Program-made: the position numbers and the translations under genes | Assembly: GCA_013359225.1 (NCBI GenBank) | Contig: JABWCG010000001.1 | Coordinates: 497,627 to 561,626, forward strand | Reading direction: 5' to 3' | From: Candidatus Buchananbacteria bacterium | GTDB lineage: Bacteria > Patescibacteriota > Patescibacteriia > Buchananbacterales > UBA6539 | Length of the DNA stretch: 64,000 nt | Shown here: piece after piece, positions 1 through 64,000 of the stretch | Position numbering within the stretch: position 1 is the first letter of the stretch | Layout: every line of letters begins with the position of its first letter | The notes under the pieces: generated by a model | Seen by the model: only the letters and a program-made list of their open reading frames with translations | What the model was told of the DNA's origin: nothing | Databases searched by the model: none

Positions 1-2011
1 GCAACACCACCAAATCATTGTCTTCACTGCCTAAAATTGACACATCATACTCATCTCCCTCAATATATTCCTCAATCAAAGCGGGGCTGCCGACATCAAC
101 AATGATTTTTTTTAACTGTTCGCGCAACGCTTCTTTGGTTGTCACGACTGAATCGTTGCTGATACCGATTGAGTTGTCGGTATTCGCCGGCTTGACAATT
201 AAGGGGTAGCGTAAATTTTCATCAATATCGTCATCAATAGTATACGCATAATCCCAGCGCGGGGTTGGAATTTTATGGTATGCTAAAAGCTTTTTAACTC
301 TAATCTTATCAATACACAAACTTAATGTTGAGGGATTTGATCCGGTATATGGAATTTGCAGGATATCGAATAATGAAGCGGCATGAGGTTCAAGCAGACT
401 TGAATTATTAATTCGTTCGCAGACATTAAAAACTAAATCAACATCGCTGGCGCTGAGTTCTTTAAATGCCTTTTCAATATCATTAAAATTGAAAAAAGTT
501 GTTTTGTAGCCGCGCTGCACCAACGCATCTTGGATATTTCGGCCAACAGTCGCCAATTCGTTTTCAACCGCGCCGTCCGACTCATCATAAATGTTGCAGG
601 CAATGCCAATGTGAAGCTTGCGCTTATCTTCAGGAGTAATGCGGCGGAATTTTTCGATTTTTGCAGCATGAATCAAAAGACTTGAGGTCAACGAGGCTTG
701 AGAAAAACTGTTTTTACGCAATGTTTTTCCGATTGAAGACTCTGAAGCAAATCGCGCAACTTCAAACTGCACGCAGCGCAGTGCTTTTTTCAGATTGTCT
801 TGAGCATCCGGCATGCTGTATCCGGAAACGGTAACCCAGCCCAAATATTCGTACCCTTCCGGCGGCACCAAAACTGCGTCTGCTACTTTTTTAAAGAAAT
901 GAACTTCCTCTAAAAATTTGTACTGTTTCAACTCGGCTTTTACTTCCAGCTTTGACAAAATGCCTGAATAATCGGACAAAAAATATGAACCGGCCATATA
1001 CTTCTTTGGCATTTCCGGCCGTTCAATTTTCGGGATATACATCCCCAAGGCAATCTTGACGGCATTCTCAATCAGATCCACCCCCCAGGCACCCTTTACA
1101 AATGAATACACCTCGTCGCCACCCATGCGTAAATTGACTTCAATCGGCACTGGTCCGGTTGGCGTTGATTTCGCCTCAAAATGAATAACGCCGTTTTGAA
1201 CACCAATTTTTTCCAGCACTTCTTCCGCCAGCGAAACCAAATCAGCTTTGATCTTTTCTGATAACCCCGAAGGAATTGACTGGCCAGTCTCAATAAAAAA
1301 CGGCTCTTTAGTTTGGTAGTTGTCAGAAATTGAATGAAATTTAATTTTGCCGTTTTGTAGCACAATATCAATATCTACCTCATCTCCGGCGATATATTCT
1401 TCAGCTAAAATATCAAAACCGTCAGACAATGCCGACTCCACGTGAGTAGACATATTCTTACGAATGTAATCATAGGTGTGAAGCATTTCTTCTTTGTTTT
1501 CAACTTTGACGACATACGCACTGCTCGCACCAAATACCGGCTTAATCACCAATGGGAAACGCAAATCTTCAGGTAAATTATGAATATCGGCGGCCGATTT
1601 GATCAAAATATGTTTTGGCGCCGGCAAACCGGTTTCGCGGCAAAATTCTCGGAACAGGAATTTATTTCGCACCTTGCGCGCCACGGCGTAAGGAATGCCT
1701 ATAAAATTAAACCTGTCGGCAATCCGGGAAGCCAACAAGACATCATCTTCCCAAAAAGTTACAACCCCATCAATTTTTACTTCAGGATGGTCGGCAATGA
1801 AAGCCTTCAAGGCGCCGGCGACTTCGGCATAACTATTTTTTTCGGTTAAAATCCAATGATCAACATACGGCTGAGCCCAGTTTTTTTCTTTATTCAAACA
1901 GACAATTTTTAAACCAAGTTTTTTTAATTTCTGCAAAATAAATCGCTTTTTGATTGAACCGGTGTTCACCAGTAAAATCGTCTTATCTTGAAGCGTGGAA
2001 ATATTTTTCAT
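1..2011 (-). CDS. Tandem ATP-grasp ligase fusion. The N-terminal module is amino-acid-ligase-like and the C-terminal module is D-Ala-D-Ala-ligase-like. The 3' end runs off the window.
   Basis: Absent from the ORF track because there is no stop codon inside the window. Manual minus-strand translation from ATG 2011-2009 (MKNISTLQDKTILLVNTGSIKKRFILQKLKKLGLKIVCL...) stays open to position 1, giving more than 670 aa. Module 1 has ATP-grasp motifs: FPLVIKPVFGASSAYVVKV, EEYIAGDEVDIDIV and HFEAK...PIEVNLRMGGDEV. Module 2 is Ddl-like: VFNVCE...LLEPHAASLFDILQIPYTGSNPSTLSLCIDKIRVKKLL...YPLIVKPANTDNSIGIS...IEEYIEGDEYDVSILG. Confidence 0.6.
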   Translation of the reverse strand, partial: MKNISTLQDKTILLVNTGSIKKRFILQKLKKLGLKIVCLNKEKNWAQPYVDHWILTEKNSYAEVAGALKAFIADHPEVKIDGVVTFWEDDVLLASRIADRFNFIGIPYAVARKVRNKFLFREFCRETGLPAPKHILIKSAADIHNLPEDLRFPLVIKPVFGASSAYVVKVENKEEMLHTYDYIRKNMSTHVESALSDGFDILAEEYIAGDEVDIDIVLQNGKIKFHSISDNYQTKEPFFIETGQSIPSGLSEKIKADLVSLAEEVLEKIGVQNGVIHFEAKSTPTGPVPIEVNLRMGGDEVYSFVKGAWGVDLIENAVKIALGMYIPKIERPEMPKKYMAGSYFLSDYSGILSKLEVKAELKQYKFLEEVHFFKKVADAVLVPPEGYEYLGWVTVSGYSMPDAQDNLKKALRCVQFEVARFASESSIGKTLRKNSFSQASLTSSLLIHAAKIEKFRRITPEDKRKLHIGIACNIYDESDGAVENELATVGRNIQDALVQRGYKTTFFNFNDIEKAFKELSASDVDLVFNVCERINNSSLLEPHAASLFDILQIPYTGSNPSTLSLCIDKIRVKKLLAYHKIPTPRWDYAYTIDDDIDENLRYPLIVKPANTDNSIGISNDSVVTTKEALREQLKKIIVDVGSPALIEEYIEGDEYDVSILGSEDNDLVVL

Positions 2012-2015
2012 ACGA

Positions 2016-3401
2016 TTAAAGCTTTTTTATCTCCTCCTGATAAATATGAATCAATTTTTCTTTAATAAATTCAGGAATAGTGGCCGTCTCATGAATAGTC
2101 AAAAATTTTTCACGCAACTCTGGCTCCCGTTTTTCTGCTTCAACCAAATATTCCTCTTTAAATAAATCAATTAGTGCTCCCCGCGCCCCCCGGCGATATG
2201 CAAACAAAAACGACAGTAACTGTTCATCACGAACTGCTGTCGGTTTTTCATACACCCGTTTAACATTTTTATTAAATAAGGGGTACAAGTCTTTATATTC
2301 TTGCTTAAAGAAATCACGATTGAAACCAATCTGCTCTGCCCGACCGCCGACGGCGACAAGATACAAAAATGCTTTGGCACACATTGGACAGCCATAGCAC
2401 CATTTGTCAGGGTCAGTTTCTTTAGGCGAACACGACATCATGTACTTTAACAGTTTTGGATAACGATTCACCAAAAGTGCCATTTCAACGATGTTATAAA
2501 TTGGTTCAACCAGACTTGCAATCTGAATCTTGCCGGATGTCAAACAATCAAAAAGACGATTTTCTTCTTTAGCGTATAAAATACTCTGATCAAATGACGG
2601 ATAAATCTTATATGAACCGTCCGGATAGTAATCACTAAAATTAGCCTCATTGCCAAATAATAAATATTTGGCGCGATAGTAACAGGCAAACGGCGCCAAC
2701 TCCAGTGCAAATGCCAGCATACCGTTGGTGTTCTCCAAATCTTCAACTTTTCGCGCGAACTTTAGATCAAAAAATATCTCATCAATATTGTCAGTCAGAA
2801 AATCAATTGAAACATTTTCCTCCGCGGTGAAATCAGCTATGATGGCATTCTTGAATTTTTCTTCTGCGCTGTTTAACTCCTCCATTTCTTTAACGTATAC
2901 TAATCGGAAGCTGAGTCCTAATTCCTGAGCCAGACCATACGACAACAAGCTGTCTTTACCAAACGACAAAGCTAAAATCGCTTTGTCGTTTTCAGTAGTA
3001 ACCGCAATTGTCCCGTTGGTTAAATCAGTTTGTTTAAAAATTTCTTTTTCTTCGTTATCCCGATACATGTCTAGTAGCTCAGCAATGCTAACATTACTTA
3101 AATAAGCTAAGCGCGGAATGTCTCCCACAATACCGTAGCTGACCAATTCTTTATTTATCGGTCTAGACAATCGATAAGGCAAAACTTCGTCAGTCTGCAA
3201 TGAAAGCGATTTGGTCCGGCAATAAATAAAATTCTCTGCCAAAACCCGTTTAGCCTTTTGGTCCAAAGTCCGATAGATGGCCAGAGGATATTTAACCGTA
3301 TACCCTCTGCCCAAAATTTCAACACGAAAACCATCTTCATCAATATGATAAGAGATGTCTGTTCCCTCAACTTCAAAACGTTGACCCTGATCAGTTGTCA
3401 T
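2016..3401 (-). CDS. PP-loop ATP pyrophosphatase superfamily protein of unknown specificity (adenine-nucleotide alpha-hydrolase fold).
   Basis: 461-aa ORF with a SFGKDS motif (SGGxDS-type PP-loop) about 140 residues in. A C-terminal Cys cluster reads WCYGCPMCAKAF. Its stop lies 4 nt upstream of the ATP-grasp start. Confidence 0.5.
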   Translation of the reverse strand: MTTDQGQRFEVEGTDISYHIDEDGFRVEILGRGYTVKYPLAIYRTLDQKAKRVLAENFIYCRTKSLSLQTDEVLPYRLSRPINKELVSYGIVGDIPRLAYLSNVSIAELLDMYRDNEEKEIFKQTDLTNGTIAVTTENDKAILALSFGKDSLLSYGLAQELGLSFRLVYVKEMEELNSAEEKFKNAIIADFTAEENVSIDFLTDNIDEIFFDLKFARKVEDLENTNGMLAFALELAPFACYYRAKYLLFGNEANFSDYYPDGSYKIYPSFDQSILYAKEENRLFDCLTSGKIQIASLVEPIYNIVEMALLVNRYPKLLKYMMSCSPKETDPDKWCYGCPMCAKAFLYLVAVGGRAEQIGFNRDFFKQEYKDLYPLFNKNVKRVYEKPTAVRDEQLLSFLFAYRRGARGALIDLFKEEYLVEAEKREPELREKFLTIHETATIPEFIKEKLIHIYQEEIKKL

Positions 3402-3445
3402 GAAAACCTGTACAATCGTTGAAATAAAAAGCTTTTAGTCCTTAA

Positions 3446-3474
3446 ATTATAAGAGTTATTAAAAAATAAAACAA
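3446..3474 (-). promoter_or_regulatory. Candidate sigma-70 promoter for the PP-loop/ATP-grasp operon.
   Basis: On the minus strand, TTGTTT (-35, 3469-3474), a 17-nt spacer and TATAAT (-10, 3446-3451) lie about 45 nt upstream of ATG 3401. Confidence 0.3.
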
Positions 3475-3532
3475 TAGCTTTTGGCCCAAAAATGGCCTGA
3501 CTACCAAATTTAAATATAATAAAAGAGCCATC

Positions 3533-3608
3533 TGCTCTGGGGGTGGGATTCGAACCCACAACCAATGGATTAACAGTCCACTGCTCTACCATTGAGCTAC
3601 CCCAGAGC
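3533..3608 (-). tRNA. tRNA-Asn (anticodon GTT).
   Basis: 76-nt cloverleaf read on the minus strand: GCTCTGGGGTAGCTCAATGGTAGAGC...GGACTGTTAATCC...GGGTTCGAATCCCACCCCCAGAGCA. The anticodon loop CTGTTAA gives GTT. A 10-bp perfect inverted repeat (3522-3531 / 3611-3620) flanks the gene. Confidence 0.85.
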
Positions 3609-3631
3609 ACATGGCTCTTTCTTTAAAATAA

Positions 3632-4864
3632 CTAGTAGTCTTTTAATTTATCAATCAAATGATGCTTTTCAATTTTTTCCAGAGCCTTAGCCTCAATCTG
3701 TCTAATGCGCTCACGAGTAACATCAAACTCCTGACCGACTTCTTCTAATGTATGAGACACTCCGTCTTTCAAGCCAAACCGCATTTCCAAGATTTTCTGC
3801 TCACGCGGCGTCAGGTTCTGGATTACCTCGTTAACATAATCGCGAAGCAGCTGTAATGCCGCCGCCCGATCCGGGGTAACGGTTCGAACATCTTCAATAA
3901 AGTCTTCCAAGGTACTATCCTCATCGTCTTCACCAACCGAAGTCTCAATGGAAATGGTGTCTTGACTTATTTTAATAATATGAAGAACTTTGTCAAGCGT
4001 TTCACCCATTTCAGCGGCAATTTCTTCCGGCAAGGGCTCGCGGCCTAAATCCTGAATCAGCTGGCGTTCAGCCTGCTTAAACTTATTAATTGTTTCAACC
4101 ATATGCACCGGAATGCGGATTGTCCGCGACTGGTCGGCCAAGGCCCGGGTGATTGCCTGTCTGATCCACCATGTGGCATAAGTTGAAAATTTATAGCCGC
4201 GACGGTAGTCAAATTTCTCAACCGCCCGAAACAAACCAATATTGCCCTCTTGGATTAAATCCAATAAGGATAAACTCTTACCGGTAAACCGTTTGGCAAT
4301 TGAAACAACCAACCGCAAGTTGGCTTCAATCAATCGGCGTTTAGCTTCCTTATCGCCACGTTCGGCTTTTTTGGCCAAAGTGATTTCTTCTTCCGGCTTC
4401 AATAGCGGCACTTTTCCGATTTCACGCAAATACATTTGGATTGAATCAGCAGAAATATCGGAAATATCAATCCGCTTTTTCTGCTTGTTATTCAAGCCCA
4501 CCTTAGTTAAAATCTCATTTCGCTTTTCATCACTATCAAGCAGCCCAGTTTCTGATTCAATAATTGTGACGCCCAACTGATCAACTTTATACAAAAAGAA
4601 TTCATACTCGTCCAAATATTCTTCAACTTCCGGAAAAGCATACAATAATTCCGTTTCCGTAATAAACGTTCTGGTTCGACCCTTATTAAGCAGCTTTTCA
4701 ATAAGCTGCTCGTTTGGCCGCGACTTACTTTTACGCACACCCTTAAGGTCAACTTTCTTTTTTGAAACCTTTTCGGCCTTCTTGCCTTTTTTAGCCACCG
4801 GTTTTGCTTTGGCTGCTTTTTTGGCAGCTGGTTTTTTTATTGTCGACTTCTTTTTAGGTGACAT
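3632..4864 (-). CDS. rpoD: RNA polymerase primary sigma factor (sigma-70 family).
   Basis: Region 2 and region 4 motifs are present: [29 protein letters not shown] and [27 protein letters not shown]. The N-terminus is Lys-rich. It sits in the classic dnaG-rpoD arrangement. Confidence 0.9.
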
Positions 4865-4887
4865 GAAATAAAAAATTATTTTAAAAT

Positions 4888-6675
4888 TTAGCCCAATATA
4901 TTAAGTTTGGTGAGCACCTGGGTATATTCCGCCATCAAGGCTTTAACTTTCTCATCCTGTTTATCGTCTTCCGCCTGCTTAATCTGGGTGCTGATGCGCC
5001 TCAAGCTTTCTGAGTAATACGCTTTTTTGGCAAAATTAATTGATGTCATAAGTTCCCGACTAATGGCATCAGAATCAAAATCAAAAAAATCCTTCTCAAT
5101 TAAGAGAACGAGTTTATCTGCTAGTTGGTCCAGTTTACTCTCTTTAAGCACTGCCTGAAAACTGGAATAATCAAATGCTTTAACATCTCCTTGAATGTTT
5201 TCAGTATAATAAATTATCAATCGTTTGTAAAGGTCTTGTAGAGTTGCTTCTTCAATAATGTCAGGACTCAGGTTATTCACCAAATATTCAAGGTTGTCAG
5301 GATACTTTAAGGCGATACCGATAATTTGTTCAACCAGCATCAATGATCGACTCCGAACCCTGGCTTTAGCTTCTTGAATGGTTCGAGTTTGCGGTTTTGG
5401 TTCACCAGGTGTCAAAGAATCGCGCAAAATGTTTTCAGCAACATTAAGCCGGCCGGCCAATTTTTGCAGCCAATGGGTTTGCTCAATTTTATTGCCAATT
5501 TTTGCAATAACCGGCAATAAAATTTTGGCTGCTTGTTTTTTATCCTCAACTTTTTCCAAACTTAAATTCGCAAAAGTCTGACTAAAATAATAATCCATGA
5601 TTGATCTGGCTTCAGTCACGGCCTTAAACCAGTCTTGCGGATTGTTTTTAATACACGCATCCGGATCTTTGCCGCTGGGTAGAATAATCACCCTAACACT
5701 CATCTCTTCTGCCAAAGCCAAGTCAATACCTCTTTTAGCGGCGACCTGGCCGGCGGCATCGGCATCAAAAGCCATTGCCAAATTTTTAGTATAGCGTTTT
5801 AAAATTCTGATCTGATCAAGCGTCAGCGCTGTCCCGGAGCTAGCAATCACGTTTTTGGTTCCGGCCTGATACGCCGACAGGGCGTCCATTTGTCCCTCAA
5901 CAATAATAGCCGAGTCTTTGCTTTTAATTTCATTTTTGGCTTTGTCCAGGTTAAACAAGGCTAAACTTTTGTTATACACTATTGTTTGGGGAGTATTGAT
6001 ATATTTTCCGCCCTTTTCATCCGCCTTAAGCGTCCGACCGGAAAAACCAATAGTACTGCCATGCAAATCGTTAATCGGAAACATCAGACGGTCGCGAAAT
6101 CGATCATAAAATCCTTGTCCCCGCTCCTTTTTTACCGACAGCCCGGCCAAAAAAATATCTTGATCCGTAAACTTTTTTGATTTTAAAAATTGTATTACCG
6201 CGTCCCAGGAATCAACAGCATACCCGATTTGAAACTCGCTAACCATCTGTTCGCTCACCCCGCGGCGTTTAAGGTATTCGCGAGCCTTAACAGCTTGGGC
6301 CGATTCCAAAAGCGTTTGGTGCCAAAATCGGCTGGCTGATTGCAAAATATCCAACAGTCTATTTTTCTGGCTTTCCAGTTTCGGATCTTGTGCCACCAAC
6401 GTCACACCCGCCTTCTGGGCAAGAATTCGCAGGGCTTCAATAAATTCAATGTTTTCCATCTTTTGAACAAAACTCAAAATATCGCCACCCTCATTACAAC
6501 CAAAACAATGCCAAATCTGCTTATCTTTAGACACCATAAAAGACGGACTCTTTTCATTATGAAAAGGGCACAAAGCCCTCCAATTATTCGGCCCGGCTGG
6601 TTTGAGCCTGATATATTCAGAAATCAGCTCAACGATGTCAATTCTGGCCTTTATTTCTTCAATTTGTCCTGGCAT
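4888..6675 (-). CDS. dnaG: DNA primase.
   Basis: Zn-ribbon [30 protein letters not shown], a TOPRIM region ([11 protein letters not shown]) and a position immediately upstream of rpoD. Confidence 0.9.
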
Positions 6676-6719
6676 AGAGCATACTCATTTTACTGAATTG
6701 ACCTAATTTAAGCAAGAAA

Positions 6720-6748
6720 TTGACTAATCAAGACTTTTTTGCTTTAAT
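6720..6748 (+). promoter_or_regulatory. Candidate promoter for tRNA-Ser(TGA) and the P-type ATPase.
   Basis: TTGACT (6720-6725), a 17-nt spacer and TTTAAT (6743-6748), about 22 nt upstream of the tRNA 5' end. Confidence 0.3.
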
Positions 6749-6770
6749 ACATTAGTATCTCCTGCAGAAC

Positions 6771-6858
6771 GGAAGGGTGACAGAGTGGTCGAATGTGACG
6801 GTCTTGAAAACCGTTGAGGCGCAAAACGTCTCCGTGGGTTCGAATCCCACCCCTTCCG
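6771..6858 (+). tRNA. tRNA-Ser (anticodon TGA).
   Basis: GGAAGGGTGACAGAGTGGTCGAATG...CTTGAAAACCG...long variable arm...GGGTTCGAATCCCACCCCTTCCG. The anticodon loop CTTGAAA gives TGA. The 88-nt length and long variable arm are Ser-type. Direct repeat TCCTGCAGAA flanks both ends. Confidence 0.85.
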
Positions 6859-6944
6859 TCCTGCAGAAGATCTCCAAACACCCGACTGATATCATTCTGT
6901 CGGGTTTTTTGATAAAATTAAATCAGTATTACTCTTACGACTCT

Positions 6945-9482
6945 ATGGAAAAAAACACCTCGCCCTTTGAATACGCCACCATCAATATTAAGGAATTGCT
7001 TAGTGTCCTTAATACCAGTCAAACCAAAGGTCTTGACAGCAAAGAAGCTAAAAAAAGGTCTTCTCAGGCGGGCCCCAACCAGTTGGAAAATCATCAAACA
7101 AAATGGTGGCATATTTTAGGCAGACAGTTTAAATCTCCTTTTATCTACTTACTAATCGCCGCCGGGCTGGTGGCGTTCTCACTGGGCGGGCAGCTTGATG
7201 CCGCGTTTATTTTTATTTTTATTTTTATTAATACTGTACTTGGTTTCTACCAAGAATTTCGGTCCGATCGATCACTGAAACTACTTAAGAATTATTTAGT
7301 AGCTCACACCACTGTTATTCGTTCAGGCCACCACGAAAATATTGATGTTCGGCAACTCGTCGTCGGCGATGTCGTTGATCTAAAATCAGGTGACATTGTT
7401 CCGGCCGACTGTCGAGTTTTAAAAACGGAAGGCTTAAGTGTCAATGAATCAATCCTGACCGGTGAATCAATAACCGTCAACAAAATTCCGGAAGTCTTAG
7501 ACCAAAAACCGACTGAAATTTATCAAGCAAGAAATATCATTTTTGCCGGTACTACAATTGCGTCCGGATCAGTGAAAGCCGTAGTCGTCGGTATTGGCCG
7601 TGCGACCACAATTGGCTCCATTGCCAAACTAACGGCCGAAACCGCCAAGGAAAGTGAATTTTCTAAGGGCATCGGCAAACTAAGCTCATTTATCCTGCGC
7701 TTAGTATCTTTGACGATTGTAATCGTTTTTTTGGCAAACATTATCGTCAAAGGTGACCAAGTCAACGTTGGCCAGCTTTTGGTTTTCTCCATCGCCTTAG
7801 CCGTATCCGTCATCCCTGAAGCACTGCCGGTTGTCTCCACTTTTTCGCTATCGCGCGGCGCATTATTACTGGCAAAAAAGAAGGTAGTTGTGAAACGACT
7901 GTCAGCGATTGAAGACTTGGGCGGCATTGATGTGCTGTGTACCGACAAAACCGGTACCATCACCGAAAACCGCCTAACCATCGTTGATCAACTAAAGGCT
8001 CAAAATCATAACCATCTTGTGGCCTATGGCGCGCTGAGTGCTCCTGAGCTAAAAACTAAAAAATCAGCCGACCCATTTGATACCGCCTTCAGTTTGGCGT
8101 TAACTGCTGAGGATAAAAAATTTATCAGATCCTGCAAACTAGTTGAAGAAATCCCATTTGATCCGATTAGAAGGCGAAACAGCGTCTTGGTAAAACATGA
8201 AAACAAAAATCTTTTGATCGTCCGCGGCGCTCCGGAGGAATTAATCAAACTCAGCATCAAAAAAAAATCTGGCGCATACCACGCTTGGATTAAAGATCAA
8301 GGCAAGCTCGGTCGCCGCGTTTTAGCTTTGGCCACCAAAGAGCTTGGCGAAAATCAAACCGTTGATCTCTTTGCTCAAGAACACGATCTTGATCTGGCTG
8401 GCTTTATCGCCTTTGAAGATCCAATCAAATCTACCACCAAACAGGCGGTAACCAAGGCCCGTGATTTGGGAGTTCAGGTTAAAATTATTACCGGCGACGC
8501 ACCGGAAGTAGCCGGCGCCGTAGCCGTTCATATTGGGCTAATTGACGACCCGACAAAAGTTATTACCGGCGACCAGTTTAATGATTTAGATCCGGAACAA
8601 CAAAAACACGCCGCCGAAACATACGCAGTCTTTGCCCGAATTTCACCGGAACAAAAACACCAGATTGTTTCATTATTGGATCAGACCCGTAGCGTCGGCT
8701 TTTTGGGCGAAGGAGTCAACGACGCTCCCGCACTCAAAGCCGCAACCGTTTCCCTGGTTGTTCAAAGCGGCTCGGATATTTCACGCGAAGCCGCCGACGT
8801 CATCCTGCTACAAAAAAGTCTGGCGGTGATTATTGATGGCATTCAGGAAGGCCGACAAGTCTTTGCCAACACTCTTAAATACATTCGGGCGACGCTTTCC
8901 TCAAACTTTGGTAATTTTTATGCGGTTGCTATCAGCTCGCTTTTTATTGATTTTCTACCGATGCTTCCTGTCCAAATCCTACTGTTAAATCTATTGTCTG
9001 ATTTCCCAATGATCAGTATTGCCGCTGACACTACCGGCCCTGAGGATGTTGCCCGACCCCAGCGCTACAACATTAAAGAGTTGGCGATGACTTCAAGCCT
9101 ACACGGCATTATTAGCACCGTCTTTGATTTTATTTTCTTTGCCCTATACTTTCGCATTTCCGCCGACGTACTGCAAACCAACTGGTTTGTCGCCAGCATT
9201 ATCACCGAACTCGTATTCTTATTTTCAATTCGGACCAAAAAATTTGCATTAACGGCCCCGCGTCCCGCACCGTTGATTATTTGGCTTTCAAGCCTGGCGT
9301 TTATGGCGACGTTGATTATACCGTTTACCGCCATCGGACACGATGTCTTCCACTTTGTTTCACCGTCGATTAATCACCTGGCCACGATCCTTATTTTAAC
9401 CGCCGTCTACTTTATGGTTAACGAAATCGTTAAACTGTTTTACCAGCGAATCTTCAACAACCAGCTTGAAAAAACCGCCTAA
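6945..9482 (+). CDS. Cation-transporting P-type ATPase (Ca2+/Mg2+-type P2/P3 family).
   Basis: Phosphorylation motif CTDKTGTIT, hinge GEGVNDAPALK and a PEAL variant of the PEGL motif, with multiple TM helices. The ORF-track start at 6777 overlaps the tRNA. ATG at 6945 (MEKNTSPFEY) is the likely true start. Confidence 0.85.
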   Translation: MEKNTSPFEYATINIKELLSVLNTSQTKGLDSKEAKKRSSQAGPNQLENHQTKWWHILGRQFKSPFIYLLIAAGLVAFSLGGQLDAAFIFIFIFINTVLGFYQEFRSDRSLKLLKNYLVAHTTVIRSGHHENIDVRQLVVGDVVDLKSGDIVPADCRVLKTEGLSVNESILTGESITVNKIPEVLDQKPTEIYQARNIIFAGTTIASGSVKAVVVGIGRATTIGSIAKLTAETAKESEFSKGIGKLSSFILRLVSLTIVIVFLANIIVKGDQVNVGQLLVFSIALAVSVIPEALPVVSTFSLSRGALLLAKKKVVVKRLSAIEDLGGIDVLCTDKTGTITENRLTIVDQLKAQNHNHLVAYGALSAPELKTKKSADPFDTAFSLALTAEDKKFIRSCKLVEEIPFDPIRRRNSVLVKHENKNLLIVRGAPEELIKLSIKKKSGAYHAWIKDQGKLGRRVLALATKELGENQTVDLFAQEHDLDLAGFIAFEDPIKSTTKQAVTKARDLGVQVKIITGDAPEVAGAVAVHIGLIDDPTKVITGDQFNDLDPEQQKHAAETYAVFARISPEQKHQIVSLLDQTRSVGFLGEGVNDAPALKAATVSLVVQSGSDISREAADVILLQKSLAVIIDGIQEGRQVFANTLKYIRATLSSNFGNFYAVAISSLFIDFLPMLPVQILLLNLLSDFPMISIAADTTGPEDVARPQRYNIKELAMTSSLHGIISTVFDFIFFALYFRISADVLQTNWFVASIITELVFLFSIRTKKFALTAPRPAPLIIWLSSLAFMATLIIPFTAIGHDVFHFVSPSINHLATILILTAVYFMVNEIVKLFYQRIFNNQLEKTA

Positions 9483-9536
9483 ATTATTTATAATAATGAA
9501 GTCTTAATCACCTAAAGAGTATTTAACTATAAATAT

Positions 9537-10331
9537 ATGAAACTAAAGACAATCAAGGAAATGTTTGATTTCAAAGGACAAACGGTTGTCGTAACCGGTG
9601 GCGCCAAAGGAATCGGCTATGGTATTGTCGAACGTTTCGTTGAAGCCGGCGCGAATGTAGTCATCAGCGATATTGACGACCAAACTGGTGAAACCAAAGC
9701 AAAATCATTAGGAAAAAAAGTTGCCTACATCCATACCGACGTCAGCCAAGAATCTGACGTTCAAAATTTAATTAAAACAACCGTTGAACGGTTTGGCAGT
9801 CTTGATGTCTTTGTTAATAACGCCGGGATCTTTCCGACGATGCCGGCTCTGGACATGGATGTTGAACTGTGGGAAAAAATTCAAGCCGTTAATCTGCGCG
9901 GTGTGTTTCTTTGCAGTAAAGAAGCTGCTAAAATTATGGTCGCCAAATCAGGCGGCGTCATCGTTAATATTGCTTCTATTGACGCACTCCACCCAAGCCA
10001 GCCGGGACTTTCTGCCTACGACGCTTCAAAACACGGCGTTTGGGGTTTCACCAAAAATTTTGCCCTGGAGGTGGCGCCAAAAAATATCCGGGTTAACGCC
10101 ATTGCTCCGGGAGGGATTGTCACCGAAGGCGTTGAAGCAATGACCCAAGGAGCAATCAAGGTATCTGACGCTCAAAGTGATACGATCAAACAGTTTGCCG
10201 CCAGAATTCCGATGGGCCGCATGGGTATACCAGACGACATCGCTAGTGTCACCTTATTTTTAGCCTCTGACGCCGCACGTTATATGACCGGCAGCATTGT
10301 CGTAGTTGACGGCGGTTATTTATTGACCTAA
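9537..10331 (+). CDS. Short-chain dehydrogenase/reductase (FabG-like).
   Basis: TGGAKGIGYGI Rossmann motif, NNAG, and a YDASK catalytic Tyr/Lys pair. Length is 264 aa. Confidence 0.85.
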   Translation: MKLKTIKEMFDFKGQTVVVTGGAKGIGYGIVERFVEAGANVVISDIDDQTGETKAKSLGKKVAYIHTDVSQESDVQNLIKTTVERFGSLDVFVNNAGIFPTMPALDMDVELWEKIQAVNLRGVFLCSKEAAKIMVAKSGGVIVNIASIDALHPSQPGLSAYDASKHGVWGFTKNFALEVAPKNIRVNAIAPGGIVTEGVEAMTQGAIKVSDAQSDTIKQFAARIPMGRMGIPDDIASVTLFLASDAARYMTGSIVVVDGGYLLT

Positions 10332-10332
10332 T

Positions 10333-10887
10333 ATGAGAATCTATAAGATTGCCCTATTTATTGCCGTTTTTCTGGGACTACTGATCACGAGTTTTGTTCT
10401 GCTTAAAAAAGAAGCCGACGAACCGGAAATGCGCTATGACGTTACTGTCAACGACTTTTCGTCTTGCGCCGAGGCCGGCAATATCGTGTTGGAATCATAC
10501 CCCCGACAATGTAAAACAACTGACGGCCGAAGTTTCACCGAAGATATCGGCAACGCGCTTGAGAAAGAAAGTCTTATTCGGGCTTCTTCACCTCGGCCAA
10601 ATGATCTTATTACTAGTCCGGTAAAAATTTCCGGCGACGCTCGCGGCACTTGGTTTTTTGAAGCCAGCTTTCCCATTGTCCTGTTGGATGGTAACGGTGA
10701 TGTTGTTGTCCAGCATTTCGCCCAAGCCAAAACCGATTGGATGACTGAAAATTTTGTAGCGTTTGAGTCAGAAGTAGTGTTCACCAAACCAACCACCAAA
10801 AACGGATTGCTGATACTAAAAAAAGATAACCCGTCGGGTTTACCAGAATATGACGATGAATTAATAATCCCAATCCGTTTTGAATAG
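10333..10887 (+). CDS. Hypothetical membrane-anchored extracytoplasmic protein.
   Basis: An N-terminal TM/signal anchor (IALFIAVFLGLLITSFVLL) is followed by a hydrophilic domain. No motifs were recognised. Confidence 0.5.
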   Translation: MRIYKIALFIAVFLGLLITSFVLLKKEADEPEMRYDVTVNDFSSCAEAGNIVLESYPRQCKTTDGRSFTEDIGNALEKESLIRASSPRPNDLITSPVKISGDARGTWFFEASFPIVLLDGNGDVVVQHFAQAKTDWMTENFVAFESEVVFTKPTTKNGLLILKKDNPSGLPEYDDELIIPIRFE

Positions 10888-10904
10888 TGTAAGTAAATAA
10901 ATCT

Positions 10905-10992
10905 GGAGAGATCGCATAGTGGTCTAGTGCGCACGCTTGGAAAGCGTGTAACCCGCAAGGGTTCGGGGGTTCGAATCCCCCTCTCTCCGCCA
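10905..10992 (+). tRNA. tRNA-Ser (anticodon GGA).
   Basis: GGAGAGATCGCATAGTGGTCTAGTGCGCACGCTTGGAAAGCGTG...long variable arm...GGGGGTTCGAATCCCCCTCTCTCCGCCA. The anticodon loop TTGGAAA gives GGA. CCA appears to be encoded. Confidence 0.85.
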
Positions 10993-11031
10993 GGACAATT
11001 TTTTAAAAGGAGTCGGGGCAGAATTATACAT

Positions 11032-11478
11032 ATGAAAAAAACTACGCTTCATAATCAGTGGCTTGTTAAAGCGCCTGTCGAAGATGTATTCAGACTAATA
11101 ACAGACTTCGAACAATTTCCAAAGCATTTCCCGAAGGTTGCCAAATCAATACAAATCAAAAAACAAGAGGGAAATTATTTAGAGATGGATGCAATCGTGG
11201 GGTCATTTGGCAAAGAATTTCCAGTAAGAATGAAAACTGAAATCCTTTCCGGCAAAGGGTTTATTTCAGACAATGATAGTTTTAAGTTTGGAACTTCTGG
11301 GCATGAAGAGTTATTGCTTTCCAAACATCCAGACGGTACCTTAATTGATTACACCTATCGTGTTTCAATTCATAAGGCATGGCTAAGAATAGTTGCGACG
11401 CCATTGATCCGCTGGTATTCAATGAAGTATTGGGAAAAAGCTGTGATAAATGAATTAAAAAAGGCACTTGAAAAGTAG
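11032..11478 (+). CDS. SRPBCC (START/polyketide-cyclase-like) family protein.
   Basis: ORF-track start 10927 lies inside the tRNA. ATG at 11032 is preceded by AAAAGGAG. The product is about 148 aa and its fold call is by composition and length only. Confidence 0.55.
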   Translation: MKKTTLHNQWLVKAPVEDVFRLITDFEQFPKHFPKVAKSIQIKKQEGNYLEMDAIVGSFGKEFPVRMKTEILSGKGFISDNDSFKFGTSGHEELLLSKHPDGTLIDYTYRVSIHKAWLRIVATPLIRWYSMKYWEKAVINELKKALEK

Positions 11479-11541
11479 CTGTCTAAATTCTAAAATTTCC
11501 AACCTATTCTGCCTTATTCCTGAAAATTCTTATCAATCACC

Positions 11542-11898
11542 ATGAATGACAGCACTAAAACTATAACTTTTGAAGATTTTGAAAAAGTGGACATTCGCGT
11601 TGGGAAAATTATTGAAATCTCTGATTTCCCCGAAGCGCGCAAACCGGCATACAAGCTCAAAATTGATTTTGGTCCGCAAATCGGGATCAAACAATCAAGT
11701 GTACAGGCAGTGGGCGCTCATACGAAAGAAAATCTTCTCAATTCGCTAGTGTGCTGCGTGGTAAATTTTCCGCCCAAACAAGTGGGTCCGTTTCAGTCGC
11801 AGGTCCTTACTCTTGGCTTTAAAAATACCGCCGGTGACGGCTGGGTTCTGATTGAACCAAAAAGTGACACCATAACGCTGGGAAGTAAGTTAGCTTGA
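11542..11898 (+). CDS. tRNA-binding domain protein (CsaA / Myf-domain type).
   Basis: KVDIRVGKIIEI...KLKIDFG...VVNFPPKQVGPFQSQVL matches the EMAP/CsaA tRNA-binding OB fold. Confidence 0.7.
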   Translation: MNDSTKTITFEDFEKVDIRVGKIIEISDFPEARKPAYKLKIDFGPQIGIKQSSVQAVGAHTKENLLNSLVCCVVNFPPKQVGPFQSQVLTLGFKNTAGDGWVLIEPKSDTITLGSKLA

Positions 11899-11933
11899 CT
11901 TCATCAGACACCCAAACGTATTTTCGTTTTAAA

Positions 11934-11958
11934 AAGCCCCGCTAGCAAGCGGGGCTTT
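11934..11958. terminator. Bidirectional rho-independent terminator hairpin.
   Basis: AAGCCCCGC-TAGCAA-GCGGGGCTT, a GC-rich 9-bp stem with A/T runs on both sides, lies between convergent genes 11542-11898 (+) and 11982-12719 (-). Confidence 0.6.
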
Positions 11959-11981
11959 AATGATATACAACCTTATACGGT

Positions 11982-12719
11982 TTAAAGCATTGAATCAATA
12001 ATTTGCTGGAAGGTGGCAATTGGATAAGCTCCCTTGACCAACTGATCATTAACGAAGGTTCCCGGAGTACCAGTAATACCAGCGGCTTGCGCTTCAGCGG
12101 CTTGCTGGTTAACTTTTCCGGCAAATTTACCAGTGTCTAAACAGCTGTCAAACTGAGACTGGTTTAAACCAAGCGTCTTGGCATAACCCTTAAGACTGGT
12201 CACATCCAAAGCACTTTGGTTAGCAAACATTAAATCATGCATTTCCCAAAACTTACCTTGTTCAGCAGCACATTCGGAAGCTTCAGCAGCTTTCTGGGCC
12301 TGCGGATGAATTGAATTGAGCGGGAAATGGCGGTAGACCAATCGAACGTCATCACCATATTGTTCAAGAACCTGTTCTAGCGTCGGCACGTGGCGCTGAC
12401 AGAACGGACACTGAAAATCGGAGTATTCAAGCAAAGTGATCTTTGCATTCTTATTGCCCTTGATATGGTCACTGTCTGTGACCGGAGCAGTTTTTGAAAC
12501 ATCTCCAGAAGCCTCTGGAGTTGGGGTCGGAGTTGGGGTCGGATTAACGTTGGCGTTAACTGCAACGTTAGTATTTTTGGCCGGAGCGTTATTGCTTGGT
12601 GATCCGCCGGCCAAAAGGACGACGAAACCAATAACGCTAACAATGGCAATCCCCCAACCAAGCCCTAAAACCAAACTCTGCTTAGACGACATATCAAAAA
12701 AATCTTTTTTGTCTGGCAT
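11982..12719 (-). CDS. DsbA-family thiol:disulfide oxidoreductase, membrane-anchored, with a Pro-Thr linker.
   Basis: N-terminal TM, a (PT)n linker NPTPTPTPTPE, and a CPFC active site in a thioredoxin fold (FQCPFCQRH). Confidence 0.8.
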   Translation of the reverse strand: MPDKKDFFDMSSKQSLVLGLGWGIAIVSVIGFVVLLAGGSPSNNAPAKNTNVAVNANVNPTPTPTPTPEASGDVSKTAPVTDSDHIKGNKNAKITLLEYSDFQCPFCQRHVPTLEQVLEQYGDDVRLVYRHFPLNSIHPQAQKAAEASECAAEQGKFWEMHDLMFANQSALDVTSLKGYAKTLGLNQSQFDSCLDTGKFAGKVNQQAAEAQAAGITGTPGTFVNDQLVKGAYPIATFQQIIDSML

Positions 12720-12786
12720 AATTTTTTTCTTAACTTGGTTAGTTAATTAATTATAAGTTACTTAATTGTACCAAAACCATTAAAAG

Positions 12787-14253
12787 CTAGTCAATTTTTG
12801 GCTTTCGCTTGTACCAATCGCACGCCTGCTCATAATTATACGCAGCTTTTAAGATTGTTGTTTCATCAAATTGCTTGCCAATCAACTGGAGTCCAACCGG
12901 CAGTTCCACCGCCCCGTCTTTAGGCTTAACAAATCCACACGGCACCGAAACAGCACAAACGCCCGCAATATTAACCGAAACCGTAAAAATATCGGCCAGG
13001 TACATTGTCAGTGGATCAGCAGTTTTTTCTCCAAGCCTAAACGCAACCGTCGGTGAAGTTGGCGTCAATAAACAGTCAACTTGCTCAAAAGCCCGGTCAA
13101 AATCCTGTTTAACCAGCGTTCTGACTTTCTGCGCCTTCAAATAATACGCATCATAATAACCGGAAGACAACGTATATGTTCCAAGCATAATTCGCCGTCT
13201 GATTTCCGCACCAAAACCCTGGGCTCTAGTTTCTAAATAATTATCAAGTAAATTTTTAGCATTGGCCGAATACCCGTAGCGAACACCGTCATACCGAGCG
13301 AGATTAGAACTTAACTCAGATGGCATAATAATATAGTACACTGCTAAACCGTACATCGCATGAGGCAAACTGACTTCCACCATTTCCGCACCTAAATCTT
13401 TTAACTTATCAATTGCTTTACGAACCGTTTTTTCCACTTCTGGATCCATACCATCAATAAAATATTCTTTCGGTACACCAATTTTAAGGCCTTTAATATC
13501 ACGTTTTATTTCTGAAGCGTAATCAGGAACCGGCACATCCAAAGTGGTTGAATCATACTCATCGCGACCAGCCAGCTGACCCAACAAAATCGCTGAATCC
13601 TCGACTGTCTTGGTTAGCGGTCCGACTTGGTCAAGTGAAGAAGCCATGGCAATAACTCCATAGCGCGATACTCGTCCATATGTCGGTTTTAAACCAACTA
13701 AGTTCGTTAAAGCAGCCGGTTGCCTGATTGAACCACCAGTATCAGTACCAAGCGAATAAATACATTGATGGGAGGCTGTTGCCGCAACCGAACCGCCGGA
13801 GCTACCACCTGGTACCCGCTCCAAATCCCAAGGATTTTTCGTTTTGGCAAAATATGAAGTTTCTGTTGAAGAACCACAGGCAAATTCGTCCATGTTGACC
13901 TTGCCTAGCATCACGCCAGATTGCTCCTGAATTTTTTCAATCACGGTCGCGGAATATGGCGGGATGTAATTCTCTAAAATTTTTGAGCTACAAGTCGTTC
14001 GCACGCCCTTGGTGCAAAAAATATCTTTGGCGGCATACGGAATTCCCGTTAACGGTTTTGAAAAATCTGCCCTCTGGTCGGCCTCCTTAGCCTGCGCCAA
14101 TGCCGAATCTTCAGTCAACGTCAAAAAAGCCTCAATTTTTTTATCGGTCTTTTTGATTTCGTCAAAACAAGCTTTAGTCAGCTCAACACTGCTAAATTCT
14201 TTTTTTTGCAAACCACTGCTTGCTTGAGCAATTGTTAATTCGTTAAGCTTCAT
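12787..14253 (-). CDS. gatA: Glu-tRNA(Gln) amidotransferase subunit A.
   Basis: Amidase signature GGSSGGS. Length is 488 aa. It lies immediately downstream of gatC. Confidence 0.9.
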
Positions 14254-14254
14254 C

Positions 14255-14545
14255 TTAAAAAACTGATTTAGTTCTGATCAAATTATCTTCAGAGTCCGGT
14301 GCCAACTGAATCATCTGCCCCCGGGCTTTTTTATCAAACTCTTTAACCTCATCAGGGCGCATCACATTTTCCAGACCGGTCACCTGGGCGGTTGGTTCAA
14401 CGCCGGTTGTATCAATCTTTTGCAACTGTTCAACATACTCCAAAATCGAAGAAAGCTGAGCAGTAAACTTCTCAACCTCTTGATCATTCAAACCAAGTCT
14501 GGCTAAATGAGCGATGTGTTTTACTTCTTGGGCCGTTAAAGACAT
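14255..14545 (-). CDS. gatC: Glu-tRNA(Gln) amidotransferase subunit C.
   Basis: 96 aa, begins [19 protein letters not shown], and directly precedes gatA. Confidence 0.8.
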
Positions 14546-14607
14546 AAATAAAGCTTTTTATTACCTCTATAGTATATAGACAAATACCTGGATTGGCAAG
14601 CCTGTTT

Positions 14608-16644
14608 TTAGGCTCTAGATTCAAGCAAATCAAGCAATTCATCCTCGGAAATCACCCGAACTCCCAAGGCCTTAGCTTTGGCCAATTTTGAGCCTGGCGC
14701 CTCGCCAGCCACTACATAATCGGTGTGTTTAGAAACAGCCGACACCCAGTCACCGCCCGCGGCCCTGATTCGTTCTTTGACTTCGTCGCGACTCATTGAA
14801 GCGAGGGTCCCGGTGACCACAATTTTTTTACCCATCAGCTTTGTGGCGGTTACTCTCTTTTCCGGCGAAGTGATTTTTACACCCAAAGCCAACAATTCAG
14901 AAATTAATTTTTGATTTTCTTTCTCCTGAAACCATTGATAGATGCTTTGGGTCACTACCGGACCAATATCCGGCAATGCCTCAAGGTCCTGCCGCTTGGA
15001 AGACGCTATTTTTTCAATCGAACCAAAATGCTTAGCCAAATCAATTGCGGTCTCCTCGCCGACATGCTGGATACCCAACGCGTAGATGAACCGAGCTAAT
15101 GGTATATTTTTTGCCCGATTAATTGCTGTAACCAGATTGTCAGCCGATTTGTCAGCAAAGCGTTCTAGACTAACCAAATCGTCTTTTTCCAGCCGAAAAA
15201 TATCGGCCGGGGTTTTTAACAAACCCTCCTCCATTAACTGAGCAATAATCTTTTCCCCCAGGCCATCAATATTAAATGCCTTCTTGGACACAAAATGGAC
15301 CATGCGACGCTGCTGCTGAGCAAAACATTTTGGATTGCTACAGTACCAATCAACGCTTTGAGTTTCACCTTTTTGAGAAATCTTTTTTTGCTCTACTGCA
15401 AAACCACACTCCGGACACCGCCGAGGCATCTTAAACGGTTTTTCACCGCCGGTTCTCATTTTATCCAAAACCGAAACAACTTCGGGAATAATATCGCCGG
15501 CCTTTCTGATAACCACCGTGTCACCAATTTTTACGCCCAAGCGCTTGATTTGATCTTCATTATGAAGTGTTGCCCGCTTAACCGTCGTACCGGCCAATTT
15601 AACCGGGCGCAAATGAGCTACCGGCGTCAAAGTGCCCAAGCGGCCAACCTGAACCTGAATGTCTTCAATAACCGTAGTCACTTCCTCGGCCGGAAACTTA
15701 TACGCCACCGCCCAACGCGGTGCCTTGCCGACATATCCCAATTGCCGCTGTAAATCAACATCGTTAATTTTTACGACAACTCCGTCAATCCAATACGGCT
15801 CGGCCGCACGGCGGTGCTGCCATTGATCATGAAACGCCAAAACGTCTTTTAAATTTTTACAAATTTTATAATGTGGATTTACCTTAAAACCCAATTTTTT
15901 CAATGCCTCAAGTTCGTCGCGCTGGGTTGTTGGTCGTAATTCTTTGCCGCCCGACCAATCATAGACAAAACAATCAAGTTTGCGCTGAGCAACCACTTTC
16001 GGATCAAGTTGACGGATTGTTCCGGCAGCCGCATTGCGCGGGTTGGCAAACTCAGGCAGACCGTCGCGAAGGCGCTGTTTATTGATTTCCACCAATTGTT
16101 TTTCGCTCAACCAAATTTCTCCCTCAACAATCACATCAACAGGCTTAGTAAGTTTAAGCGGAATGCTTTGAATCGTTTTAATATTCTGAGTCACATCTTC
16201 GCCGATCAAACCGTCGCCCCTGGTGGCCGCAACCTTCAACAAACCTTTTTCGTATGTTAACACCACGTGCAATCCGTCAATCTTTAACTCACAAACATAC
16301 TCCAACTCCAAACCGGAATTGCCAGATTTCTCTAAAATTTTTAAGCTACGTTCTTCCCAATCGCGTAACTCACTTTCTGAAAACACGTCATTAAAAGACC
16401 ATTGTCGAACTTGATGTTCCACTTTAGTAAATTTGTCCAGCGGCTTGCCGCCGATTCGAGATAACGGTGAATCATCACGCTTGAGTTCCGGAAACTGTTT
16501 TTCCAATCCTGCCAATTCCCGCTGTAATGAATCATAAATTGCATCAGTAACTGTCGGATCATCCAAAACGTGATAGCGGTAACGCAAATCATCAATCTGC
16601 TCAACCAGCTTATCAATTCTTTTTTTTGCCGTTTGTTTATCCAT
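14608..16644 (-). CDS. ligA: NAD-dependent DNA ligase.
   Basis: Adenylation motif KIDGL (CELKIDGLHVVLTYEKG), a Zn finger CPECG...C, a HhH region and a C-terminal BRCT. Length is 678 aa. Confidence 0.9.
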   Translation of the reverse strand: MDKQTAKKRIDKLVEQIDDLRYRYHVLDDPTVTDAIYDSLQRELAGLEKQFPELKRDDSPLSRIGGKPLDKFTKVEHQVRQWSFNDVFSESELRDWEERSLKILEKSGNSGLELEYVCELKIDGLHVVLTYEKGLLKVAATRGDGLIGEDVTQNIKTIQSIPLKLTKPVDVIVEGEIWLSEKQLVEINKQRLRDGLPEFANPRNAAAGTIRQLDPKVVAQRKLDCFVYDWSGGKELRPTTQRDELEALKKLGFKVNPHYKICKNLKDVLAFHDQWQHRRAAEPYWIDGVVVKINDVDLQRQLGYVGKAPRWAVAYKFPAEEVTTVIEDIQVQVGRLGTLTPVAHLRPVKLAGTTVKRATLHNEDQIKRLGVKIGDTVVIRKAGDIIPEVVSVLDKMRTGGEKPFKMPRRCPECGFAVEQKKISQKGETQSVDWYCSNPKCFAQQQRRMVHFVSKKAFNIDGLGEKIIAQLMEEGLLKTPADIFRLEKDDLVSLERFADKSADNLVTAINRAKNIPLARFIYALGIQHVGEETAIDLAKHFGSIEKIASSKRQDLEALPDIGPVVTQSIYQWFQEKENQKLISELLALGVKITSPEKRVTATKLMGKKIVVTGTLASMSRDEVKERIRAAGGDWVSAVSKHTDYVVAGEAPGSKLAKAKALGVRVISEDELLDLLESRA

Positions 16645-16646
16645 AC

Positions 16647-17579
16647 TTATTTCACAATTTCTTCTTCTGAGAAAATCACAAAGTCGTACAGTCCGGAAAG
16701 CGGCGGCCTAATCGGCGTACGCACTTTAAGCTCTTGGTGCGAACTGCCAAAATCAGCCTGAGAGTTGATAATCAACCGGCTTGGAATATCAAGCCGATTA
16801 CTAATCGGATCAACATCAGTTGCCTTATTAAAAATTGACAAGTTAAACTGCCCGGCCGCGGCATCCGGCAAAATTGAATTACTTACCCTTAGAATATATG
16901 AACAATTCGGATTAATCGACGGGTCGCCGCTATAAACATTCACTAAATAGGTTGAAGATCCGCTACTGTTGATAATAATATCTCCGCGAGTAATCGCCGG
17001 CTCAGGCGGCGTAAATACGTTTGGATTGCAGTCCAGCGTCCCGCCGACTAGCCAGGTGACATTGCTTAATTCAGCTGCCAGCGTACTGCCTGGCGTGCCG
17101 GTTATTTCAAAAGATTCCATTCCGACTTCAAAACCAGCCACCTGATATGGATTGAATAAATCAATTTGGAATGATTCGCCAATATTCAAAAAAATTGAGA
17201 CTTGCTTTTCATTAGTTACTGCAATATCCCACTGCCCGGGCAAGCCGGATAAGTTGCCCTCGTTTAAACTAATACATGGCACCGAATTACTGGGCGTAGT
17301 CAACGAACAGTACCCGGTAATCTGGCAAGTGGAGCCGGACTGAATTTTTGAGCAGTCTTCGGGTTTGACCGCTTCCTTGCGTCTTGTTTCATATAGCGCG
17401 CGTTCGGCACCACTTTCGGCCAAATAATATGATTGAATCGACTGATCAATCAGTCGGGATTGCCGAATTTCACTAATAATCAAATTACTAAAAACAACCG
17501 CCGTCGCTAATACCGAGGCGATAATTAAGATAGCCAGAATTAATACCATGCCCGATTGTTTTTTTTCTGTTCTTGCCAT
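16647..17579 (-). CDS. PilX-like minor pilin / pilus assembly protein.
   Basis: N-terminal TM followed by a PilX_N-like segment VVFSNLIISEIRQSRLIDQSIQSYYLAESGAERAL. It sits within the minor-pilin block. Confidence 0.5.
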   Translation of the reverse strand: MARTEKKQSGMVLILAILIIASVLATAVVFSNLIISEIRQSRLIDQSIQSYYLAESGAERALYETRRKEAVKPEDCSKIQSGSTCQITGYCSLTTPSNSVPCISLNEGNLSGLPGQWDIAVTNEKQVSIFLNIGESFQIDLFNPYQVAGFEVGMESFEITGTPGSTLAAELSNVTWLVGGTLDCNPNVFTPPEPAITRGDIIINSSGSSTYLVNVYSGDPSINPNCSYILRVSNSILPDAAAGQFNLSIFNKATDVDPISNRLDIPSRLIINSQADFGSSHQELKVRTPIRPPLSGLYDFVIFSEEEIVK

Positions 17580-17582
17580 AGC

Positions 17583-18338
17583 TTAACGCTTATACACACG
17601 GCTTGATGTCGTGGTTTGAAGGAAAATTCTTTTTTGATCTTCAGGTTTGCCGCCAACTGATTCAAACCCCAAAACCATTGTTACCCTCGGCTGGACATCA
17701 AACGGCAAACAAAGACCGAGGTTGTCGTCGGCGCCTCCCAATGCGGCGTCATCGCAGCTTTGTGTCCCGCATGAAGACAACACATCAGCGTCCGGGTTAC
17801 AAATGCAAAATCCCGTCAGACCGGAATTATCATTGACCGTACAACTGATTGTATTGTTCAAACAGCCATTCGCCGCCGGTTTTAATGAGTCGTTGCACCT
17901 TTCCTCGGCAAACGGATTTGTCACCGGATCAATATAAAAACGCAGGCTGACAATTTTTACTTCATTAACATCAGTCATTGCCGACTCCTGGCCATTTGCT
18001 AATAATTTCACTTCGCCGCCGGATAAATAAAAAATATAATTATTGCCGTCCTGATCAATCAACGACAATTCTTGTTCAAAACCGGCAATCCCGGTTTCAC
18101 CATCGCCGTCATATACATAACTATAATCAATTTCCGATGTCCGGATTTTACGGACAATCGTCTCGGCAACATACCGCAAATTTGCCAGGGTCTGCTGGCG
18201 AAGTGAAGACTGGCGCTGAGAATTAAGCGCCAATAAAAAAACATTTACAATCACCACCATTAGTATCGAAAAAATACCAAGAACAACTAGCATCTCAATC
18301 AGGGTGAACCCTTGGTTTTTTTGTTTATTTCCACTCAT
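17583..18338 (-). CDS. Type IV minor pilin / pseudopilin (PilW-like).
   Basis: Prepilin N-methylation leader GFTLIEMLVVLGIFSIL. Confidence 0.6.
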   Translation of the reverse strand: MSGNKQKNQGFTLIEMLVVLGIFSILMVVIVNVFLLALNSQRQSSLRQQTLANLRYVAETIVRKIRTSEIDYSYVYDGDGETGIAGFEQELSLIDQDGNNYIFYLSGGEVKLLANGQESAMTDVNEVKIVSLRFYIDPVTNPFAEERCNDSLKPAANGCLNNTISCTVNDNSGLTGFCICNPDADVLSSCGTQSCDDAALGGADDNLGLCLPFDVQPRVTMVLGFESVGGKPEDQKRIFLQTTTSSRVYKR

Positions 18339-18891
18339 ACATCAAAGCTTCAACGGCGACTTGGCGGTTTCGACCGCTTTCCTGCCAGGTCACGACTGAC
18401 CGCGCCTTAAGGCCAATTTTCTGTTCGCCGCTGTCACAACTGGTTTTAATTAAATCTTCGCCATCACTATTTTGACAAATTGATTGTAAACCAATTCTTC
18501 GAGAAAATAAGGAAGGTTGACCAAGCGCCGGATCGTGGCTGTAAACACCGCTTGTTGAGAGGTACAGCCGATCTTTACCTGGCACAATATTAAAATCTAG
18601 CTCCCAGCTGTTATTAGCCTCACTAAAAACGACCAGCGCTTCCGAACCGCCAACAAGACCAGCATCCCAATTAGTGCCGGAAAGCCAATTAGAATCTCTG
18701 ATATTTCTAATAACTTCAAGACCTTCACGCGCCAAATTATTACCAACAACTTGCAGTTCGCTTTGGCGCTGGCCAATCACATTTGAGGTCGTCAGAGCTA
18801 ATACCGCCGAAACAACCATAACCATAATTCCAATAGCAAAAACAGCTTCTAATAATCCCTGGCCTCTTTGCTGTTTAATCCCGACGGTCAT
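18325..18891 (-). CDS. PilV-like minor pilin.
   Basis: Leader QRGQGLLEAVFAIGIMVMVV is PilV-type. It has a 14-nt overlap with the downstream gene. Confidence 0.55.
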   Translation of the reverse strand: MTVGIKQQRGQGLLEAVFAIGIMVMVVSAVLALTTSNVIGQRQSELQVVGNNLAREGLEVIRNIRDSNWLSGTNWDAGLVGGSEALVVFSEANNSWELDFNIVPGKDRLYLSTSGVYSHDPALGQPSLFSRRIGLQSICQNSDGEDLIKTSCDSGEQKIGLKARSVVTWQESGRNRQVAVEALMYEWK

Positions 18892-19480
18892 ATAAATTTC
18901 CGGTTACGCCCCCGCTCAACAATGAAACCATAAAAAATGCCTGCTGATTAGTACGGGAACTTTTTATTACCCCTCCAATATGCTTAAAATCGCTGCCGGC
19001 GTCATAATTGGCGACTGCGCCGCCAGTCTCGTCAAAAATTACTTCCAAATAATTGCCCGCGTCTTCCCAGCCGCTTTGACACGGTAATGTCGTAATCTCG
19101 TCAGTAACCGCACCACATAAATCAATGAGGGTAATATCTTTAAAATTAAGCGTTTGTGCTGGAATCAATTCACCATCCGAAAAACCGTTTGCTGACTGAT
19201 CTAAAGCTGCATACATCTGCGCCGTACTAGGCGAATTCAAATTCAAATAAACACCATATCCACCGTCAGGAAAAGACTGATTAGCTAATAGCTGACCCCC
19301 CAAACTGTAGTTACGAGCGACTTTAAAAAGATTAACTAGCCGCTTGTTTGAAACGTCAATCTCGCCGCTGAATTGCGCTGTCCGAAAATTAGCCAGCACA
19401 TAGCTAAACATAATAATGATGATAACAGCCGCCACCATCAGATCAATAAGCGTAAATCCGCGCGAAGTAGTCTGTTTCAT
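18875..19480 (-). CDS. Type IV minor pilin (FimT/GspH-like).
   Basis: Prepilin leader SRGFTLIDLMVAAVIIII. Its start overlaps pilD by 4 nt. Confidence 0.6.
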   Translation of the reverse strand: MKQTTSRGFTLIDLMVAAVIIIIMFSYVLANFRTAQFSGEIDVSNKRLVNLFKVARNYSLGGQLLANQSFPDGGYGVYLNLNSPSTAQMYAALDQSANGFSDGELIPAQTLNFKDITLIDLCGAVTDEITTLPCQSGWEDAGNYLEVIFDETGGAVANYDAGSDFKHIGGVIKSSRTNQQAFFMVSLLSGGVTGNLYDRRD

Positions 19481-20232
19481 CGATAGAATAAATTAAAATA
19501 CCAATTAATTAATTCCCGGCCGTACAGCATGGTAATAAAGGTTGCTAATGTTAAAAACGGACCAAATGGAACTTCCGAAGACATTTTCTTTTTTTTCAAC
19601 ATCATTAAAAAGACGCCAACTGTCGCGCCAGTCAAATAAGCAATAAACAAGGCAACAAGTACAAATTTCCAGCCAAGCATTAATCCCATTACTGCACCGA
19701 GCCTGATATCTCCATCACCAACCCATCGTCCGCCTGAAATAAAATACTGGGCTGCAAAAAAACCGGCACCTATTGCGGACCCCAATAGCAAATCCGCAAG
19801 CCCGGCCCCAAGATAGATATTCCCCAAAAATGCCACAATCATCGCCGGAACGCTCACCCGGTCCAAAATCAAATAATGCTTCAGGTCATAAACAAATAAA
19901 ACCATCAAAAAAGAGGAGAAAACTGAATAAATAAAAAATTTAGCACCCAAACCAAACACTGTATAAATCCAAACAAACATCAAAGCAGTGGCTAATTCAA
20001 CCATGGGGTACTGCCAAGAAATTGATTGATGACAATTTCGGCACCGTCCGCGCAAAATGATAAAACTAATAACCGGGATGTTGTCATACCAATTTATCTG
20101 ATATTTGCATTTTGGGCACTCTGACCGTCCGGACCAAAAAGATTTTTTTTTGCCAAGCCGAGCAATAACAACGTTCAAAAAACTACCGATAATCAAACCA
20201 AAAATAAATAATATAGACTCAAACATACTCAT
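19477..20232 (-). CDS. pilD: Prepilin peptidase (A24 family).
   Basis: N-terminal tetra-Cys Zn motif CPKCKYQINWYDNIPVISFIILRGRCRNC and a polytopic membrane domain containing GDGDI. Confidence 0.85.
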   Translation of the reverse strand: MSMFESILFIFGLIIGSFLNVVIARLGKKKSFWSGRSECPKCKYQINWYDNIPVISFIILRGRCRNCHQSISWQYPMVELATALMFVWIYTVFGLGAKFFIYSVFSSFLMVLFVYDLKHYLILDRVSVPAMIVAFLGNIYLGAGLADLLLGSAIGAGFFAAQYFISGGRWVGDGDIRLGAVMGLMLGWKFVLVALFIAYLTGATVGVFLMMLKKKKMSSEVPFGPFLTLATFITMLYGRELINWYFNLFYR

Positions 20233-20272
20233 ATTTTACCCTAAAAACCACCTTTCAAGCAAATAAGAAACA

Positions 20273-20303
20273 ATTAGGGCCTTGCTATCTAGCAAGGCCC
20301 TAA
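20273..20303 (-). terminator. Rho-independent terminator after pilin 1.
   Basis: Perfect hairpin TTAGGGCCTTGC-TATC-TAGCAAGGCCCTAA, followed on the minus strand by a T-rich tract, sits 30 nt after the pilin stop. Confidence 0.6.
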
Positions 20304-20333
20304 TTTAGGAAAGTCAAACCATTGTCAGGCTAT

Positions 20334-20801
20334 TTACTGAATACCATCGGGAGTAGCCGTGTGAGCGGTTCCGGTCAAACCACCGGTTTGCCCCTCAAGC
20401 GTGAAAGTAATATTGTATGACGGACAGGGTTCGGAAGTACAGTTTCCGCCGCCACCGGCCGCTACTGATTCATACGTGTATGCCGCACCGCCCGGCGTTG
20501 GGTTTGAAGGAACCAAACCCATATAAATCGGGTCAGCACAAGTAGTATCAAAGCCACCGGAACCAAGACAGGTAACATCCGTACCTAAAGTGTAACCGTC
20601 ACCGTCATCAACCGGGTAACTGCTGCTATCATTGAAATAAAGCTCCAGCGCTGTCTGAACTTGTTTAATGTCGGCAACGCGCTTCGCGTCTCTGGCCTTT
20701 TCTCGGGCCGAATTTAAAGCTACTACCGCCAATGTTGACAGTAAACCAATAATGGCAATAACCACCAACAATTCAATAAGAGTAAAACCTCGTTTTTTCA
20801 T
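20334..20801 (-). CDS. pilA: Type IV major pilin paralog 1 (PilA-like).
   Basis: Class III signal MKKRG|[16 protein letters not shown] with Glu+5. The ORF-track extension MKGGEK is actually the RBS AAAGGAGGTG, so the true ATG is at 20801. The C-terminal region is Gly/Thr-rich with 4 Cys. Confidence 0.85.
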   Translation of the reverse strand: MKKRGFTLIELLVVIAIIGLLSTLAVVALNSAREKARDAKRVADIKQVQTALELYFNDSSSYPVDDGDGYTLGTDVTCLGSGGFDTTCADPIYMGLVPSNPTPGGAAYTYESVAAGGGGNCTSEPCPSYNITFTLEGQTGGLTGTAHTATPDGIQ

Positions 20802-20882
20802 CTTTTCACCTCCTTTCATGGAAAAGAAATTATCAATTATATTAACTTACTAACAGTATACCACAAAAGCGACTTTTGGTAA

Positions 20883-22724
20883 CTAATTACCAGACCATTC
20901 CTTGCGATATTGGATAAACCGGTGATATTCATGATTAAACGGCGCCGTGTCAAAATCAATCGCTTTTACCAAATAATCTTGTGATTTAACACGATCACCT
21001 TCCACTAAATAAATGGCCGCCAAGTTATAAAAATAGTGGCCAATTAATCCGTCATCAGCCGGGTTCTGATGAATCAAATCTTTAACCTCTAAAAGATTTC
21101 GCATTGTCCCAAAATAGTACTGTTGATTAGCTCGCCGTGCCTCTGCCAGCGACGGATAAGCACGATAGGCATAGCCGTTTGGCAGCGAAAACTTTTTTTC
21201 GTTATTATTTTCACTTGTTAATGGATAGTTGGCATATAGCGGCCGGTCTTTAACGCTGTCAACCATGGTGAAAAACGTGCGGCGGCGATCTTCAAAACTC
21301 AACTTATAGTGTTCATCAGGAATTTTAACGTTAACGGTTTTATAAAAGAAATTTTGCTCTGAAATAATATCAACATCGGGCCGGAAATTTTCAACCATCT
21401 TAAAGTAAATCAGCGCAAAAATTTCCGTATCGGTCTGTAGGCTTCCGTCGTAGGCAAAATAATAAATGCTGTTTGGTTCCAGGCTGGACAACAGACCCTT
21501 GGTATAATCATACGTCAACCAATAATCGCTTAAATCATTTTGTCCAAAATTCATTGCCACAAAGCTGACCGGCAGGCTTAATAAGATAATCAATAAAGTA
21601 GCTTGGACTACCGCCTTAAGCTTGGCGTTGTTCTTAATAGTATTTAGTAGAAATTGATATAGATAATCAATAATAATGGCTAGCCACCAGACTAAAACAA
21701 AATAAGCCGGCAAATAGTACACTCGGTACGTGTGGTCTATTCCTAATGCAAAACCGTATTTTCTTAAATAAATCAGACCAAAGCTGTTAAGTAAAAAAAT
21801 GCCGACCGTTAGAGCTGCCAACGGCATATTTTTCTTCCAAAAGTACACTACGCCGCCGGCCGCTAGAATAATTGTTGGCCAAAAAAACTGCCGGTAAATA
21901 TCATACAAAAATGACAACACAATGCCCGTCTTGGAATAGGAGCTACTGAAAGGATTAAGATCGCCATATTTAGCCCTGGTAATGTGTGCAACAACATCTT
22001 GCCAGGTAGTAATCGGTCCCCAATTATAAACCGCTTGTTGCCACGCTCGGATCGGAATATATAAATACACCGACAATCCAAGACAAAACAACCCAAACAT
22101 TTTAACAATTAACCGCCAGTTAAAAATGATTTTTTTATTAACTAACAAAATAAACAAAGTAAACGCCGGGGCTAAAACAATTGACATCGTATGATTAGTC
22201 AAGCAAAGACCATATAGTAGCGAAAACCAATACAAGTATTTATCTTTTTGGTCTTGTTGCCATATCATTAGTAGGTAAATCAGTAAAGCGACAAAAAAAG
22301 TGTTTAATGTATACACTTCCGCCGTCACGCTTTGCGACCAAAAAATCAGGCTAAACGGCAACAACAAACTGACTAAAAAAGAAATAACATATCGGCTGAT
22401 TGTTTTTTGAATTATCAAATACAGCATAACAGCTGTCAGCGCGCCGAAAACTGCTGACATTAAATTAATCCTCCAACCCAATGTGCCGAAAGGAATAAAC
22501 GAAAAAATTTTACCAATCAACAGATACAGCGGAAACCCAGGCGGGTGAGGAATTCCCAATACATGAATGGCGGTCACAAACTCCGGACCGTCTTCGTTTG
22601 TAATGGTCGGAGCCAGCGTAAGTAAATACACCGCCATCACAGCGGTAAAAACCAGACTGGCACCAATAAAATTTTTGCGTAATAAAGTCTTCATTAATCC
22701 GCCTGAAAAATAATAAAATGCCAC
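20883..22724 (-). CDS. DUF2723 / GT-C-fold (PMT/ArnT-like) polytopic membrane glycosyltransferase.
   Basis: 613 aa with many TM helices and a C-terminal soluble domain. The likely true start is ATG 22694, which forms TAATG stop/start coupling with the methyltransferase. Confidence 0.55.
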   Translation of the reverse strand: MAFYYFSGGLMKTLLRKNFIGASLVFTAVMAVYLLTLAPTITNEDGPEFVTAIHVLGIPHPPGFPLYLLIGKIFSFIPFGTLGWRINLMSAVFGALTAVMLYLIIQKTISRYVISFLVSLLLPFSLIFWSQSVTAEVYTLNTFFVALLIYLLMIWQQDQKDKYLYWFSLLYGLCLTNHTMSIVLAPAFTLFILLVNKKIIFNWRLIVKMFGLFCLGLSVYLYIPIRAWQQAVYNWGPITTWQDVVAHITRAKYGDLNPFSSSYSKTGIVLSFLYDIYRQFFWPTIILAAGGVVYFWKKNMPLAALTVGIFLLNSFGLIYLRKYGFALGIDHTYRVYYLPAYFVLVWWLAIIIDYLYQFLLNTIKNNAKLKAVVQATLLIILLSLPVSFVAMNFGQNDLSDYWLTYDYTKGLLSSLEPNSIYYFAYDGSLQTDTEIFALIYFKMVENFRPDVDIISEQNFFYKTVNVKIPDEHYKLSFEDRRRTFFTMVDSVKDRPLYANYPLTSENNNEKKFSLPNGYAYRAYPSLAEARRANQQYYFGTMRNLLEVKDLIHQNPADDGLIGHYFYNLAAIYLVEGDRVKSQDYLVKAIDFDTAPFNHEYHRFIQYRKEWSGN

Positions 22725-23335
22725 ATATTAAAAATTATTTTTTTGCTGGTCACTTGTTTGAAGCCGGCGTCAAGAAAAATACCAAAACCCTCTTTCTTAA
22801 AGTCGTGAACATGCACATCTTCCCAGACCTGTCCTTTCCACTTAAGCCAAAACCACCAGACAATTTTAAACAGCCAATTCTCATTAGGAATAGCAATAAT
22901 AAAATAGCCACCTGGCTTTAATAATCTTTTTACCTCTGCTAAAACCGCTTTAGTATCAGGCAGGTGTTCCATGACGTCAAAACAAGTAGCCGCAATAAAA
23001 TAGTCGTCCGAAAAAAGTTTATCGGCCGGAAAATCAGCACGAACGAATTGAATATGAGGAAAGCGGGATTTGGCATACTCAATAGCTGATCCTGAAATGT
23101 CTACGCCGATTACCGGGCAACCACTCGCCGCTTGCACCACGTTAGTTAAATCTCCGCTATGACACCCTAAATCTAAAATAGTGCCTGTTAGTCGAAGCTT
23201 TTTAATTTCTTTGGTGATAATTTTAAAGCGTCGATGATGCCAGTACCGTTGCAAAAGATTTTTTTTAATCCCACGCTCGTAATAATCAACCGGAACGGCA
23301 TTATGGATCCGGTCTAAGTCTTCTTTAGTGACCAT
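22694..23335 (-). CDS. Class I SAM-dependent methyltransferase.
   Basis: Motif I ILDLGCHSGDLT and a methyltransferase type-11 architecture. Length is 213 aa. Confidence 0.75.
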   Translation of the reverse strand: MVTKEDLDRIHNAVPVDYYERGIKKNLLQRYWHHRRFKIITKEIKKLRLTGTILDLGCHSGDLTNVVQAASGCPVIGVDISGSAIEYAKSRFPHIQFVRADFPADKLFSDDYFIAATCFDVMEHLPDTKAVLAEVKRLLKPGGYFIIAIPNENWLFKIVWWFWLKWKGQVWEDVHVHDFKKEGFGIFLDAGFKQVTSKKIIFNMWHFIIFQAD

Positions 23336-25578
23336 AGTTTATATCTTGCTTTATTAACTTTTGAATAATCAAAAACGAAAAATACAACCAAAAGCAATAG
23401 CGTCAATGCGGTGATATTCCTTCCCATTATAAACGATTTTGGCTGATATTGAAATTTAACCTGGTGCTGTCCTGACGGAATAACTACCCCACTAAATGCG
23501 TTATTGGTTCGAATAATCTCCTGCGGCCGGCCGTCAATTGTCGCCTGCCAACCCGGATAAAAAGTTTTACTAACCACCAATAATTTCGGGGAGTTAACAA
23601 CGACATCAAAAATCATTTCTTGATTTTGATAATCAATAACCGTGGCGTGATCCGACTCACTAAATCCAGAGTCAACTGCTATCTCAGTTTCTACCAGCGC
23701 CCGATCCTGGAATGAAAAATCTGTTCCAAACATCATGCTTAACGCCGACTCTTCGTCCGCAACCGTCTGAACGGTGCCAATCAAAAATGCGCGCGGAAGG
23801 AAAAACTTATTTTCATATATTTTTAACGGCGGCAAAAAATGCTGTCTGATTTCTTCTGCCAAGACCAGGTTATCTGACTTGATTTCATAAAAACTTAAAA
23901 TGTACTTCACGTTCTGCATTCCCAAAACTTTCAGGGTTTGGTCCGGCAAACTGATCCATCCGTCCCGATGAACAAAAAAACTCTGATCAATCCCGGAAAA
24001 TATGTGGGCCAGCCGGGCGTCAAGCTGTCCGCCCTCATTCCATCCCCGATCATTATAAAGCTCAACATTAAAAAGCATGCTCAAATTTGGCTGAAGTAAT
24101 TCCCGTTCTTCCAAAAATAGCGCCATATTATTTTGCCAACCTTCGGAAAATTCGTAGGATTTCATCCAAGATAACTGATAAAAAAAGCTCGCCGTTCTGG
24201 CAAGCTCATTTTTTTGATGAAGAAATTCAGCGCTTTTTGGCATAGTAAAATACTCTGAGGGAAGAAAACCAACGTACTTTGACGCCATGAAAAATAAATC
24301 TGTTACTAATATAAGAATGACTATCATTGGCAAACCGATCCTCAAAAATTTTGACTTACTGTATTTTTTCGTTGCCGTTAGAAATCTTTTAAACTTGTCA
24401 TATATCACGTCAAAGCCGATGGCGGCAAAAATTGATAAACAAAAAGTTAATACCAATAAAAACCTTTGAGAAAATCGAAACATTTTCATCCCCGGAACTA
24501 TCTGCCAAGTCCAAAAATGCACCGGACTGAATTTACCCAAAATCAAAAGGAATGAAGCAATCGCAAGCAGCACTAGCACATAGTCAAGGGTACGTTTCCT
24601 AAATCCCTGATATAAATAATAAACCGCTAATAACAAGGAGATAATGCCAAAATAAAGACTACTTTCCCAAAAGCTGATGCCGGATCGGCTGTCAAAATTT
24701 CCGGTTGCCGGATTGCCGAAAAGGTAGGGTGAAAAAATAGTCAGCAACTGCGACGGTCTGAAGTTTAAAGCTACAGCAGTGTCATAATTAATCCACTCAT
24801 TTCTAGTTGAGATCCGCGAAAGCTCATACGTCGGCAAAAATTGAATTGCACAAAGGCCAAAAGTTAAAATACCTACTAATAGCCATGAACCAAAAATCAT
24901 TTTTATAGATCCTACGATGCCTTTTCTGCCGGGAATTGAGATATACCGCAAGACAAAATAAACAAAGCTTGCCACGATCGTGATATAGCTGATTTGAGGA
25001 TGACCGGCAAAAAATTGAATTGCAAAAACCAGGCTTAATAAAACCAAGTATTTCTTGTTATACTGCTGCAAAATTTTTTCAATCACGTACCATGCCAACG
25101 GCAGCCAAATTGCCGCATTAATCAGATTCAAATGTTTAATTCTAAAAACAAAAAAACCGCTATAGCTAAAAGCGATTGCAGCTAACAGAGCAGCTGAACT
25201 GCTCAAACGAATCACCCTGGCATATAAGTAAGTAAATACTGACCCCAAAAAAAAGTTCGCAACAAAACTACACAGTACCGCCAATCCTAATGGTAAAAAA
25301 ATAAAAAATAAAATATTTACAGGGTAAAATACGCCGCTTTGACCTTCCGCCAGGATCGGCCAACCGTTTCCTAATAGATTTGTCCAAAGCGGAAACTCGC
25401 CCCGACGAAATGAGTCGGCAACCGCGTCACGAAATGGAATATTAAGCTCCGTCAAATCACTGCCCGAATAATCTCCGGCATACGGAATGGTGCCCGTCAA
25501 CAATTGGGGTAAAAATAAAAAAGCTGCCAATGCCAGCAACACCAGTAACGGCCAAATTTTCTTCCAAACCAATAGCAT
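23314..25578 (-). CDS. YfhO-family polytopic membrane protein (GT-C-type glycosyltransferase).
   Basis: 754 aa. The N-terminal region LLTGTIPYAGDYSGSDLTELNIPFRDAVADSFRRGEFPLWTN... and more than 12 TM helices match YfhO proteins. Confidence 0.6.
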   Translation of the reverse strand: MLLVWKKIWPLLVLLALAAFLFLPQLLTGTIPYAGDYSGSDLTELNIPFRDAVADSFRRGEFPLWTNLLGNGWPILAEGQSGVFYPVNILFFIFLPLGLAVLCSFVANFFLGSVFTYLYARVIRLSSSAALLAAIAFSYSGFFVFRIKHLNLINAAIWLPLAWYVIEKILQQYNKKYLVLLSLVFAIQFFAGHPQISYITIVASFVYFVLRYISIPGRKGIVGSIKMIFGSWLLVGILTFGLCAIQFLPTYELSRISTRNEWINYDTAVALNFRPSQLLTIFSPYLFGNPATGNFDSRSGISFWESSLYFGIISLLLAVYYLYQGFRKRTLDYVLVLLAIASFLLILGKFSPVHFWTWQIVPGMKMFRFSQRFLLVLTFCLSIFAAIGFDVIYDKFKRFLTATKKYSKSKFLRIGLPMIVILILVTDLFFMASKYVGFLPSEYFTMPKSAEFLHQKNELARTASFFYQLSWMKSYEFSEGWQNNMALFLEERELLQPNLSMLFNVELYNDRGWNEGGQLDARLAHIFSGIDQSFFVHRDGWISLPDQTLKVLGMQNVKYILSFYEIKSDNLVLAEEIRQHFLPPLKIYENKFFLPRAFLIGTVQTVADEESALSMMFGTDFSFQDRALVETEIAVDSGFSESDHATVIDYQNQEMIFDVVVNSPKLLVVSKTFYPGWQATIDGRPQEIIRTNNAFSGVVIPSGQHQVKFQYQPKSFIMGRNITALTLLLLVVFFVFDYSKVNKARYKLWSLKKT

Positions 25579-25584
25579 TAGTTA

Positions 25585-25620
25585 ATTATATCATCTTTTA
25601 TTTAGCAAATAAACAAAATA
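25585..25620 (-). promoter_or_regulatory. Candidate promoter for the glycosylation cassette.
   Basis: Minus-strand TGATATAAT extended -10 with an upstream TTGTTT, between the pilin-2 terminator and the YfhO start. Confidence 0.25.
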
Positions 25621-25645
25621 AATCCCCCGCAAAACGCGGGGGATT
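25621..25645 (-). terminator. Rho-independent terminator after pilin 2.
   Basis: AATCCCCCGC-AAAA-CGCGGGGGATT followed by a T-run on the minus strand. Confidence 0.6.
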
Positions 25646-25667
25646 GGAAGCTTCCTGCATTTTAAAA

Positions 25668-26147
25668 TTACTGAATTCCGTCTGGGCTAGCAGTATGAGC
25701 GGTTCCGGACAAACCACCAGTCTGACCCTCTAAAGTAAAGGTAAGGCTGTAGGTGCTATTTGTCGAAGCAGTGTAGACGTAATCTGCGCCTCCCGGGCCA
25801 GGGTTAGTAGGCACTAAGCCCATGTAAGTTGTTCCACTCGGACAAGCTGCTGCTGAACCGACGAAACCACAGCTAGTACCGTTAGCACAAGCTGAACCAT
25901 CTCCGCGATAACATAGTACGTCTGATGAAGCAGTTAAACCCAAAGTTGCGGTCTGCACCGGATAACCACCGGCATCGTTGAAGTAAAGCTCCAACGCAGT
26001 CTGCACTTGTTTGATATCGGCAACACGTTTAGCGTCTCGGGCTTTCTCACGAGCTGAGTTCAATGCCACGACCGCTAAAGTTGATAGTAAACCAATAATG
26101 GCAATAACCACCAACAATTCAATTAATGTAAAACCTCGTTTTCTCAT
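25668..26147 (-). CDS. pilA: Type IV major pilin paralog 2.
   Basis: The first ~55 aa are identical to paralog 1 ([58 protein letters not shown]). The C-terminus is conserved ([22 protein letters not shown]) and the middle differs. The RBS is AAGGAAAGGGGGTG. Confidence 0.85.
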
Positions 26148-26170
26148 TTCGTCACCCCCTTTCCTTGGTC

Positions 26171-26193
26171 TCGTTCAAACAAATTTTGAACGA
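26171..26193. repeat. Inverted repeat hairpin between pilin 3 and pilin 2.
   Basis: TCGTTCAA-ACAAATT-TTGAACGA followed by a T-run on the plus strand. This is terminator-shaped in the orientation opposite to the genes. Confidence 0.4.
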
Positions 26194-26259
26194 ATTTTTG
26201 TTTATTTTTTAGTTATCAACAACCAAATATATTATACCAAAAAAATGAAAACTCAACAA

Positions 26260-26682
26260 CTAATACCCGTGAATCTCTTGCGGTCCACCATCTTCAAGAT
26301 AGTAAGTTATGGTAAACTCTTGTCCGTCGCTGTTATAACCATACACATGTTCATTCAAATTAAGCGGATCAATTGGCACGGTTGCCATATATAACTTACC
26401 CGTTTCAGTACCATTCAACGCTGGCGTTAACGCCGTAACCCAGTTAGCCTGAGCATTTTCCGGCAAAAGGTCAGCTAAAGGAAACCTTAAATTATCATCA
26501 AAGTATAAATAAAGTGCTAACTGGACCTGAGACGTGTCAGCCTTGCGTTTAGCGTCTCGAGCCCGAGTTCGAGCGATATTCACCGAGACCGTTGAGAGGC
26601 TAGATAAAATTCCGATAATACTGATAACGACCAACAACTCCACCAAAGTAAAGCCCCGTTTTTTTGATGTTGTTTTAAACAT
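26260..26682 (-). CDS. Type IV pilin paralog 3.
   Basis: Class III leader KKRG|FTLVELLVVISIIGIL with a divergent C-terminus. Length is 140 aa. It sits 18 nt downstream of pilC. Confidence 0.75.
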   Translation of the reverse strand: MFKTTSKKRGFTLVELLVVISIIGILSSLSTVSVNIARTRARDAKRKADTSQVQLALYLYFDDNLRFPLADLLPENAQANWVTALTPALNGTETGKLYMATVPIDPLNLNEHVYGYNSDGQEFTITYYLEDGGPQEIHGY

Positions 26683-26700
26683 AGTGCACCTTTCGATTAT

Positions 26701-27906
26701 TTATAAACTGGAAGCTAAATTATAAATTGGCAAAATAATAGCTGAAACCAACGCACCGACCGCTAGGCCCATCAACAACATAATCAACGGCTCAAGTAAC
26801 GTGACTAGATTGTTGACCATATTGTCTACTTCCCGACTGTAGAAATTAGCAATCTTGTCCAAAATTTCATCGATTCGGCCGGTTTTTTCTCCCAGACTTA
26901 ACATCTGCGACACCATCGGCGGTACTTCCCGAGTTCTCAAAAATACCGTAGCAATTGGATTACCATCTTCAACCTCTTCGGCTGTTTCACGAATTAAGTT
27001 GCGATAGACTGAATTGCCGACGACATCAGAAACAATCTGAAGACTTTTTGTCAGCGCAACGCCGCCGGTTGTTAAAGTGTACAAACTTCGTGCAAACCGC
27101 ACTAGAATAATTTTTTGAAACAGTTTGCCAAATATCGGCAATTTCAGAATCATTCTGTCCCATAGCAACTTCCCCTGATCGGTCCGGATCATTGCCTTGA
27201 CGCCGGCAAATAAACCGATGATCGCTGCAAGAATTGCCCACCAAAAACTGGTAAAAAAGTTACTGGTAAAAATCAAAATCTTAGTGGTTAAAGGAAGCTC
27301 AACTCCGGTTTCTGTTAAAATAGAAGTTAATTGCGGAATGACAAAAATCATCATCAATGTTCCGACAATCAATAAACCACCCACAATAAAAACCGGGTAA
27401 ATCATCGCTCCTCTGATTTTAGAGGACAAGTCGTAATCTTTTTCCTGCTGGTCAGCGAGGTAATTTAATACTTCATCAAGCTTACCAGACGTCTCGCCCG
27501 AACGGATAATATTAATAAAAAAATCATTAAAAATTTGCGGATGTCGCGATAACGCCGCCGACAGCTTAGCGCCGCCCTCAACATCATCGGCAACTTCTGA
27601 AACAACTGTTTTTAACACTGGACTTTCAGTCTGGCTGGTTAAAATACGTAATCCCTGAACCAGCGGGATTGTCGCTGAAACAATCACCGAAAGTTGTCGG
27701 GAAAAAATCACTAAATCCTTAATTTTTACCCGATTTAAAATTTTTAAAGACCGCTCCTGTAGGCCCATTTTTTCCACCTCAAGCGATAAAATGGTTAAAT
27801 CACGATCAACTAAAATTTCAGCCGCAACATCCTGGGACGCGGCCTGAATCATTCCTTCAATAACTTCATTATTTTCGTCAGTAGCTTTATAGCGAAAATA
27901 GGGCAT
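26701..27906 (-). CDS. pilC: Type IV pilus platform protein (GspF family).
   Basis: 401 aa with two GspF repeats and three TM segments. Confidence 0.85.
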   Translation of the reverse strand: MPYFRYKATDENNEVIEGMIQAASQDVAAEILVDRDLTILSLEVEKMGLQERSLKILNRVKIKDLVIFSRQLSVIVSATIPLVQGLRILTSQTESPVLKTVVSEVADDVEGGAKLSAALSRHPQIFNDFFINIIRSGETSGKLDEVLNYLADQQEKDYDLSSKIRGAMIYPVFIVGGLLIVGTLMMIFVIPQLTSILTETGVELPLTTKILIFTSNFFTSFWWAILAAIIGLFAGVKAMIRTDQGKLLWDRMILKLPIFGKLFQKIILVRFARSLYTLTTGGVALTKSLQIVSDVVGNSVYRNLIRETAEEVEDGNPIATVFLRTREVPPMVSQMLSLGEKTGRIDEILDKIANFYSREVDNMVNNLVTLLEPLIMLLMGLAVGALVSAIILPIYNLASSL

Positions 27907-27915
27907 AATAACAAA

Positions 27916-28989
27916 TTAAGCTTTAGCCATTGCCCGGAAACTTTCCGGATCAATCGCGTATTCAATCGCTTTATCAATTAATACCTGCCCCGACCGCACT
28001 AACTCTGCTAGAGACTGGTCAAGACTCGACATACCTTCAGCCCGTGAACTTTGTAAAATAGTATCAAGCTGTTTAATCCGACCCTGAGAGATTAATGACC
28101 GGACTGCCTCGGTAGCAATCAACACCTCTGTTGCCAACACTAATCCTCCGCCGGCTCGTGGAACTAATCGCTGGACAATCACCGCCAGCAAACTTTCAGA
28201 CAATAAAAGCTGACCGCGCTGTTTTTCTTCGCCCTTAAACGCCGCAAAAATTTCTTCAATCGTTTGAACTGCTGAAGTAGTGTCCATATTCAAAAAAGCC
28301 AGTCTGCCAGAATTGGCGAATTCCAGAATCAACGGAATTACTTCTGGCTCCTGATTCGCTTCAACGGCCACTACGTCAACATCAGCCTGCTGCGCCGAAC
28401 GCAGAGCACTGGTAAAGCTTAACGTGTCCTTACCGACTTCTCGCTGTTCAACAATACTTTGTTGGTTGGTAAAAATATATTCAATCGGCTTTTCAATTGT
28501 CACAATATTTTCCGCCCGGCTTTTATTGATTTCTTCAATCATTGAAGCGATAGTTGTTGTCCGTCCCGATCCATAGGGGCCGGCGACCACAATCAGGCCG
28601 GAAGTCTTATCGACCAAGCCATAGACTGACTTTGGTAAACCTAAATTAATCAATAACGGCGAACGCTCCGGAATCAGTCGCAGGTTGGCAGACAAAAACC
28701 CTTTCTGAAAAAAGAAACTGATTTTCAACCGAAATTTTTTTGCGACTTCTTTAGTAAAAACAACTGTCCGATCCTGGGCCAATTTTTCTTTTTGTTCAGC
28801 CTCAAGCCATTCCTCAGCCAATGATTTAATGAGGCTGTCGGTAATAATTGGTTCATCTCGCAGCTCCACCAACGAATCATCAATCCGAAAAGCCGGATAG
28901 CTGTTAACACTCAAATGAATCGTCGTCGCCTTTCGCTTCGCCGCCGCCGTCAAAATTTTATTGACAAAAATATTAGCTGAACTGTCCAT
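27916..28989 (-). CDS. pilT: Twitching-motility retraction ATPase.
   Basis: Walker A GLIVVAGPYGSGRTTT and a PilT-length hexameric secretion ATPase (357 aa). Confidence 0.8.
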   Translation of the reverse strand: MDSSANIFVNKILTAAAKRKATTIHLSVNSYPAFRIDDSLVELRDEPIITDSLIKSLAEEWLEAEQKEKLAQDRTVVFTKEVAKKFRLKISFFFQKGFLSANLRLIPERSPLLINLGLPKSVYGLVDKTSGLIVVAGPYGSGRTTTIASMIEEINKSRAENIVTIEKPIEYIFTNQQSIVEQREVGKDTLSFTSALRSAQQADVDVVAVEANQEPEVIPLILEFANSGRLAFLNMDTTSAVQTIEEIFAAFKGEEKQRGQLLLSESLLAVIVQRLVPRAGGGLVLATEVLIATEAVRSLISQGRIKQLDTILQSSRAEGMSSLDQSLAELVRSGQVLIDKAIEYAIDPESFRAMAKA

Positions 28990-28994
28990 AAAAC

Positions 28995-29381
28995 TTATTC
29001 GCCAATTGCTTGGTTAATTTTTTTAACAACCTCTGAAGGCATAAAATGGGCTTTAATCAAATAATCGCTTGCACCCAAATCAAGCCCACGTTTTACCTCG
29101 TCTTTTTGGCTTAAATTAGTTAATAAAACAACCGGAATATTTTTAATTTCTTTATCAGATTTTATTTTTGATAAAACCTCAAACCCATCCATCTTTGGCA
29201 AAATGATATCCAAAAGAATCAAGTCAGGTTTTTTCTCCTTAGCCATTTTAAAACCTTTTTCCCCATCATTAGCCAAAAAAACTTCATAGCCTTCCAAACT
29301 TAACTTGGTAGCATAAAGTTCTGCTAAAAATTCATCATCCTCCACTAACAGAATTGTTTTACTTTTTGCCATAATATTCAT
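28995..29381 (-). CDS. Single-domain CheY-like response regulator (PilH/PilG-like).
   Basis: Receiver motifs LLVEDDE, LILLDIILPKMDGFEV and a conserved K. It sits between pilB and pilT. Confidence 0.75.
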   Translation of the reverse strand: MNIMAKSKTILLVEDDEFLAELYATKLSLEGYEVFLANDGEKGFKMAKEKKPDLILLDIILPKMDGFEVLSKIKSDKEIKNIPVVLLTNLSQKDEVKRGLDLGASDYLIKAHFMPSEVVKKINQAIGE

Positions 29382-29412
29382 TACTAATTAATTTTTAACA
29401 TTGTAGCAATTA

Positions 29413-31158
29413 TTAATTTAATTGGGAAACTCTCATTACTTCGTCCAGCGTTGTTTCAGCTTTCAGCGCTTTAATCAGGCAATCTTGAGTCAGTGTAATA
29501 AAATTCTGGCTCTTTAACATTTTGTTGATTTCAATAGTATTACCGCCGCGGTTAATGGCTTCTCGAACTTCGGGAGTAATTTCTAAAATTTCTGATACGG
29601 CAGTTCGGCCTTGATAACCAAGATTACCACAACTGGCGCAGCCAGCACCTTTATAAAACACCGGCTTGTCAATATCAATTCCTTCTAACCCTTCTAAATA
29701 TTTCTTGGGAATCTGGCTTAACTCACTTTTAACTTTTTTCATCATTAGCTCGGGAACTTTTGTTTCCTGTTTGCAGTTTGGGCACAGCTTTCGCGCCAAT
29801 CGTTGAGCAATAACCACGTTCATGACTGACGACAACAAAAATGGTTCAGCGCCTAAGTCGATTAATCGGGGAATTGCACCAACTGAATTGTTAGTATGCA
29901 GCGTTGAAAGCATTAAGTGTCCGGTTAAGCTCGCATGAATAACTAATTCTGTTGTTTCCTTGTCTCTAATTTCTCCCAACATCACCACATTGGGATCTTG
30001 ACGCAAAATTGCCCGCAAACCAGAAGCGAAGGTATAATTGATTTCCTGATTAATCTGTGACTGGTTAACTCCATCAACATAATACTCAATCGGGTCTTCG
30101 AGCGTCACAATATTTATTCCGTCTTTGTTAATCATGGTCAAGATGGTATATAACGTCGTTGTTTTACCAGAACCAGTCGGACCAGTAAGCAGCAGCAAGC
30201 CGTTTGGTTTTTTAATCGCCTCTTTTATGGTTTCAATATGAATACTATTAAAACCAAGCTGATCTAAAGAAGGAATTTGGGCATTTGAATCCAAAATACG
30301 CAAAACAACTTTTTCGCCTTCAAATAACGGCAAAGTTGAAACACGAAAATCAATATCGCGGCCTTCAATATTCAACCGAATCCGGCCATCCTGAGGTTTT
30401 CGGGTTTCATCCAATTTTAAATTTGCCAACACTTTAATGCGCGCCACAATCGCCGAATGAATATATTTTGGTAAAACCAAAGAAGTTCGCAAGATACCGT
30501 CAATACGGTAGCGGACTTTCGTGTCTTTTGTGGTTGGCTCAATGTGAATGTCTGAAGCCCGGCCATCAATCGCGTGGCGAACAATTACTAAAACCATTTT
30601 AGAAACCGGCGCACTCTTAATAACCTCTTCCATCTCCTTCAAAGATTCCTCCGCGGTCTTTTCAACCACTTGTTGCTGTTCATTAATTCCGGCCAAAGCT
30701 TGTTTTACCTCTTCGCCCAACGCCTGATATTGCCGCAAACCTAAGCGAAAACTGGTTGGTGAAATGATGAAATATCTAATTTTTAATCCAGCCTTCTGAG
30801 CTAAAAATTCAACTGCTTCAATCGCTTTAAAATTTTGAGGGTTCACCAAACCAACTCGCAACTCCGACCCTTCTTTTTCAAAGGGTATCATTTGATAGTT
30901 TTCAGCAACCTCCTTAGGAATCAAATTCAAAACTTTTTTGTCAATCGTTTTATTTTGAAAATCGGCAACTGGCGTATTTAAAATTTTTGATTTGGTCGCC
31001 AACAGCTCTTTGTCGGTAATCAATCGTTCCTCAATAATAAGTTCTTCGGGAGTTTTTCGAACTTCCGAAGATTTTTTAAGCAAATCGTCAGCCGCCTGCC
31101 GAGTCAACAGATTACCGGCGACCAATGCTTCAACAAGTTGGGATTGATTTCTTAACAT
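29413..31158 (-). CDS. pilB: Type IV pilus assembly ATPase (GspE family).
   Basis: Walker A LLLTGPTGSGKTTTLY, a tetracysteine CPNC...CASC and N-terminal T2SE_N domains. Length is 581 aa. Confidence 0.9.
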   Translation of the reverse strand: MLRNQSQLVEALVAGNLLTRQAADDLLKKSSEVRKTPEELIIEERLITDKELLATKSKILNTPVADFQNKTIDKKVLNLIPKEVAENYQMIPFEKEGSELRVGLVNPQNFKAIEAVEFLAQKAGLKIRYFIISPTSFRLGLRQYQALGEEVKQALAGINEQQQVVEKTAEESLKEMEEVIKSAPVSKMVLVIVRHAIDGRASDIHIEPTTKDTKVRYRIDGILRTSLVLPKYIHSAIVARIKVLANLKLDETRKPQDGRIRLNIEGRDIDFRVSTLPLFEGEKVVLRILDSNAQIPSLDQLGFNSIHIETIKEAIKKPNGLLLLTGPTGSGKTTTLYTILTMINKDGINIVTLEDPIEYYVDGVNQSQINQEINYTFASGLRAILRQDPNVVMLGEIRDKETTELVIHASLTGHLMLSTLHTNNSVGAIPRLIDLGAEPFLLSSVMNVVIAQRLARKLCPNCKQETKVPELMMKKVKSELSQIPKKYLEGLEGIDIDKPVFYKGAGCASCGNLGYQGRTAVSEILEITPEVREAINRGGNTIEINKMLKSQNFITLTQDCLIKALKAETTLDEVMRVSQLN

Positions 31159-31166
31159 TTAAAAAA

Positions 31167-31478
31167 TTACTGCTCAAGGATACTAAAAGGTATGGATTGA
31201 AAGGGGTTTGGCCTCCCGAGTGCGCCAATTTCCACCGGCAAATTGCCATTTTCCTCTAATCTAGTATACGGTTCCTGAGATAAAAAGCTGGTTTCAAATT
31301 TTGTATTAATAGTCGGAACAACCAATGGTGTCACTTGAATCTCGGTTATTGCACTCGGCCGCATTAAATCTTTCAAAAAATTATCGTAAACCAAATAAGC
31401 AGTTACGCCAACTAAAACAGCCATAACTGAAAGAAGAAAAATTTTCTTTGGTCCTCTGATTTTCTTTGGCAACAGCAT
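31167..31478 (-). CDS. Small membrane-anchored T4P-associated protein (possible PilP analog).
   Basis: 103 aa with a single N-terminal TM. It lies between pilO and pilB. Confidence 0.4.
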   Translation of the reverse strand: MLLPKKIRGPKKIFLLSVMAVLVGVTAYLVYDNFLKDLMRPSAITEIQVTPLVVPTINTKFETSFLSQEPYTRLEENGNLPVEIGALGRPNPFQSIPFSILEQ

Positions 31479-31484
31479 AGGTTT

Positions 31485-32102
31485 TTACTCGGTATAGTAA
31501 GTGAATAAATTAACCGTGTAATCAGTTGATTCTGAATCAAAATAAACCGCATTAACATCAAACAGCCGTAGATTATTTTCCAAATCATCCAAAAAACCCT
31601 TGACCTCCCCGTACGTATTAGATTTTTGAACACCCACCAAAGTCAAACTGATATTCATTTTTTTAATGGTACTGGGGTTGATTTTCTCTTTACTTTTAGT
31701 AGCATCTTCCGCCGCCTCAGTGATCGTAATACCGGAAAGCAAAAAGTTATTTTTTTCTGCTAATGCCTCAAGCTGAACAAAAAGTCCAGCAACATCTTTT
31801 TCTCCGGGCAAAATCTTTTGCAATTTCGCTATTTGGGATTGATTAACCTGAGTGAAATTTCGGTTTAATTCTTCCAGTTGCTTAAGGTAGTCTTTCCGTT
31901 TTTCAAGCTCCTCTGCTAATGTTTTGGTGTTATAACTTCCACCAACACCAACCTGCTGGTATTTTGGTTCTAAAATAAAATAGTAACTCGTCCCAATAAT
32001 GATAATAATAACGATTAGAGTTAACCATTTATGATACTTAAGCAATGCCAATTTCAATTGACTGTTTTTTTCTGTTTTTTTCTGTTCAATATTCTTTGCC
32101 AT
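31485..32102 (-). CDS. pilO: Type IV pilus assembly protein PilO-like.
   Basis: N-terminal TM plus a coiled coil, downstream of pilN. Confidence 0.55.
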   Translation of the reverse strand: MAKNIEQKKTEKNSQLKLALLKYHKWLTLIVIIIIIGTSYYFILEPKYQQVGVGGSYNTKTLAEELEKRKDYLKQLEELNRNFTQVNQSQIAKLQKILPGEKDVAGLFVQLEALAEKNNFLLSGITITEAAEDATKSKEKINPSTIKKMNISLTLVGVQKSNTYGEVKGFLDDLENNLRLFDVNAVYFDSESTDYTVNLFTYYTE

Positions 32103-32105
32103 AAA

Positions 32106-33356
32106 TTAATTACCAGGTTTCAAAAACACTCCCGGCTGAAACTCTAAATTAATGTTGAAATTAACACCAAAGTTATCTCCAGTTTCAAAATCAAATTCTG
32201 TTGACGCTGAATCAATCCTAACCGATTTAACAAAATCAGTTGCTTCCTGAAAAGCGACTAATTGTCGGGCGACTGATTCATAATCTTTACCGACTGCCGC
32301 AAGCACGAGCTTATCCTGACCAGTCATCGCAAAATTTGTGAAATACACCTCATCAACGGTATTTTTTTCTAACAGGGCAAAAAATTTGGTCCAGTAAACA
32401 TGGTTATCTAACAAATCCTTAACTGTCTTCAATCGCTGCTGAAGATCAAGGGCGGCATCTTTACTGGCTTGGGCGCTGGTGATTTGTTTATCAAGATTAG
32501 AAATTTCTGTTTCAAAATCATTAATCTGTTTGGTGATATTAAATTGGTACCAGGTAATACTAAAGTAAGCCCCAACCACCAAAAGTACCACCACAAAAAT
32601 TAAAATAGCGCTCATGGTTAGCTTTCTGGGCAGTTCCAGCTCCGGATGTTTTGACAGCTCTTCAGGAATCAAATTAACGTCTAAGAATCCGGCCGCAGGA
32701 CCCTTAGATTTTTTATCCTTATGATGTTTTTTAAACCGGCTAGTTTTTTCTTGTTTACTTTCGGTTTTAGCCTCAGGGGTTTTATTGTCATTTATATCTT
32801 CAACTCTTGATTCGGCGGGTAGCTGTTTTTTACGGCCAAATGAAAAAACAAACCATTTCTTTTTTTCTTTTTTTTCAGCCTTGTCCTGTTGAGGCTTTTT
32901 AGACTCTATTTCCTCCACCACGGTTTCAGATGGCTTGACGGGCTTGAACGTAACTTCTTCAACCGGCCGAAACGAACTATCACGGGCAACCGACTCATCC
33001 AAACTTGATTTTTTAGCCTGACTAACGGATGATTGGGTGTTAACTTCCGGCTCATTTTCTTTCAAAGAAATTTTTGGAATAGTAAACTCCGTTCTAACAG
33101 CTCGCTTGGTTGCTTCAATATCCGAAGGGCTAATGTCCGACTCTTTAGCGGCAAAAGACATATTCGGCTTTTCTACTTTTTTAGCAAACAAGCGGCTCAT
33201 TAAAGATGGCTTGGAAGCCTTTAGCGGCTGAGTAATTTTATTGCTAGTTGGCGACGACATTGAAACGCTAAAAATCTTAGGCTTTTTGCGAACCGCTTCA
33301 AGCTCTTTTTTTTCCCTTGCTCTCAAATCGTCTGGTAGTAAATTAATTTCTGGCAT
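32106..33356 (-). CDS. pilN: PilN-like protein with a long Lys/Glu-rich N-terminal extension.
   Basis: Begins MPEINLLPDDL, the PilN INLLP signature. A TM sits around residue 260 and a Lys-rich low-complexity insert is present. Confidence 0.6.
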   Translation of the reverse strand: MPEINLLPDDLRAREKKELEAVRKKPKIFSVSMSSPTSNKITQPLKASKPSLMSRLFAKKVEKPNMSFAAKESDISPSDIEATKRAVRTEFTIPKISLKENEPEVNTQSSVSQAKKSSLDESVARDSSFRPVEEVTFKPVKPSETVVEEIESKKPQQDKAEKKEKKKWFVFSFGRKKQLPAESRVEDINDNKTPEAKTESKQEKTSRFKKHHKDKKSKGPAAGFLDVNLIPEELSKHPELELPRKLTMSAILIFVVVLLVVGAYFSITWYQFNITKQINDFETEISNLDKQITSAQASKDAALDLQQRLKTVKDLLDNHVYWTKFFALLEKNTVDEVYFTNFAMTGQDKLVLAAVGKDYESVARQLVAFQEATDFVKSVRIDSASTEFDFETGDNFGVNFNINLEFQPGVFLKPGN

Positions 33357-33359
33357 ATA

Positions 33360-34544
33360 TTATTCAATATCGCGCATTGCTAAACCAATGGCAACTGAAA
33401 ATCGTGGGCCAATTTCATCAAGCACCGGCTTTAATTCTTCCGGATAAATTACCCGTGCCCACGGATCACCCAAAAACACTCTCAGGCCCAAGGAGCTGGA
33501 CAGGTATTCGGGCAAATTAAGCAACAATGACGACCCGCCGGTCAAAACTATTTTTTCAATATTTTTTTGTCCTTGGTTTTTATACAGATTCAAACTATAC
33601 CTGAGCTCATCAATAATCGGCGTTAAGGTTTGTTCAATCGTTTTAGGAACGCTTCCCTGTCCCTTACGATCCGGACTCATGCCAATATCATATTTAAACT
33701 GTTCCGCCCGGCTCAAGCTGACATTTAAACTGTTTGCAATCGCTTTGGTAATCGTCAAACCGCCAACATCAATACTGCGATTCAAAATTGGAATACTATT
33801 AACCACAACTGAAATGTTAGTTACCACCGAACCAATGTCAACCACCATCAGGGCCGATTTATCGTTTCCAACCAACGACCTGATTAAAGCAAATGATTCC
33901 GTATCAAGGCTTAATAAATTCAAACCACTGCCCTTAAAAATATCAATGTAGCGCTTCACCAAATCTTTAGGCGCCGCTGTCAAAAGTATTTTAGTGTATT
34001 TTTTCGGGGTCGTGCTTTTAATTTTCAAAAAACCCTTAGTTCGCAATTCACCAACAGAATCGAGATTATCAGAACCATTACCGTTTTGATTTTTAGCGTC
34101 AGTGACCTGATCACCGTCGAAATCTTCCAAAATTTTCCAGTCTAAAATCATTTCCTCGATTGGTAACGGAATGACCTTTTTTGCCTCCCACTTAACCGCC
34201 GTAGCCAAATCTTTTTTTGCCATCCCTGGCAGATTCAAAATTGAAGAAAAAACCGAATAGGCCGGCAACGAAGTCACCGCTTTTGTTGTCGTCACCTGAG
34301 CCTGAGAATACACCTGTTTAATCAGTTTTGAAGTTTCATTCTTCGAATCGCCGCCTTCCTTGTTCTCGGACTTGTCAATTTCCCGATCAATAAACCCATA
34401 GGTAACCAGGCGTGGACGGCCACCTTCATTTTTTAGTTCTACTATTTTGATGCTGTTCGTATCTACATCAACACCTAAATAACTTTGTGAAGAAGAAAAT
34501 AATCCCATAGTTACGTTTATCTGGAAAATGTTTCTGATCGCCAA
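33360..34544 (-). CDS. pilM: Type IV pilus assembly ATPase-fold protein PilM.
   Basis: Actin-like fold segments LGVDVDTNSIKIVEL and VVDIGSVVTNISVV. Alternative start ATG 34508 would avoid overlap with the upstream gene. Confidence 0.75.
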   Translation of the reverse strand: MAIRNIFQINVTMGLFSSSQSYLGVDVDTNSIKIVELKNEGGRPRLVTYGFIDREIDKSENKEGGDSKNETSKLIKQVYSQAQVTTTKAVTSLPAYSVFSSILNLPGMAKKDLATAVKWEAKKVIPLPIEEMILDWKILEDFDGDQVTDAKNQNGNGSDNLDSVGELRTKGFLKIKSTTPKKYTKILLTAAPKDLVKRYIDIFKGSGLNLLSLDTESFALIRSLVGNDKSALMVVDIGSVVTNISVVVNSIPILNRSIDVGGLTITKAIANSLNVSLSRAEQFKYDIGMSPDRKGQGSVPKTIEQTLTPIIDELRYSLNLYKNQGQKNIEKIVLTGGSSLLLNLPEYLSSSLGLRVFLGDPWARVIYPEELKPVLDEIGPRFSVAIGLAMRDIE

Positions 34545-36979
34545 ATCGGTAAACTCTGAGCAAAATCCGCCATTCCCGGAGGCGTATTCGCCAACAGTCG
34601 ACCGTCATAAATAATAATTTCAGAGCCCTTAAAGGTCGCCTCTTGATCACCGAGCGGGAATTCTCGTTCAAGGAAAAACTTCCTGGCCATCATTAATCCG
34701 GAAACCGTCAAACGATTCTGACAGGCGGTTGAATTATAGCAACTGTGGATTTCACCACATCCCGGTACTGATACTCCCTCTTCCTGACTGCAGCTATTCT
34801 GACCGTCACCAATAACGATAAAGTTTCCAGCCAGCTCACTAACCCCTGGCGCAATGTATAAATCACCCCGAACGATCCACGCTACGGAAGCTAAATTGCG
34901 AAATCTTGTTAAGGCATCCGAATCGTCATAACTGCTATTGGCATTAATGGTAAGGTCACCATTAACAATAATTGTGCCGGCCGCATTAACAAAATTGGTG
35001 CTATTTAAAAACTCAACAAAATTATTAATAGTCAAATCTCCGTCACGATAATAAATCTTTCCGTCCATCGGCTGAGTAATGTCGCTTTGACTGTTAATTT
35101 TTACCACTGTACGCCCAATCTCGTTGACGCAAGTATTCCCTGAAGTCGGCACACAAATCAAGCTGTCTAAATCAAGTTTGCCTAAAATATTTGAATACCT
35201 GGTTTCTGGCGTTGGGAAGTTAATCGGACCAAAATAGGGGCTGACAACATCCTGGCCACGAGCTGATCTGAAATTGACAATACCGCCGCCGGACAAAATT
35301 CGATACGTAGCGTTGTAGCTTGGCGAACCACTGCCGGTTAAGCCTTCTTTGGCATAAATATCCCCATATTTCGTTTGTAGCCATGGCGGAACAGTAAAAC
35401 CGTTAGAACCAAATTCAATCCAACCAAGTCCCCGGAGAGTGCCGGCGCCATCCAAAAATGAATTCCAGGCAAACCCACCCAAACCAAAACGCTGCTCAAT
35501 AAAACAGCTATCTCCTGTTGGACAGTCGCTATCGGCCTGGCAGGCCACGGCTGTTTGTCCTTGGGAAACAACATTACTGACGTCGTAATATACCGTTACT
35601 TCTACCGAATCAACCTCTGCGCCGCTTGGAACCCAATCGTCACCCCTAATTCGATATGCAACACCAAAATTTGAATTGTTAACGTCTTGCGGGGTCAAAT
35701 TAGTTCCCCAAGTATTGCCGGCCCCGCCGTAGGTTACAAAATCAAGCGCACCATTAGGCAGATTGTCGCCAACCGCCTGATTTGTTCCGGCAACCACCTG
35801 GCCATTAACTACTAAACTGACATCATAATCTTTGACAAACGTTCCCGCAGGAGCAGCATTATAGATAATTTCTAAATACGGATCCTGCCCAGTCCCCGCC
35901 TGTTCTGAAGTGTATATCCCAACGTCGGACACTCCGAAACCACCACTAGGTTGCACACCCGATATATCGTGGCCTTCGCGTAGCCCAAGCTTGGTATAAC
36001 CAGTTTTATTAATCCACGAAATGCCGGTGGTGTTAAACGGCAAAGAAAAAACCGGATTGGTTCCAATATCTGTACCAAATACTCTGCTACTTCCTTCAAC
36101 CGGACTATTAATGGCGCCACACAAACCAAAATCAGCAGCGCCCAAGCTACTAACCGACGACTGGGTTGATTGTACAACCGTGACAAAGCCCCATTCGTCA
36201 GGATATAAAAAGTTAACGGCTGAATTTAACACCAGCGCCGCTGAATTAATTGTCGCGTCGTCAGGCAAGGCTGAGGTGTCAAACGGGAAAAACGCCCGAT
36301 ACAAAAACCTATTGCTATTAAAAGGTGATTCGCCGCCGCCAGTATAGGCGTAAGCACCAGTATGATCAGACGAAGTGCCGGCAGTCGCAGTCCGAACCGT
36401 TTCCCAGGTGGTTGTATCAGTACCGGAATAAACAACGTAACCGTCACCCGCCAACGCGTTAATGTCCACCACAACGGCCAAAACTTTCTGACCAAATAAA
36501 GTTTTAACATGATCCAGAAGCGTTAGCTTGGTTTGAGCCACAAAGGCTTCAGGTGTGGTGGTGGCTGTTTCAATCTGATACCAGTCGCGGCCATTTTTCT
36601 CAAACGCCGGTGCGGTATAAAACTTAGTGATGTATTCCTCCTCTTTCTTACCATTATCAGCTTCTTGGATTCCCTTAAGAAAAGTCTGGGAATTGCTAGT
36701 TCGCTTGGTAATATCTTCCGTCAAGCCTTTGTAGACTTCCTGCGGCACCTTAACCTCTGAAACGTAATTATAGACTACAACCGAATCAGTGTCGGCTGCA
36801 TCAATAATTCCGTATGCTAAAATTTTTTCCTTAGGTGATTTCAAAATCTCATTTTCGCTCAAACCTCGCTGCTGATCGTAGTGCTGCCAAAGAGTTATGC
36901 CGATTATAAGCAACAGCGCTACTATTACTAGGCTGATGATAATGATAATTTTTTTTCCAAGGCTAATCGACATAGTCAA
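34517..36979 (-). CDS. Large (820 aa) membrane-anchored extracellular protein that is T4P-associated; candidate adhesin.
   Basis: N-terminal TM and no catalytic motifs. It shares GW-type motifs (LGWIEFGSNGF) with the adjacent 319-aa protein. Confidence 0.5.
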   Translation of the reverse strand: MTMSISLGKKIIIIISLVIVALLLIIGITLWQHYDQQRGLSENEILKSPKEKILAYGIIDAADTDSVVVYNYVSEVKVPQEVYKGLTEDITKRTSNSQTFLKGIQEADNGKKEEEYITKFYTAPAFEKNGRDWYQIETATTTPEAFVAQTKLTLLDHVKTLFGQKVLAVVVDINALAGDGYVVYSGTDTTTWETVRTATAGTSSDHTGAYAYTGGGESPFNSNRFLYRAFFPFDTSALPDDATINSAALVLNSAVNFLYPDEWGFVTVVQSTQSSVSSLGAADFGLCGAINSPVEGSSRVFGTDIGTNPVFSLPFNTTGISWINKTGYTKLGLREGHDISGVQPSGGFGVSDVGIYTSEQAGTGQDPYLEIIYNAAPAGTFVKDYDVSLVVNGQVVAGTNQAVGDNLPNGALDFVTYGGAGNTWGTNLTPQDVNNSNFGVAYRIRGDDWVPSGAEVDSVEVTVYYDVSNVVSQGQTAVACQADSDCPTGDSCFIEQRFGLGGFAWNSFLDGAGTLRGLGWIEFGSNGFTVPPWLQTKYGDIYAKEGLTGSGSPSYNATYRILSGGGIVNFRSARGQDVVSPYFGPINFPTPETRYSNILGKLDLDSLICVPTSGNTCVNEIGRTVVKINSQSDITQPMDGKIYYRDGDLTINNFVEFLNSTNFVNAAGTIIVNGDLTINANSSYDDSDALTRFRNLASVAWIVRGDLYIAPGVSELAGNFIVIGDGQNSCSQEEGVSVPGCGEIHSCYNSTACQNRLTVSGLMMARKFFLEREFPLGDQEATFKGSEIIIYDGRLLANTPPGMADFAQSLPIWRSETFSR

Positions 36980-36991
36980 AAATCTTTTTGA

Positions 36992-37951
36992 TCAATAAGA
37001 CGCTTTCACTTTAAATTTAACTTTAACACCGGTGATCACGGCGTTTGTCGGAATATTAAATCCGAAATTACTGGACCATAAACCATCAGATAATTGCTGA
37101 GTACTTGGCGTGGTGACAGTCTGAGCAACACTGCCGTCTTCGGTAGCGGCATTTTGCGGATTAGTCCACGCCGCCGAAGCACTTTCACTGTGACTAGTAA
37201 CCGTGCCGGAAGTTTTAACTGTTGAATAGCTGTTGGTGACCACGGCATCAGGCAAATTAACAGGTGTGCTGCACGTTCCACCAAAGTCCCCCTCGGTTAG
37301 GCGCACCTGATAATCAGACGAGCTACAATTATCATCACAACCCAAAGAAATTAAGCCGTTGTCGCCCAAAGCAATGGCCTTAGCCCAGCCAACAATCGGC
37401 GGATTATCGGTACCGTTGGCGGTAGCAGTAGCTGCCCAACCGCCGGATGGAATCAATGAACCATAATCAGCCGGATTGCACCCGCCAGTGGCAAATTCAC
37501 AAATACGGGACGGATCACACTGTTGACCAAAACAAACCCAACCGATGCTGTCGGCCCAGGAAAATCCGGTAACCTGATTATTGGCATCAATTTGAGTGTA
37601 ATAGGTTACTGTCTGATCGGTACAAGCGGAAGTTGAAACCCCTGGCGCCAGATATTTCCAATCGCAGTTATCGCTATTCAAAGACAGCCAGCCAAAATTT
37701 TCACTCCAGGCCCAGCCCATTAACTTGGCGCCACAGCTTGCTGTACAGCGCGGCGTATCCCCAGACTCGTCGCACTTCTCAAATAACCCGTCGCTGTTTG
37801 GCGATTGTACAATACCGTCACCACACACAGCGGGTGGCGGGGTTACTGTTTGAGCCTGCACTAAAATTGCTCCGGCTAACGCCGTAACAGTCAGCAGACA
37901 AAAAGTTAACGCGACTCTTTTAATCATTGGTGTTTGTTTTGAAGTTAACAC
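36992..37951 (-). CDS. Secreted Cys/Trp-rich repeat protein.
   Basis: Signal peptide plus a motif repeated three times: GWAWSENFGWLSL, GFSWADSIGWVCF and GWAKAIALGDNGLISLGC. It has many Cys. Confidence 0.5.
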   Translation of the reverse strand: MLTSKQTPMIKRVALTFCLLTVTALAGAILVQAQTVTPPPAVCGDGIVQSPNSDGLFEKCDESGDTPRCTASCGAKLMGWAWSENFGWLSLNSDNCDWKYLAPGVSTSACTDQTVTYYTQIDANNQVTGFSWADSIGWVCFGQQCDPSRICEFATGGCNPADYGSLIPSGGWAATATANGTDNPPIVGWAKAIALGDNGLISLGCDDNCSSSDYQVRLTEGDFGGTCSTPVNLPDAVVTNSYSTVKTSGTVTSHSESASAAWTNPQNAATEDGSVAQTVTTPSTQQLSDGLWSSNFGFNIPTNAVITGVKVKFKVKASY

Positions 37952-37983
37952 TATAAAACCTTAGATTATTTTTAATCTTGGCT

Positions 37984-40900
37984 TTATTTAGTGCCCTTTA
38001 ACTCATCTAGCTGGACTTGCAGTTTCACAATCTGTTCTTGCTGTTCTTTGATAGCATTTAACATAGCGTAAATAATTGAATTCTGATTTAGCCCGAGATA
38101 CCCCTTGTCGTCGTACGAAACCGCTTCGGGAATTATTGGCTCAACGTCCTGAGCAATCAAACCAACCTGCTGTTTAGTTGAAAGGTTATACGGGTTACCA
38201 GCCTTGAAACTAAAGACCACCGGATTTAAAGCTAACACTTCATCAAGACCATACTGGTATCGGCCGGCAATATTTTTCAACCGAGCGTCTGATTTCGGAT
38301 CAGTACCTTCGCAGATACCCGAAATATTACAGGTTTCGTCAGTGGCACAAGTACCGCAAGTACCACCACAACCATTATCACCACATTCTTTGCCGGAACA
38401 ATTTGGTGTACAGGCTGAAACAATACCGCCAGACCAGCTGGTTTTACATTCGCCGTTAGCAAAACAAAGTTTATCAACGTACACACCACGACCGCCCGTA
38501 AAGTACCCTGAGTATCCCGTGGAATTGGTAACTGATCCCTGGACACCAATACCGTTAGGCGTAGCCGAAAAACCAAAGACACCAACACCATAACCGCCGG
38601 TACCACCGACGTTTTGAGCCAAGGAGCCCCAGACTGAGTCTCCCACGCCAGCTACGCTATCTTGAGTATTATTAGTACCGACCACCGCTTCAGTGCTCTG
38701 CCCAGAAATCGCTGTACGTAATCGAACAGCTGCATGAGTAGCAGTGCCAATACCAACACTACCATCTTTATCAATTTCCATTCTAACCTGTGGCGGCACC
38801 GCGCCAGTCGCGCCGGTTCGCGGTTGAGTAAAGAATCTAATTTTACTGCCGCCGCTAGAAGAATTAGTATAGCGCCCAGACACAAAATCAACCACGCCAT
38901 AATTGGCATCACTAGTATTCCAATAAGTGTTAACCAATAAACCGTCATATTCACCAGAATTAGGATAAGTCTTTTCACCAGCATTAGCACCGCTGTAAAT
39001 ATGAAGTTCGGCGTTAGGGGTAGCGGTATGGATACCGACATTGCCAACGTTCGCATTATAGATATTGTTACCCGAAGTTACCCAGGTAGGCTTATTGAAC
39101 AAAATGGCGTTAATGATCATCTGAACATCTACCGCATTAACACTGCCGTCACGATTAAGATCAGACCTTGAACGGTAAATTGTGGTACAGCTGGCAACAC
39201 CAAGCGTACAATTAACCACGATTGTTTGATCTGCCTCATCTACCTTACCGTCAGCATTAACATCATAACCTAAACCGCCCGGAGTTGAACTGCCACCGGC
39301 AGCACCAATACAATTGCCACTGCCGTCACAGATTGTTCCGTTTGCTTTAATGTTGCCGGCTACGTGTAATTTGTTCCCTGAGGTATTAGTTGGCACTATA
39401 CCAAGACCAACATTGCCGTTCGTTGATATTAAGAAGAAATTCTGCCAACCAGCTTGGGCCGTAGTCAAGTTATCTTGGCGATAAATTCTAAACAACTTAT
39501 TGTAATTTGAGCTACTTGGGTAATAATAGTTATCCATCACCCAAACGTCTGAAGTCAGCGGATTACTTGGACCATTACCTAAAGTCATGCGAGCTCCATC
39601 AAGACCACTGGCTAATATCTGCCCATCAACATGAAGATCAGACACCGGGTTAGTTACGCCAATACCGGTATTGCCATTAGGATTGATATTAAAGGCCTCA
39701 ACATGAGAACCATTTGCCGCCCCGGTGTAATAGTTAATCCGAAACGCATTATCAAGCGTGACACCAGCATCATCCTTACCACTTCGGTGCCAAATGCCCC
39801 AATATTGATTACCAGTACCCCAACCGATACCGTTATCCCACAAACGAATACCGGAATAAGCGTATGGCGGACGATTGGCATAGGTAGTGCCGCTATAGGT
39901 GTCAAGCGCATTGCCGTTCACCGCATTAATAGTTAATCCGTTATTACCGCTATCCATGACCGTACCGTCATTCCAGTTTCCGCCGGAAGTGTTAATTCCG
40001 ATTCGACCGTCATTTTTAATAACAAGTGGAGTTTTTCTGCCGGTATTCGCATTAGCCCCAGCTGCCGCGTCAGGTACCACGCTAAACATCCAGTCTCCCC
40101 ATTCTTTCATTTCAATTGTTCCCGAAGGGCCGCGTCTGGTTTTTTTCATCGTATCAGTTGCCGCGTCATAATATTCATTCACCCGAAAACCGCCACCAAA
40201 AATAGCACCATAACTAGAACGATTGGAATTGTTAAGTTCTGCCACGGTTGATGGAAACGCAAGGCTTTCGTTATAATAGGCTTCAATTTCCGCCTGGCCG
40301 CCACCCGTTGTCGGGTTTGATCTAAAGAAAGTAGTGCCGGCCACATCAAGTCGCGCTTGAGGGTTGGTTACACCGATACCCACAAAACCAAACTTATTGT
40401 TGTCAGCGGTGTTAATCCAAATACCCTGCCCGCCCGGATAGGTTGGGTTGGCGACAACTAAAGCAAATTTCTCATTGATATCTGAAAAACGGCTGTTCGG
40501 ACCAACATTACCGACAATACCCGAAGCATTTTGTCCCAATAACTCAATACGAGAAATTTTATCCGGACCTTCGTCAATTAATATCTGCGGCACGCCCGAA
40601 CTTCTAAATGGCCTGGTAGCCGACATTGCTGCCGGTAGCCCTGCGCTTTGCAGCTGGGCAACAGTCAGGCCGCACTGGGTAATCCCGGCGGAAGTTAGAC
40701 AAAGGTCGGTGTGAGCGTCAATCGTACCGCGGGCGCTTAGCCTGTTTAAAGCAATTTCACCGTTGGTAATAGCAAACGTATTACTGTCAGACAGGGTCGT
40801 TAATGCCTTGTCTTGAGAGAGTTTAATACCAATTGAATCAGCTCCTGTTACATTCATTCGTCCTAAATATGTCGCTGAACCAGCACCGGTACCGGGAACA

Positions 40901-41688
40901 AACACTCCACCCTCACCAATACAATTGCCAGTGCCGTCACAAATTGTTCCCGAAGCTGTAATATTGCCCGTAACGCTCAATGGCTGATTGGCAACAATTT
41001 GATCTCGCTTTAAGGTCAATACCGCCTGGTCATTACCGCTCGACAAATAATTCAAGTTATTTACAAACACCAACTGGTCGTTGGTATCATCACCCCACTT
41101 AACAATCAATTGATCACCATCGCCGCTTCCAGTACCGCCCTGAGCCACCGTGCCTTCAGCAAAAGACGGATATACTTCAAACCAGTCATTCAAAAAATGA
41201 AACTGCGTTTTGCCGCTGTTATAAACGCGCAAACCAAGATCGTTAGGATCGTCACCACCGTCGTTATAAATCCAACCGCGGCTGTCCTGGCTCCAAAAAC
41301 TGCCACCACCAGTAACACCATCCCAAGAGCTAACACAGCTTGCCGCATCATAAGGCGGTAAACATACCTGGGGAGTTTTGATCGCACCCTGACCGATAAT
41401 TACTTCATTAGAAGTGCCTTCCGCGACAATGACCTGGCTTTCAACCTTAGCCGGACCGGTAATATTAATTTGGGCATTTTGCCGCTGGCTGGAGCTGTTA
41501 AAAATAAACCCGGGAGGGTTACCTTCCGGTGGGTTACCCGGAGGCCCTTGGTATTGAGCCAAAACCACCGCACTGGTAACAAAAAAAGTGACAGCAAACA
41601 CCGTCACCATTACGACCACTGAACTAAACTTTGTTGTTAGTTTAACTTGGTTTTTCATAAATTTACCCACGATTCTCGTTACAAACAC
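37984..41688 (-). CDS. Giant (1234 aa) surface fibre protein with a C-terminal phage tail-fibre-type intramolecular chaperone (peptidase S74) domain and dockerin-like Ca-binding repeats.
   Basis: The N-terminus has a TM anchor. GTICDG(T/S)GNCIG occurs twice. Dockerin/EF-hand-like pairs are DVNADGKVDEAD and DLNRDGSVNAVD. A Cys-rich knot precedes SDARLKNIAGRYQYGLDEVLALNPVVFSFK...VGLIAQDVEPIIPEAV...YLGLNQNSIIYAMLNAIKEQQEQIVKLQ, which matches the S74 autoproteolytic chaperone consensus. Confidence 0.75.
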   Translation of the reverse strand: MFVTRIVGKFMKNQVKLTTKFSSVVVMVTVFAVTFFVTSAVVLAQYQGPPGNPPEGNPPGFIFNSSSQRQNAQINITGPAKVESQVIVAEGTSNEVIIGQGAIKTPQVCLPPYDAASCVSSWDGVTGGGSFWSQDSRGWIYNDGGDDPNDLGLRVYNSGKTQFHFLNDWFEVYPSFAEGTVAQGGTGSGDGDQLIVKWGDDTNDQLVFVNNLNYLSSGNDQAVLTLKRDQIVANQPLSVTGNITASGTICDGTGNCIGEGGVFVPGTGAGSATYLGRMNVTGADSIGIKLSQDKALTTLSDSNTFAITNGEIALNRLSARGTIDAHTDLCLTSAGITQCGLTVAQLQSAGLPAAMSATRPFRSSGVPQILIDEGPDKISRIELLGQNASGIVGNVGPNSRFSDINEKFALVVANPTYPGGQGIWINTADNNKFGFVGIGVTNPQARLDVAGTTFFRSNPTTGGGQAEIEAYYNESLAFPSTVAELNNSNRSSYGAIFGGGFRVNEYYDAATDTMKKTRRGPSGTIEMKEWGDWMFSVVPDAAAGANANTGRKTPLVIKNDGRIGINTSGGNWNDGTVMDSGNNGLTINAVNGNALDTYSGTTYANRPPYAYSGIRLWDNGIGWGTGNQYWGIWHRSGKDDAGVTLDNAFRINYYTGAANGSHVEAFNINPNGNTGIGVTNPVSDLHVDGQILASGLDGARMTLGNGPSNPLTSDVWVMDNYYYPSSSNYNKLFRIYRQDNLTTAQAGWQNFFLISTNGNVGLGIVPTNTSGNKLHVAGNIKANGTICDGSGNCIGAAGGSSTPGGLGYDVNADGKVDEADQTIVVNCTLGVASCTTIYRSRSDLNRDGSVNAVDVQMIINAILFNKPTWVTSGNNIYNANVGNVGIHTATPNAELHIYSGANAGEKTYPNSGEYDGLLVNTYWNTSDANYGVVDFVSGRYTNSSSGGSKIRFFTQPRTGATGAVPPQVRMEIDKDGSVGIGTATHAAVRLRTAISGQSTEAVVGTNNTQDSVAGVGDSVWGSLAQNVGGTGGYGVGVFGFSATPNGIGVQGSVTNSTGYSGYFTGGRGVYVDKLCFANGECKTSWSGGIVSACTPNCSGKECGDNGCGGTCGTCATDETCNISGICEGTDPKSDARLKNIAGRYQYGLDEVLALNPVVFSFKAGNPYNLSTKQQVGLIAQDVEPIIPEAVSYDDKGYLGLNQNSIIYAMLNAIKEQQEQIVKLQVQLDELKGTK

Positions 41689-41741
41689 CGAGAATCTATA
41701 TTAATCTATGATTAAAAATTATGGTTTAGGGAAAAAATACT

Positions 41742-41770
41742 TTTGACCAAACCCCCTGTTTATTATATAA
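41742..41770 (+). promoter_or_regulatory. Near-consensus sigma-70 promoter for lemA.
   Basis: TTGACC (41742-41747), a 17-nt spacer and TATAAT (41765-41770), about 105 nt upstream of ATG 41876. Confidence 0.45.
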
Positions 41771-41875
41771 TCTATTTAAACAAAAATAAAATTTCCGTAT
41801 TTAAATTTTACCATAAAACTTAATTTTGAGCAATTAATTTAGCTTCCTAAAACAGGAGCAAGGAGAAAAGAACTT

Positions 41876-42430
41876 ATGAACAATACATTATGGATAATTT
41901 TGGGGGTCGTAGCCGTTATTGCGGTGTGGCTTATTGGGGTTTTTAATAGCTTAATTAGGCTAAAAATTAGAACCCAGGAAGCTTTTTCAGACATTGACGT
42001 CCAATTAAAACGTCGGCACGACTTAATCCCAAATTTAATTGAAACAGTAAAGGGATATGCACAACATGAGAAAGGTTTATTTGAAAAAGTGACTCAGGCT
42101 CGGGCTGCCGCTATCAACGCCAAGGGTGCTGCCGAAAAAGGCCAGGCGGAAAACATGCTAACCGACGCACTGAAGTCCGTTTTCGCTGTTGCCGAGAATT
42201 ATCCAGACCTCAAAGCTTCACAAAACTTTTTACAGCTTCAAGATGAGCTATCTGATACTGAAAACAAAATTCAAGCCGCCAGACGATTCTACAACGGCAA
42301 CGCCCGAGACTTTAACATTAAGATTGAAGTATTTCCTAATAATCTCGTAGCCGGCATGTTAGGCTTCACTAAATTTGAATTCTTCCAAGCAGACGAAACT
42401 GAACGAAAAAACGTCGAAGTTAAATTCTAA
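41876..42430 (+). CDS. lemA: LemA family protein.
   Basis: N-terminal TM plus the LemA domain (DIDVQLKRRHDLIPNLIETVKGYAQHEK...). Confidence 0.85.
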   Translation: MNNTLWIILGVVAVIAVWLIGVFNSLIRLKIRTQEAFSDIDVQLKRRHDLIPNLIETVKGYAQHEKGLFEKVTQARAAAINAKGAAEKGQAENMLTDALKSVFAVAENYPDLKASQNFLQLQDELSDTENKIQAARRFYNGNARDFNIKIEVFPNNLVAGMLGFTKFEFFQADETERKNVEVKF

Positions 42431-42484
42431 CTTGAAACTTAAATCTTAAAACTTGAAACCAGCCGTTCAAGTTTAACGTTTCAA
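42431..42484. repeat. Cluster of CTTGAAAC / GTTTCAAG motifs forming a hairpin-capable intergenic element.
   Basis: CTTGAAAC at 42431 and 42452, and its reverse complement GTTTCAAG at 42477, with ACTTGAA...TTCAAGT pairing. Lies between lemA and the M48 gene. Confidence 0.4.
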
Positions 42485-42501
42485 GCTTCCAACAAAACTC
42501 A

Positions 42502-43398
42502 ATGTACCAACAAATTGATAGCAATAAGAAAAAAACCTTTTTATTAATGGCGATTTTTTTCGCTGTGGTGCTTTTAGCCGGATTTGCCTTTGGTGAGTAT
42601 TCCGGTAGCAGCTTTATTGGTGTTGGTGTGGCGGCCATTATTTCTTTAGTAATGGCCGGTACTAGCTACTACCACGGTGACCAAATTGCGCTGGCGACTG
42701 CTGGTGCCAAAGGACCAATTAATAAAACTGACAACCCGTACCTTTACCGGATTGTTGAAAATTTAGCCATTGCTTCGGGTTTACCCATGCCAAAAGTCTA
42801 CATCATTCCCGATCAGGCGATTAATGCTTTTGCCACTGGCCGAAACCCGCAGCACGCTTCCGTCGCCGTCACCACCGGCGCCATTGAAAAACTGGAAAAC
42901 GAGGAGCTTGAAGGTGTTATGGCTCATGAACTGTCCCACATCAAAAATTATGACATTCTATTGATGACGGTAGTAATTGTCTTAGTCGGGCTGCTTGCGC
43001 TCTTGTCTGACTGGTTTTTACGGATCCAACTGTTTGGATCGCGACGCGATTCAGACAACAACCATAACGGGCAACTTCAAATTATCCTAATAGTAATTGG
43101 CGTGGTACTACTAATAATTTCTCCGATTCTGGCAAAAATTATCCAGTTAGCAATTTCTCGCAAGCGTGAATTCTTAGCTGACGCTTCTGGTGCGTTAATA
43201 ACCCGCTATCCGGAAGGGCTCGCTAAAGCGCTGGAAAAAATTGACGGCGAGAGCATGTCGATCAGACGGGCTAATAATGCCACCGCTCACCTATATATTG
43301 CCAGCCCCTTTGGCCGGACCAAACACATGATGTCAAAATTATTTGCCACTCATCCACCAATTGAAGAGCGCGTTACGGCATTGCGTAAAATGATTTAA
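42502..43398 (+). CDS. htpX: M48-family Zn metallopeptidase (HtpX-like), partner of LemA.
   Basis: HEXXH motif HELSHIKNYD, TM helices, and a LemA-M48 gene pair. Confidence 0.8.
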   Translation: MYQQIDSNKKKTFLLMAIFFAVVLLAGFAFGEYSGSSFIGVGVAAIISLVMAGTSYYHGDQIALATAGAKGPINKTDNPYLYRIVENLAIASGLPMPKVYIIPDQAINAFATGRNPQHASVAVTTGAIEKLENEELEGVMAHELSHIKNYDILLMTVVIVLVGLLALLSDWFLRIQLFGSRRDSDNNHNGQLQIILIVIGVVLLIISPILAKIIQLAISRKREFLADASGALITRYPEGLAKALEKIDGESMSIRRANNATAHLYIASPFGRTKHMMSKLFATHPPIEERVTALRKMI

Positions 43399-43401
43399 AC
43401 T

Positions 43402-45888
43402 ATGTCTTCTATTTTTGAAAAATTTAGCACTCACTCAAAAAATGCCATCAAGCAGGCGTTTAGTTTTGCGTTAGCGGCCGGACACAAAGAAATCACTCCG
43501 CAGCATCTGCTCTACGGCTTAAGTCTGCAAAAAGGCAGCATTGCCTCACAGATTTTGACTAAGTCAAAACTTGATAAAACCTACATCAAAGAGCAACTAA
43601 CCACCCTTAATCAAGCCAATAAAACCATTACTAATATTGATCTTGCGCCGACCACTAAACGGATTTTGGAAAAATCATTTCTGCTAGCAAGCCTCAACCG
43701 CCACAAATATATTGGCACTGAGCATTTACTGGCATCGCTTCTGGACACCAATGACCCAACTATTACGGATTTTTTCAAGCAGCAACGTATTAATTCTGAC
43801 GACATCAAACAGCAGATCAGGGTAATTTTTAACAGCACCTCAAAATTTCCCGATCTTGGCGACGCCATCAACTATTTTCGCGATGAAAGTAAACCGGAAA
43901 ATTATTTTCAGCCGCCAACACAGGTGGCGACGCCATCATTAACTCTGGAAGTTTTTGCCACAAATTTAACCGACCCAAAAATTCAAAAAAATATTGACCC
44001 GGTTATCGGCCGGCAGGAAGAAATAAGCCGCGTTATTCAAATTTTGTCGCGCCGAAACAAAAATAACCCACTCCTACTCGGCGACCCAGGAGTCGGCAAA
44101 ACTGCCATCGTGGAAGGGCTGGCTAAAAAAATCCTTGACAATGACGTGCCTGAAGTTCTAATCGGCAAAAAAATCTACGCCCTAGACCTTAGTCTGGTTG
44201 TTGCCGGTACCAGTTTTCGAGGCGAATTTGAAAACCGCCTCAAACAAATTATCGGTGAAGTTAAAGCTAATCCGGACATTATTTTATTTATCGATGAAAT
44301 CCACAATATCATCGGTGTTGGTTCAGCAACCGGTTCAATGGATGCAGCTAATATTCTCAAACCAGCCTTAGCCCGAGGTGAAATAAAGTGCATTGGTGCC
44401 ACCACGCTGGACGACTATAAAAAACAGCTTGAAACTGATCCGGCGCTTGAACGACGCTTCCAACCGGTCACGGTTAATCAGCCAGACGTAGAAAAAACCA
44501 TTGAAATTCTCAAGGGCGTCAAAATTAATTATGAAATTTTTCATCAGGTTGCCATTAGTAATGAAGCAATCATTGCTGCCGCGACACTTTCTGACCGCTA
44601 TATCAATGATCGGTTTTTGCCCGACAAAGCAATTGATCTTATTGACGAAGCAGCCTCAGAAACCAAAATTAAGACGGTTGCCAATCCGCTAACCAAAAAA
44701 ATCTGGGAAATTGAACGCAACTTACGGCAAACAGCTGAAAAAAAACAGCAGGCGGTTAAAGAAGAAAAATTCAACTTAGCCTTGAAATTCCGCGATCAGG
44801 AACAGGAGTTGATCACTGAATTAAAAACCTTACGCGAAAAACAACTTCATAGTAAAAGAAAACTGCCGGAAATCGGGCCGGAAAATATCGCTAGAATCGT
44901 CTCAAAAATTACGGGCATTCCCCTCTCTGACCTAGTGGTCAAAGAAAAGGCCAATCTCCTAAAAATTGAAAAATCATTATCAAAAAAAATTGTTGATCAA
45001 GACGAAGCTGTGTCGGCGATTGCGCAATTCATCAGGCGATCGCGCACCGGCATTGCTAACGCCAATCGCCCCATTGGCTCATTTATTTTTCTTGGACCTT
45101 CCGGCGTCGGCAAAACTGAACTGGCTAAATCTCTGGCCCAAGTAGTATTCGGCAGCGCTCAGAGTTTAATAAAAATAGACATGTCGGAATTCGCCGAGAG
45201 TTTTAACATTTCAAAATTAATCGGCGCGCCGGCCGGCTACGTCGGCTACAAAGAAACCACCAAACTAACCGACGCTGTACGCCGCCGGCCATATTCGGTG
45301 GTACTGTTTGACGAAATTGAAAAAGCTCATCCACAAGTTTTTAATCTAATGTTACAGATTCTTGAAGATGGGTACCTCACTGACGGTGCTGGTAAAAAAA
45401 TTAACTTCCGCAACACGATTATCATCATGACCTCAAACCTTGGATCAGACGAATTTAACCGCCAGGGAGCTTTAGGTTTTCAAGAAACAACCCCGGCGGC
45501 GAAACAACAAATTGAAAAAAACTTTAGCGAAATCCAGCAGGGAGTGTTTAAAAAACTCAAAAATAAATTCCCGCCGGAATTCTTAAGCCGAATTGACAAA
45601 ACTATCGTTTTTCAACCACTCAGTGAAAAAGCGATGACTAAAATCGCCAAACTTCATCTTGAAGAGCTTAAAGATCGTTTAAACAAACAAAGTCTTACCC
45701 TTATCATTAATCCAAAAGTAGCCACGTATATTGCTAAACATAGCTACAGTCCGGAAATCGGTGCTAGAGCAATCCGCAAAAACATCCAAGATCTTATTGA
45801 GAACCCTATTGCCACCAAAATTCTAACCCAAAAAGATGTTACTAAAAAAATCTCTATCACCGTTAAAGATAATAAAATAATTATCTAG
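43402..45888 (+). CDS. clpC: Clp/Hsp100 AAA+ chaperone, ClpC-like.
   Basis: Clp_N repeats. Two Walker A motifs are present: GDPGVGKT and [12 protein letters not shown]. The middle domain is short. Length is 828 aa. Confidence 0.85.
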
Positions 45889-45892
45889 TCAC

Positions 45893-46843
45893 ATGGCCAG
45901 CCCAGCCAGACAACTTCCTGAGGATTTATCTACCCAACCAAACAACCAGGCCACAGTGTCTGATAATATTATTAGTTTTGATAGCGCTCAGCGTGATCGC
46001 GAACTCTCGCGACAACTTAAAGCCATTCAATTAGATGCCAAAAGGGCAGCTAGTGAACTTATTGACCAAAAAATTACAGACAATTTGTCAGCTGTCAGCC
46101 AACGCTATCAAGACTATACCGGGCAAAATCCAACTGAAGCTATTCAAAGGATTGTTGCCGGGAAAAGTAACATCAAAGATGAAATATCTCAGGGTCTTAG
46201 CGGCGCGGCTGAAAAAATGGCGCCAAAGCTAGAGCAGGCAACTGTTAATGCCTTAAAACAGGCAAAACAAAAAGCGGAATCTCACGCGTCCGAATCAGAT
46301 CAAAAATTTTTAGCTGAGCTAAAAACATCTGCCGGCAGACTAGAAAAATTATCTTCGCTAGAAGACGGCCATCTAAAAAATCTCCGGGCATACTATGAGG
46401 GTCTTCGCCTTGCCTATATTTTACGGTCGGATATCGCAAAAGATAATTTTGATGGCATTACCTTTATTTTCGTCTTAACCTTAAGTATCGTAAAAGACTT
46501 GGTTATTGATGTGCCAAGCGTTACCGCTGAAACGGCCACGGTAGGGATTGCTGCAATCCTAACCACTCTCCTAAAAGGAATTATCGGCTTCGCTGTATCG
46601 GGATTTCTTTTCTTCTTTTATTTTGGAAGAAGCTCCTGGACTAAAAGATGGCTAGTCCGGCGGTTTTTAGGGACTATTGTAATTGAAATCACTCCATGGC
46701 TAAGCCTTATTCCCAGCTATACTTTAATGGCTATATTCCTCAAATTAAAAATGGACAAAAAAAATAACGAACGGCAAAAAGAACTGGAACAGGTTGAAAA
46801 AAGAAACAAAAAACTTAAACGACAACTCGATAAGGCCAGCTAG
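45893..46843 (+). CDS. Hypothetical membrane protein with a coiled coil.
   Basis: Soluble N-terminal coiled coil, C-terminal TM helices and a Lys-rich tail. Confidence 0.45.
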   Translation: MASPARQLPEDLSTQPNNQATVSDNIISFDSAQRDRELSRQLKAIQLDAKRAASELIDQKITDNLSAVSQRYQDYTGQNPTEAIQRIVAGKSNIKDEISQGLSGAAEKMAPKLEQATVNALKQAKQKAESHASESDQKFLAELKTSAGRLEKLSSLEDGHLKNLRAYYEGLRLAYILRSDIAKDNFDGITFIFVLTLSIVKDLVIDVPSVTAETATVGIAAILTTLLKGIIGFAVSGFLFFFYFGRSSWTKRWLVRRFLGTIVIEITPWLSLIPSYTLMAIFLKLKMDKKNNERQKELEQVEKRNKKLKRQLDKAS

Positions 46844-46845
46844 AC

Positions 46846-48201
46846 TTGTATTACTTATTTTCTGAGCCAAAATATGGTATACTGAGTGTAACGGATTTGA
46901 CTAAAAGTCTTAACTTACACATTATCATGTCTTTTAACTGGAAAAGAATTATTATCCTAATAATTTTTATCCTAACTGTTATTCTGGCGGGATATCTTCT
47001 TTATTATCTCTTTTTACGCCCGGCGGTTCCAACCGGCCCAAGCGGGGGTGGTGTTGGAAATGTTAATACCGCTCCAGGCGGATTGCCGCCAACCGGCACC
47101 AACGTCAATATTCCCATTGGCGGCAACATTAATGGTTCGCTTCCCGGCACCAACGTTTCAACCTCAAGTCAGGCTATACCGCCACAAGCACCAACTACCG
47201 GCCCTACCCCAACCGAAGTCGCGAACGGCGGGCTGACCAAAAGTAATCAGCTAACTTCTGTTCCCGCTTTCCAACCGACTATGACTGCTGACGGCACTGG
47301 AGTTATCTACTATGATAAAACCACCGGCCTCTTTAATAAAATTGGCAGTGACGGCAAGACCACTGCATTAAGTGAAAAAGTATTCTTTGAAGTACAAAAT
47401 ATCACTTGGTCGCCAAACCGCAATAAAGTTGTTCTTGAATATCCTGATGGCTCAAATATCGTATATGACTTCCAAACCGGACGACAAGTCAGCTTGCCAA
47501 AACATTGGAAAGATTTTGACTTTTCTCCCAGCGGTCAACAATTGGTTGTAAAAAGCATGGGTGACAGCGAAGAAAACCGCTGGCTAGCAGTCACTAACAC
47601 TGACGGCTCACAGGCTAAAAAAATTGAGCACCTTGGAGATAAAGATGCCTCTGTCTATCCGTCCTGGTCACCAAACAACCAGGTAATTGCCATGTATACT
47701 GAATACAAAAATTTTGACCAACAAAATTTGTACTTTCTTGGCCAAAATGATGAAAATTTCAAATCAACCATTATTGAAGGTCGTGGACTTCAAACCAAGT
47801 GGTCAACCAAGGGAGATAAATTGCTTTACAGTGTTGACTCTTCAACATCAAATAACAAACCAACACTTTGGATAGTTGACGCCCAAGGAGAAAATATTGG
47901 CAGCAACCGCCAGAATTTAAAAATCGAAACCTGGGCCGATAAATGCACGTTCGCGGACAACGCCACTATTTATTGCGCTGTACCAACTTCCTTGCCTGCT
48001 GCTGCCGGACTTTTCCCTGACCAGGCCGACACCTCTCCAACCGATATCTATAAGATTGATCTAGCAACCGGCCTTCGCTCAAAAATCGCCACTCCTTCTG
48101 GGGATGCCAACATTGACAGCTTAATGGTCAGCCAAGACGGAAATTATCTTTACTTCACCAATAAAACTGACGGCCGTCTCTACAACTTGCGGCTTCAGTA
48201 A
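46846..48201 (+). CDS. Membrane-anchored TolB/PD40-like beta-propeller protein.
   Basis: Likely start at ATG 46927 (MSFNWKRIIILIIF). A Pro/Gly/Thr linker is followed by repeated SPNRNKVV / FSPSGQQLVV / SWSPNNQVIA blades. Confidence 0.5.
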   Translation: MYYLFSEPKYGILSVTDLTKSLNLHIIMSFNWKRIIILIIFILTVILAGYLLYYLFLRPAVPTGPSGGGVGNVNTAPGGLPPTGTNVNIPIGGNINGSLPGTNVSTSSQAIPPQAPTTGPTPTEVANGGLTKSNQLTSVPAFQPTMTADGTGVIYYDKTTGLFNKIGSDGKTTALSEKVFFEVQNITWSPNRNKVVLEYPDGSNIVYDFQTGRQVSLPKHWKDFDFSPSGQQLVVKSMGDSEENRWLAVTNTDGSQAKKIEHLGDKDASVYPSWSPNNQVIAMYTEYKNFDQQNLYFLGQNDENFKSTIIEGRGLQTKWSTKGDKLLYSVDSSTSNNKPTLWIVDAQGENIGSNRQNLKIETWADKCTFADNATIYCAVPTSLPAAAGLFPDQADTSPTDIYKIDLATGLRSKIATPSGDANIDSLMVSQDGNYLYFTNKTDGRLYNLRLQ

Positions 48202-48206
48202 AATCT

Positions 48207-49547
48207 ATGGGCAAAATCACCGAAATTTACATTTGCTCAAATTGTGACAGTCAATCGCCTAAATGGCAGGGCCGCTGCCCTGAATGCGGTCAGTGGGGAA
48301 CATTGGAAAAATCGCTCCAGCCTTCCCAAGCCAGTTCTCGCGCTACCCAAAACAACTTTCCCGCAGCGAAAGTTGTTTCGTTTTCCGACATCAAAACTGG
48401 CGACTACGAAAGGCTAAAAACAACCATTGACGAGTTTGACCGCGTTTTAGGCGGTGGTTTTGTTCGTGGTTCGTTAATTTTACTTGGCGGAGAACCCGGT
48501 ATTGGCAAATCAACGCTGGTACTACAAATTAGCGAAAAAGTTACCCAGCCGGTGTTATATGTTTCCGGAGAAGAATCAGCACAGCAGATTAAAACTAGAA
48601 TTGATCGGCTCAACATTAATTACCAAAATATCCGGTTTGTCGGCGAAACCAATATTGAGTCGATTATCGGGGCCATCAGTGAACAAAAGCCAGCGTTAGC
48701 AATTATTGATTCTATCCAAACAATCTATTCAAATGAATCACCTTCCGGCGCCGGCAGCATCAATCAAGTCCGAATTTGCACCACTAAATTACTTGAAGTG
48801 GCCAAAAAAAATAACATCACTATTATGATTATCGGCCACGTCACCAAGTTTGGGGAGGTTGCCGGTCCAAAAACTCTTGAACACTTAGTCGATACTGTCT
48901 TATACCTTGAGGGCGATCAGTACCATTCGTTTCGTATCCTGCGAACTGCTAAAAATCGCTTTGGTTCTACGTCCGAAGTCGGCATCTTTGAAATGCAAAG
49001 CCACGGGTTAGCCGAAATTAAAAACCCGTCTGCAATCTTCCTTGATGAGCAAAAACCAGCCGAAGGATCAGTTATTACTGCCACCCTTGAAGGTTCGCGA
49101 ATTTTCATGCTTGAAGTCCAAGCTCTCACCAGCCTAACGGTCTTTGGATATCCTCAGCGTAAAACCAACGGCTTTGATCTAAACCGTCTGCAGCTTTTAT
49201 GTGCAACACTGTCCCGACGAGCCGGCCAGAAGCTAGCTAACCAGGATATTTATCTTAATTTAGTTGGCGGCTTAAAAGTTTCCGAACCGGCGATTGATTT
49301 AGCGGTCTGTCTGGCAATTGTTTCCGCCCTAAAGAATAAATCACTTGATCATAGTATGGTCGTTTTTGGCGAAGTAGGTTTGGGCGGCGAAGTTCGGCCA
49401 GTAAACCAAGCCGCTAAAAGAATTAGCGAGGCGGAAAAATTAGGCTTTAAAAACATTATCATTCCCGAAAGTGGCGAAAAAATAAACTCTAAAATAAAAA
49501 TCAGCCGAGTCAAGAACTTAGCCGATGCCATTAAACTTATGATCTAG
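48207..49547 (+). CDS. radA: DNA repair protein RadA/Sms.
   Basis: Zn finger CSNCDSQSPKWQGRCPECGQWG, Walker A GGEPGIGKST and a Lon-like C-terminal domain. Confidence 0.9.
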   Translation: MGKITEIYICSNCDSQSPKWQGRCPECGQWGTLEKSLQPSQASSRATQNNFPAAKVVSFSDIKTGDYERLKTTIDEFDRVLGGGFVRGSLILLGGEPGIGKSTLVLQISEKVTQPVLYVSGEESAQQIKTRIDRLNINYQNIRFVGETNIESIIGAISEQKPALAIIDSIQTIYSNESPSGAGSINQVRICTTKLLEVAKKNNITIMIIGHVTKFGEVAGPKTLEHLVDTVLYLEGDQYHSFRILRTAKNRFGSTSEVGIFEMQSHGLAEIKNPSAIFLDEQKPAEGSVITATLEGSRIFMLEVQALTSLTVFGYPQRKTNGFDLNRLQLLCATLSRRAGQKLANQDIYLNLVGGLKVSEPAIDLAVCLAIVSALKNKSLDHSMVVFGEVGLGGEVRPVNQAAKRISEAEKLGFKNIIIPESGEKINSKIKISRVKNLADAIKLMI

Positions 49548-49549
49548 CT

Positions 49550-51622
49550 TTATTCCGGATGAACGAGTGCTAGAAAATCTTTTAGTTTATACTTCAAATC
49601 AGGATAACCATCTAAACGGTTATCTTTTTTAACTATTCCTTCGGCCGCAATTTTCGCCTCTTGAATTAGCCGATAATCGGTTAACGTCGCCAGTTTAAAT
49701 TCTGGAAAGCCAGACTGGGTTGTCCCATAGACTTCACCAGGGCCGCGCAGTTCAAGATCTAATTCAGCCAACTCAAAACCATCTTTAGCGCTGACCATCG
49801 CCCGTAGACGCGCTGCGGTCTTTTGGCTATTTTGTTCCGAAACCAAAAAACAATATGACTGATAGCTACTCCTGCCAACGCGGCCACGGAATTGATGTAA
49901 TTGAGCCAGACCAAAACGATCTGCACCCTCAATCAACATAACACTCGCATTTGGCACATCAACCCCCACTTCCACCACTGAGGTCGCAACTAAAATTTTG
50001 CTTTTGTTAGCCAAAAAATCAGCCATAATTCGTTCTTTATCCATTGATTTGAGCTTTCCATGAAGCATTGAAATAGTTAAATCAGAAAAAACAGTACCAC
50101 TAAGACGCTCATACTCTTCAGTCACTGACCGAACCCCTAATGTATCAGACGGATCAATTAATGGACAAATAATAAACGCCTGGCGACCCTGATCAATCTG
50201 CTGCCGAATAAATTCATACGCTTCGTTCCTCTTAGAGCCTTCAACCAGCTTAGTAATAATTTTTTTTCTTTCCTTAGGCATCTCTCGGATGATTGACAGG
50301 TCTAAATCACCATATAACGCTAAAGCTAGACTTCGAGGAATCGGCGTTGCCGTCATTGACAAAAGATGGGGCGTAGTTGCACTGTTGCCAGAGTTCTCCC
50401 TAAGATGTTTGCGCTGAGTTACACCAAAACGATGCTGTTCATCAATAACTGCCAGCGCCAAACTATTAAATTTCACACTCTCCTGAATTAACGCATGTGT
50501 TCCAACAATAATTTTGACTTCACCAGAGTTAATACCCGATAGCATTTTTGACTGGGAAACTTTTTCGTTATTAATTAGCTTCTGAGATCGAGTCAATAAA
50601 CCGGTTTTGATGTTTGAATTGGAAAAAAGTTTGCTGATTGTCTGGTAATGTTGGCTCGCTAAAATTTCAGTCGGGCTCATTAAAACACTCTGCTTTTCAT
50701 TTCTAGCCACATTCAACATTGCTAACAACGCTACTAGAGTTTTCCCCGACCCGACGTCCCCCTCTAGTAAGCGATTCATGGGTCGCGACTGTTGCAAATC
50801 AGAAATTATCTGCCACGCTGCTTTACGCTGATCATTAGTTAGACTGAAGGGAAGTTGAGAAATAAAATCTTTTGTTTCTTGTTCTTTAAACAAAACAACT
50901 TCGGCAGTTTCTTGCCTAATTTCCGAACGGTTGATCATTACCCGCAACTCAAATAAGAACAGTTCGTTGAATTTTAGCCGGCGAATTGCTTGATCAAGCA
51001 ATTGCTGATTATCGGGAAAATGAATCTGTCGCAATGCCTCTGATAAACTCATTAATCGATATGATGTAATAATTTCTGGAGGCAAAAAATCAACTACCTG
51101 ATCCACCGCCACGAGCGCTGATTTAATTAAAAATCGAATTTGTTTAGCAGTTAAACTATGAGTCAAAGGATAAATAGGAACAATTCTGGCAGTATGGGTG
51201 GTTGAACCATTAGTTACCTTCTCATAAACCGGGTTAGTCATTTGAAACCCGTAACGACCGAAGTCAACCTTGCCGGAGAAGTACACCTCATCTCCGATTT
51301 GTAACGTCTTTGCCAAAAATGGCTGATTAAACCAAACAATCTTTAAGGATCCGGACTCGTCAGCCACTAAACCTTCTGTCAAAATTTTTCTTTTAGCCAG
51401 ACTACGACGGCTGCTTAAGAGCTGAATTTTAACCTTAATAGTTGAAAGTTCTCCGGTTTTAAGCTCACTGATTTTTGATATTTTACTTAAATCTTCCCAC
51501 CGCCAAGGATAATAAAAAATGAGATCGTTGACGGTCTCAATTTCTAGTCTTTTTAAGCGATCAGCAGTCGTCTTTCCAACGCGCGTGATCTGTGATACTG
51601 GCGTGGTCAATGTTAACTTCAT
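49550..51622 (-). CDS. recG: ATP-dependent DNA helicase RecG.
   Basis: Helicase motifs GDVGSGKT and DEQHRFG with an N-terminal wedge domain. Length is 690 aa. Confidence 0.9.
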   Translation of the reverse strand: MKLTLTTPVSQITRVGKTTADRLKRLEIETVNDLIFYYPWRWEDLSKISKISELKTGELSTIKVKIQLLSSRRSLAKRKILTEGLVADESGSLKIVWFNQPFLAKTLQIGDEVYFSGKVDFGRYGFQMTNPVYEKVTNGSTTHTARIVPIYPLTHSLTAKQIRFLIKSALVAVDQVVDFLPPEIITSYRLMSLSEALRQIHFPDNQQLLDQAIRRLKFNELFLFELRVMINRSEIRQETAEVVLFKEQETKDFISQLPFSLTNDQRKAAWQIISDLQQSRPMNRLLEGDVGSGKTLVALLAMLNVARNEKQSVLMSPTEILASQHYQTISKLFSNSNIKTGLLTRSQKLINNEKVSQSKMLSGINSGEVKIIVGTHALIQESVKFNSLALAVIDEQHRFGVTQRKHLRENSGNSATTPHLLSMTATPIPRSLALALYGDLDLSIIREMPKERKKIITKLVEGSKRNEAYEFIRQQIDQGRQAFIICPLIDPSDTLGVRSVTEEYERLSGTVFSDLTISMLHGKLKSMDKERIMADFLANKSKILVATSVVEVGVDVPNASVMLIEGADRFGLAQLHQFRGRVGRSSYQSYCFLVSEQNSQKTAARLRAMVSAKDGFELAELDLELRGPGEVYGTTQSGFPEFKLATLTDYRLIQEAKIAAEGIVKKDNRLDGYPDLKYKLKDFLALVHPE

Positions 51623-51636
51623 TGTGACAAAACTAA

Positions 51637-51713
51637 TGGCGTCCCCGGCAGGGTTCGAACCTGCGACCTCAAGCTCCGCAAGCTTGCGCTCTATCCAACT
51701 GAGCTACGAGGAC
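51637..51713 (-). tRNA. tRNA-Arg (anticodon GCG; CCA encoded).
   Basis: Minus-strand read GTCCTCGTAGCTCAGTTGGATAGAGCGCAAGCTTGCGGAGCTTGAGGTCGCAGGTTCGAACCCTGCCGGGGACGCCA. The loop TTGCGGA gives the anticodon. Confidence 0.75.
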
Positions 51714-51718
51714 AGAAA

Positions 51719-52222
51719 TTATAACTTCAGCATCCGCGAAGTCTGATCCGATACCGGTTCATCTTCACGATCAATATCTTCTTCTAAGTATTGGAGTAAA
51801 ACCTCTCTGATTTTGACCGGATCCTGATCATTTAAAGCAACAGGAATTCTTGGCTCAAAAAAACTTTTTGGTTCAAAATAGAGTGTTTTTACTTCCGGCG
51901 GATTAAATATAATATAAAAATTTTTTAATCGCTTATACTCATAAAACTTTTTACCGACCACAATTCCATCTTCGGCAATCTTGAACTCAATTTCCTGATT
52001 ATTACGCTGCAACATTACAATTGTCAAGGCGGCGATAATAATGATCAGGCCGAACAAAAAATTCGAACTAATAATTGAATACCCAACCAAAAAGACAACT
52101 GCTGCCCCAGCCCAAAAATACCAGCTCTTGCTTCTTTCGTGCTGAGCAAACTCATGAAATTGCCAACTAAAATGAACCTGGCCGTAGTCTTTTTGTTCTT
52201 GGTTTTGTCCTTGGTTTTCCAT
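51719..52222 (-). CDS. Hypothetical membrane protein (two TM helices plus a soluble C-terminal domain).
   Basis: 167 aa with no recognised motif. It is flanked by tRNAs. Confidence 0.4.
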   Translation of the reverse strand: MENQGQNQEQKDYGQVHFSWQFHEFAQHERSKSWYFWAGAAVVFLVGYSIISSNFLFGLIIIIAALTIVMLQRNNQEIEFKIAEDGIVVGKKFYEYKRLKNFYIIFNPPEVKTLYFEPKSFFEPRIPVALNDQDPVKIREVLLQYLEEDIDREDEPVSDQTSRMLKL

Positions 52223-52255
52223 AGTTGGTTAACACGGTGATTACCCCTCACTCAA

Positions 52256-52342
52256 CGGAGAGGGCGGGATTCGAACCCGCGAACCCTTTTTGGGGGTTAA
52301 CACGTTAGCAGTGTGCCGCATTCGACCACTCTGCCACCTCTC
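52256..52342 (-). tRNA. tRNA-Ser (anticodon GCT).
   Basis: Minus-strand read GGAGAGGTGGCAGAGTGGTCGAATGCGGCACACTGCTAACGTG...long variable arm...GGGTTCGAATCCCGCCCTCTCCG. A 7-bp inverted repeat CCCCTCA/TGAGGGG flanks the gene. Confidence 0.85.
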
Positions 52343-52444
52343 CATTGACTGAGGGGCACCGCTAATTTATAAGCAGTGAACCGTATTAATTTCTCCTATA
52401 AAACTATCATAGTATAACACTTCAAAACTGCTCTTGTAAAGTCC

Positions 52445-53110
52445 CTAATTTTTCGCTATAACTAAGGCCCAAACCCTTTTAGCACCGGCCTGTTTAAGCA
52501 CTCTAGAAAGCTCATCAATCGTCGAACCGGTAGTAAGAACGTCGTCAATAACTAATACTCTTTTTCCTTTCACAGCCTGCGCATCAATCAAACTAAAAAC
52601 ATTTTTTATGTTTTGCCTTCTTTCTAGGGCATCGTTTCCGACCTGAGGTTCTCGATTTTTTCTAATCAAAATATTATTTTCAAAGTTAATATCTGCCTGC
52701 CGGGCAACTGTTGCGGCCAACATATCTGCCTGATTAAAGCCCCGAAACAATAAACGTTTTTTCGAAATTGGCATCGGAACGACCAAATCAATTTTGGGCA
52801 ACGCCTGATTGAGAATCAAACGGGTCAGATATTGTTCCAAAATTATTTCAAGACTCAAGCCAAGCTCCCTGACAAATCGGTATTTAAAATGGTAAATGAT
52901 CTTTTGCAACAACGGATCGTTAAAATCGGAAATCACCCAAACTCCGTCGGTATAATCAGTAACAAAATAACTATTGCTAATATCCGGATTAATTTTTATT
53001 TTTTTTAAACAATCACTGCAAACTAATTCATTATCTTTGTTACATCCCAAACATTGCCGGGGAAAAAATAAATCCAAAATCTTTTCTCGTATCAACATAG
53101 CATATACCAA
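52445..53110 (-). CDS. comFC: ComF-family phosphoribosyltransferase-domain protein.
   Basis: N-terminal Cys pairs CLGC...CSDC and the PRTase motif VLVIDDVLTTGSTI. Confidence 0.8.
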   Translation of the reverse strand: MVYAMLIREKILDLFFPRQCLGCNKDNELVCSDCLKKIKINPDISNSYFVTDYTDGVWVISDFNDPLLQKIIYHFKYRFVRELGLSLEIILEQYLTRLILNQALPKIDLVVPMPISKKRLLFRGFNQADMLAATVARQADINFENNILIRKNREPQVGNDALERRQNIKNVFSLIDAQAVKGKRVLVIDDVLTTGSTIDELSRVLKQAGAKRVWALVIAKN

Positions 53111-53134
53111 GCGCTACGTTGATTTTATTACTGT

Positions 53135-53728
53135 TTATTGCCACTCGGCCGCGTCCACTTTCCAAGCACCATCAACTTGAGTCATTGACAACTTTAACTT
53201 TTGATAAAAAGCTCTTGGATTGTCAGTTGAGACAATTGATTCAGACCTCTGTGTTGAAACAATCACTTCCGCACGATTAAAATCCTGATCAAATTCTGAA
53301 ATCTCGGCGGCAATTGCCTTTGTGGTGACACCATAATATTCGGAGTTATCCGCCTGGCGCTGAGAAAGTTTAAAATTCTCCACCCAAGCTTTCATTTTAG
53401 CCGTCATCAAATCCGCTGAGTCATCAAGATTGCTGAAATAAACTTCGTTTGAGTAGCTTCCAAAACGTTCAGCAAAAGTAAAGGCGATAGCTTTCAATTC
53501 TGCCTGGGAATCTTTTTGTTCTTCGGGCACGCCGGTAGTGTCTGGCAAACCAGCCGAAGCAGTCGGTAAAGTCGCTGGAACTTGAATTTCACTTGGGTTT
53601 TGATTAACATTCTGATTTACCGGATTGTTAAGATTGGCTCTGGTAAACCACCACCACAAAAAAGCTGCAATAACTCCGATGATGACAACAGTGATAACTC
53701 CGATGATAATTTTTTTTCTTCTCGTCAT
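53135..53728 (-). CDS. Hypothetical membrane-anchored extracytoplasmic protein.
   Basis: N-terminal TM (IIIGVITVVIIGVIAAFLWWWF) and Asn/Gln-rich spacers. Confidence 0.4.
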   Translation of the reverse strand: MTRRKKIIIGVITVVIIGVIAAFLWWWFTRANLNNPVNQNVNQNPSEIQVPATLPTASAGLPDTTGVPEEQKDSQAELKAIAFTFAERFGSYSNEVYFSNLDDSADLMTAKMKAWVENFKLSQRQADNSEYYGVTTKAIAAEISEFDQDFNRAEVIVSTQRSESIVSTDNPRAFYQKLKLSMTQVDGAWKVDAAEWQ

Positions 53729-53762
53729 ATATTTCTAATTAGCTTCCTAAATATTAGCCCGC

Positions 53763-55655
53763 TTACTGCTGAGTCATTGACTCATTAAATTCTTTCTTTG
53801 CCTCCTCAATCTCCAAAATCTGACGTGGATCGGAAGTAATTAACTGATCTTCAGTATAGGATGCTACTACCTTAATCGCTGCATGCTTATCGCCGGCAAA
53901 AAATATTCCTTCACCAACGCCAGACTCCAACAATAAATATTTTTCACCCTCAGTAAGAATGAAGGTTTTTTGCACCAAATCAATAGCTGCCGGGGACTGG
54001 CGCATCAATAACTGGATTGAAGAGTTATTAACAATTGCCTGGCCATACGGCGAAAGCAAAAAGTCATTAACGTCTTGGGTAATATTCGTCACACCTAAAT
54101 AATATTTGCGACATCGCTTTACCAATGCGTAAATAAATTTAGCAGAATCTTCATTTTGCATTAACCACCATGCCTCATCAATAATCAATACCCGCTTCTT
54201 GAGCTCTGACCGGACCACATTCCAAATGTAGTTAACAATCGTATAAATAGCCATCGGCCGCAACTCATCTTCAAGATCTCGAACTGAAAAAACCACAAGC
54301 TGATTTTTAGTATCAACGTTTGTAGGACTGTTAAATAACCCGGAGAAAGTCCCCTGAGTATACTTTTTAAGTCGAAGCGCTAAATCACCTCCGCCCTCCA
54401 TACCTTCCAAAACATCCTGAAAATCCTGCATGATCGGCGGCTCAATCTTACTGAGATCGGAGTCGGACGTAATGTCTTTTTTGGCATACGTTTCTAACAG
54501 CGCTCGGTCAATGATGGAATCCTCTTGATGAGACAATTCTCCCAGCATCAATCTGATCAGACCTTTGATGGTGATTACCGCCCCACGAATGACATCAGAG
54601 GCTCGCTGTTCACCAACCGCCCGCGGCAGATCAAATGGGTTGATTTTACTTTCAGAACTTAATGAAATATTAACATACGTTCCACCAACGGCATCAGACA
54701 AATGTTTATATTCGCGCTCTGGGTCAATAACAATAACATCTGTTCCCATCATCATCGTTCGCAAAACTTCCAGTTTGATAGCATAACTCTTTCCGGCACC
54801 AGACGTGGCAAACACCACCGTATTGGCGTTTTGCAAGGAAAAACGGTCAAATAAAATCAAACTATTATTATGTCGGTTGATGCCATACAAAATTCCCTCG
54901 TCAGAAGTCAATTCTGATGAGATAAACGGAAACGATGAAGCAACCGGTGAAGAGTTCATGTTAAAACCAATCATCAGCTCATCATTGCCAAGTGGTAAAG
55001 TTGAATTAAAACCCTGTTCAGCCTGATACAACACTTTTTTTGAAAATACCAATCGTGAACCAAACAGAGACTCCACATCGCCAGTCAGGTTATCAAGCTC
55101 TTCTTTAGTATTTGCGTACAACGTGACATACAAACCAAACTGGAAAAAATGTTCAACTCCCTGAGTCAAATCGTCGCGCAGTTTTTCAATATCGCGCAAT
55201 GCAGTTTCACGAATCGGATCGCGCGGCGCTCCTTTCTCGCGATCGGCCAGGATTTGAGCCTCTAGAGCACCAACCTTATTGCGCAACTGTTTTAAAATAA
55301 TATTTGATTTCACCGGGTAAAAAAACATCGCAATATCCAGTGCCACGCTTAAATTAATGATTGGGGCAAACCAGCCAACTGCAATATATCGCGGATAACC
55401 GATAACAAAAAGTGTTCGAACAAAACGATCACCCAACTTAATGAAAGTCGGCGTCACTTCCAGCGCTGCCGGAGAAATTAGATCTTTAATTGAAACAACG
55501 CCTTCCCGATATATTCTTTCTTCCTCAAGCACTGATTTTGCTTCCAAAATTTCTTCCTGCTCTTTAACCTTTTTCTGCTCAGGCGAAAGCACTTGTTCAA
55601 CCGGCTGATCCTCCAAAGCCTGCTGCCTAATTAAATCTTTTGGTTTAATAGCCAT
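53763..55655 (-). CDS. VirB4/TrbE-family conjugative T4SS ATPase, ATPase portion.
   Basis: Walker A FATSGAGKSY and the VirB4-type Walker B VLIIDEAWWLM. Length is 630 aa. It is in-frame with the upstream ORF across one TAA. Confidence 0.75.
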   Translation of the reverse strand: MAIKPKDLIRQQALEDQPVEQVLSPEQKKVKEQEEILEAKSVLEEERIYREGVVSIKDLISPAALEVTPTFIKLGDRFVRTLFVIGYPRYIAVGWFAPIINLSVALDIAMFFYPVKSNIILKQLRNKVGALEAQILADREKGAPRDPIRETALRDIEKLRDDLTQGVEHFFQFGLYVTLYANTKEELDNLTGDVESLFGSRLVFSKKVLYQAEQGFNSTLPLGNDELMIGFNMNSSPVASSFPFISSELTSDEGILYGINRHNNSLILFDRFSLQNANTVVFATSGAGKSYAIKLEVLRTMMMGTDVIVIDPEREYKHLSDAVGGTYVNISLSSESKINPFDLPRAVGEQRASDVIRGAVITIKGLIRLMLGELSHQEDSIIDRALLETYAKKDITSDSDLSKIEPPIMQDFQDVLEGMEGGGDLALRLKKYTQGTFSGLFNSPTNVDTKNQLVVFSVRDLEDELRPMAIYTIVNYIWNVVRSELKKRVLIIDEAWWLMQNEDSAKFIYALVKRCRKYYLGVTNITQDVNDFLLSPYGQAIVNNSSIQLLMRQSPAAIDLVQKTFILTEGEKYLLLESGVGEGIFFAGDKHAAIKVVASYTEDQLITSDPRQILEIEEAKKEFNESMTQQ

Positions 55656-55658
55656 AAG

Positions 55659-56336
55659 TTATTCAACTCGTAATTTGTTTATCTCAACCAATTTTTCCCG
55701 GCTGGAAACATCCGGATTATAGGTATTATAATATAGTTCAATTAAGCTCTGCGTGTCTAACACTACTGCCTTTAAACTCATACTTGATAATCCGGTAATA
55801 ACATGTTCGACTCTCTGAAACAAAGCATGCCGCCGTTTCATAAACTCCGATTGCGTTAACTTGACCTCTTGAGCCGCCGAAAATACACCCAAAAACCGCT
55901 TAAACCAGGATTTCTGTTTATCAGAAATTGGGTCGTAAGGCACAACAACATAAAAACGCTTATTCATAATATCACCAATTTCAACCAGTTCACTGACATA
56001 CTGACGATATTCAGCCGTCTGCATCCGCAGCAATTCATTAGTCTGTTCTTTCTCAATCTTTTTCAAACGATTCAAGTAGCCGTCAATATCAAGTTTACGG
56101 GACTGGATTACAATCTGGAGCGGAAATTCTAGAAAGTTTAAAAACCCGATATACGCGGCAATAATGGCATTTTGTTCTTCTTCCGATTTCAAAGAAAAAT
56201 TAAGGCTCGACACCAGCACCACTGAACGCAAGGTCCCATCTTTAAGAATAACCGTATCCTCCTTGATTTCAGCAATATCAAGATAACCCTGAGCGGATGT
56301 TGTAATCTTTTTATTGGCAAGTTTCTTGGATTTCAT
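55659..56336 (-). CDS. VirB4-family N-terminal domain, encoded as a separate 225-aa ORF.
   Basis: GYLDIAEIKEDTVILKDGTLRSVVLVSSLNFSLKSEEEQNAIIAAYIGFLNFLEFPLQIVIQSRKLDID matches the CagE/TrbE/VirB N-domain pattern. It ends E-TAA-L-ATG, in-frame with the ATPase ORF. Confidence 0.55.
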   Translation of the reverse strand: MKSKKLANKKITTSAQGYLDIAEIKEDTVILKDGTLRSVVLVSSLNFSLKSEEEQNAIIAAYIGFLNFLEFPLQIVIQSRKLDIDGYLNRLKKIEKEQTNELLRMQTAEYRQYVSELVEIGDIMNKRFYVVVPYDPISDKQKSWFKRFLGVFSAAQEVKLTQSEFMKRRHALFQRVEHVITGLSSMSLKAVVLDTQSLIELYYNTYNPDVSSREKLVEINKLRVE

Positions 56337-56347
56337 AAATAGATTAA

Positions 56348-56806
56348 TTAAACAAGTTGCTGCAAACTACTTGGAGGTTCTTTTTCACCCTGATACACTC
56401 CGCCAGTGTCAACAATGAGCGCCATTTCAGCCAGCCGGGAAGCCCGAACCCGGTTTTTGGTTCTAATCTCCGGTGGCAGTGGCAAGGTCTCTTTCTTATT
56501 ATACCTTTTTAACTCTGAATTGGTAAAAGTTTTCTGCCAAACCCTAATCTTCGGCCTCTTAGAGGTCTGTAAAACATTTAAAATAAAATAATGGACCGGC
56601 CGACCGTTGATTTTAATAAAGGCAACGCCAAAAGTCAGAACAGAAATGACTACAAATAAAAAAAGAAAAAGGCTGAAATCAGACAATTTATAGGCGACAA
56701 AATCAAGTCCCGCGCCAACCAGCACAATAATAAACTGCCTGACCGTTACCGGGCCAATAATTTTATCTTCAACATCAATAAATTGTGGAACGACGAACTG
56801 TTGCAT
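56348..56806 (-). CDS. PrgI/VirB3-like small T4SS membrane protein.
   Basis: 152 aa beginning QQFVVPQFIDVEDKIIGPVTVRQFIIVLVGAGL, followed by a TM pair. It sits immediately upstream of the VirB4 genes. Confidence 0.5.
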   Translation of the reverse strand: MQQFVVPQFIDVEDKIIGPVTVRQFIIVLVGAGLDFVAYKLSDFSLFLFLFVVISVLTFGVAFIKINGRPVHYFILNVLQTSKRPKIRVWQKTFTNSELKRYNKKETLPLPPEIRTKNRVRASRLAEMALIVDTGGVYQGEKEPPSSLQQLV

Positions 56807-57931
56807 TTAATAGCGTAGTCTTTTATTTAAGTCAAAAATTGCTTCAAGCTCTTCTTCAGTTAAAGTCGGCAGGCCTTGTTGTGTGCGCTCGGCGATAACT
56901 TCCGAAACCGGCTTATGTTCTTCCATGCTTTGATCACCTAAAGAAAGGTACAGCCGGTTAACCTCGCTTTCCTTCCAAGCTTTGATGGCCTCAACCTTCT
57001 TAGGGAAGGATTCATCTTCTAATAAAGCAACTTTATCAAGTATCTTTTGAACTGCCATACTTGGTGTTGGTGACAAGCGCCTGAAGTCTTTGAGCGTCAT
57101 GGTTCGAATTTCCTCAATCGGACCAGTCAGCTTAGGTTTAAATTTAACATCTTCAATTTTTGGCTTTGACCCGATGGCACTAACTACCGGTCGACTCATC
57201 ACCGGTGCATCTGCTATCTGTGTTGGCGCCGGACTAATAGGTGGTTGTGCTGGTGTTGGTGGCGTTAAATCAGCAGGCATTTCCGGTTTAAAAAGGGGCT
57301 TAGCCTCAATAGGTTGCACCTCTTTAATAATTGGCTCTGCTAAAATTTTTTTTGCTTCTTCCTGGAGTTCCAAAAACTGATCAGTACTGATATTTTGTCG
57401 ATGACGATGGTCAAAATCCTGCAATTCCCGGCTAATTGCCGCCAAAATTTTATTAATCGTTTCAGTATCAAAAGCCGTTCCTTCGGTTAATCGAAATTCC
57501 TGCAGCGATTCCTTTGTTTGAAGGTGATTTCTAATTCCCCGCAAACGGGAACTCACAATACTACGAAATTTTTTCTCATCTTCCGGCGAAGTAAAATGTA
57601 ACTCCGCATTCTTAATTACCGAGCTAATTTCTTCTTCCAACCTCAATGGTTCACCAAACGATCGAGTTGGCTGAACCGGTGCTACAGCTTCTTCTACCTC
57701 AGGTTCAATGGTTAGCGGTTTACTCGCCACCGACGATTGGGACGTAGAATTTGTAAGCCCTTGACCAACTGGCTGCTCGTAATCCAAAACTTGGTCACCT
57801 CGCAAAATCTTCAAGTTTCCCTGCTCATCCTTAAAAATAATTTCATCATCAGGCACCGCTGCCTTAGCCTTCTGCTCTTGTTCAATCAGGCTGAAAAAAT
57901 CATCTGTTTTTTGAGTCAAATTCTGGACCAT
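56807..57931 (-). CDS. Hypothetical Pro-rich protein.
   Basis: 374 aa with a PADLTPPTPAQPPISPAPTQ linker. It abuts the PrgI-like gene. Confidence 0.4.
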   Translation of the reverse strand: MVQNLTQKTDDFFSLIEQEQKAKAAVPDDEIIFKDEQGNLKILRGDQVLDYEQPVGQGLTNSTSQSSVASKPLTIEPEVEEAVAPVQPTRSFGEPLRLEEEISSVIKNAELHFTSPEDEKKFRSIVSSRLRGIRNHLQTKESLQEFRLTEGTAFDTETINKILAAISRELQDFDHRHRQNISTDQFLELQEEAKKILAEPIIKEVQPIEAKPLFKPEMPADLTPPTPAQPPISPAPTQIADAPVMSRPVVSAIGSKPKIEDVKFKPKLTGPIEEIRTMTLKDFRRLSPTPSMAVQKILDKVALLEDESFPKKVEAIKAWKESEVNRLYLSLGDQSMEEHKPVSEVIAERTQQGLPTLTEEELEAIFDLNKRLRY

Positions 57932-57949
57932 TATCGAAAGATAATTTAA

Positions 57950-59128
57950 TTATAATCCCGCCTGTTTTCGTAATGTGGCGGCCATATCAGTTTTTTCCCA
58001 AGTAAAATCAGGGTCAATTCTACCAAAATGACCATAGGCGGCAGTCTTTTTGTAGATTGGTCGTAGCAGGTTTAACGTCTTAATAATGCCCGCGGGCGTC
58101 AAATCGAAGTTTTTGCGTACTAAATTAGTTATCTTTTCATTACTAATTTTACCCGTACCAAAGGTGTCAACTAAAATGCTGATTGGCTCGGCAACGCCAA
58201 TGACATAAGCAACCTGAAGTTCGCATCGGTCTGCTAAGCCGGCGGCGACGATATTTTTTGCGACATATCGAGCCATGTATGAAGCGGAGCGATCAACTTT
58301 TGATGGGTCTTTGCCGGAAAAAGCGCCGCCACCGTGTGAACCATGGCCACCATAGGTGTCCACAATAATTTTACGTCCGGTCAAACCGGCATCAGCCGGC
58401 GGACCACACTTAATAAAGCGACCCGTAGCATTAACAAAAAATCTCGTCTTACTGTCAATATATTTTTTAGCAACCGGTTTAATAACTTTATTAAGGATAT
58501 CGCGTTCAACTTTTGCCTCATTAACATCTTCATTATGACTGGCCGCCACCACAATTGTGTCAATTCTTTTTGGTTTACCATCAACATATTCAACCGCCAC
58601 TTCAGCCTTACCGTCAGGACGTAGATACGGCAACACTTTTGTTTTTCTTAATTTTGCCAGTTGATGAGTAATTCGATGAGCCATAATAATTGGTAATGGC
58701 ATTAATTCCGGAGTGTCTTTACAGGCATATCCGAACATCAAGCCCTGGTCTCCAGCACCTTGCTTTTTGTATTTACCTCTACCAGCGTCAACCCCTTGGG
58801 CAATGTCAGGACTTTGCTCATCAATTGCAACCATAACGCCGCAGTCTTCCCAATGAAAACCAATCGCATGATCATCATACCCAATGCCCTTGATTGTTTG
58901 TCGAACAACGCTGGCAATATCAACATATCCCTTGGTTCTAATTTCTCCAGCTACCACCACCAAACCGGTAGTTGCTAAAGTTTCCACTCCGGCCCGAGAA
59001 TTTTTATCCTGCCGAAGCAATTCGTCTAAAATTGCATCCGAAATCTGGTCACATACTTTGTCCGGATGACCTTCGGTCACTGACTCAGAACTAAATATGT
59101 AACGATTCTGTTTTTTGGTCTCTTTCAT
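57950..59128 (-). CDS. metK: S-adenosylmethionine synthetase.
   Basis: [18 protein letters not shown] and [19 protein letters not shown] motifs. Confidence 0.9.
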
Positions 59129-59165
59129 GGTTTTTCCTTTTAACCCCCAACTTAGTATTTAAATT

Positions 59166-60542
59166 TTATTCAAACCAATTAAAGGTTTTTGAATTAACAT
59201 CAAAATATGCCATTTTATTATAACTTTTTTTACCCAAACTGACAAAAATATTCCCGATTTTCTGGCCAACCCTCGCCGCTTCGTTCGCCGGCATGTTCAA
59301 GCGCTGCTCTAAAATATAGCGCAAAAAGGTCCGGATAAACTTGGGCTGAGCCGGAGTAGTCTTGAATTCCAAAGCAAAATCGGCGCCATACTGTTTTTCC
59401 CAAGTCACCAACAAAAATTTATTTAATTTCTCATCTTCAACAACAAACTTTTCCAAATCATCGGCCTGCGCCAAAATTCGTAACAAGGCAACCGTTCTAA
59501 TGATATTTTTATTTTGCACGGCAACCATAAATTCTGATCTTAGCTGTTGATTGTTATCACCAATCTTTTTAGAAATCTTTTCCATTTCCTTATCAATAGC
59601 AGAAGCCATTTTGACGTCACCACGATACGCCGCAACAATTTCTTCTTGGACTTGAGTAGTCTGAACAGTTGAATTTTCTACGACGACCGGATTAACATCA
59701 GTGGGGTTCGTATCAATTGCCGGACCAGCACTTTCTGACGGTAGAATAAAATCATTTTCTGAAATTGTTTTGATTTTTTCCGGCAATGGGCTCTTGCGAC
59801 CAGTATTAGTATTAGTCAAATTAATAATAGTTCCGTTTTCAATAGCCTTAATTTGTCCGTCGGCATCAATAAATACCAAATCATTCTCAACTCCTTCCGG
59901 TGTCATCGAAGAGGTTGTTAGGCGAAATAACAGCTTAAGCAAATTCTTTACTTTTAACCTATCTGCTTCAGACATTTTCAAATAATTTTTATTCTTCATG
60001 GTGTATTCAGCAAAATCAAGGTCGGTTGCCCTCACCCCTTTATTTTTGAAATAATCTGTAATTATATTGGCAACGGTCGCGGATTTTTCTTCGCCGTCAA
60101 CAACAATTTTTTGGTTGCTAATCAATTCTGTGTTATCACGCAGATGGTTTAAAAGTCTTTGTTTGAATTTATCCCGATCGGTAATTGGCAACTGAATCAA
60201 AAAAGCATTTAATCGGTCAAATAATCCAATATCGTCATCGGCTAAAACTTTAGCAATATCTTTTTCAAATAATGAGGTAACCACATTGTCCGACCAGCGC
60301 GGCAAAGATGTGAACTTTAACCTCACATTAGCCAGATTCAGCCGGTCAATATTGCGGGGAGAAATTTTTTCATAGTTTTTGGCCTGGAGCTCATCAATAA
60401 TCTTACTTAATTTGTAGGACTGTAAAATTTCCAAATCAAAAACTAACTGCTGAGACAAGCCTTCAATTTGGTCAACCAGCTGATTCGGATTTTCACCGCT
60501 GGCAACCGACTGTGCAATTGTTTTTAATTCTGTTTCGTACAT
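59166..60542 (-). CDS. Hypothetical soluble protein.
   Basis: 458 aa with no recognised motifs. It lies in the same tight gene string. Confidence 0.4.
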   Translation of the reverse strand: MYETELKTIAQSVASGENPNQLVDQIEGLSQQLVFDLEILQSYKLSKIIDELQAKNYEKISPRNIDRLNLANVRLKFTSLPRWSDNVVTSLFEKDIAKVLADDDIGLFDRLNAFLIQLPITDRDKFKQRLLNHLRDNTELISNQKIVVDGEEKSATVANIITDYFKNKGVRATDLDFAEYTMKNKNYLKMSEADRLKVKNLLKLLFRLTTSSMTPEGVENDLVFIDADGQIKAIENGTIINLTNTNTGRKSPLPEKIKTISENDFILPSESAGPAIDTNPTDVNPVVVENSTVQTTQVQEEIVAAYRGDVKMASAIDKEMEKISKKIGDNNQQLRSEFMVAVQNKNIIRTVALLRILAQADDLEKFVVEDEKLNKFLLVTWEKQYGADFALEFKTTPAQPKFIRTFLRYILEQRLNMPANEAARVGQKIGNIFVSLGKKSYNKMAYFDVNSKTFNWFE

Positions 60543-60564
60543 TTGCTTTTAATTTCCAAAAAGA

Positions 60565-63500
60565 TTAAAGCTCTCTTGGCCCCGAGGGCGGATTTTTTTT
60601 GCCTTGACTGCGATACAACGCCCTAATTCCGTTATTAATTGAGGTTAATAAACCAGAAGTGCTGGTCGGGTCAAGCGTACCGCCTTGTCTGGCACGACCG
60701 AGTTCGCCGAGCGCCTGGGCAATCTGAGTTTTTGCGTTTTGGTTAACCTGATTCTGCGGTAACTTAGCAAGCGATGACTGCATTGAAGTTAAAACATTTT
60801 CAATGTCAGACAACGCCTGAACAACCTCTGTTGAGTCAAAACTTCCTTTCAAAGCCTCCTGAACTTCTTCCGTCCTTTGAGCAACTTCTTCTTGGGCGGC
60901 TTTCACATATTCTTGAGGATTAACTCGCGAAGCCGCAGCTTCTTGAGCCGCCGGAGACGTTTCCCGAGCCGCCTGACGAACGGCCGAACGAGCTGCCGCG
61001 CTTGGAACGCCGCGAATTGAATCAACCATTTCTTTTGCCCGCAAGGTATCAGAGGCGGCCTTGGCGTATTCATCAGCCGCTTTCTTTAATCGTTCACGAG
61101 CGCTGCTAATTTCTGTATCAATATAGTCGTTGCGCTGCAATTCCTGATTACCTTCATTAGTCAAACGTTTTGCTTCGCCCACATTACCGGCCGCTTCCGC
61201 CTGTTTTGCCCGATCGAATAGGGCTTTGGCCGAGGCTTCACGTTGCCGTTTTTCTGATTCCCGTTCCCGAATATATGATTCTTCGCTGGTTTTAACCGTA
61301 TCATACTGGGATCGTGCACCACGCAAAGTTGAACGTGACGAACGATAAGTCTGCAAAGCGTCAAGCTCTTCCTGTTTCATTGCGCCCTCTAAAACTTCGT
61401 CCACTTTACCGGCAACCTGACCGGCCCGAGTCTTGATTGCTGAAGCAACGGTTCCCACCCCGGCGCCAACCTTGTCAAAACCTTTACCAACCTTGCTACC
61501 AAAAGCTCTTGCGGCGGAAGCGGCTTCACTCATCTTTTCAACACTCGCCTCACCACGAGACTTAATACCCATACCCTCTAATACTGCTCGAGTCTTGTTA
61601 TTCATTGCATACACACCCTTGCCAACACCAGCCATTTCAGCCACTGCTTCACGCTTCAAATCTTGATTACTAATACCATAGCCATACCGCTTGCGCAAAT
61701 CAGCTTGAATATCGCGCCGCTGGCTGGCATTTAATGAATTCCAATATTCATCAAGCTGTTGATCCGACATACCCATTGTCGAAGCATGAGCTTCTTCGTG
61801 GCGCTTAATATCTTCGTGCTGGTCAGTACTGCTGGTGTTAAATACTCTAAGGGTTTTGGCACGGCCGAGGCCTTCACGAACCCGATTAACAGCGTTATCA
61901 ATTCCTTCGTCAGTCATATTGAGCCTACCTTCTTCTCTTCTGCTTAAGAGCTGTTTACGATAAACTTCGGCAATTTTACTAATTGTTAAAAATTTACTAG
62001 CTTCATCATAATAAGCACCACTCATACCCTCTTCAACTCCCAAGGCTGCACGAACTTCTTCATTATCAAAATTAAGTCCTACGCCTGCTTGTAACGCACC
62101 TTCCTCAACTTCCGCCGGCAAAACAATTTTATCTCTATCTCGCTTATTTAAGACATAATCGCGCCACCGGAAATCTTTTTCAGCTTCAAATTGTTCCGGA
62201 TTAAAGTCAGCACTTTCAAAAAAGTTAAGTCCGGCATCCTGGTAACGGTCAACCATTTCACGCGTCCGGTCATGCTTAGTGCGGTCAAAGTCCTGCGCCA
62301 TACGAGGTGCTGACGGTACAGCACCAACAGCCGGAGTCGGAGTCGGCTCCGGAGCAATTCCCGGAATATAGGTATTAGTTCTAATGTCGTTAATAATATT
62401 GTCGTACGCCACCTGGCCAATCTGGGCGGATTTCTTTTGTGCAATTTCAGCAGCCAGATTATTGGCAAATGTTTCAATACCACCATTCTTTTTGATATAC
62501 TCTACTTCATTTGGTCTATCAACACCATTTCGGCCGCCATATTTAAAGCCAATTGTGGCATATGCCAAACCTCTGATGTTATTAGCCAGCATAGTATTAC
62601 CTGACTGTTCAGCCACCCGAGCTGTTTCTAACATCACGTCCACGTTTTCATATAACCGATCTTTGATTTCGTTAGACGCCATGTGAAATTCCGCCACCAT
62701 AGCTTTCGGGTTACGCTCCAGGTTAATCATGGCAAATTCCGACATACCAGCACCCATCGTATGAGTTTTATTTGGATCCTTAATATCATGCGGCCGCACC
62801 TCTTCCAAAAATCCTTGCCAAGTAGCAGTTTGGATGAATCTACGTCCCTCTTTCTTAGCCGCATATTTCTCTGCAATATCCTGCTGCTCCAGATAGCGGC
62901 CTTTGTCTTTAGTCATTAATTCAAATTTGCCGTTTTGAATATTCTTATTGCCCATTTTATACAAAAAGCCATCTTTGTTTGCAAAACCAACTTCACCCAA
63001 GTCAAACGCCACCTCTGCTTGAAATTCTTCGCCATAATCTTTAAACATATGGCGAACCGCTTCCTGAACATTATGTGTTGTATATTTAATGTTGCCATTA
63101 GAATCTCGATCCAGTTTTCGGGCTTGTTTTTCGGCATCGGTCAGTCCGGCTAATCGGACGTCGTCATTTGTATAATTATCGCCAAAAACATCCTGAGCCT
63201 GTAAAACAATTTCGTTAGCATTGTGGTCAGCCGTTAACTGCCGCAATTTAGCAATGGCATACACTTCACGGCCGGCCTTAACTTTGCCGGTTTTATCCAA
63301 GTCTTCATTCCGTAATTTATTCAAAACTTCTTCGGCGTCAGTTGTGGTGTCGGCTAATAGCCGCTGTTCGGCTGCAACCTCTCCGGCCCGTGCCCGTCGC
63401 GTGGCATTAGTCGGATTTTGATTAAACGGAATTGTACGGTTAAATACGTCCGTTAACGCCTGAGTACCAAGCCGCATGCGTTCACCTTCAACTCGCTGCC

Positions 63501-64000
63501 CTCGGGCCTGCCATGCTGCCGGAATCGAGCGTAAACGTAATCCGCCTTCCCGACCCAACTGGTCAAACCCTCTTTTCCGGCCCCAGGAAGTCTCACCAAT
63601 TCTTCTAAACAACGGCGCATTAACTTTAGCAAATAAATCATCGGCTCGTTTACCTGTCCAACGAAGCGCTGTAGCCTGGCCGGGGATAAATTTGCCTCGT
63701 CTGATATTTGAAAAAGCCGCTCCCGCAAAACTGCCGCCAGCCGTACCCATTTGTTGGGCAATTACCAACCCCGCCATCAGCATACCAATACCGATAATTA
63801 AAGATAATAATTTATTAACGTCGCCAATGCCGCTAAAAATCGCCGTACTGCCGGTGCCGCTGTTTGATTGAGTAAACTCATTAACTAAATCGGCTCCAGT
63901 CCCCGTTAATCCGGACTCTGCGCCGGCCGTCACTGAAGTGCCATCCAAAGGTATATCAACAGAGACTTGTCCTTGTTCCACCACGGCAAAAGATAACCAC
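60565..64000 (-). CDS. Very large (more than 1139 aa) membrane-anchored coiled-coil protein with an HEEAH motif; the 5' end runs off the window.
   Basis: The ORF is open to the window end, so the track start is not a real ATG. One N-terminal TM (LLSLIIGIGMLMAGLVIA) is followed by a long charged alpha-helical region containing IKRHEEAHASTMGM. Confidence 0.45.
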   Translation of the reverse strand, partial: WLSFAVVEQGQVSVDIPLDGTSVTAGAESGLTGTGADLVNEFTQSNSGTGSTAIFSGIGDVNKLLSLIIGIGMLMAGLVIAQQMGTAGGSFAGAAFSNIRRGKFIPGQATALRWTGKRADDLFAKVNAPLFRRIGETSWGRKRGFDQLGREGGLRLRSIPAAWQARGQRVEGERMRLGTQALTDVFNRTIPFNQNPTNATRRARAGEVAAEQRLLADTTTDAEEVLNKLRNEDLDKTGKVKAGREVYAIAKLRQLTADHNANEIVLQAQDVFGDNYTNDDVRLAGLTDAEKQARKLDRDSNGNIKYTTHNVQEAVRHMFKDYGEEFQAEVAFDLGEVGFANKDGFLYKMGNKNIQNGKFELMTKDKGRYLEQQDIAEKYAAKKEGRRFIQTATWQGFLEEVRPHDIKDPNKTHTMGAGMSEFAMINLERNPKAMVAEFHMASNEIKDRLYENVDVMLETARVAEQSGNTMLANNIRGLAYATIGFKYGGRNGVDRPNEVEYIKKNGGIETFANNLAAEIAQKKSAQIGQVAYDNIINDIRTNTYIPGIAPEPTPTPAVGAVPSAPRMAQDFDRTKHDRTREMVDRYQDAGLNFFESADFNPEQFEAEKDFRWRDYVLNKRDRDKIVLPAEVEEGALQAGVGLNFDNEEVRAALGVEEGMSGAYYDEASKFLTISKIAEVYRKQLLSRREEGRLNMTDEGIDNAVNRVREGLGRAKTLRVFNTSSTDQHEDIKRHEEAHASTMGMSDQQLDEYWNSLNASQRRDIQADLRKRYGYGISNQDLKREAVAEMAGVGKGVYAMNNKTRAVLEGMGIKSRGEASVEKMSEAASAARAFGSKVGKGFDKVGAGVGTVASAIKTRAGQVAGKVDEVLEGAMKQEELDALQTYRSSRSTLRGARSQYDTVKTSEESYIRERESEKRQREASAKALFDRAKQAEAAGNVGEAKRLTNEGNQELQRNDYIDTEISSARERLKKAADEYAKAASDTLRAKEMVDSIRGVPSAAARSAVRQAARETSPAAQEAAASRVNPQEYVKAAQEEVAQRTEEVQEALKGSFDSTEVVQALSDIENVLTSMQSSLAKLPQNQVNQNAKTQIAQALGELGRARQGGTLDPTSTSGLLTSINNGIRALYRSQGKKNPPSGPREL

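Follow-up and report, generated by a model that had tools for sequence, protein, structure and literature searches.

The window analyzed here is a stretch of 64,000 nucleotides from a contig of Candidatus Buchananbacteria, a tiny-celled bacterium of the Patescibacteria (CPR), and its first 3401 positions contain two adjacent genes on the minus strand. The first (2016..3401) encodes a 461-aa PP-loop ATP pyrophosphatase with a predicted QueC fold and distant homology to MurL, as judged from its open reading frame (ORF), alignment, AF2 modelling and Foldseek. The second, a fusion gene that starts with an ATG at 2009-2011 and runs off the window edge, encodes two successive ATP-grasp modules. Between the PP-loop stop codon (TAA, 2016-2018) and this ATG lies a 4-nt spacer (tcgt, 2012..2015), as an earlier note on this DNA had pointed out, and the tight junction that it described makes translational coupling of the two genes likely. 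Of the 12 relatives that have this gene order, most show a gap of approximately 2-6 nt; in one of them (L003), it is approximately 35 nt.

Upstream of the pair, on the same strand, an AT-rich intergenic region (3402..3533) probably contains the operon's own promoter; this comes from a consensus scan, which is not evidence of function. A terminator-like hairpin (3524-3538), also from a consensus scan, occurs just after a tRNA-Asn (GTT) gene (3534..3606; Rfam 77.4 bits, ARAGORN), which separates rpoD from the operon. All of these features are on the minus strand. A 70-aa ORF at 3398-3610 is spurious, because the DNA there is the tRNA-Asn gene.

The fusion gene is missing from the ORF track, which leaves out ORFs that run off the end of the source. 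The earlier note had nonetheless proposed a continuous gene here, of more than 670 codons, and had named a stop codon in the frame as a possible refutation. When window positions 1-2011 are re-translated on the minus strand, all 670 codons read through without a stop. The product is identical at every one of the 670 residues (100%) to the first 83% of P0124, an 807-aa database entry from Candidatus Buchananbacteria that is named "ATP-grasp domain-containing protein" and is encoded on a 601,517-bp contig. The remaining five frames over the same interval have 25-62 stops each, with a longest open run of 92 codons, and, given the base composition of the window, a run of 670 codons would stay free of stops by chance with a probability of approximately 1.2e-19. 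Among CPR classes the fusion is very well conserved, at 60% identity or more. Matches to Pfam and Ddl models bear out the claim that a single polypeptide carries two ATP-grasp modules, one resembling L-amino-acid ligases (Lals) and then one resembling Ddl. They are predicted to be separate folded units joined by a disordered linker (residues 421-465, 617..751, minus strand) that is flexible by AF2 pLDDT, with values of 31-37 over residues 421-449 and a pTM of 0.55 for the whole protein.

Module 1 (residues 10-420; 752..1984, minus strand) is a clear Lal relative, both by sequence and by fold. It matches ATP-grasp_4 (2.5e-28, 99 bits), ATP-grasp_3 and LAL_C2 (3.7e-10, 40.4 bits against a cut-off of 29.4), and residues 23-403 match the Lal BL00235 (PDB 3vot) with an E-value of 2.7e-29. 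The predicted fold superimposes on Lal with a TM score of 0.85-0.88 and an rmsd of 2.9-3.7 A. An ATP-grasp core, a LAL_C2 region and full-length similarity to characterised Lals are thus all present, and the predicted activity is dipeptide formation from unprotected L-amino acids.

Module 2 (residues 466-670 of 807; 2..616, minus strand) is cut by the window edge, and its Ddl-like character was established from translation, Ddl models and comparison with DdlB. In the full-length protein, residues 490-790 match Ddl models across profile positions 27-302 of 305, with scores under the curated thresholds (PRK01372, 180.8 bits, cut-off 243; TIGR01205, 140.7 bits, cut-off 245.65). In a MAFFT alignment with E. 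coli DdlB, the ATP/Mg and catalytic residues are retained (K97, K144, K215, R255, E270 and N272, with D257 conservatively replaced by E; DdlB numbering). The substrate pocket differs at H63E, S150N, Y216F, G276S, S281D and L282C, so that of the D-Ala-binding residues H63, S150, Y216, S281 and L282 are all replaced and only E15 is kept, assignments that depend on the alignment. The second-substrate pocket thus appears to be remodelled through the changes of Ser281 to Asp, Leu282 to Cys and Tyr216 to Phe. In Ddl, Glu15 contacts D-Ala1 at its free amino group; retention of this residue in module 2 suits a donor that is a free amino acid more than one that is a peptide, which weighs against the ligate-epimerise-ligate reading set out below.

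The PP-loop ORF, its SFGKDS motif and its CxxCxxC-like cluster, all reported in the earlier note, are real. The motif (residues 146-151; 2949..2966) is the predicted ATP pyrophosphate-binding loop, and the cluster, C324-x10-C335-x2-C338-x2-C341 (2379..2432), is a predicted structural zinc site of the QueC/QatC type. The family alignment comprises 29 sequences at 37-72% identity, and G148, K149, S151 and all four cysteines are 100% conserved in 95 non-identical homologues. The AF2 model (pLDDT 91.9) predicts a QueC/QatC fold with high confidence: the top Foldseek matches are QatC (E 3.5e-5), Cap9 and QueC (3bl5/2pg3, probability 1.0, TM 0.64-0.72 over QueC). SFGKDS sits after strand 137-144, and the features of a QueC-like PP-loop pyrophosphatase are found, namely SxGxDS following the first strand of a Rossmann-like core, the fold itself and a four-cysteine site, the metal site being predicted. 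The motif corresponds to the PP-loop of QatC, which is at residues 156-161; the QatC zinc site (C332/C352/C355/C358) is conserved in QueC (PMC13376578). By hhalign, the Cys4 cluster falls on the CxxCxxC region of E. coli QueC, at an overall probability of 1%. The window protein has no match to Pfam QueC (PF06508) even at an E-value of 5, and no que genes are nearby. Members of a sister subfamily do reach the Pfam QueC threshold (25.6 bits) and carry a C-terminal DUF6395-like region.

The nearest characterised sequence relative of the PP-loop protein appears to be the peptide epimerase MurL, although the relationship is distant. The NCBIfam model NF041275 (MurL) is matched by 28 of the 29 family members (best E 1.8e-9), and it is the only NCBIfam family matched across the family. 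The window protein itself scores 10.6 bits (E 0.14) over model positions 121-173 only, but relatives are collinear with the 447-position model over positions 110-445 (L044, residues 99-439, E 2.6e-10), 119-443 (L061) and 118-422 (L041), so that in relatives the homology extends over nearly the whole model and not just the nucleotide-binding loop. Scores are 10-40 bits overall, with 29-39 bits for the best members, against an equivalog cut-off of 700. Since the similarity is this weak, function cannot be transferred with confidence.

These assignments change the picture given by the earlier note in several respects. It had judged neither protein assignable to a characterised family; however, module 1 is a clear Lal relative, and the PP-loop protein has a predicted QueC/QatC fold with MurL as its nearest relative. 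Clear orthology of both genes to housekeeping enzymes, which it had named as a refutation, is not borne out, given the subthreshold scores for Ddl (180.8 bits against 243) and MurL and the lack of a Pfam QueC match. The two ligases hold among its three carboxylate-activating ligase domains, but the third is instead a probable carboxylate-adenylating epimerase. Of the pathways that it suggested, a route to a small peptide or pseudopeptide fits best as a general description, and a modified-nucleoside route has no support.

Of 78 informative loci from Patescibacteria, DPANN, Bathyarchaeia and Asgard archaea, 68 have an ATP-grasp ligase gene adjoining the MurL-like one, in arrangements that vary among these groups. 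No Mur ligase adjoins the MurL-like gene in any locus with annotated neighbours; ATP-grasp ligases are present there instead. In 12 genome loci, the Lal-Ddl fusion is immediately 3' of the MurL-like gene. In the closest syntenic relative (L163), the gene order is dnaG, rpoD, an intervening gene, MurL-like, fusion, ATP-grasp and decarboxylase, and the window operon most likely continues beyond the window edge with a third ATP-grasp and a pyridoxal phosphate (PLP) decarboxylase as well. The L163 decarboxylase is LysA/FslC/DokD-like and most similar to LysA, with 169.1 bits against TIGR01048 (cut-off 297.9). Some clusters also contain enolase-superfamily dipeptide-epimerase-like genes, which point to chemistry at the C-terminal stereocentres of peptides, and in Bathyarchaeia the clusters further include genes of the Amidohydro_3, gamma-glutamyl-cyclotransferase-like, class-I GATase-like and MR/MLE types. 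On metagenome contigs, a MurL-like gene is missing from the surrounding 7 kb for approximately half of the fusion genes; the fusion is therefore not strictly dependent on it, a point against the reading preferred below. No account of this operon was found in the searchable literature.

Because the pairing of MurL-like and double-ligase genes recurs in several archaeal lineages, the system probably makes a small peptide without ribosomes. The reading that we tentatively prefer is that a conserved, ribosome-independent peptide-assembly operon begins with the two genes at window positions 1-3401 and that its enzymes ligate, epimerise and ligate again, yielding a short peptide with a D-residue. 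The first gene product, a PP-loop enzyme with a predicted QueC fold and Zn(Cys4) site, would adenylate a carboxylate with release of PPi, and the second would be a pair of tethered ATP-grasp ligases, each making an amide bond via an acyl-phosphate. The Lal module would join two L-amino acids; the MurL-like enzyme would then adenylate the new C-terminal carboxylate and turn that residue from L to D; and the Ddl-like module, from a family that activates D-configured carboxylates, would add the next amine. By synteny with the closest relative, the third ATP-grasp could extend the product and the LysA/FslC-like PLP decarboxylase could trim it to an amine terminus.

The main rival to the epimerase reading, unlikely though a serious competitor, retains the peptide but has the PP-loop enzyme adenylate a carboxylate, either on the peptide or on one of its building blocks, and transfer it to ammonia or an amine. 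The product would then be amidated at its C-terminus or on a side chain, or a fourth ligation would take place, by chemistry of the kind known from QueC, QatC, Cap9, asparagine-synthetase-type and DdaH-type enzymes. The nearest solved structures, those of QatC, Cap9 and QueC, belong to amide-forming enzymes rather than epimerases, which counts against the epimerase reading, and in the usual chemistry of PP-loop enzymes a carboxyl or keto oxygen is AMPylated before a nitrogen nucleophile attacks (PMC13376578). Amidation is also favoured by the MurL scores, far under the orthologue threshold, and by the enolase-superfamily genes, since a second epimerase looks redundant in clusters that already have a dipeptide epimerase of that type. 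However, MurL is the sole characterised family consistently matched by sequence, over nearly the whole length; PADLOC gives no QatC or Cap9 match; and neither a glutaminase nor an amidotransferase partner occurs in the CPR cassette.

It is improbable that the operon has a housekeeping role, in which it would supply D-Ala-D-Ala and/or D-Glu precursors of peptidoglycan to a racemase-lacking CPR cell, with the fusion as the cell's Ddl. The strong conservation of the fusion across CPR classes would fit such a role, as would the fact that MurL is itself a peptidoglycan enzyme. Module 2 is also the sole Ddl relative in the 64-kb window, but this window is only approximately 10% of the genome, so the lack of a second ddl there means little. 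The subthreshold Ddl scores and the replaced D-Ala2-binding residues (S281D, L282C, Y216F, S150N) argue against it, and mur genes are not adjacent. Moreover, the MurL-like and Ddl-like pairing is also found in DPANN, Bathyarchaeia and Asgard archaea, none of which is known as a murein maker; the stem-peptide role raised in the earlier note is accordingly unlikely as a general function.

More improbable still is the salvage or conversion of scavenged D-amino-acid peptides, for example from host cell walls, with epimerase-like enzymes correcting stereocentres and the decarboxylase converting DAP to lysine. CPR and DPANN organisms rely on hosts for building blocks, and the additional Bathyarchaeial genes and the LysA-like decarboxylase would suit such a function. 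However, each cluster has two to four ligase modules that consume ATP, which indicates a biosynthetic rather than a catabolic pathway, MurL chemistry proceeds from L to D only, and the CPR cassette contains no peptidase or uptake transporter. The chance is remote that the fusion, with its two different ligase domains in one chain, is an iterative polymerase that follows cyanophycin-synthetase-like logic to a poly-amino-acid of alternating residues instead of a short peptide of defined make-up: module 2 does match cyanophycin synthetase models (52-53 bits) and PDB 7lgm (E 4e-4), but these scores are weak and far under the cut-off of 850, neither an M domain of the Mur-ligase type nor a primer-binding N domain is found, and module 1 is a typical dipeptide-forming Lal. 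A part for the PP-loop protein in anti-phage defence of the QatABCD or type IV CBASS (Cap9) kind can practically be set aside despite its top structural matches to QatC and Cap9, given that PADLOC detected none of six cluster proteins (the window PP-loop and fusion proteins, the L163 third ligase and decarboxylase, and two other MurL-like members), that QatA, QatB, QatD and CD-NTase neighbours are absent from all loci examined, and that the PP-loop gene is conserved and syntenic beside dnaG-rpoD.

The components of the preferred ligate-epimerise-ligate pathway each resemble known systems. Module 1 matches the Lals BL00235, BacD/YwfE, RizA and TabS in full-length sequence and fold, including LAL_C2, but is fused to a second ligase and lies outside known antibiotic clusters. 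Module 2 aligns along the whole Ddl profile and shares the ATP/Mg and catalytic residues of the DdlB/VanA family, but falls under curated thresholds, has lost the D-Ala2-positioning residues and the omega-loop Tyr, and forms the C-terminal half of a fusion. Like GshF and the large subunit of carbamoyl-phosphate synthetase (CPS), the fusion places two successive ATP-dependent carboxylate-activating modules in one polypeptide, and CPS large subunits are among the structural matches to its model. The second module of GshF is a Ddl-like ATP-grasp, but its first is a GshA-type ligase rather than a Lal. Homology of the fusion to these enzymes is seen within the ATP-grasp fold; its linker is predicted to be flexible, and a tunnel is not evident. 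The PP-loop protein has the same predicted fold as QueC, QatC and Cap9, with its PP-loop at about residue 150, a predicted C-x(n)-CxxCxxC zinc site at about 325-340 and helices in the C-terminal region, and it shares with QatC an overall size of about 430-460 aa; however, identity is 13-16%, and its neighbours are peptide ligases rather than queuosine or defence genes.

For the pathway as a whole, there are two precedents. In an engineered cascade, the Lal TabS and a Thermotoga dipeptide epimerase produce L-Cys-D-Val (PMC13338154). There too a Lal makes an L,L-dipeptide whose C-terminal residue is then inverted, but the system is man-made and its epimerase is a reversible enolase-superfamily enzyme rather than an ATP-driven PP-loop enzyme. 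The other is the alternative MurD2/MurL peptidoglycan pathway of Xanthomonas oryzae (XOO_1320/XOO_1319; Feng et al. 2017, reviewed in PMC5808125, PMC8788868). No ATP-driven peptide L-to-D epimerase other than MurL is known. MurL is a distant homologue of the PP-loop protein, with a similar length (447 model positions and 461 aa) and a collinear match; it requires ATP and Mg, releases AMP and operates in one direction only (PMC5808125, PMC8788868). In that pathway, once a ligase has added an L-amino acid, a dedicated enzyme that consumes ATP and releases AMP flips the configuration of this new C-terminal residue before another ligase takes over. The hosts of the MurL-like genes described here are instead Patescibacteria and archaea, the UDP-MurNAc context is absent, and the epimerase activity is a prediction. 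The same ligase-epimerase-ligase logic as that of MurD2, MurL and MurE may nevertheless apply, with ATP-grasp parts, a Lal and a Ddl-like module, replacing the Mur ligases.

The 461-residue PP-loop protein is encoded at 2016-3401 on the minus strand, and its reading frame ends four nucleotides before the ATG of a second gene. Translation of the PP-loop ORF yields the SFGKDS motif (nt 2949-2966, minus strand) and a cysteine cluster of the form C-x10-CxxCxxC (nt 2379-2432, minus strand), in agreement with the earlier note. The deposited copy of this protein, P0001, is annotated as a "hypothetical protein". The second gene, which the earlier note had read as a long minus-strand gene leaving the window, extends from the ATG at 2009-2011 to the window edge as 670 codons without a stop; each of the five remaining frames there is interrupted by 25-62 stops, and at the observed base composition (42% G+C) the chance of such a run is about 1e-19. 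It is absent from the ORF list only because ORFs running off the end of the sequence are not included. The translation is identical over 670/670 residues to P0124, a deposited protein of 807 residues. P0124 is encoded on a contig of 601,517 bp (Candidatus Buchananbacteria; locus tag HUU49_02645 lies on it), and 83% of the gene is therefore inside the window, with 137 codons beyond its edge.

Upstream of the PP-loop gene are a spacer of about 120 nt, a terminator-like hairpin (3524-3538) that follows tRNA-Asn(GTT) (3534-3606, minus strand), and, further out, rpoD and dnaG. Consensus scans suggest that the PP-loop gene and the fusion gene probably start their own transcription unit. A 70-aa ORF at 3398-3610 on the minus strand, between rpoD and the PP-loop gene, is rejected as spurious because the underlying DNA encodes the tRNA-Asn(GTT). 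The RpoD-like primary sigma factor (3632-4864, minus strand; regions 1.1-4) has a Lys- and Ala-rich N-terminal extension of roughly 50 residues. Two further tRNAs on the plus strand overlap listed starts: tRNA-Ser(TGA) at 6770-6861 covers that of a 901-aa P-type ATPase ORF (GTG 6777), and tRNA-Ser(GGA) at 10905-10992 that of a 183-aa ORF (GTG 10927), so the true starts of both proteins must lie further downstream. Elsewhere in the window, three very large ORFs lie on the minus strand. One (37984-41688) encodes a 1234-aa protein that combines a dockerin domain with a Peptidase_S74 (endosialidase chaperone) domain at its C-terminus; the other two (60565-63984 and 34517-36979) encode proteins of 1139 and 820 aa lacking any Pfam match. 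ATPases of the T2SSE (29413-31158) and TraG-like (53763-55655) kinds are encoded nearby.

The fusion does contain two ATP-grasp modules in one chain, as first proposed from the sequence. Module 1 (residues 10-420) matches ATP-grasp_4, ATP-grasp_3 and LAL_C2, the last specific to L-amino-acid ligases (Lal). Its nearest solved protein is the Bacillus licheniformis Lal BL00235 (E 2.7e-29, residues 23-403); BacD and RizA come next. When the AlphaFold model of the fusion (mean pLDDT 77.8) is superposed on BL00235, the TM-score is 0.85-0.88. The linker at residues 421-449 is predicted to be disordered (pLDDT 31-37; whole-protein pTM 0.55). Module 2 (residues 490-790) matches D-Ala-D-Ala ligase (Ddl) models across almost the entire profile, scoring 180.8 bits where the cut-off is 243, and its nearest structures are Ddl enzymes (E 8e-20 and weaker). 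Aligned with E. coli DdlB, it retains the ATP/Mg and catalytic residues K97, K144, K215, R255, E270 and N272, with D257 replaced by Glu, and differs at the substrate-positioning residues (H63E, S150N, Y216F, G276S, S281D and L282C). This pattern predicts that module 2 is an active ligase whose second-site substrate is not D-Ala. We take the new Asp in the pocket as a hint of a basic partner, and the retained Glu15 suggests a free amino-acid donor. A second Ddl-like gene was not found in the 64-kb window, a result that says nothing about the whole genome. Conservation of the fusion is striking: the 120 best matches listed, from Parcubacteria, Gracilibacteria and Peregrinibacteria, are all about 800 residues long and at least 60% identical. 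Such proteins are currently annotated as "ATP-grasp domain-containing protein" or mislabelled "D-alanine-D-alanine ligase".

The PP-loop protein has no Pfam match, and among its 120 best matches listed all homologues are unnamed or "hypothetical" and come from Patescibacteria (CPR) and DPANN archaea. When 1.84 billion representative proteins are searched by profile, 868 relatives have an E-value no higher than 1e-3, and 153 no higher than 1e-30; by this measure the family is small but real. In 95 non-identical homologues, drawn from 160 loci, G148, K149, S151, Y314, F414 and four cysteines are invariant, and E252, Q272, R313 and E393 are conserved in at least 96%. In several relatives, the model for the peptide epimerase MurL (NCBIfam NF041275) is collinear over nearly its entire length, for example residues 99-439 against positions 110-445 of 447. 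Scores in the family are 10-40 bits, where the cut-off is 700, and indicate distant homology to MurL rather than orthology.

To our knowledge, no enzyme other than MurL spends ATP on the one-way inversion of a peptide residue. MurL requires ATP and Mg, releases AMP and converts a C-terminal L-Glu to D-Glu unidirectionally; those who discovered it proposed that the alpha-carboxylate is adenylated, and described it as a protein that "lacks known conserved domains" (PMC5808125, PMC8788868). The AlphaFold model of the PP-loop protein (pLDDT 91.9) has QatC, Cap9 and QueC as its top solved neighbours. Its PP-loop lies near residue 150, compared with 156-161 in QatC, and its four cysteines near residues 325-340, compared with the QatC zinc site C332/C352/C355/C358, which is common to QueC (PMC13376578). 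PP-loop enzymes transfer AMP to a carboxyl or keto oxygen, with release of PPi (PMC13376578). Members of a sister subfamily pass the Pfam QueC threshold across the whole QueC profile and also bear a C-terminal DUF6395-like region. The family profile has no match among PDB sequences at E up to 10, and hhalign against E. coli QueC alone gives a probability of 1%, with the cysteine motif nonetheless aligned to the CxxCxxC region of QueC. The analysis shows that MurL-like proteins are members of the QueC/QatC PP-loop fold; no paper joining MurL to this fold was found in the literature searched.

Relatives of the window suggest what lies beyond position 1. The closest syntenic relative, L163, carries dnaG, rpoD, one ORF, a PP-loop gene (72% identical to that of the window), the fusion, an ATP-grasp gene (445 aa) and a PLP decarboxylase gene (439 aa), the product of which is nearest LysA (169 bits, under the cut-off of 298), FslC and DokD. 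The same four-gene order occurs in L002, L003, L009, L024 and L083, and we therefore infer that the window operon likewise continues with the ATP-grasp and decarboxylase genes. Six CPR loci, L007 (13110-14972) and L004 (13160-15034) among them, have an additional gene between the third ATP-grasp gene and the decarboxylase gene, which encodes a conserved 600-630-residue protein with no family match.

Across 80 loci encoding PP-loop protein relatives, taken from one genome per species, an ATP-grasp ligase gene directly adjoins the PP-loop gene in 68 of the 78 that are informative, in arrangements that vary by lineage. In Patescibacteria the Lal-Ddl fusion directly follows the PP-loop gene in 12 loci and is 2-5 kb away in three more. 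DPANN loci have two to four stand-alone Ddl-like genes upstream, and after the PP-loop gene a further ATP-grasp gene, a LysA-like decarboxylase gene and a lysine-2,3-aminomutase-like radical SAM gene. Bathyarchaeia and Asgard loci have one Ddl-like gene after the PP-loop gene and a ThrC-like PLP enzyme, to which Bathyarchaeia add gamma-glutamyl-cyclotransferase-like, Amidohydro_3, MR/MLE and GATase-like genes. The persistence of this linkage across domains, despite such changes in arrangement, speaks for a functional unit. It also shows a tie between a sister family of MurL and ATP-grasp peptide ligases in bacteria as well as archaea. In metagenome loci with adequate flanks, a MurL-like gene lies within 7 kb of the fusion in about 30 of about 62, and the dependence of the fusion on it is therefore frequent, not absolute. 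Titles on some Patescibacteria- or DPANN-like contigs are implausible ("uncultured Gammaproteobacteria", "uncultured Methanosarcinales") and unfit for taxonomy.

Many CPR loci encode a second MurL-like paralogue (L085 5327-6679, L089 3378-4724 and L021 6569-7960, among others), 24-27% identical to the window protein, in which the PP-loop reads S/TFGKES (Asp to Glu). It usually adjoins an enolase-superfamily gene nearest to L-Ala-D/L-Glu epimerase. The neighbourhood of L044, from the subfamily closest to MurL, contains no Mur ligase and no informative gene. At L041 (10343-10936, plus strand) and 28 other Bathyarchaeia or Asgard loci, the Ddl-like gene is directly followed by one for a conserved protein of about 200 residues, which has no Pfam or NCBIfam match and an EGKGVGSSLF motif that looks like a GNAT acetyl-CoA loop. 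In Candidatus Jorgensenbacteria (L005 9544-11871, plus strand), a 775-aa GARS/PurD-like ATP-grasp gene after the MurL-like gene is apparently split by a LAGLIDADG-type intein.

The components of the proposed pathway are two intact ATP-grasp modules and one intact, predicted PP-loop adenylating enzyme, whose genes are tightly coupled and linked across lineages; the order of steps is the inferred part. The Lal module would couple two L-amino acids, the MurL-like enzyme would adenylate the new C-terminal carboxylate and then invert that residue, and the Ddl-like module, of a family that activates D-configured carboxylates, would extend the peptide, which the off-window ligase and decarboxylase would finish. 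We hold this overall reading at slightly short of an even proposition. Its weak points are the low similarity to MurL, nearest structures that, judged from the model, are those of amide-forming enzymes, an enolase-type epimerase already present in some clusters, and the Glu15 retained in module 2. Amidation or ligation by the PP-loop enzyme, in place of epimerization, is the chief, less probable alternative, and the cassette would even then be an undescribed NRPS-independent pathway. What probability remains is divided among peptidoglycan supply, salvage, polymer synthesis and phage defence. The archaeal distribution, the Ddl scores below threshold and the altered D-Ala pocket all speak against a housekeeping Ddl or peptidoglycan role. 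A defence-system reading of the PP-loop protein is rejected because PADLOC returned no match for six proteins of these clusters; Qat and CBASS partners are also absent from the neighbourhoods examined.

Every domain belongs to a known superfamily, and therefore nothing here is categorically new. What appears undescribed is a conserved pairing, present in CPR bacteria and as far afield as Asgard archaea, in which ATP-grasp ligases of the Lal and Ddl-like types accompany a MurL-related enzyme with the QueC fold; no paper linking MurL-like or QueC-like proteins to ATP-grasp ligases in CPR, DPANN or archaea was found in a search that extended to literature outside subscription journals. MurL-type inversion may be more than a peculiarity of peptidoglycan synthesis in a few Proteobacteria and Actinobacteria. 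Tentatively, it could be central to a ligase-epimerase module, ancient and widely exchanged, with which Patescibacteria, DPANN, Bathyarchaeia and Asgard archaea would make small D-amino-acid peptides without racemases, ribosomes or NRPS. Such a module may consist of a Ddl-like or Lal ATP-grasp enzyme and a QueC-fold adenylating enzyme, and in ultra-small symbionts what it makes could be a conserved metabolite on which their lifestyle depends. As far as we know, archaeal D-amino-acid peptide biosynthesis is essentially uncharted. If the chemistry is true, minimal-genome organisms, archaea included, would have a concrete route to D-residue peptides, a very conserved 807-aa CPR protein would gain a role, and compact ligase and epimerase parts would be available, of a type now engineered for peptide drugs (PMC13338154). 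With the epimerase activity predicted, D-residue peptide synthesis in minimal-genome organisms is a well-defined hypothesis.

The proposed order of ligase, epimerase and ligase mirrors that of MurD2, MurL and MurE. The presence of two ligase modules in one chain recalls GshF, in which both modules work in succession within a single polypeptide. The logic of the proposed pathway also resembles that of an engineered cascade combining a Lal with an epimerase (PMC13338154).

Follow-up and report, generated by a model that had tools for sequence, protein, structure and literature searches.

Why should genes for a predicted YfhO-family membrane glycosyltransferase, a class I SAM-dependent methyltransferase, and a DUF2723 (TMEM260-like) glycosyltransferase lie among the type IV pilin genes of an ultra-small bacterium? 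The question is raised by a 64,000-nt stretch of a Candidatus Buchananbacteria genome (hereafter, the window), in which these three genes form a translationally coupled operon flanked by three pilin genes. The cassette most likely adds sugars to the pilus, because related genomes keep the same arrangement; its enzyme families, DUF2723 and YfhO, had not previously been tied to pili. All sequences considered, from this and the related loci, come from metagenome-assembled genomes.

The cassette is held in a complete type IV pilus locus with the order PilM…PilB-RR-PilT-PilC-pilins-cassette-pilin-PilD-minor pilins. All of the genes are on the minus strand, and the coordinates given in the first-pass annotation of this DNA were correct. 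At the upstream end, the PilM-like pilus assembly ATPase-fold protein (positions 33360–34544) matched PF11104 (PilM_2) with an E-value of 2e-38. The putative PilB-type extension ATPase (29413–31158) was named from sequence features; its orthologues in related loci are 48–73% identical and occupy the matching position, with PF05157 and PF00437 present in the equivalent genes of loci L082, L083, and L129. Between PilB and PilT lies a single-domain response regulator (28995–29381), likewise conserved in position in related loci (63–81% identity) and with PF00072 in the equivalent genes of L083 and L129. The PilT-type retraction ATPase (27916–28989) was assigned from its ORF and from orthologues in related loci, and the PilC platform protein (26701–27906) from PF00482 (T2SSF, E 1e-59). 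On the far side of the cassette are the PilD prepilin peptidase/N-methyltransferase (19477–20232; PF06750, E 2e-35, and PF01478) and four overlapping minor-pilin-like genes (16647–19480; individually 18875–19480, 18325–18891, 17583–18338, and 16647–17579), which have N-terminal GFTL(I/L)E-type motifs and whose order is kept in related loci.

By ORF positions, the cassette lies between two major-type pilin genes, pilin 2 (25668–26147) upstream and pilin 1 (20334–20801) downstream; the pilin 3 gene is at 26260–26682. The cassette consists of the YfhO (23314–25578), methyltransferase (22694–23335), and DUF2723 (20883–22694) genes, the last encoding 603 amino acids from the ATG in a TAATG overlap. 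This 1-nt overlap between the stop codon of the methyltransferase and the start codon of DUF2723 is the stop/start coupling noted earlier, and the YfhO and methyltransferase genes overlap by a further 22 nt. A strong intrinsic-terminator-like hairpin follows pilin 2 (25621–25645; 11-bp stem with 7 GC pairs, T-tract) and another strong one follows pilin 1 (20272–20305; 15-bp stem). After pilin 3, however, there is only a weak AT-rich hairpin (26193–26171) that lacks a T-tract on the coding strand, and a promoter-like site for pilin 2 (TGgTATAAT) lies upstream of this hairpin; the earlier statement that each pilin has its own terminator thus holds for pilins 1 and 2 only. A promoter-like site with an extended -10 element (20855–20882), and then an AGGAGG ribosome-binding site, lies directly upstream of pilin 1.

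The three flanking proteins have the characters of type IV pilins: an N_methyl prepilin motif (E 2e-9 to 7e-9; 6e-9 for pilin 3), a leader ending in Gly at -1, Phe at +1, Glu at +5, a hydrophobic alpha-1 helix, and a PilD gene in the same locus. In the alignment, all three share the KRG cleavage context and the same next 16 residues. The AlphaFold2 model of pilin 1 (pLDDT 91.9) consists of a 52-residue N-terminal helix and a beta-sheet, and its top-scoring PDB matches were all pilins, yet none was at E ≤ 0.001. Pilins 1 and 2 are 75% identical overall, and their residues 3–58 are identical (56 residues, not the 55 first counted), preceded by a K/R difference at residue 2. Synonymous differences affect 26 of the first 57 codons, and the conserved 24-residue tail contains 12 codons with synonymous differences and two with non-synonymous differences. 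On this codon evidence, the pair is an old duplication under purifying selection, in agreement with the earlier view that it was not recent.

In their globular parts, pilins 1 and 2 contain 24–26% Ser+Thr (26% in pilin 2, which has four Cys residues) and 18–19% Gly, whereas pilin 3 contains only 10% and 9%, respectively. Pilin 3 is small, is not Ser/Thr-rich, and lacks the C-terminal TGGL…HTA[ST] segment; besides its motif, it was identified by alignment, composition, and orthologues in L003, L005, and L006. An extra Cys-x(4-6)-Cys loop (Cys-x6-Cys, before the last strands, in pilin 1) is present in the pilin type 3' of the cassette, and the three-pilin gene order was seen again in several relatives. 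These two features suggest distinct retained roles for the three pilins rather than interchangeable cassettes, and bear in part on the proposal that they are alternative major subunits.

What the cassette enzymes may do was approached from their families. The DUF2723 protein matched PF11028 with 123 bits (cut-off, 24.2; E 1.5e-35), and PMT_2 as well. Aligned as a single protein to the structure of human TMEM260 (9rql_A), it gave an E-value of 2e-35 over residues 11–453 against 28–472, and a profile of 26 relatives gave 1.6e-67 against 9rql; by sequence comparison, it is a clear homologue of this human O-mannosyltransferase. Its Asp35 and Glu38, invariant in the 26 relatives (alignment A3), align with Asp52 and Glu55 of TMEM260, and Asp52 is predicted to be catalytically important (PMC10214176). 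The AlphaFold2 model (pLDDT 91.2) has a GT-C fold: PglB, STT3, ArnT, ALG9/12, Pmt4, and DPY19 were matched by Foldseek at probability 1.0. The C-terminal outer domain of the model comprises a mixed alpha/beta region and then helical hairpins at residues 545–601; only weak TPR matches were found there (residues 556–594, E about 0.04), and clear TPR arrays occur in more distant DUF2723 relatives.

The YfhO protein matched PF09586 with 83.4 bits (cut-off, 28.5). In its first outer loop, D36 and D41 are invariant among the eight closest orthologues and D41 among all 13, and a K/R-rich tail follows the last transmembrane helix. The C-terminus alone matched PgfM1/PgfM2, and only weakly (E 4e-11; 42 bits, with the cut-off at 1500). 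The predicted methyltransferase matched the Methyltransf_23/25/11 models with E-values of 1e-17 to 3e-20. No cassette protein matched Wzy_C at E ≤ 0.01, and the earlier remark that these families differ from PglL/TfpO is correct. The pilin accessory proteins TfpY, TfpX, and TfpZ aid assembly without glycosylating, and the GT-C homologues might similarly be inactive or repurposed, for example as a pilus assembly platform or a TfpY-like chaperone. Against this, Asp35, Glu38, and the first-loop acidic residues of YfhO are invariant, and the co-occurrence or fusion with GT2, GtrA, and methyltransferase described below would be sensible only for sugar transfer; we regard loss or change of function as highly improbable.

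If the cassette serves the pilus, its genes should accompany pilin genes in other genomes, and this linkage, proposed as a check in the first-pass annotation, was examined. A neighbour-joining tree was built from 92 DUF2723 relatives, and genes within 5 kb of pilus genes were counted as pilus-linked. In the Patescibacteria clade, 20 of the 23 genes, including that of the window, were linked, although these do not represent 20 independent events, since the Patescibacteria loci have shared ancestry. The usual order in these loci was PilC-pilin(s)-[YfhO]-[methyltransferase]-DUF2723-[pilin]-PilD, and in a separate YfhO-seeded scan, every close orthologue with flanking sequence lay in the PilC-to-PilD slot. 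Orthologues of both GT-C genes occupy this slot across Patescibacteria, and occurrence of the cassette in cell-wall polymer loci unrelated to pilins, named in the first-pass annotation as a refuting result, was looked for among the orthologues and not found.

One alternative is a historical accident, in which the cassette entered the pilus locus of an ancestor a single time, without any functional tie to the pilus, and persisted through the stable gene order of these small genomes. The order from PilB to LigA is indeed very stable across Patescibacteria genomes, and most sampled sister pilus loci work without any cassette: six of the seven sampled loci with the same pilin family had no GT-C gene in the slot. 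However, DUF2723 or YfhO genes also adjoin pilin genes well beyond this group, namely in Zixibacteria (L053 and L068; pilin-pilin-DUF2723-GT2), Nitrospirota (L047; PilC-4 pilins-DUF2723), WOR-1 (L017; pilin-YfhO-3 PMT_2-DUF2723), Elusimicrobia (L104; pilin-PilD-YfhO), and PilS/PilR-type loci (L108, L110, L112, L113, and L119), where YfhO is directly 3' of the pilin genes. In L112 and L119, the two examined at greater length, YfhO is followed by a class I methyltransferase, and the pilin tails are rich in Ser, Thr, and Pro. Judged from their separate tree branches, the associations in other phyla are independent.

Furthermore, the content of the cassette varies (YfhO, a 465-aa protein, methyltransferase, and GT2 are each present or absent), whereas its position is constant. 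L011 has a GtrA::DUF2723 fusion (P0056) whose N-terminus is 66% identical to the GtrA of L082; L093 has a YfhO::methyltransferase fusion; and L012/L095 have a GT2::methyltransferase fusion adjoining the YfhO orthologue, with the GT2 half best matching polyprenyl-phosphate sugar synthases (ArnC, AglJ, PgfS, and PpgS). In the sister loci, the slot is empty, pilin-only, or occupied by a different cassette, as in Kuenenbacteria L082, in which GtrA, GT2, and a PMT_2 GT-C enzyme lie between two pilin genes in place of the DUF2723/YfhO cassette. Variable content at a fixed position, non-homologous genes in the same slot, and recurrence on separate branches argue against historical accident, which we consider improbable. 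The transferase genes here directly adjoin a major pilin gene and vary among lineages, as TfpW/TfpO-type accessory genes do.

Alternatively, the GT-C enzymes could take part in general envelope glycosylation, acting on many surface proteins or on a wall- or lipid-anchored polymer crossed by the pilus; their placement would then be only co-regulation, and pilins at most one substrate. In Bacillus subtilis and Listeria monocytogenes, the acceptors glycosylated by YfhO homologues are teichoic acids, not proteins (PMC5836110), and the streptococcal YfhO enzymes have many membrane proteins as substrates. Patescibacteria assemblies also contain further DUF2723 paralogues that are located apart from pilus genes (L042, L050, L056, and L067). 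When pilins of cassette-bearing and cassette-free loci were compared, no cassette-specific acceptor motif was found; the C-terminal motif TLEGxTGGL..G.HTA[ST] also occurs in pilins of two cassette-free loci (P0235 and P0225). On the other hand, the genes lie between pilin genes rather than merely near the locus, this adjacency recurs in unrelated phyla, and the identical inter-pilin slot holds a different three-part cassette in L082. TMEM260 itself is a protein-specific O-mannosyltransferase, narrow and client-specific (PMC10214176). A general envelope role is therefore rather unlikely, although it deserves some weight.

We consider it probable from genome context that the genes constitute an accessory cassette for pilin O-glycosylation that draws on lipid-linked sugars and is housed in a variable PilC-to-PilD slot. 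The linkage to pilin genes, both conserved and recurrent, supports the earlier suggestion of a pilin O-glycosylation or modification system, with glycosylation as the presumptive activity. No GT2 or GtrA gene was found within the 64-kb window, and in the proposed scheme a cytoplasmic GT2 encoded outside it would load a sugar onto polyprenyl phosphate. The SAM methyltransferase, at the cytoplasmic face next to YfhO, may then methylate the lipid-linked sugar, and the donor would next be flipped across the membrane. On the outer face, the TMEM260-like and YfhO enzymes, perhaps dividing the work between them, would glycosylate Ser/Thr residues of pilin 1 and/or pilin 2 while these are still anchored in the membrane and not yet polymerised.

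The first-pass annotation did not include a precedent, the Pseudomonas aeruginosa enzyme TfpW, a GT-C pilin arabinosyltransferase encoded directly downstream of pilA, and in our assessment the novelty of the present proposal is lower because TfpW is already a GT-C pilin glycosyltransferase. TfpW is polytopic, with an acidic motif in loop 1, 11 transmembrane helices by prediction, and a periplasmic TPR domain at its C-terminus; the DUF2723 protein resembles it, though with only a weak TPR signal. In both systems, a variable accessory gene (strain-variable for TfpW) adjoins the major pilin gene; the polyprenyl-phosphate sugar is made by genes elsewhere for TfpW and would be here too. TfpW, compared here by description only, is Emb/ArnT-like and transfers D-arabinofuranose oligomers, whereas the present cassette combines two GT-C enzymes of different families with a methyltransferase and lies between pilin paralogues in a monoderm-type Patescibacteria locus. 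TMEM260 resembles the DUF2723 protein in sequence across the GT-C module, in the catalytic-position Asp of the first outer loop, and in the number of helices, which fits about 11 transmembrane helices ahead of an outer C-terminal domain; the TPR signal in the bacterial protein is weak. However, the alignment stops at about residue 470, with no detectable sequence similarity between the C-terminal domains; TMEM260 is eukaryotic, uses dolichol-P-mannose, and has the IPT domains of plexins, cMET, and RON as clients, whereas the bacterial protein would use a bacterial polyprenyl-phosphate donor and its proposed client is a type IV pilin.

For the YfhO enzyme, the closest counterparts are the streptococcal systems (GtrB/PgtC2 and PgfS/PgfM1/PgfE/PgfM2), in which the YfhO-family PgtC2 and PgfM1 O-glycosylate Ser/Thr-rich outer protein regions via lipid-linked sugars (PMC12041528). 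There, the targets of the YfhO-family GT-C enzymes are Ser/Thr-rich stretches of surface proteins beyond the membrane, the sugars are loaded on undecaprenyl phosphate by a GT2, and two GT-C enzymes per pathway are possible; in contrast, the similarity to PgfM1/PgfM2 is weak and C-terminal, the streptococcal substrates are adhesins and membrane proteins with disordered tails rather than pilins, and no methyltransferase partner is described there. PglL, TfpO, and PglS (Wzy_C) likewise O-glycosylate pilins from lipid-linked donors at the outer face of the cytoplasmic membrane, and tfpO adjoins pilA, but they belong to an unrelated family absent from the cassette. They transfer preassembled oligosaccharides from undecaprenyl pyrophosphate, unlike the PMT, YfhO, and TMEM260-type GT-C enzymes, which transfer single sugars from polyprenyl monophosphate. 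Finally, the Firmicutes YfhO/GtlB-CsbB-GtcA systems follow the same logic of a GT2 synthase, a GtrA-type flippase, and a GT-C transferase, all of which were seen in related pilus loci (L082, L011, L012, and L053); their acceptor is lipoteichoic or wall teichoic acid, whereas the genomic partners here are pilin genes.

A complete type IV pilus locus was found in the window, with every gene of it discussed here on the minus strand. In the direction of transcription, it begins with PilM (33360–34544, identified by a Pfam scan), followed by two further proteins, PilB (29413–31158), a response regulator, PilT, PilC (26701–27906), pilin 3 (26260–26682), pilin 2 (25668–26147), a YfhO-family protein (23314–25578), a class I SAM methyltransferase (22694–23335), a DUF2723/TMEM260-like GT-C protein (20883–22694), pilin 1 (20334–20801), PilD (19477–20232), four minor-pilin-like genes, and LigA. 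The families to which the first-pass annotation had assigned the pilins and the three cassette genes were borne out by Pfam matches: all three pilins carried N_methyl prepilin motifs, the YfhO protein matched PF09586 (83 bits; cut-off, 28.5), the methyltransferase matched class I SAM models (E-values of 1e−17 to 3e−20), and the DUF2723 protein matched PF11028, TMEM260-like (123 bits; cut-off, 24.2), as well as PMT_2. The stop codon of the methyltransferase overlaps the start codon of DUF2723 in a TAATG junction, as had been noted earlier, and a further overlap, of 22 nt, joins YfhO to the methyltransferase; the three genes therefore constitute one translationally coupled unit. This unit begins past the terminator of pilin 2 (25645–25621) and runs, without a terminator, into a promoter-like site and ribosome-binding site of pilin 1. 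The earlier claim that each pilin has its own terminator held for pilins 1 and 2 but not for pilin 3, which is followed by no convincing terminator, only an AT-rich hairpin lacking a coding-strand T-tract. This 9-bp AT-rich hairpin (26171–26193) is preceded by a promoter-like TGgTATAAT and followed by the pilin 2 ribosome-binding site, has a terminator score only on the plus strand, and is likely part of the 5′ leader of pilin 2.

The single-domain response regulator between PilB and PilT (28995–29381, minus strand) was 63–81% identical in many Patescibacteria pilus loci (L003–L008, L012, and L020; L-numbers denote loci in other genomes), a hint that the pilus motors are under direct phospho-control. 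A 1234-aa protein encoded immediately upstream of the assembly genes (37984–41688, minus strand) contains a dockerin type I domain (E-value 6e−12) and a C-terminal Peptidase_S74 “chaperone of endosialidase” domain (E-value 1e−10), the latter being typical of self-cleaving, phage tail-fibre-like surface fibres; ORFs at 34517–36979 (820 aa) and 36992–37951 (319 aa) lie between this gene and PilM. Elsewhere in the window, a type IV secretion-like set (53763–57931, minus strand) includes a VirB4/TraG-type P-loop ATPase (53763–55655, PF19044), a PrgI-family protein (56348–56806), and further flanking ORFs, with MetK (57950–59128) and a 1139-aa ORF (60565–63984) beyond it. The longest ORF of a P-type cation ATPase (6777–9482, plus strand) starts with GTG at 6777 and overlaps tRNA-Ser(tga) (6770–6861); its Pfam matches start only at residue 68, so translation probably begins past the tRNA.

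Pilins 1 and 2 shared 75% identity over their whole alignment. Residues 3–58 were identical at the protein level, with synonymous differences in 26 of the first 57 codons, and their conserved 24-residue tails differed by 12 synonymous and 2 non-synonymous codons. Such synonymous divergence under an identical protein confirms the view taken in the first-pass annotation that this is not a recent duplication; the pair is an old duplication kept by purifying selection, and the N-terminal synonymous differences also rule out recent gene conversion between the two genes. Their globular parts contain 24–26% Ser+Thr, 18–19% Gly, and four Cys each, and that of pilin 3 contains 10% Ser+Thr, 9% Gly, and no Cys. 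The AlphaFold2 model of pilin 1 (pLDDT 91.9) consists of a 52-residue N-terminal helix and a small beta-sheet, and its top PDB matches were all pilins or pseudopilins (FimA, EpsG, and C. difficile PilA1), none of them at E ≤0.001. A Cys-x(4–6)-Cys loop occurs in the pilin downstream of the cassette and not in the upstream pilins; it was also present in the counterparts of this pilin in L002–L005 and in the related protein P0125, and the three-pilin order was seen again in L003, L005, and L006. The pilin paralogues therefore look like distinct retained lineages. The C-terminal motif TLEGxTGGL..G.HTA[ST].DGIQ was rejected as a cassette-specific acceptor site, being equally conserved in pilins of cassette-free loci, and no acceptor site is therefore proposed; since it falls in the last beta-hairpin of the pilin 1 model, its role is probably structural. 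A DsbA-like thioredoxin-fold protein (11982–12719, minus strand) is encoded a few kilobases downstream of the pilus locus, past LigA and a PF01425 amidase-family gene, in a neighbourhood that is the same in L083. Because pilins 1 and 2 have four Cys each, they may depend on this protein for their disulfides.

The comparative genomics check suggested for the linkage of DUF2723 and YfhO to pilins was run from both sides, and the position in the pilus locus proved to be kept among relatives. From the DUF2723 side, a scan with a DUF2723 alignment, limited to one genome per species, yielded 79 loci, whose ORFs were then searched with the window proteins. All Patescibacteria orthologues with about 32% identity or more and usable flanks lay inside a pilus locus (L001–L015, L020, L030, and L031), usually in the order PilB–response regulator–PilT–PilC–pilin(s)–[YfhO]–[methyltransferase]–DUF2723–[pilin]–PilD–minor pilins–LigA. 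In a neighbour-joining tree with 92 relatives, 20 of the 23 DUF2723 genes of the Patescibacteria clade, that of the window included, were within 5 kb of pilus genes. Separate branches of the tree adjoin pilins again (L053, L068, L055, L047, L078, and L017), for example as pilin–pilin–DUF2723–GT2 in Zixibacteria (L053 and L068), PilC–four pilins–DUF2723 in Nitrospirota (L047), PilD–DUF2723 (L078), and PilC–pilin–YfhO–three PMT_2 proteins–DUF2723 in WOR-1 (L017). A mere historical accident of linkage is, beside this recurrence, a quite improbable explanation. More distant relatives carrying TPR fusions, from Firestonebacteria, Hydrogenedentota, and Elusimicrobia, were mostly not next to pilus genes and often formed paralogue arrays. 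The main rival explanation, that the cassette belongs to a system which glycosylates the envelope more broadly, or proteins in general, and is merely co-located with pili, has to be weighed against the pilus-locus position of the close orthologues, and we regard it as unlikely. Six DUF2723 paralogues in tandem, with no pilus genes nearby, were found in an Armatimonadota contig (L016, 7924–21011), and similar arrays occurred in Firestonebacteria (L027 and L032) and Elusimicrobia (L038), suggesting that the clients of other DUF2723 branches are different and possibly multiple.

From the YfhO side, metagenomes scanned with an eight-sequence YfhO alignment yielded 45 loci; each close orthologue with flanks came just after a pilin, in a locus of the same type. 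Distant YfhO proteins (26–32% identity) also came immediately after pilin genes in L108, L110, L112, L113, and L119, loci that also encode PilB, PilC, and a PilR-like regulator; in L112, a sensor-kinase-like ORF lies between PilC and this regulator. Another class I methyltransferase comes after YfhO in both L112 and L119, where the pilins have Ser/Thr/Pro-rich C-terminal tails (e.g., LPTTPPTVTAS). The order was pilin–PilD–YfhO in Elusimicrobia (L104) and pilin–pilin–YfhO–PilD, without DUF2723, in L093. Since some loci have just one of the two beside pilins, each GT-C enzyme can stand alone there.

When sampling was reversed to start from the pilins, the family proved to be very large (at least 7,936 members at E ≤1e−5 among 8,000 scored candidates), and seven loci with pilins about 60–65% identical to pilin 1 were sampled. 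In six of the seven, the slot between PilC and PilD contained no GT-C gene and one to five pilins, with a histidine kinase in one slot. In the seventh, from Kuenenbacteria (L082), two pilin genes flank GtrA, GT2, and a 545-aa PMT_2 GT-C protein encoded on the opposite strand. The slot is thus variable in content, with room for additional pilins and for GT-C cassettes of at least two unrelated kinds, and this variability shows that the cassette is accessory and outside the core pilus machine.

The DUF2723 protein aligned with human TMEM260 (PDB 9rql) over residues 11–453 (E-value 2e−35), and a profile of 26 DUF2723 relatives matched the same structure with an E-value of 1.6e−67. Asp35 and Glu38 aligned with Asp52 and Glu55 of TMEM260 and were both invariant among the 26 relatives; the TMEM260 paper predicts an important part in catalysis for Asp52 (PMC10214176). 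The AlphaFold2 model (pLDDT 91.2) has helices consistent with about 11 transmembrane segments and a 200-residue C-terminal domain, and a structure search matched it to PglB, STT3, ArnT, ALG9/12, Pmt4, and DPY19. By the positive-inside rule, the N-terminus would be cytoplasmic, and the Asp35 loop and C-terminal domain would face outward. The first loop of YfhO also contains acidic residues that are invariant in the orthologue alignment; no YfhO-family structure was found in the PDB by sequence search, the sole match (16 bits) being spurious. A non-catalytic role of these GT-C homologues is, given such invariant residues, very improbable.

Gene fusions point to the donor pathway. In L093, the same methyltransferase domain is fused to the C-terminus of YfhO past the last transmembrane helix; this fusion point and the K/R-rich tail of the window YfhO should put the methyltransferase in the cytoplasm, where it has access to SAM. 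In L012 and L095, a GT2::methyltransferase fusion lies between YfhO and DUF2723, and the best matches of its GT2 half were the polyprenyl-phosphate sugar synthases ArnC, AglJ, PgfS, and PpgS, all below curated cut-offs and informative at the family level only. In L011 (P0056), a GtrA-like domain is fused to DUF2723 and adjoins PilD. These fusions fit the three-part logic known for GT-C systems, with a GT2 synthase, a GtrA-type flippase, and a GT-C transferase, and suggest that the methyltransferase acts at the level of the lipid-linked donor. In archaea, AglP is a precedent for a cytoplasmic SAM-dependent enzyme that methylates a lipid-linked glycan. No donor-pathway gene of the GT2 or GtrA type was detected in the 64-kb window, either when 30 further ORFs were scanned against Pfam or by BLAST searches with GT2 and GtrA sequences. 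Eight close relatives encode a conserved 465-aa polytopic membrane protein, without any Pfam match at E-values up to 5, in the interval from YfhO to the methyltransferase or DUF2723 (L001, 2828–4231; L004, 8563–9960; L005, 7990–9399; also L085, L087, L088, L091, and L094), and a distant copy is beside YfhO in an Armatimonadota contig (L052, 14705–16153). The 465-aa protein is absent from the window, where the cassette is therefore a reduced version.

We consider that the genes probably form an accessory cassette for pilin O-glycosylation with lipid-linked monosaccharide donors. This reading is supported by genomic indications, namely conserved position, independent recurrence, fusions, and the other cassette in the same slot. 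Experimental precedents are TMEM260 (PMC10214176) and streptococcal YfhO-family enzymes (PMC12041528), which are protein O-glycosyltransferases. More tentatively, bacterial TMEM260 (DUF2723) proteins could be dedicated pilin O-glycosyltransferases which, with a methylated-sugar YfhO–methyltransferase–GT2 branch, would make up an unrecognised route in Patescibacteria, Zixibacteria, Nitrospirota, Elusimicrobia, and other phyla represented mainly by MAGs. We know of no substrate at present for the bacterial members of this family. If the proposal is true, pilins would be their first substrate class, YfhO-family protein glycosylation would reach beyond Firmicutes, and the client-specific human TMEM260 would gain an evolutionary context. 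To our knowledge, all cultivated Patescibacteria are attached to other microbes, and type IV pili drive host binding in those cultivated Saccharibacteria examined so far. On the analogy of TfpO and TfpW in P. aeruginosa, glycans on the pilins could influence how the host is recognised and whether pilus-specific phages are resisted. A study of Saccharibacteria pili predicted pilin glycosylation, unconfirmed and with no enzyme named (PMC11623550), and the conserved pilin-linked GT-C cassette provides concrete candidate enzymes.

Pilin O-glycosylation itself is well known. Our literature searches on DUF2723/TMEM260-like proteins or YfhO with pilin found no paper linking either family to pilins, and the TMEM260 paper mentions merely “distant homologs in bacteria” (PMC10214176). 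Among known systems, the cyanobacterial pilin glycosyltransferase Ogt is a cytoplasmic GT41 enzyme and is unrelated. TfpW is a GT-C enzyme encoded beside pilA, and its 11 predicted transmembrane helices, acidic loop 1 motif, and C-terminal TPR domain amount, when compared by description only, to the same overall architecture. The pilin-allele-specific accessory genes of P. aeruginosa likewise resemble the variable slot described here.

Follow-up and report, generated by a model that had tools for sequence, protein, structure and literature searches.

A tail-fibre-type gene heading a type IV pilus gene string in Candidatus Buchananbacteria

Fibre gene and pilus gene string

In the window (the whole 64-kb stretch of DNA analysed here, from a Candidatus Buchananbacteria MAG), a gene encoding a long fibre protein stands at the head of a co-directional string of type IV pilus genes. 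The genes of the locus are as follows.

41876-42430, (+), LemA gene, divergent from the fibre gene; upstream boundary of the fibre-pilus string
37984-41658, (-), fibre gene, ATG start at 41658, 1224 aa, stop codon 37984-37986
36992-37927, (-), secreted protein of 311 aa (319 aa from GTG 37951), N-terminal half of the GW protein with an extension of about 95 aa
34517-36973, (-), 818-aa protein with a new TM helix, an insert of about 490 aa and the conserved C-terminal half of the GW protein (beta-solenoid)
19477-34544, (-), type IV pilus genes, whole block (Pfam scans)
33360-34544, (-), pilM (Pfam)
32106-33356, (-), pilN-like (weak Pfam match and position)
31485-32102, (-), pilO-like (weak Pfam match and position)
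between the pilO-like gene and pilB, (-), 103-aa ORF
29413-31158, (-), pilB (Pfam)
28995-29381, (-), response regulator (Pfam)
27916-28989, (-), pilT (Pfam)
26701-27906, (-), pilC (Pfam)
26260-26682 and 25668-26147, (-), pilins (Pfam)
listed between the pilins 25668-26147 and 20334-20819, (-), YfhO/methyltransferase/TMEM260-like genes (Pfam scans)
20334-20819, (-), pilin (Pfam)
19477-20232, (-), prepilin peptidase (Pfam)

The 1234-codon ORF given in the first-pass annotation (37984-41688, minus strand, GTG start at 41688) was found, and the ATG at 41658 (MKNQVKL...) is probably the start of the fibre. The NCBI protein P0001, which begins at this ATG, is 100% identical to the 1224-aa product and already bears the name 'tail fiber domain-containing protein'. 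Between the first genes, the reported gaps of 32 and 12 nt hold for GTG/TTG starts; with the likelier ATG starts they become 56 and 18 nt.

Pfam scans identified PilM (E 2e-38), PilB, the response regulator, PilT, PilC, the pilins and the prepilin peptidase in one direction. The previously described fibre-pilus string was thus borne out for pilM, pilB, the response regulator, pilT, pilC and the pilins, while pilN and pilO gave weak matches (E 0.003 and 0.004, short of the Pfam cut-offs) and are called mainly by position. The genes annotated as encoding proteins of 319 and 820 aa are both in the string; they correspond to the two halves of a single conserved secreted GW protein of about 550 aa, which in this locus is split by about 590 aa of extra sequence. 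The 311-aa product carries the Cys-rich repeat and the GW repeats of this conserved pre-pilM protein and shares 41% identity with aa 4-212 of an unsplit 545-aa orthologue. The GW protein precedes pilM across Patescibacteria, PilM being encoded no more than 5.5 kb downstream in 65 of 72 loci.

The 187-nt intergenic region between the LemA and fibre genes (41689-41875) is likely the promoter region of the fibre-pilus string, which may be co-transcribed. Promoter and terminator scans of the string stayed at chance level. About 20 loci show this divergent LemA-fibre layout. The scan of 48 window ORFs turned up no phage gene, whether for capsid, terminase, baseplate, integrase or anything else, and the fibre gene has no surrounding prophage; near it lie the genes for LemA, an M48 peptidase, a Clp ATPase, RadA and RecG, and the pilus genes.

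Domain organisation of the fibre

The fibre is composed of the following parts, numbered by the 1224-aa protein.

41554-41658, (-), N-terminal signal peptide or signal anchor, aa 1-35 (MKNQVKLTTKFSSVVVMVTVFAVTFFVTSAVVLAQ; sequence inspection)
41254-41553, (-), conserved N-terminal family module, aa 36-135 (YQGPPGNPPEGNPPGFIFN ... INITG ... VCLPPYDAASCVSSW ...; alignments)
40915-40950, (-), GTICDGTGNCIG junction loop, first copy, aa 237-248, inside the 62-nt direct repeat D3
39304-40389, (-), central shaft, aa 424-785, with VGIGxxxPxxxL capping-loop-like motifs, ending in the second GTICDGSGNCIG
39100-39267, (-), type I dockerin module, aa 798-853, containing two D-x-N-x-D-G-x-V-D/N-x-x-D calcium loops (Pfam)
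38467-39081, (-), Gly-rich distal part of the shaft, aa 860-1064; capping-loop-like motifs at 874 and 968
38311-38466, (-), Cys-rich module, aa 1065-1116, 10 Cys, which would form the C-terminal tip once the fibre is cleaved
37987-38292, (-), Peptidase S74 intramolecular chaperone and C-terminal coiled-coil helix, aa 1123-1224 (Pfam, own HMM, PDB)

The K-rich, hydrophobic, A-x-A/W layout of the leader is found in other members of the fibre family as well. It is more likely a Sec signal peptide with a V-L-A|Q cleavage site at which the fibre may be processed, which makes a permanent membrane anchor, as the protein had been described, less likely. The fibre shows no class III prepilin leader and no N_methyl match in Pfam; the window's true pilins match at E ~1e-9. 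The module that follows, about 100 aa with the consensus W-x-G/E-P-T-x-x-P-P-x-G-N..., is common to a Patescibacteria fibre family, and alignments show that this mature N-terminus is kept across otherwise unrelated fibres. An HMM built from the alignment matched the window fibre at E 3e-28 and, in 28 loci, fibre genes. With AF2, the module was modelled at a pLDDT of only 36.

All motifs named in the first-pass annotation are present in the protein. The GTICDGxGNCIG motif, previously noted as duplicated, was located at aa 237 and 774; its DNA trace is the repeat D3 (62 nt, 40914-40975 against 39303-39364, 82% identity). The capping-loop motif V-G-G/N-pi-x-x-P-x-x-x-L is present as VGIGVTNPQARL at 426, VGIHTATPNAEL at 874 and VGIGTATHAAVRL at 968, and the consensus in the family is GxVGIGxxxPxxxLxV. 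The central shaft has 36-39% identity to the positional orthologue P0002, and its aa 531-688 match the tail-fibre family phrog_9942 (E 1.4e-11); tail-fibre PHROG profiles also match the C-terminus. The best relatives of the distal Gly-rich shaft in the exhaustive search were P0095 and others.

The two dockerin/EF-hand-like calcium loops proposed earlier are both intact (DVNADGKVDEAD at 799, DLNRDGSVNAVD at 833) and lie within a significant match to Dockerin_1 (PF00404; ORF aa 808-863, E 5.8-5.9e-12, 46 bits against a cut-off of 22.9) that spans profile positions 2-57 of 57. This module is missing from P0002. A Pfam scan of 48 window ORFs revealed no cohesin partner. The Cys-rich knot, for which 10 Cys were counted between aa 1065 and 1116, matches no Pfam family; many unrelated secreted proteins contain it as a multi-copy repeat.

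The last 100 or so residues form the S74 chaperone domain that the first-pass annotation had recognised. Peptidase_S74 (PF13884) matched ORF aa 1133-1190 over profile positions 1-57 of 58, scoring 42 bits (cut-off 22; E 1.1e-10), and our own S74 HMM gave 128 bits. The domain opens with an intact S-D-A-R-L-K, i.e. the S-D-x-x-x-K dyad motif as defined for S74 (PMC10769870), with Ser1123 and Lys1128. This hexapeptide aligns with the SDxRxK of the phage S16 long tail fibre distal subunit (PDB 6f45) and of other S74 proteins. Self-cleavage is predicted to occur directly before Ser1123 (codon 38290-38292), and Lys1128 would act as general base. The arrangement is atypical in that the domain is preceded by the Cys-rich knot and no obvious triple beta-helix.

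Fibre family and its phage relatives

The family fibre adjoins the GW gene in 28 of 80 species-level loci, directly upstream of it in 25 and between GW and pilM in three. None was seen at the other 52 GW-pilM loci, which indicates that the pilus does not need such a fibre, although in 19 of the 80 loci less than 2.5 kb of upstream sequence is present. P0002 occupies the identical LemA-fibre-GW-pilM slot and has the leader, N-terminal module and centre in common with the window fibre. The statement that such a gene is not a standard type IV pilus component holds as a rule; in this clade, however, fibre genes commonly occupy this position.

The tips of the family differ. Among 29 members, S74 occurs in four, YadA_head (a module of trimeric adhesins) in three and dockerin in two; 22 have neither S74 nor YadA_head, and 21 of these are without any Pfam match. 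The window S74 domain is 50% identical to that of the unrelated protein P0004 and only 26-33% identical to those of other pilus-linked S74 fibres, and separate segments of the fibre have differing best relatives among 1.84 billion representatives. Bodies and tips of the family are therefore mosaic, with module swapping. The other-tipped fibre at the same locus in related genomes apparently makes it a swappable host-attachment device.

In GenBank phages, 160 tail-fibre records match the fibre by BLAST, but only over aa 1114-1224 (the last ~110 aa) and at 33-37% identity. Since the S74 cap is a swappable minority option in a cellular fibre family, wholesale capture of a phage gene is unlikely, and the earlier suggestion of a domesticated phage receptor-binding protein is not favoured.

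Possible role and comparable systems

The fibre is best explained, with a probability of roughly 0.56, as an adhesin on the surface of an episymbiotic Patescibacterium: a secreted fibre of the phage-tail-fibre type, probably homotrimeric, whose gene is coupled to those of the type IV pilus. The bacterium is tiny and probably host-dependent, and the pilus-coupled fibre probably serves host-cell recognition. The protein would be exported by Sec via its N-terminal signal peptide, and the conserved module of about 100 aa would hold it to the cell surface through some partner. Its mosaic shaft would combine the VGIGxxxPxxxL capping-loop-like motifs, two GTICDGxGNCIG disulfide junctions and an inserted Ca2+-binding dockerin. 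The C-terminal S74 domain would drive trimer folding and then remove itself through Ser1123/Lys1128 autocleavage, exposing the Cys-rich knot as the tip. Host-specific binding would come from the fibre, and reach and retraction from the cooperating pilus encoded directly downstream. Exchange of tips and bodies (S74, YadA-head and others) between lineages may diversify the host range.

The closest parallel in architecture is given by the mosaic adhesive trimer (MAT) fibres of Bdellovibrio bacteriovorus, which have a signal peptide, a conserved N-domain of about 130 aa, the capping-loop motif and tips with or without S74, and for which self-cleavage by S74 is proven (PMC10769870). Both kinds of fibre are cellular rather than prophage-encoded, both start with a signal peptide, a probable one in the window fibre, and a conserved N-terminal module, both have a long mosaic shaft with a capping-loop-type motif (V-G-x-x-x-x-P-x-x-x-L) and alternative tips (an SDxxxK-bearing S74 chaperone/protease or a non-S74 one), and the bearers of both must recognise other bacteria. 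Unlike the MAT fibres, the window fibre comes from another phylum, from a monoderm-like Patescibacterium, and a single gene is fixed at the head of a type IV pilus string, whereas Bdellovibrio has 21 paralogues. It also carries a dockerin and a Cys-rich knot. The N-terminal domains of the two are analogous by architecture, with no homology implied.

The least improbable of the other explanations, though still unlikely, is a general surface or envelope fibre (S-layer-associated, or used for cell-cell or particle adhesion) next to the pilus genes through inherited gene order, without functional coupling. The conserved block reaches the unrelated housekeeping genes LemA, M48, Clp, RadA and RecG, so part of the positional conservation may reflect relatedness; the loci closest to that of the window are in related Buchananbacteria-type genomes. 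The dockerin points to a cohesin-bearing scaffold, rather than pili, as the site of attachment, and the short protein P0090, with a similar leader, lies outside any pilus context. However, the fibre-GW association still holds where the GW marker is only about 30% identical, and it is kept where the gene order has changed so that the fibre stands between GW and pilM. The genes are also co-directional and tightly packed, and no terminator-like hairpin was found within the 32-56 nt that follow the fibre stop codon.

A pilus-borne adhesin is less likely again. It would be loaded on the type IV pilus, in a tip priming complex or on the shaft, like PilY1/PilC or Thermus ComZ, with the N-terminal module, possibly together with the GW protein, as the docking element. 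The tight placement of fibre genes beside GW and pilM (in three loci between them) and the conserved mature N-terminus agree with this, but for the pilus tip adhesin put forward in the first-pass annotation synteny is the sole evidence. The fibre has no prepilin leader, N_methyl motif or PilY1-type C-terminal beta-propeller domain (Pfam), 52 of the 80 GW-pilM loci showed none, and fold searches with the GW C-domain ranked ice-binding-protein solenoids, which have a generic fold, at the top. The large adhesin gene in or beside a pilus cluster recalls PilY1/PilC, ComZ and the Caldicellulosiruptor tapirins, and the beta-solenoid fold of the neighbouring GW protein is also seen in the latter two. 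In contrast to these adhesins, the fibre lacks a pilin N-terminus and a PilY1 domain.

A tailspike-like depolymerase that degrades host surface polysaccharide and does not just bind it is very improbable: S74 domains do cap endosialidases and other tailspike depolymerases (the Pfam name is 'Chaperone of endosialidase') and one family member has a weak Glyco_hydro_20b match (E 3e-4), but Pfam, NCBIfam and PHROGs detected no catalytic domain in the window protein. Least probable of all is a prophage or tailocin receptor-binding protein left behind or captured very recently from a CPR phage, since the S74 domain, the PHROG and GenBank tail-fibre matches, the NCBI name and the location of P0004, the closest S74 relative, in a mobile-element region are outweighed by the lack of phage genes in the 48 scanned ORFs of the window, the confinement of phage BLAST similarity to the C-terminus, and an N-terminal module and centre common to non-S74 cellular orthologues in the same chromosomal slot.

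Phage fibres and tailspikes (K1F endosialidase, T5 L-shaped fibre pb1, S16 gp37) do resemble the window fibre in the extreme C-terminal S74 domain with its Ser-Lys dyad and following helix. They differ from it in that its probable Sec signal peptide leads into a cellular family module instead of a baseplate- or tail-attachment domain. As in cellulosomal and non-cellulosomal type I dockerins, its Dockerin_1 match is full-length with both calcium-binding loops; unlike in these, the module is placed midway along a fibre shaft instead of at one end of an enzyme, and the 64-kb window gave no cohesin.

In cultivated Saccharibacteria, type IV pili and protein adhesins (unnamed) are required for epibiotic growth (PMC10633639). 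No paper linking S74 or tail fibres with CPR bacteria was found in the literature searched. The tail-fibre name at NCBI is already known; the Patescibacteria family defined by the N-terminal module, its link to GW and pilM, the mosaic tips and the restriction of phage homology to S74 are new. To our knowledge, host recognition and attachment are largely obscure in the Patescibacteria (CPR), a large share of bacterial diversity.

A further reading, also doubtful and ranking between a general surface fibre and a pilus-borne adhesin, takes the N-terminal module as a docking signal that would load interchangeable trimeric fibres onto the Patescibacteria type IV pilus machinery, with the GW beta-solenoid protein as the adaptor. 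If true, this would be modular, pilus-delivered host recognition, the cellular equivalent of phages swapping their receptor-binding proteins, and would account for host choice by ultrasmall episymbionts. As a probable adhesin family genetically coupled to the pilus, the mosaic tail-fibre-like proteins would offer concrete host-specificity candidates for uncultivated Parcubacteria-type lineages, and they would extend the principle that a predator or episymbiont uses phage-style fibres from Bdellovibrio to a second, unrelated lifestyle group. The tip sequences of these fibres could mark host range in metagenomes.

The fibre gene and its modules

The ORF at 37984-41688 (-), which the first-pass annotation placed at the head of a type IV pilus gene string, exists and comprises 1234 codons if it starts at GTG 41688. 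A start at ATG 41658 gives a product of 1224 aa (MKNQVKL...) that is identical to the NCBI protein on the 601-kb contig, where the label of a tail-fibre-domain protein is already in place. The residue numbers used for the fibre are those of the 1224-aa version. Its N-terminus, consisting of a K-rich stretch, about 22 hydrophobic residues and V-L-A followed by Q, resembles a Sec signal peptide, with a permanent anchor as the less likely alternative.

Features of the fibre protein encoded at 37984-41688 (-), from the N-terminus (residues)
36-135, N-module: about 100 aa directly after the leader, conserved in relatives
237, first GTICDGTGNCIG disulfide loop, GTICDGxGNCIG motif
Shaft: long, Gly/Asn/Thr-rich, with VGIGxxxPxxxL motifs at 426, 874 and 968 and looser copies
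774, second GTICDGSGNCIG loop, with the dockerin immediately after it
798-853, Dockerin_1 (Pfam, E 5.8e-12)
Between dockerin and Cys-rich knot: distal Gly-rich part
1065-1116 (window 38311-38466), Cys-rich knot with ten cysteines
1123-1180, Peptidase_S74 (Pfam, E 1.1e-10), SDARLK at 1123, heptad-like helix at the end

All motifs listed in the first-pass annotation were recovered, namely the calcium loops at 799 and 833, two copies of GTICDGxGNCIG, the Cys-rich region and SDARLK, and the S74 and Dockerin_1 assignments that it had put forward for a Pfam check both exceed the curated cut-offs. An NCBIfam scan of the protein gave no match. Over its last 178 aa, the protein matches a solved phage structure, the chaperone-bearing end of the S16 long tail fibre (6f45), and the SDxRxK motifs of the two coincide in the alignment. 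PHROG tail-fibre profiles match both the C-terminus and shaft residues 531-688 (E 1.4e-11). In the fibre, S74 comes after the Cys-rich knot, without an obvious beta-helix before it. The Cys-rich module matches nothing in Pfam, even with the threshold at E = 1. Many large, otherwise unrelated proteins among the top matches of an exhaustive HMMER search contain it as well (C..NC.GKECGDNGCGGTCGTC...C....G.C), often 10-30 times. A DsbA-like thioredoxin gene lies at 11982-12719 (-), consistent with extracytoplasmic disulfide formation in the many Cys-rich secreted proteins of the region. No cohesin partner for the mid-shaft dockerin was found among the scanned ORFs of the window. Modelling of the N-terminal 230 aa with AF2, from an alignment of 6 sequences, gave a pLDDT of only 36.

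At the DNA level, the two junction loops are encoded by a direct repeat of 62 nt, with 82% identity between its copies (39303-39364 vs 40914-40975), at which modules might be exchanged by recombination. Template/variable-type repeats of a diversity-generating retroelement were sought and not found; this junction motif is the only repeat internal to the fibre gene.

The pilus locus and the GW protein

As claimed previously, the co-directional genes 3' of the fibre encode PilM, PilB, a receiver-domain protein, PilT, PilC and pilins; a prepilin peptidase follows farther on. The genes annotated as pilN and pilO in this string are present, but their matches are weak and only PilN-like and PilO-like. 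The divergent upstream neighbours are LemA, M48 peptidase, Clp ATPase, RadA and RecG. Consensus scans for promoters (19 vs 15.7 expected) and terminators (15 vs 12.1 expected) were at chance level, and neither was used. The GC content is 0.445-0.459 across the fibre and GW genes (34000-42000) vs 0.387-0.41 in the core pilus genes (28000-34000), a difference that may come from the Gly-rich composition or from a different origin. Two pilin paralogues, 20334-20819 and 25668-26147 (-), with 77-82% DNA identity at both ends, bracket genes of a YfhO-like membrane protein, a methyltransferase and a TMEM260-like O-mannosyltransferase, which could constitute a pilin glycosylation island within the pilus cluster.

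A word-index search with the fibre returned nine relatives only. One of them, P0002 (1150 aa, from another Patescibacterium), fills the same chromosomal slot: RecG, RadA, Clp, M48 and LemA are followed divergently by P0002, a 545-aa protein, PilM, PilN, PilO, a 103-aa protein, PilB, a response regulator, PilT, PilC and pilins. P0002 and the window fibre have the leader, the N-module and the central shaft in common (36-39% identity), and P0002 carries neither dockerin nor S74. The 545-aa protein corresponds to the N-terminal two thirds of the 319-aa protein of the window (41%) plus the C-terminal 330 aa of its 820-aa protein (53%). Since it covers parts of both, the conserved gene of this secreted protein preceding pilM (the GW protein) is split and expanded in the window.

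The split form occupies 34517-37927 (-) as a 311/319-aa gene and an 818/820-aa gene, with about 590 aa extra, including a new TM helix. It is also found in another metagenome (P0053 in locus L090, 61% identity), where pilM again comes next. All 78 indexed homologues of the GW protein are from Patescibacteria. When one genome was scanned for each GTDB species, 125 relatives were confirmed, and 80 of these loci entered the comparison. Among the 72 that have enough sequence, PilM lies no more than 5.5 kb downstream of the GW gene in 65. The segment aa 237-314 of the GW protein P0010 is strongly conserved yet low-confidence.

A fibre family with exchangeable tips

The fibre genes adjacent to the GW gene share the leader, then W-x-(G/E)-P-T-x-x-P-P-x-G-N-(V/P)-x-x-(P/F)-(L/I), ...NISG... 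and a Cys pair; the N-module HMM matches the window fibre at E 3e-28. Among the 80 compared loci, all anchored on the GW gene, this HMM placed a fibre gene immediately 5' of GW in 25 and between GW and pilM in three (L015, L019, L022), L020 being a weaker case; a fibre was undetected in 52, mainly of the Uhrbacteria type. The order in L019 and L020 is a LemA-like gene, divergent from GW, fibre, one or two more genes, PilM, PilN, PilO and PilB. With fibres found both upstream of and after the GW gene, the coupling survives a change of gene order and divergence of GW to about 30% identity. The relative P0095 again occupies the slot between the divergent M48 and LemA genes and the next gene. The N-module profile (A2) gave 3 short matches only in a 5.8-billion protein index, for which the module is too short and divergent. 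In metagenome_contigs, the GNPPGFI subfamily was detected at 2 loci, one truncated at a contig end and the other on a contig that has the length of L008 (41,336 bp) and is probably the same.

A very similar leader (AWNEPTAAPTGNNVAAPVNVG) occurs in the 249-aa protein P0090 (L087 2142-2891). Its neighbours are small genes without known function and an rve integrase fragment, with no pilus genes nearby; thus, the leader motif is not exclusive to pilus loci. The 1139-aa ORF at 60565-63984 (-), considered as a second fibre of the window, was rejected as an unrelated charged/helical protein without a match to the N-module HMM. It sits a few kb from T4SS-like genes of the 53763-63984 (-) region, which include a PrgI family protein (56348-56806) and a VirB4/TraG-type ATPase (53763-55655), and is one of several ORFs there with no Pfam match.

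Pfam scanning of 29 family members found S74 in 4, YadA_head repeats in 3 and dockerin in 2. The other 22 lack these three, and all but one of them lack any Pfam domain. Apart from the window fibre, S74 ends only the fibres of L034, L044 and L052, each with S-D-x-x-x-K and a Pfam E of 1e-15 to 1e-16. YadA_head, a module of trimeric adhesins, takes the place of S74 in L033 7020-9845 and two other members (A4; best E 7.9e-69 among members), which keep the same N-module and pre-GW position. It adds a second kind of trimeric-adhesin module to the family. The S74 of the window shares 50% identity with its counterpart in P0004, which an unrelated genome encodes in a mobile-element region, vs only 26-33% with the other pilus-linked S74 domains. 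The exhaustive HMMER search (1.84 billion representatives) returned 15,777 proteins at E<=1e-3 and 23 at E<=1e-30; most matches cover the Cys-rich module alone or S74 alone, and the best relatives differ between successive fibre segments. The body relatives carrying the N-module (P0092, P0095, P0112, P0130) are all without S74.

Possible role of the fibre

The evidence establishes which domains the fibre contains, its catalytic motif, its place in the family, the conservation of its position, its mosaic make-up and the lack of a prophage around it. The best-supported reading is that of an adhesive fibre, predicted to be secreted, trimeric and processed by S74, which belongs to a Patescibacteria family encoded at the head of a type IV pilus gene string. 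That it is an unrelated envelope fibre and merely a neighbour of the pilus genes is unlikely: the conserved gene order does reach more broadly and a dockerin is present, but in some loci the fibre gene lies between GW and pilM, and the association persists over deep divergence. Somewhat less probable still is that the fibre is an adhesin carried on the pilus, in analogy to PilY1 or ComZ. The synteny with pilus genes and a ComZ-like neighbour protein would point to this, but the fibre has no pilin or PilY1 feature, and most GW-pilM loci (52 of 80) yielded no fibre. A depolymerase-type tailspike is very improbable, as no catalytic domain was detected in the fibre. A phage remnant or prophage is rejected, since the 48 window ORFs scanned include no phage genes and the similarity to phages is confined to the last ~110 aa (by tblastn, 160 GenBank phages match solely in aa 1114-1224, with 33-37% identity).

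The adhesive fibre proposed here shares its architectural logic with the mosaic adhesive trimer (MAT) fibres of Bdellovibrio. These begin with a signal peptide and an invariant N-domain of ~130 aa that is proposed to bind a surface element of the predator. A mosaic trimeric shaft follows, in which the capping-loop motif V-G-G/N-pi-x-x-P-x-x-x-L occurs, and the tips are S74 in 13 proteins (SDxxxK) and non-S74 in 8; self-cleavage of S74 was proven for the MAT protein Bd3182, and a possible interplay of the fibres with type IV pili was raised (PMC10769870).

S74-capped fibres encoded by non-phage bacterial genes are thus already known. The N-module family specific to Patescibacteria, its fixed genetic coupling to the GW protein and pilM-pilB-pilT-pilC, and the diversity of its tips (S74, YadA head, dockerin) seem not to have been described in the literature that could be searched. 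By analogy with the MAT fibres, the N-module would attach the fibre to the cell surface or to the pilus machinery, and S74, once it has folded the distal trimer, would cut just before Ser1123 and leave the Cys-rich knot exposed. Variation in the distal parts of the fibre would determine host specificity.

Follow-up and report, generated by a model that had tools for sequence, protein, structure and literature searches.

A T4SS gene cluster in a Candidatus Buchananbacteria genome raises the question of whether its VirB4 motor is encoded by one damaged gene or by two intact ones. In the stretch of DNA that we analysed (64,000 nucleotides, hereafter the window), an ORF of 225 aa and an ATPase ORF of 630 aa follow each other on the minus strand in a common reading frame. 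Their combined length is 855 aa, and their junction reads ...CGA GTT GAA TAA CTT ATG GCT ATT.... The first-pass annotation of this DNA had pointed out the shared frame, ...GAA TAA CTT ATG..., which the minus-strand sequence bears out. It proposed that the stop codon reflected a genuine split into two polypeptides, a recent nonsense mutation or a sequencing or assembly error. We consider it highly probable (approximately 0.95) that the locus is a standard Patescibacteria T4SS core operon in which the VirB4 motor is made from two genes, one for a TrsD-like protein of ~225 aa and the next for an ATPase of ~630 aa. A two-gene VirB4 has already been described as occurring throughout Patescibacteria, and the public record already annotates both genes of the locus (NUM25551.1 and P0121).

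Gene order at the locus

The features of the locus are as follows, from 5' to 3' on the minus strand:

56807..57931, minus strand: conserved upstream gene with no assigned function (374 aa, Pro-rich middle)
56348..56806, minus strand: PrgI/VirB3-like small membrane protein (152 aa, two TM-like segments)
55659..56336, minus strand: TrsD-like / 'TraC-like' protein (225 aa; NUM25551.1)
55656..55661, minus strand: junction (TAA at 55659-55661 and CTT spacer at 55656-55658)
53763..55655, minus strand: VirB4-family T4SS ATPase (630 aa; ATG at 55653-55655)
53135..53728, minus strand: VirB8-like bitopic protein (197 aa)
52445..53110, minus strand: ComF-like phosphoribosyltransferase-domain protein (Pfam Pribosyltran, DZR_2 and PRTase_3)

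These genes form a tight, same-strand cluster and are presumably co-transcribed. A scan of positions 51500-60800 for promoters and terminators did not rise above the shuffled expectation, and it placed no terminator at the junction between the small ORF and the ATPase ORF. The 374-aa protein has no Pfam or NCBIfam matches. Its gene abuts that of the PrgI-like protein (spacer of 0), and among 80 related loci, 72 have a tblastn homologue 5' of the PrgI-like gene. As for the 152-aa protein, it matches Pfam PF12666 (PrgI) with an E-value of 3.9e-9 and 37.4 bits (cut-off 27), has TM-like segments at residues 16 and 36, and is encoded directly 5' of the small ORF in all 80 related loci.

Downstream of the ATPase gene, the 197-aa protein starts with a TM helix, which is followed by a disordered linker and then by an NTF2-like domain. 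The best PDB matches of its AF2 model (pLDDT 87.7) are CagV, PrgL, an IcmL-like protein, TrwG/VirB8, TcpC and DotI. A VirB8-like homologue lies 3' of the ATPase gene in 63/80 loci, and the ComF-like gene is a frequent neighbour (41/80). The 630-aa ATPase thus has the genetic surroundings of a T4SS inner-membrane component, with a PrgI/VirB3-like gene on its 5' side and a gene for a VirB8-like fold on its 3' side, and this T4SS gene order is kept in 63-80 of the 80 loci.

The ATPase ORF lacks the start of VirB4

The 630-aa ORF matches the Pfam families P-loop_TraG (PF19044, E 1.7e-28), AAA_10 (PF12846) and DUF87 (PF01935). Its translation contains SGAGKS and IIDEAW, within the Walker A (SGAGKS) and Walker B (LIIDEAWW) motifs that had been quoted for it. 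It is 100% identical to P0121, which NCBI lists as an 'ATP-binding protein' from a Ca. Buchananbacteria MAG. The only VirB4/TraC model whose cut-off it passes is NF045971 (conju_CD1110; 355.7 bits, cut-off 325); all the others score below theirs. The polypeptide does not hold a complete N-terminal domain: its matches cover positions 177-730 of 752 in NF045971 and 277-892 of 894 in VirB4_plasma, and begin at position 239 of 792 in VirB4_CagE. The best 120 ATPase homologues are 606-678 aa long, and there is no fused form among them.

The N-terminal part missing from the ATPase ORF is supplied by the upstream ORF. NCBIfam VirB4_plasma matches the small ORF at positions 92-234 of 894 (E 5e-10), with no overlap with the region covered by the ATPase. 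The 225-aa protein, in which the quoted SEEEQ...FPLQIVIQSRKLDID is indeed present, is labelled 'hypothetical protein' in GenBank (NUM25551.1). The best 120 of its 5,205 homologues are 188-240 aa long, almost all of them 220-240 aa, and none of these 120 is fused to an ATPase, the longest having 240 aa.

Family assignment of the small protein is less direct. PF26593.2 ('TraC-like') is precomputed on all 120 listed homologues, among them P0001, the representative of the 90% cluster that contains the 225-aa protein; the assignment of the protein to PF26593 is indirect, by way of these annotations. In our local Pfam scan, neither the small ORF nor P0007, a precomputed carrier of PF26593, matched this family, and the model may be absent from the local copy. 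The same scan gave no significant family for the small ORF, the best match being TraC_F_IV (E 0.02). With the NCBIfam TrsD/TraD model NF041427 it scores 24 bits (E 2.9e-5), far below the curated cut-off of 200, and hhalign aligns its family profile with TrsD over 120 columns with a probability of 73.6% (E 2.9e-5). At the level of sequence, the likeness to TrsD points to remote homology rather than family membership.

Structural comparison also leads to VirB4. Although the AF2 model of the small protein is of moderate confidence (pLDDT 69, pTM 0.58), TrwK/VirB4 of R388 fills the first 14 ranks of its Foldseek matches, with probabilities of 0.72-1.00, modest E-values (4e-3 to 0.11) and TM-scores of 0.36-0.47; later matches have probabilities of at most 0.33. 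As a separate polypeptide, the 225-aa protein is equivalent to the initial ~200 residues of the N-terminal domain of VirB4.

It could be argued that the small ORF is an additional, paralogous copy of a VirB4 N-terminus, or that it encodes some accessory protein without kinship to VirB4, rather than being the piece that the ATPase lacks. Its similarity to VirB4 N-termini is remote, with an E-value of 5e-10 for one model and of 0.02-0.085 for TraC_F_IV and PRK13853, and its family profile matched PDB sequences at chance level only (E >= 0.18). Nevertheless, the ATPase ORF is without this region, the two ORFs cover separate parts of the same 894-position model, and a natural fusion, P0375, follows VirB4_plasma colinearly in one stretch. 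We find this alternative very improbable.

A rare natural fusion

P0375 has 898 aa and is encoded on five contigs, downstream of a PrgI-like gene. It matches VirB4_plasma from position 92 to position 893. Its residues 2-223 match the small ORF with 39% identity and its residues 322-892 the ATPase with 51% identity, the two parts being separated by a Pro/Ala-rich stretch of roughly 100 aa. The break between the two genes falls at this long, disordered linker. Fused members are rare: when the small-ORF family is clustered at 50% identity, only one of its 150 best representatives is fused.

The junction between the two ORFs

A stop codon follows the small ORF in 77/77 species-level related loci that have both genes, and it is TAA in 57 of them, TGA in 12 and TAG in eight. 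The spacer between the two genes ranges from -8 to +240 nt in these relatives, with a median of 15. The two ORFs are in frame in 26 of 76 related loci (34%). As this matches the one-in-three proportion expected by chance for adjacent genes, the sharing of a frame at the junction is a coincidence, and the common frame in the Buchananbacteria genome carries no functional meaning.

A programmed read-through of the TAA, giving some fused full-length VirB4 beside the two separate products, would be favoured by the CTT codon alone standing between stop and start, and P0375 indicates that nature tolerates a fused form. However, the in-frame relation is not conserved beyond chance, and the three closest relatives (L001-L003, with spacers of 2, 5 and 5 nt) are all out of frame. 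In addition, some in-frame relatives carry at least two stops in the spacer, for example TAA TAA in L013, and stops and spacers vary among relatives instead of a single stop being conserved. Of the stop codons, TAA leaks least, and it is not known to be recoded in this lineage. Read-through of this kind has very little chance of being correct.

As for a recent nonsense mutation that would have turned a single virB4 gene of ~855 aa into a pseudogene, it would account for two ORFs lying in one frame, one stop and one codon apart, and the 898-aa relative provides a precedent for the fused form. Yet the stop is found at the end of the small ORF throughout the 77 loci, where stop codons, frames and spacers vary, and the best 120 homologues of either ORF lack fused forms. 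Both ORFs are under strong purifying selection, with pN/pS of roughly 0.12-0.2 and saturated pS (pN of 0.10-0.15 for the small ORF and of 0.08-0.11 for the ATPase, against pS of 0.75-0.85). Furthermore, the M-A-I-x-P N-terminus of the ATPase is kept as a start in its closest relatives. Such a recent mutation is almost certainly the wrong explanation, and so is an error of sequencing or assembly: the source is a metagenome-assembled genome, but thousands of assemblies, produced by many projects from many sources, have independently yielded the same two-gene structure, and the small ORF ends with ...KLRVE, the same conserved C-terminal peptide as in its relatives.

Sequence comparison thus indicates that the stop between the two ORFs marks an ancient split, neither recent nor an error. 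To describe the locus as a single gene broken by one in-frame TAA, as in the first-pass annotation, is misleading. That annotation had recommended an alignment of orthologues, naming two uniformly separate genes as the outcome that would tell against its view, and the orthologues are uniformly of this kind. Among its explanations, the orthologues support the genuine split, with two closely spaced products that jointly match VirB4.

The 3-nt gap may allow coupling by termination and reinitiation, and translational coupling of the two ORFs is plausible from their spacing. Coupling cannot be a general requirement, since the spacer exceeds 30 nt in 30/76 relatives. The Shine-Dalgarno-like sequence before the ATPase ATG is weak, which is not distinctive because most genes in the 64-kb window have no strong one.

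Comparison with known systems

Quinonero-Coronel et al. (2025, Microb Genom; PMC12102498) reported 2,272 homologues of TrsD in Patescibacteria, 1,664 of which adjoin virB4, and described a remote homology between TrsD and the N-terminus of VirB4. In that work, Ca. S. epibionticum could not grow as an epibiont without the T4SS, the TrsD homologue was essential in Ca. S. epibionticum ML1, and comF, recG and radA were found near T4SS genes in the class ABY1. Our locus belongs to the same lineage (class ABY1, with a Buchananbacteria-type cluster), has the same gene pair beside PrgI/VirB3, and lies in a window that contains the comF/recG/radA neighbourhood. There is no substantive difference between the two descriptions; the anatomy of the junction is absent from the paper. 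What is added here are the statistics of frames and spacers, the equivalence of the break point with that of another system, the rare fusion and the VirB8-like fold of the downstream gene. In the main text of Guglielmini et al. (2014; PMC4027160), TrsD is not named.

The other system is that of the staphylococcal conjugative plasmids pGO1 and pSK41 (MPF_FATA, pGO1 subclass), with TrsD/TraD and TrsE/TraE. The gene order of pSK41 is that of the window: a VirB3-like gene (TrsC position), TrsD of 227 aa and TrsE, a DUF87 ATPase of 672 aa that is 26% identical to the ATPase of the window (E 7e-47). TrsE begins at VirB4_plasma position 265, and the ATPase of the window at position 277; the break point is the same as the TrsD|TrsE boundary of pSK41. 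The two loci differ in other respects. TrsD of pSK41 scores 227.6 bits on NF041427, compared with 24 for the small ORF. The trsD gene overlaps the upstream gene and ends 14 nt before trsE, whereas the spacer is 3 nt in the window. Finally, pSK41 is a conjugative plasmid, whereas the locus of the window is chromosomal, and no relaxase or coupling protein was found beside it.

Single-chain VirB4/TraC proteins (TrwK of R388 and the CD1110 and Mbov_0397 families) have the same ATPase domain and Walker motifs as the window pair and are likewise associated with VirB3. The combined length of the pair (855 aa) and its colinear coverage of the models also match theirs, and the model of the small ORF resembles TrwK of R388. 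In single-chain proteins, however, the N-terminal ~225 residues are part of the same chain, whereas in the window they form a separate polypeptide.

A probable VirB4 motor in two pieces

In the two-gene arrangement, the first gene provides a TrsD-like protein of ~225 aa with a 'TraC-like' domain, which corresponds to the beginning of the N-terminal domain of VirB4, and the second gene a protein of ~630 aa with the remainder of that domain and the Walker A/B ATPase domain. The two polypeptides would assemble non-covalently. In the structure of the R388 system, the N-terminal domains of VirB4 touch VirB3, VirB8 and the membrane. By analogy, the small subunit would connect the ATPase ring with two membrane proteins, one PrgI/VirB3-like and one VirB8-like.

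It is tempting to speculate further, with odds that we place well against it, that the N-domain protein is an autonomous adaptor whose copy number is independent of that of the ATPase, for example filling only part of the positions in the VirB4 assembly and forming a bridge to PrgI/VirB3 and the VirB8-like protein. According to this unlikely scenario, the pGO1/pSK41 break point would mark the Patescibacteria T4SS donor lineage, and the in-frame TAA of this genome could add trace read-through into a fused form.

As for the two-gene VirB4 itself, the value of our result lies in the correction that it brings, and little in discovery. As a rule of thumb, an in-frame stop between adjacent ORFs has no weight unless relatives keep the frame. 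The equivalence of the break points in pSK41 and Patescibacteria, the rare fusions joined by a linker and the presence of a VirB8-like gene directly downstream could guide the design of constructs for structural studies. When a Patescibacteria genome encodes a 'hypothetical protein' between prgI/virB3 and virB4, it should be taken for a detached N-terminal subunit of VirB4 (TrsD-like/TraC-like), and not for evidence that the gene is decaying or was wrongly assembled.

Two adjacent genes at the junction

In the window, the gene of a 225-aa TrsD-like protein (the small ORF) precedes that of a 630-aa VirB4-family ATPase (the ATPase ORF):

55659..56336, minus strand: small ORF, 225 aa
53763..55655, minus strand: ATPase ORF, 630 aa

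The ORF list and the minus-strand sequence bear out the in-frame pair with an intervening TAA described in the first-pass annotation. The small ORF ends in ...CGA GTT GAA TAA, after which a single codon, CTT, precedes the ATG of the ATPase ORF in the same frame. The small ORF contains the motif SEEEQ..FPLQIVIQSRKLDID, and the ATPase ORF harbours a Walker A motif (SGAGKS) and IIDEAW. An NCBI protein from a Candidatus Buchananbacteria MAG (P0121) matches the latter at 100% identity, and the former is NUM25551.1, 'hypothetical protein HUU49_02895', from the same contig. The two genes are thus already annotated in the public record.

Conservation of the split

The split is overwhelmingly conserved in relatives. 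We collected 5,205 homologues of the small ORF at E <= 1e-3; of the top 120, at 63-90% identity, nearly every one has a length of 220-240 aa, and none exceeds 240 aa. For the ATPase, the top 120 homologues (77-100% identity) comprise 606-678 aa, and neither set of 120 includes a fused form. A scan of GTDB species representatives yielded at least 579 loci, the best 80 of which were analysed. The ortholog comparison proposed in the first-pass annotation reveals the two-gene form throughout, as a stop codon terminates the small ORF in all 77 loci that have both genes (TAA in 57, TGA in 12, TAG in 8). In relatives the small ORF either overlaps the ATPase gene, by up to 8 nt, or is followed by a gap of up to 240 nt, the median spacer being 15 nt; the ATPase N-terminus (MAIxP, MAFxP or MFNP) is kept as a start. 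Relative to the three closest loci analysed (L001-L003, 76-83% identity), pN is 0.10-0.15 for the small ORF and 0.08-0.11 for the ATPase, with saturated synonymous sites (pS 0.75-0.85); both genes are under strong purifying selection.

Two neighbouring same-strand genes have a one in three chance of sharing a frame. The pairs share one in 26 of 76 loci (34%), as expected by chance, and the spacers of 2, 5 and 5 nt in L001-L003 place the ATPase gene out of frame, which leaves conserved read-through without basis. The in-frame stop in the window is a coincidence. Of the three explanations put forward initially, a genuine split into two polypeptides is the right one, given the stop in every locus with both genes and the purifying selection on each. 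A recent nonsense mutation creating a pseudogene is refuted by the conserved split, the variable frame and this selection, and a sequencing or assembly error by the conserved split among relatives.

Complementary parts of one VirB4

The ATPase ORF has P-loop_TraG, AAA_10 and DUF87 domains and scores 355.7 bits with the NCBIfam model 'VirB4-like conjugal transfer ATPase, CD1110 family', above its curated cut-off of 325. Its matches to single-chain models start at position 177 of 752 (CD1110), 239 of 792 (VirB4_CagE) and 277 of 894 (VirB4_plasma). The small ORF matches VirB4_plasma at 92-234 (E 5e-10). The two are thus complementary, non-overlapping parts of one VirB4; such coverage rules out a VirB4 plus a duplicated piece. 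The small ORF matches the TrsD/TraD family model weakly (E 2.9e-5), and we use the name TrsD-like without assigning it to the TrsD family, because it scores 24 bits against a curated TrsD cut-off of 200. Pfam PF26593 ('TraC-like') is carried by all 120 small-ORF homologues listed. The AlphaFold2 model of the small ORF is of moderate confidence (pLDDT 69); its top 14 PDB hits are without exception TrwK/VirB4 chains from the R388 T4SS, with nothing convincing below them.

When 1.84 billion representatives at 50% identity were searched with an HMM of the small-ORF family, 3,273 relatives were identified, and exactly one long form is found among the best 150. This protein, P0375 (898 aa), is a natural single-chain version in which a TraC-like N-domain is joined to the ATPase (L082 3001..5697; also L083 and L084). 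Its gene occurs on five contigs, which derive from several samples, immediately 3' of a PrgI-like gene, and the protein aligns to VirB4_plasma 92-893 in one stretch. The small ORF corresponds to P0375 residues 2-223 (39% identity) and the ATPase ORF to residues 322-892 (51%), on either side of a low-complexity Pro/Ala-rich stretch of ~100 residues. About a third (~47) of the best 150 small-ORF representatives are 280-443 aa long; the two that we read, P0254 and P0271, have long low-complexity C-terminal tails rich in Pro/Ala/Gln/Thr, and in them the disordered linker seems to have been kept with the N-domain gene. The stretch in P0375 and these tails thus place the break in a disordered linker, of which ~47 charged residues remain at the start of the window ATPase ORF.

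The Staphylococcus aureus plasmid pSK41 has the order 135-aa VirB3-like gene, trsD (227 aa) and DUF87 ATPase TrsE (672 aa). The break point is common to both systems, the VirB4_plasma alignment starting at 265 for TrsE and at 277 for the window ATPase (26% identity, E 7e-47). The small-ORF family profile aligns with pSK41 TrsD with a hhalign E of 2.9e-5 and a probability of 74%.

Gene neighbourhood

The following genes surround the pair:

56807..57931, minus strand: 374-aa protein with a Pro-rich centre, abutting the PrgI-like gene (spacer 0)
53135..53728, minus strand: 197-aa 'hypothetical' protein with a VirB8-like predicted fold, directly 3' of the VirB4 ATPase
52445..53110, minus strand: ComF-like gene, flanking the T4SS core
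49550..51622, minus strand: RecG, flanking the T4SS core
48207..49547, plus strand: RadA/Sms-like gene, flanking the T4SS core

The order in relatives is 374-aa protein (present in 72 of the best 80 loci), PrgI/VirB3-like (80/80), TrsD-like (80/80), VirB4 (77/80, the remaining loci being truncated contigs), 197-aa protein (63/80) and ComF-like (41/80). The 374-aa protein, without Pfam or NCBIfam match, may be an undescribed component of the cluster. The 197-aa protein has no match in these databases either; its confident model (pLDDT 87.7) shows a TM helix at the N-terminus, joined by a linker to an NTF2-like domain, and its best PDB matches are the VirB8 homologues CagV, PrgL, an IcmL-like protein, TrwG, TcpC and DotI. 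A 2025 survey recovered few VirB8 homologues from Patescibacteria, nearly all being from class ABY1 (PMC12102498).

Spacers inside the window cluster are 0, 11, 3, 34 and 24 nt. Our scan found no terminator-like site at the junction and promoter-like matches in the region not above shuffled expectation, and a clear Shine-Dalgarno sequence is absent before most window genes. Tight spacing is a general feature of the genome, not a special coupling signal.

Other features of the window

A large type IV pilus-like cluster (16647..37951, minus strand) includes:

29413..31158, minus strand: PilB-like T2SSE ATPase with an MshEN domain
27916..28989, minus strand: PilT-like ATPase
26701..27906, minus strand: PilC-like T2SSF protein
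19477..20232, minus strand: prepilin peptidase

It also contains many small ORFs with one N-terminal hydrophobic segment, which are candidate pilins, and two polytopic glycosyltransferase-like membrane proteins (YfhO-like and TMEM260/PMT_2-like). Three large ORFs lie at its head or upstream of metK:

37984..41688, minus strand: 1,234-aa protein at the head of the cluster; hydrophobic segment at the N-terminus, dockerin type I domain, and Peptidase_S74 (endosialidase chaperone) domain at the C-terminus
59166..60542, minus strand: 458-aa ORF, upstream of metK
60565..63984, minus strand: 1,139-aa ORF, upstream of metK

The first is a candidate surface or adhesion protein. The other two have no Pfam or NCBIfam matches; among the best 80 of at least 579 related loci, homologues occur in 15 for the 458-aa ORF and in none for the 1,139-aa ORF.

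A two-gene VirB4 in a published arrangement

Sequence comparison has shown two conserved, selected genes that are together colinear with a single-chain VirB4 and broken at its linker. We propose that they would be co-transcribed with the PrgI and VirB8-like genes, and that the small subunit would bind the ATPase non-covalently. By analogy with R388, in which part of the VirB4 N-terminal domain touches VirB3, VirB8 and the membrane (summarised in PMC12857230), it might supply the part making these contacts. Termination-reinitiation at TAA-CTT-ATG is plausible in the window; it cannot be general, because spacers exceed 30 nt in 30 of 76 relatives.

T4SS genes were surveyed across Patescibacteria by Quinonero-Coronel et al. 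2025 (PMC12102498), who point out that in Ca. S. epibionticum ML1 the TrsD homologue is listed as essential and report comF, recG and radA as common within T4SS loci of class ABY1. The ComF-like, RecG and RadA-like genes near the T4SS core of the window follow this ABY1 pattern exactly, and match the competence/recombination neighbourhood reported for that class. The arrangement has therefore already been described, and the window locus is an ordinary member of it.
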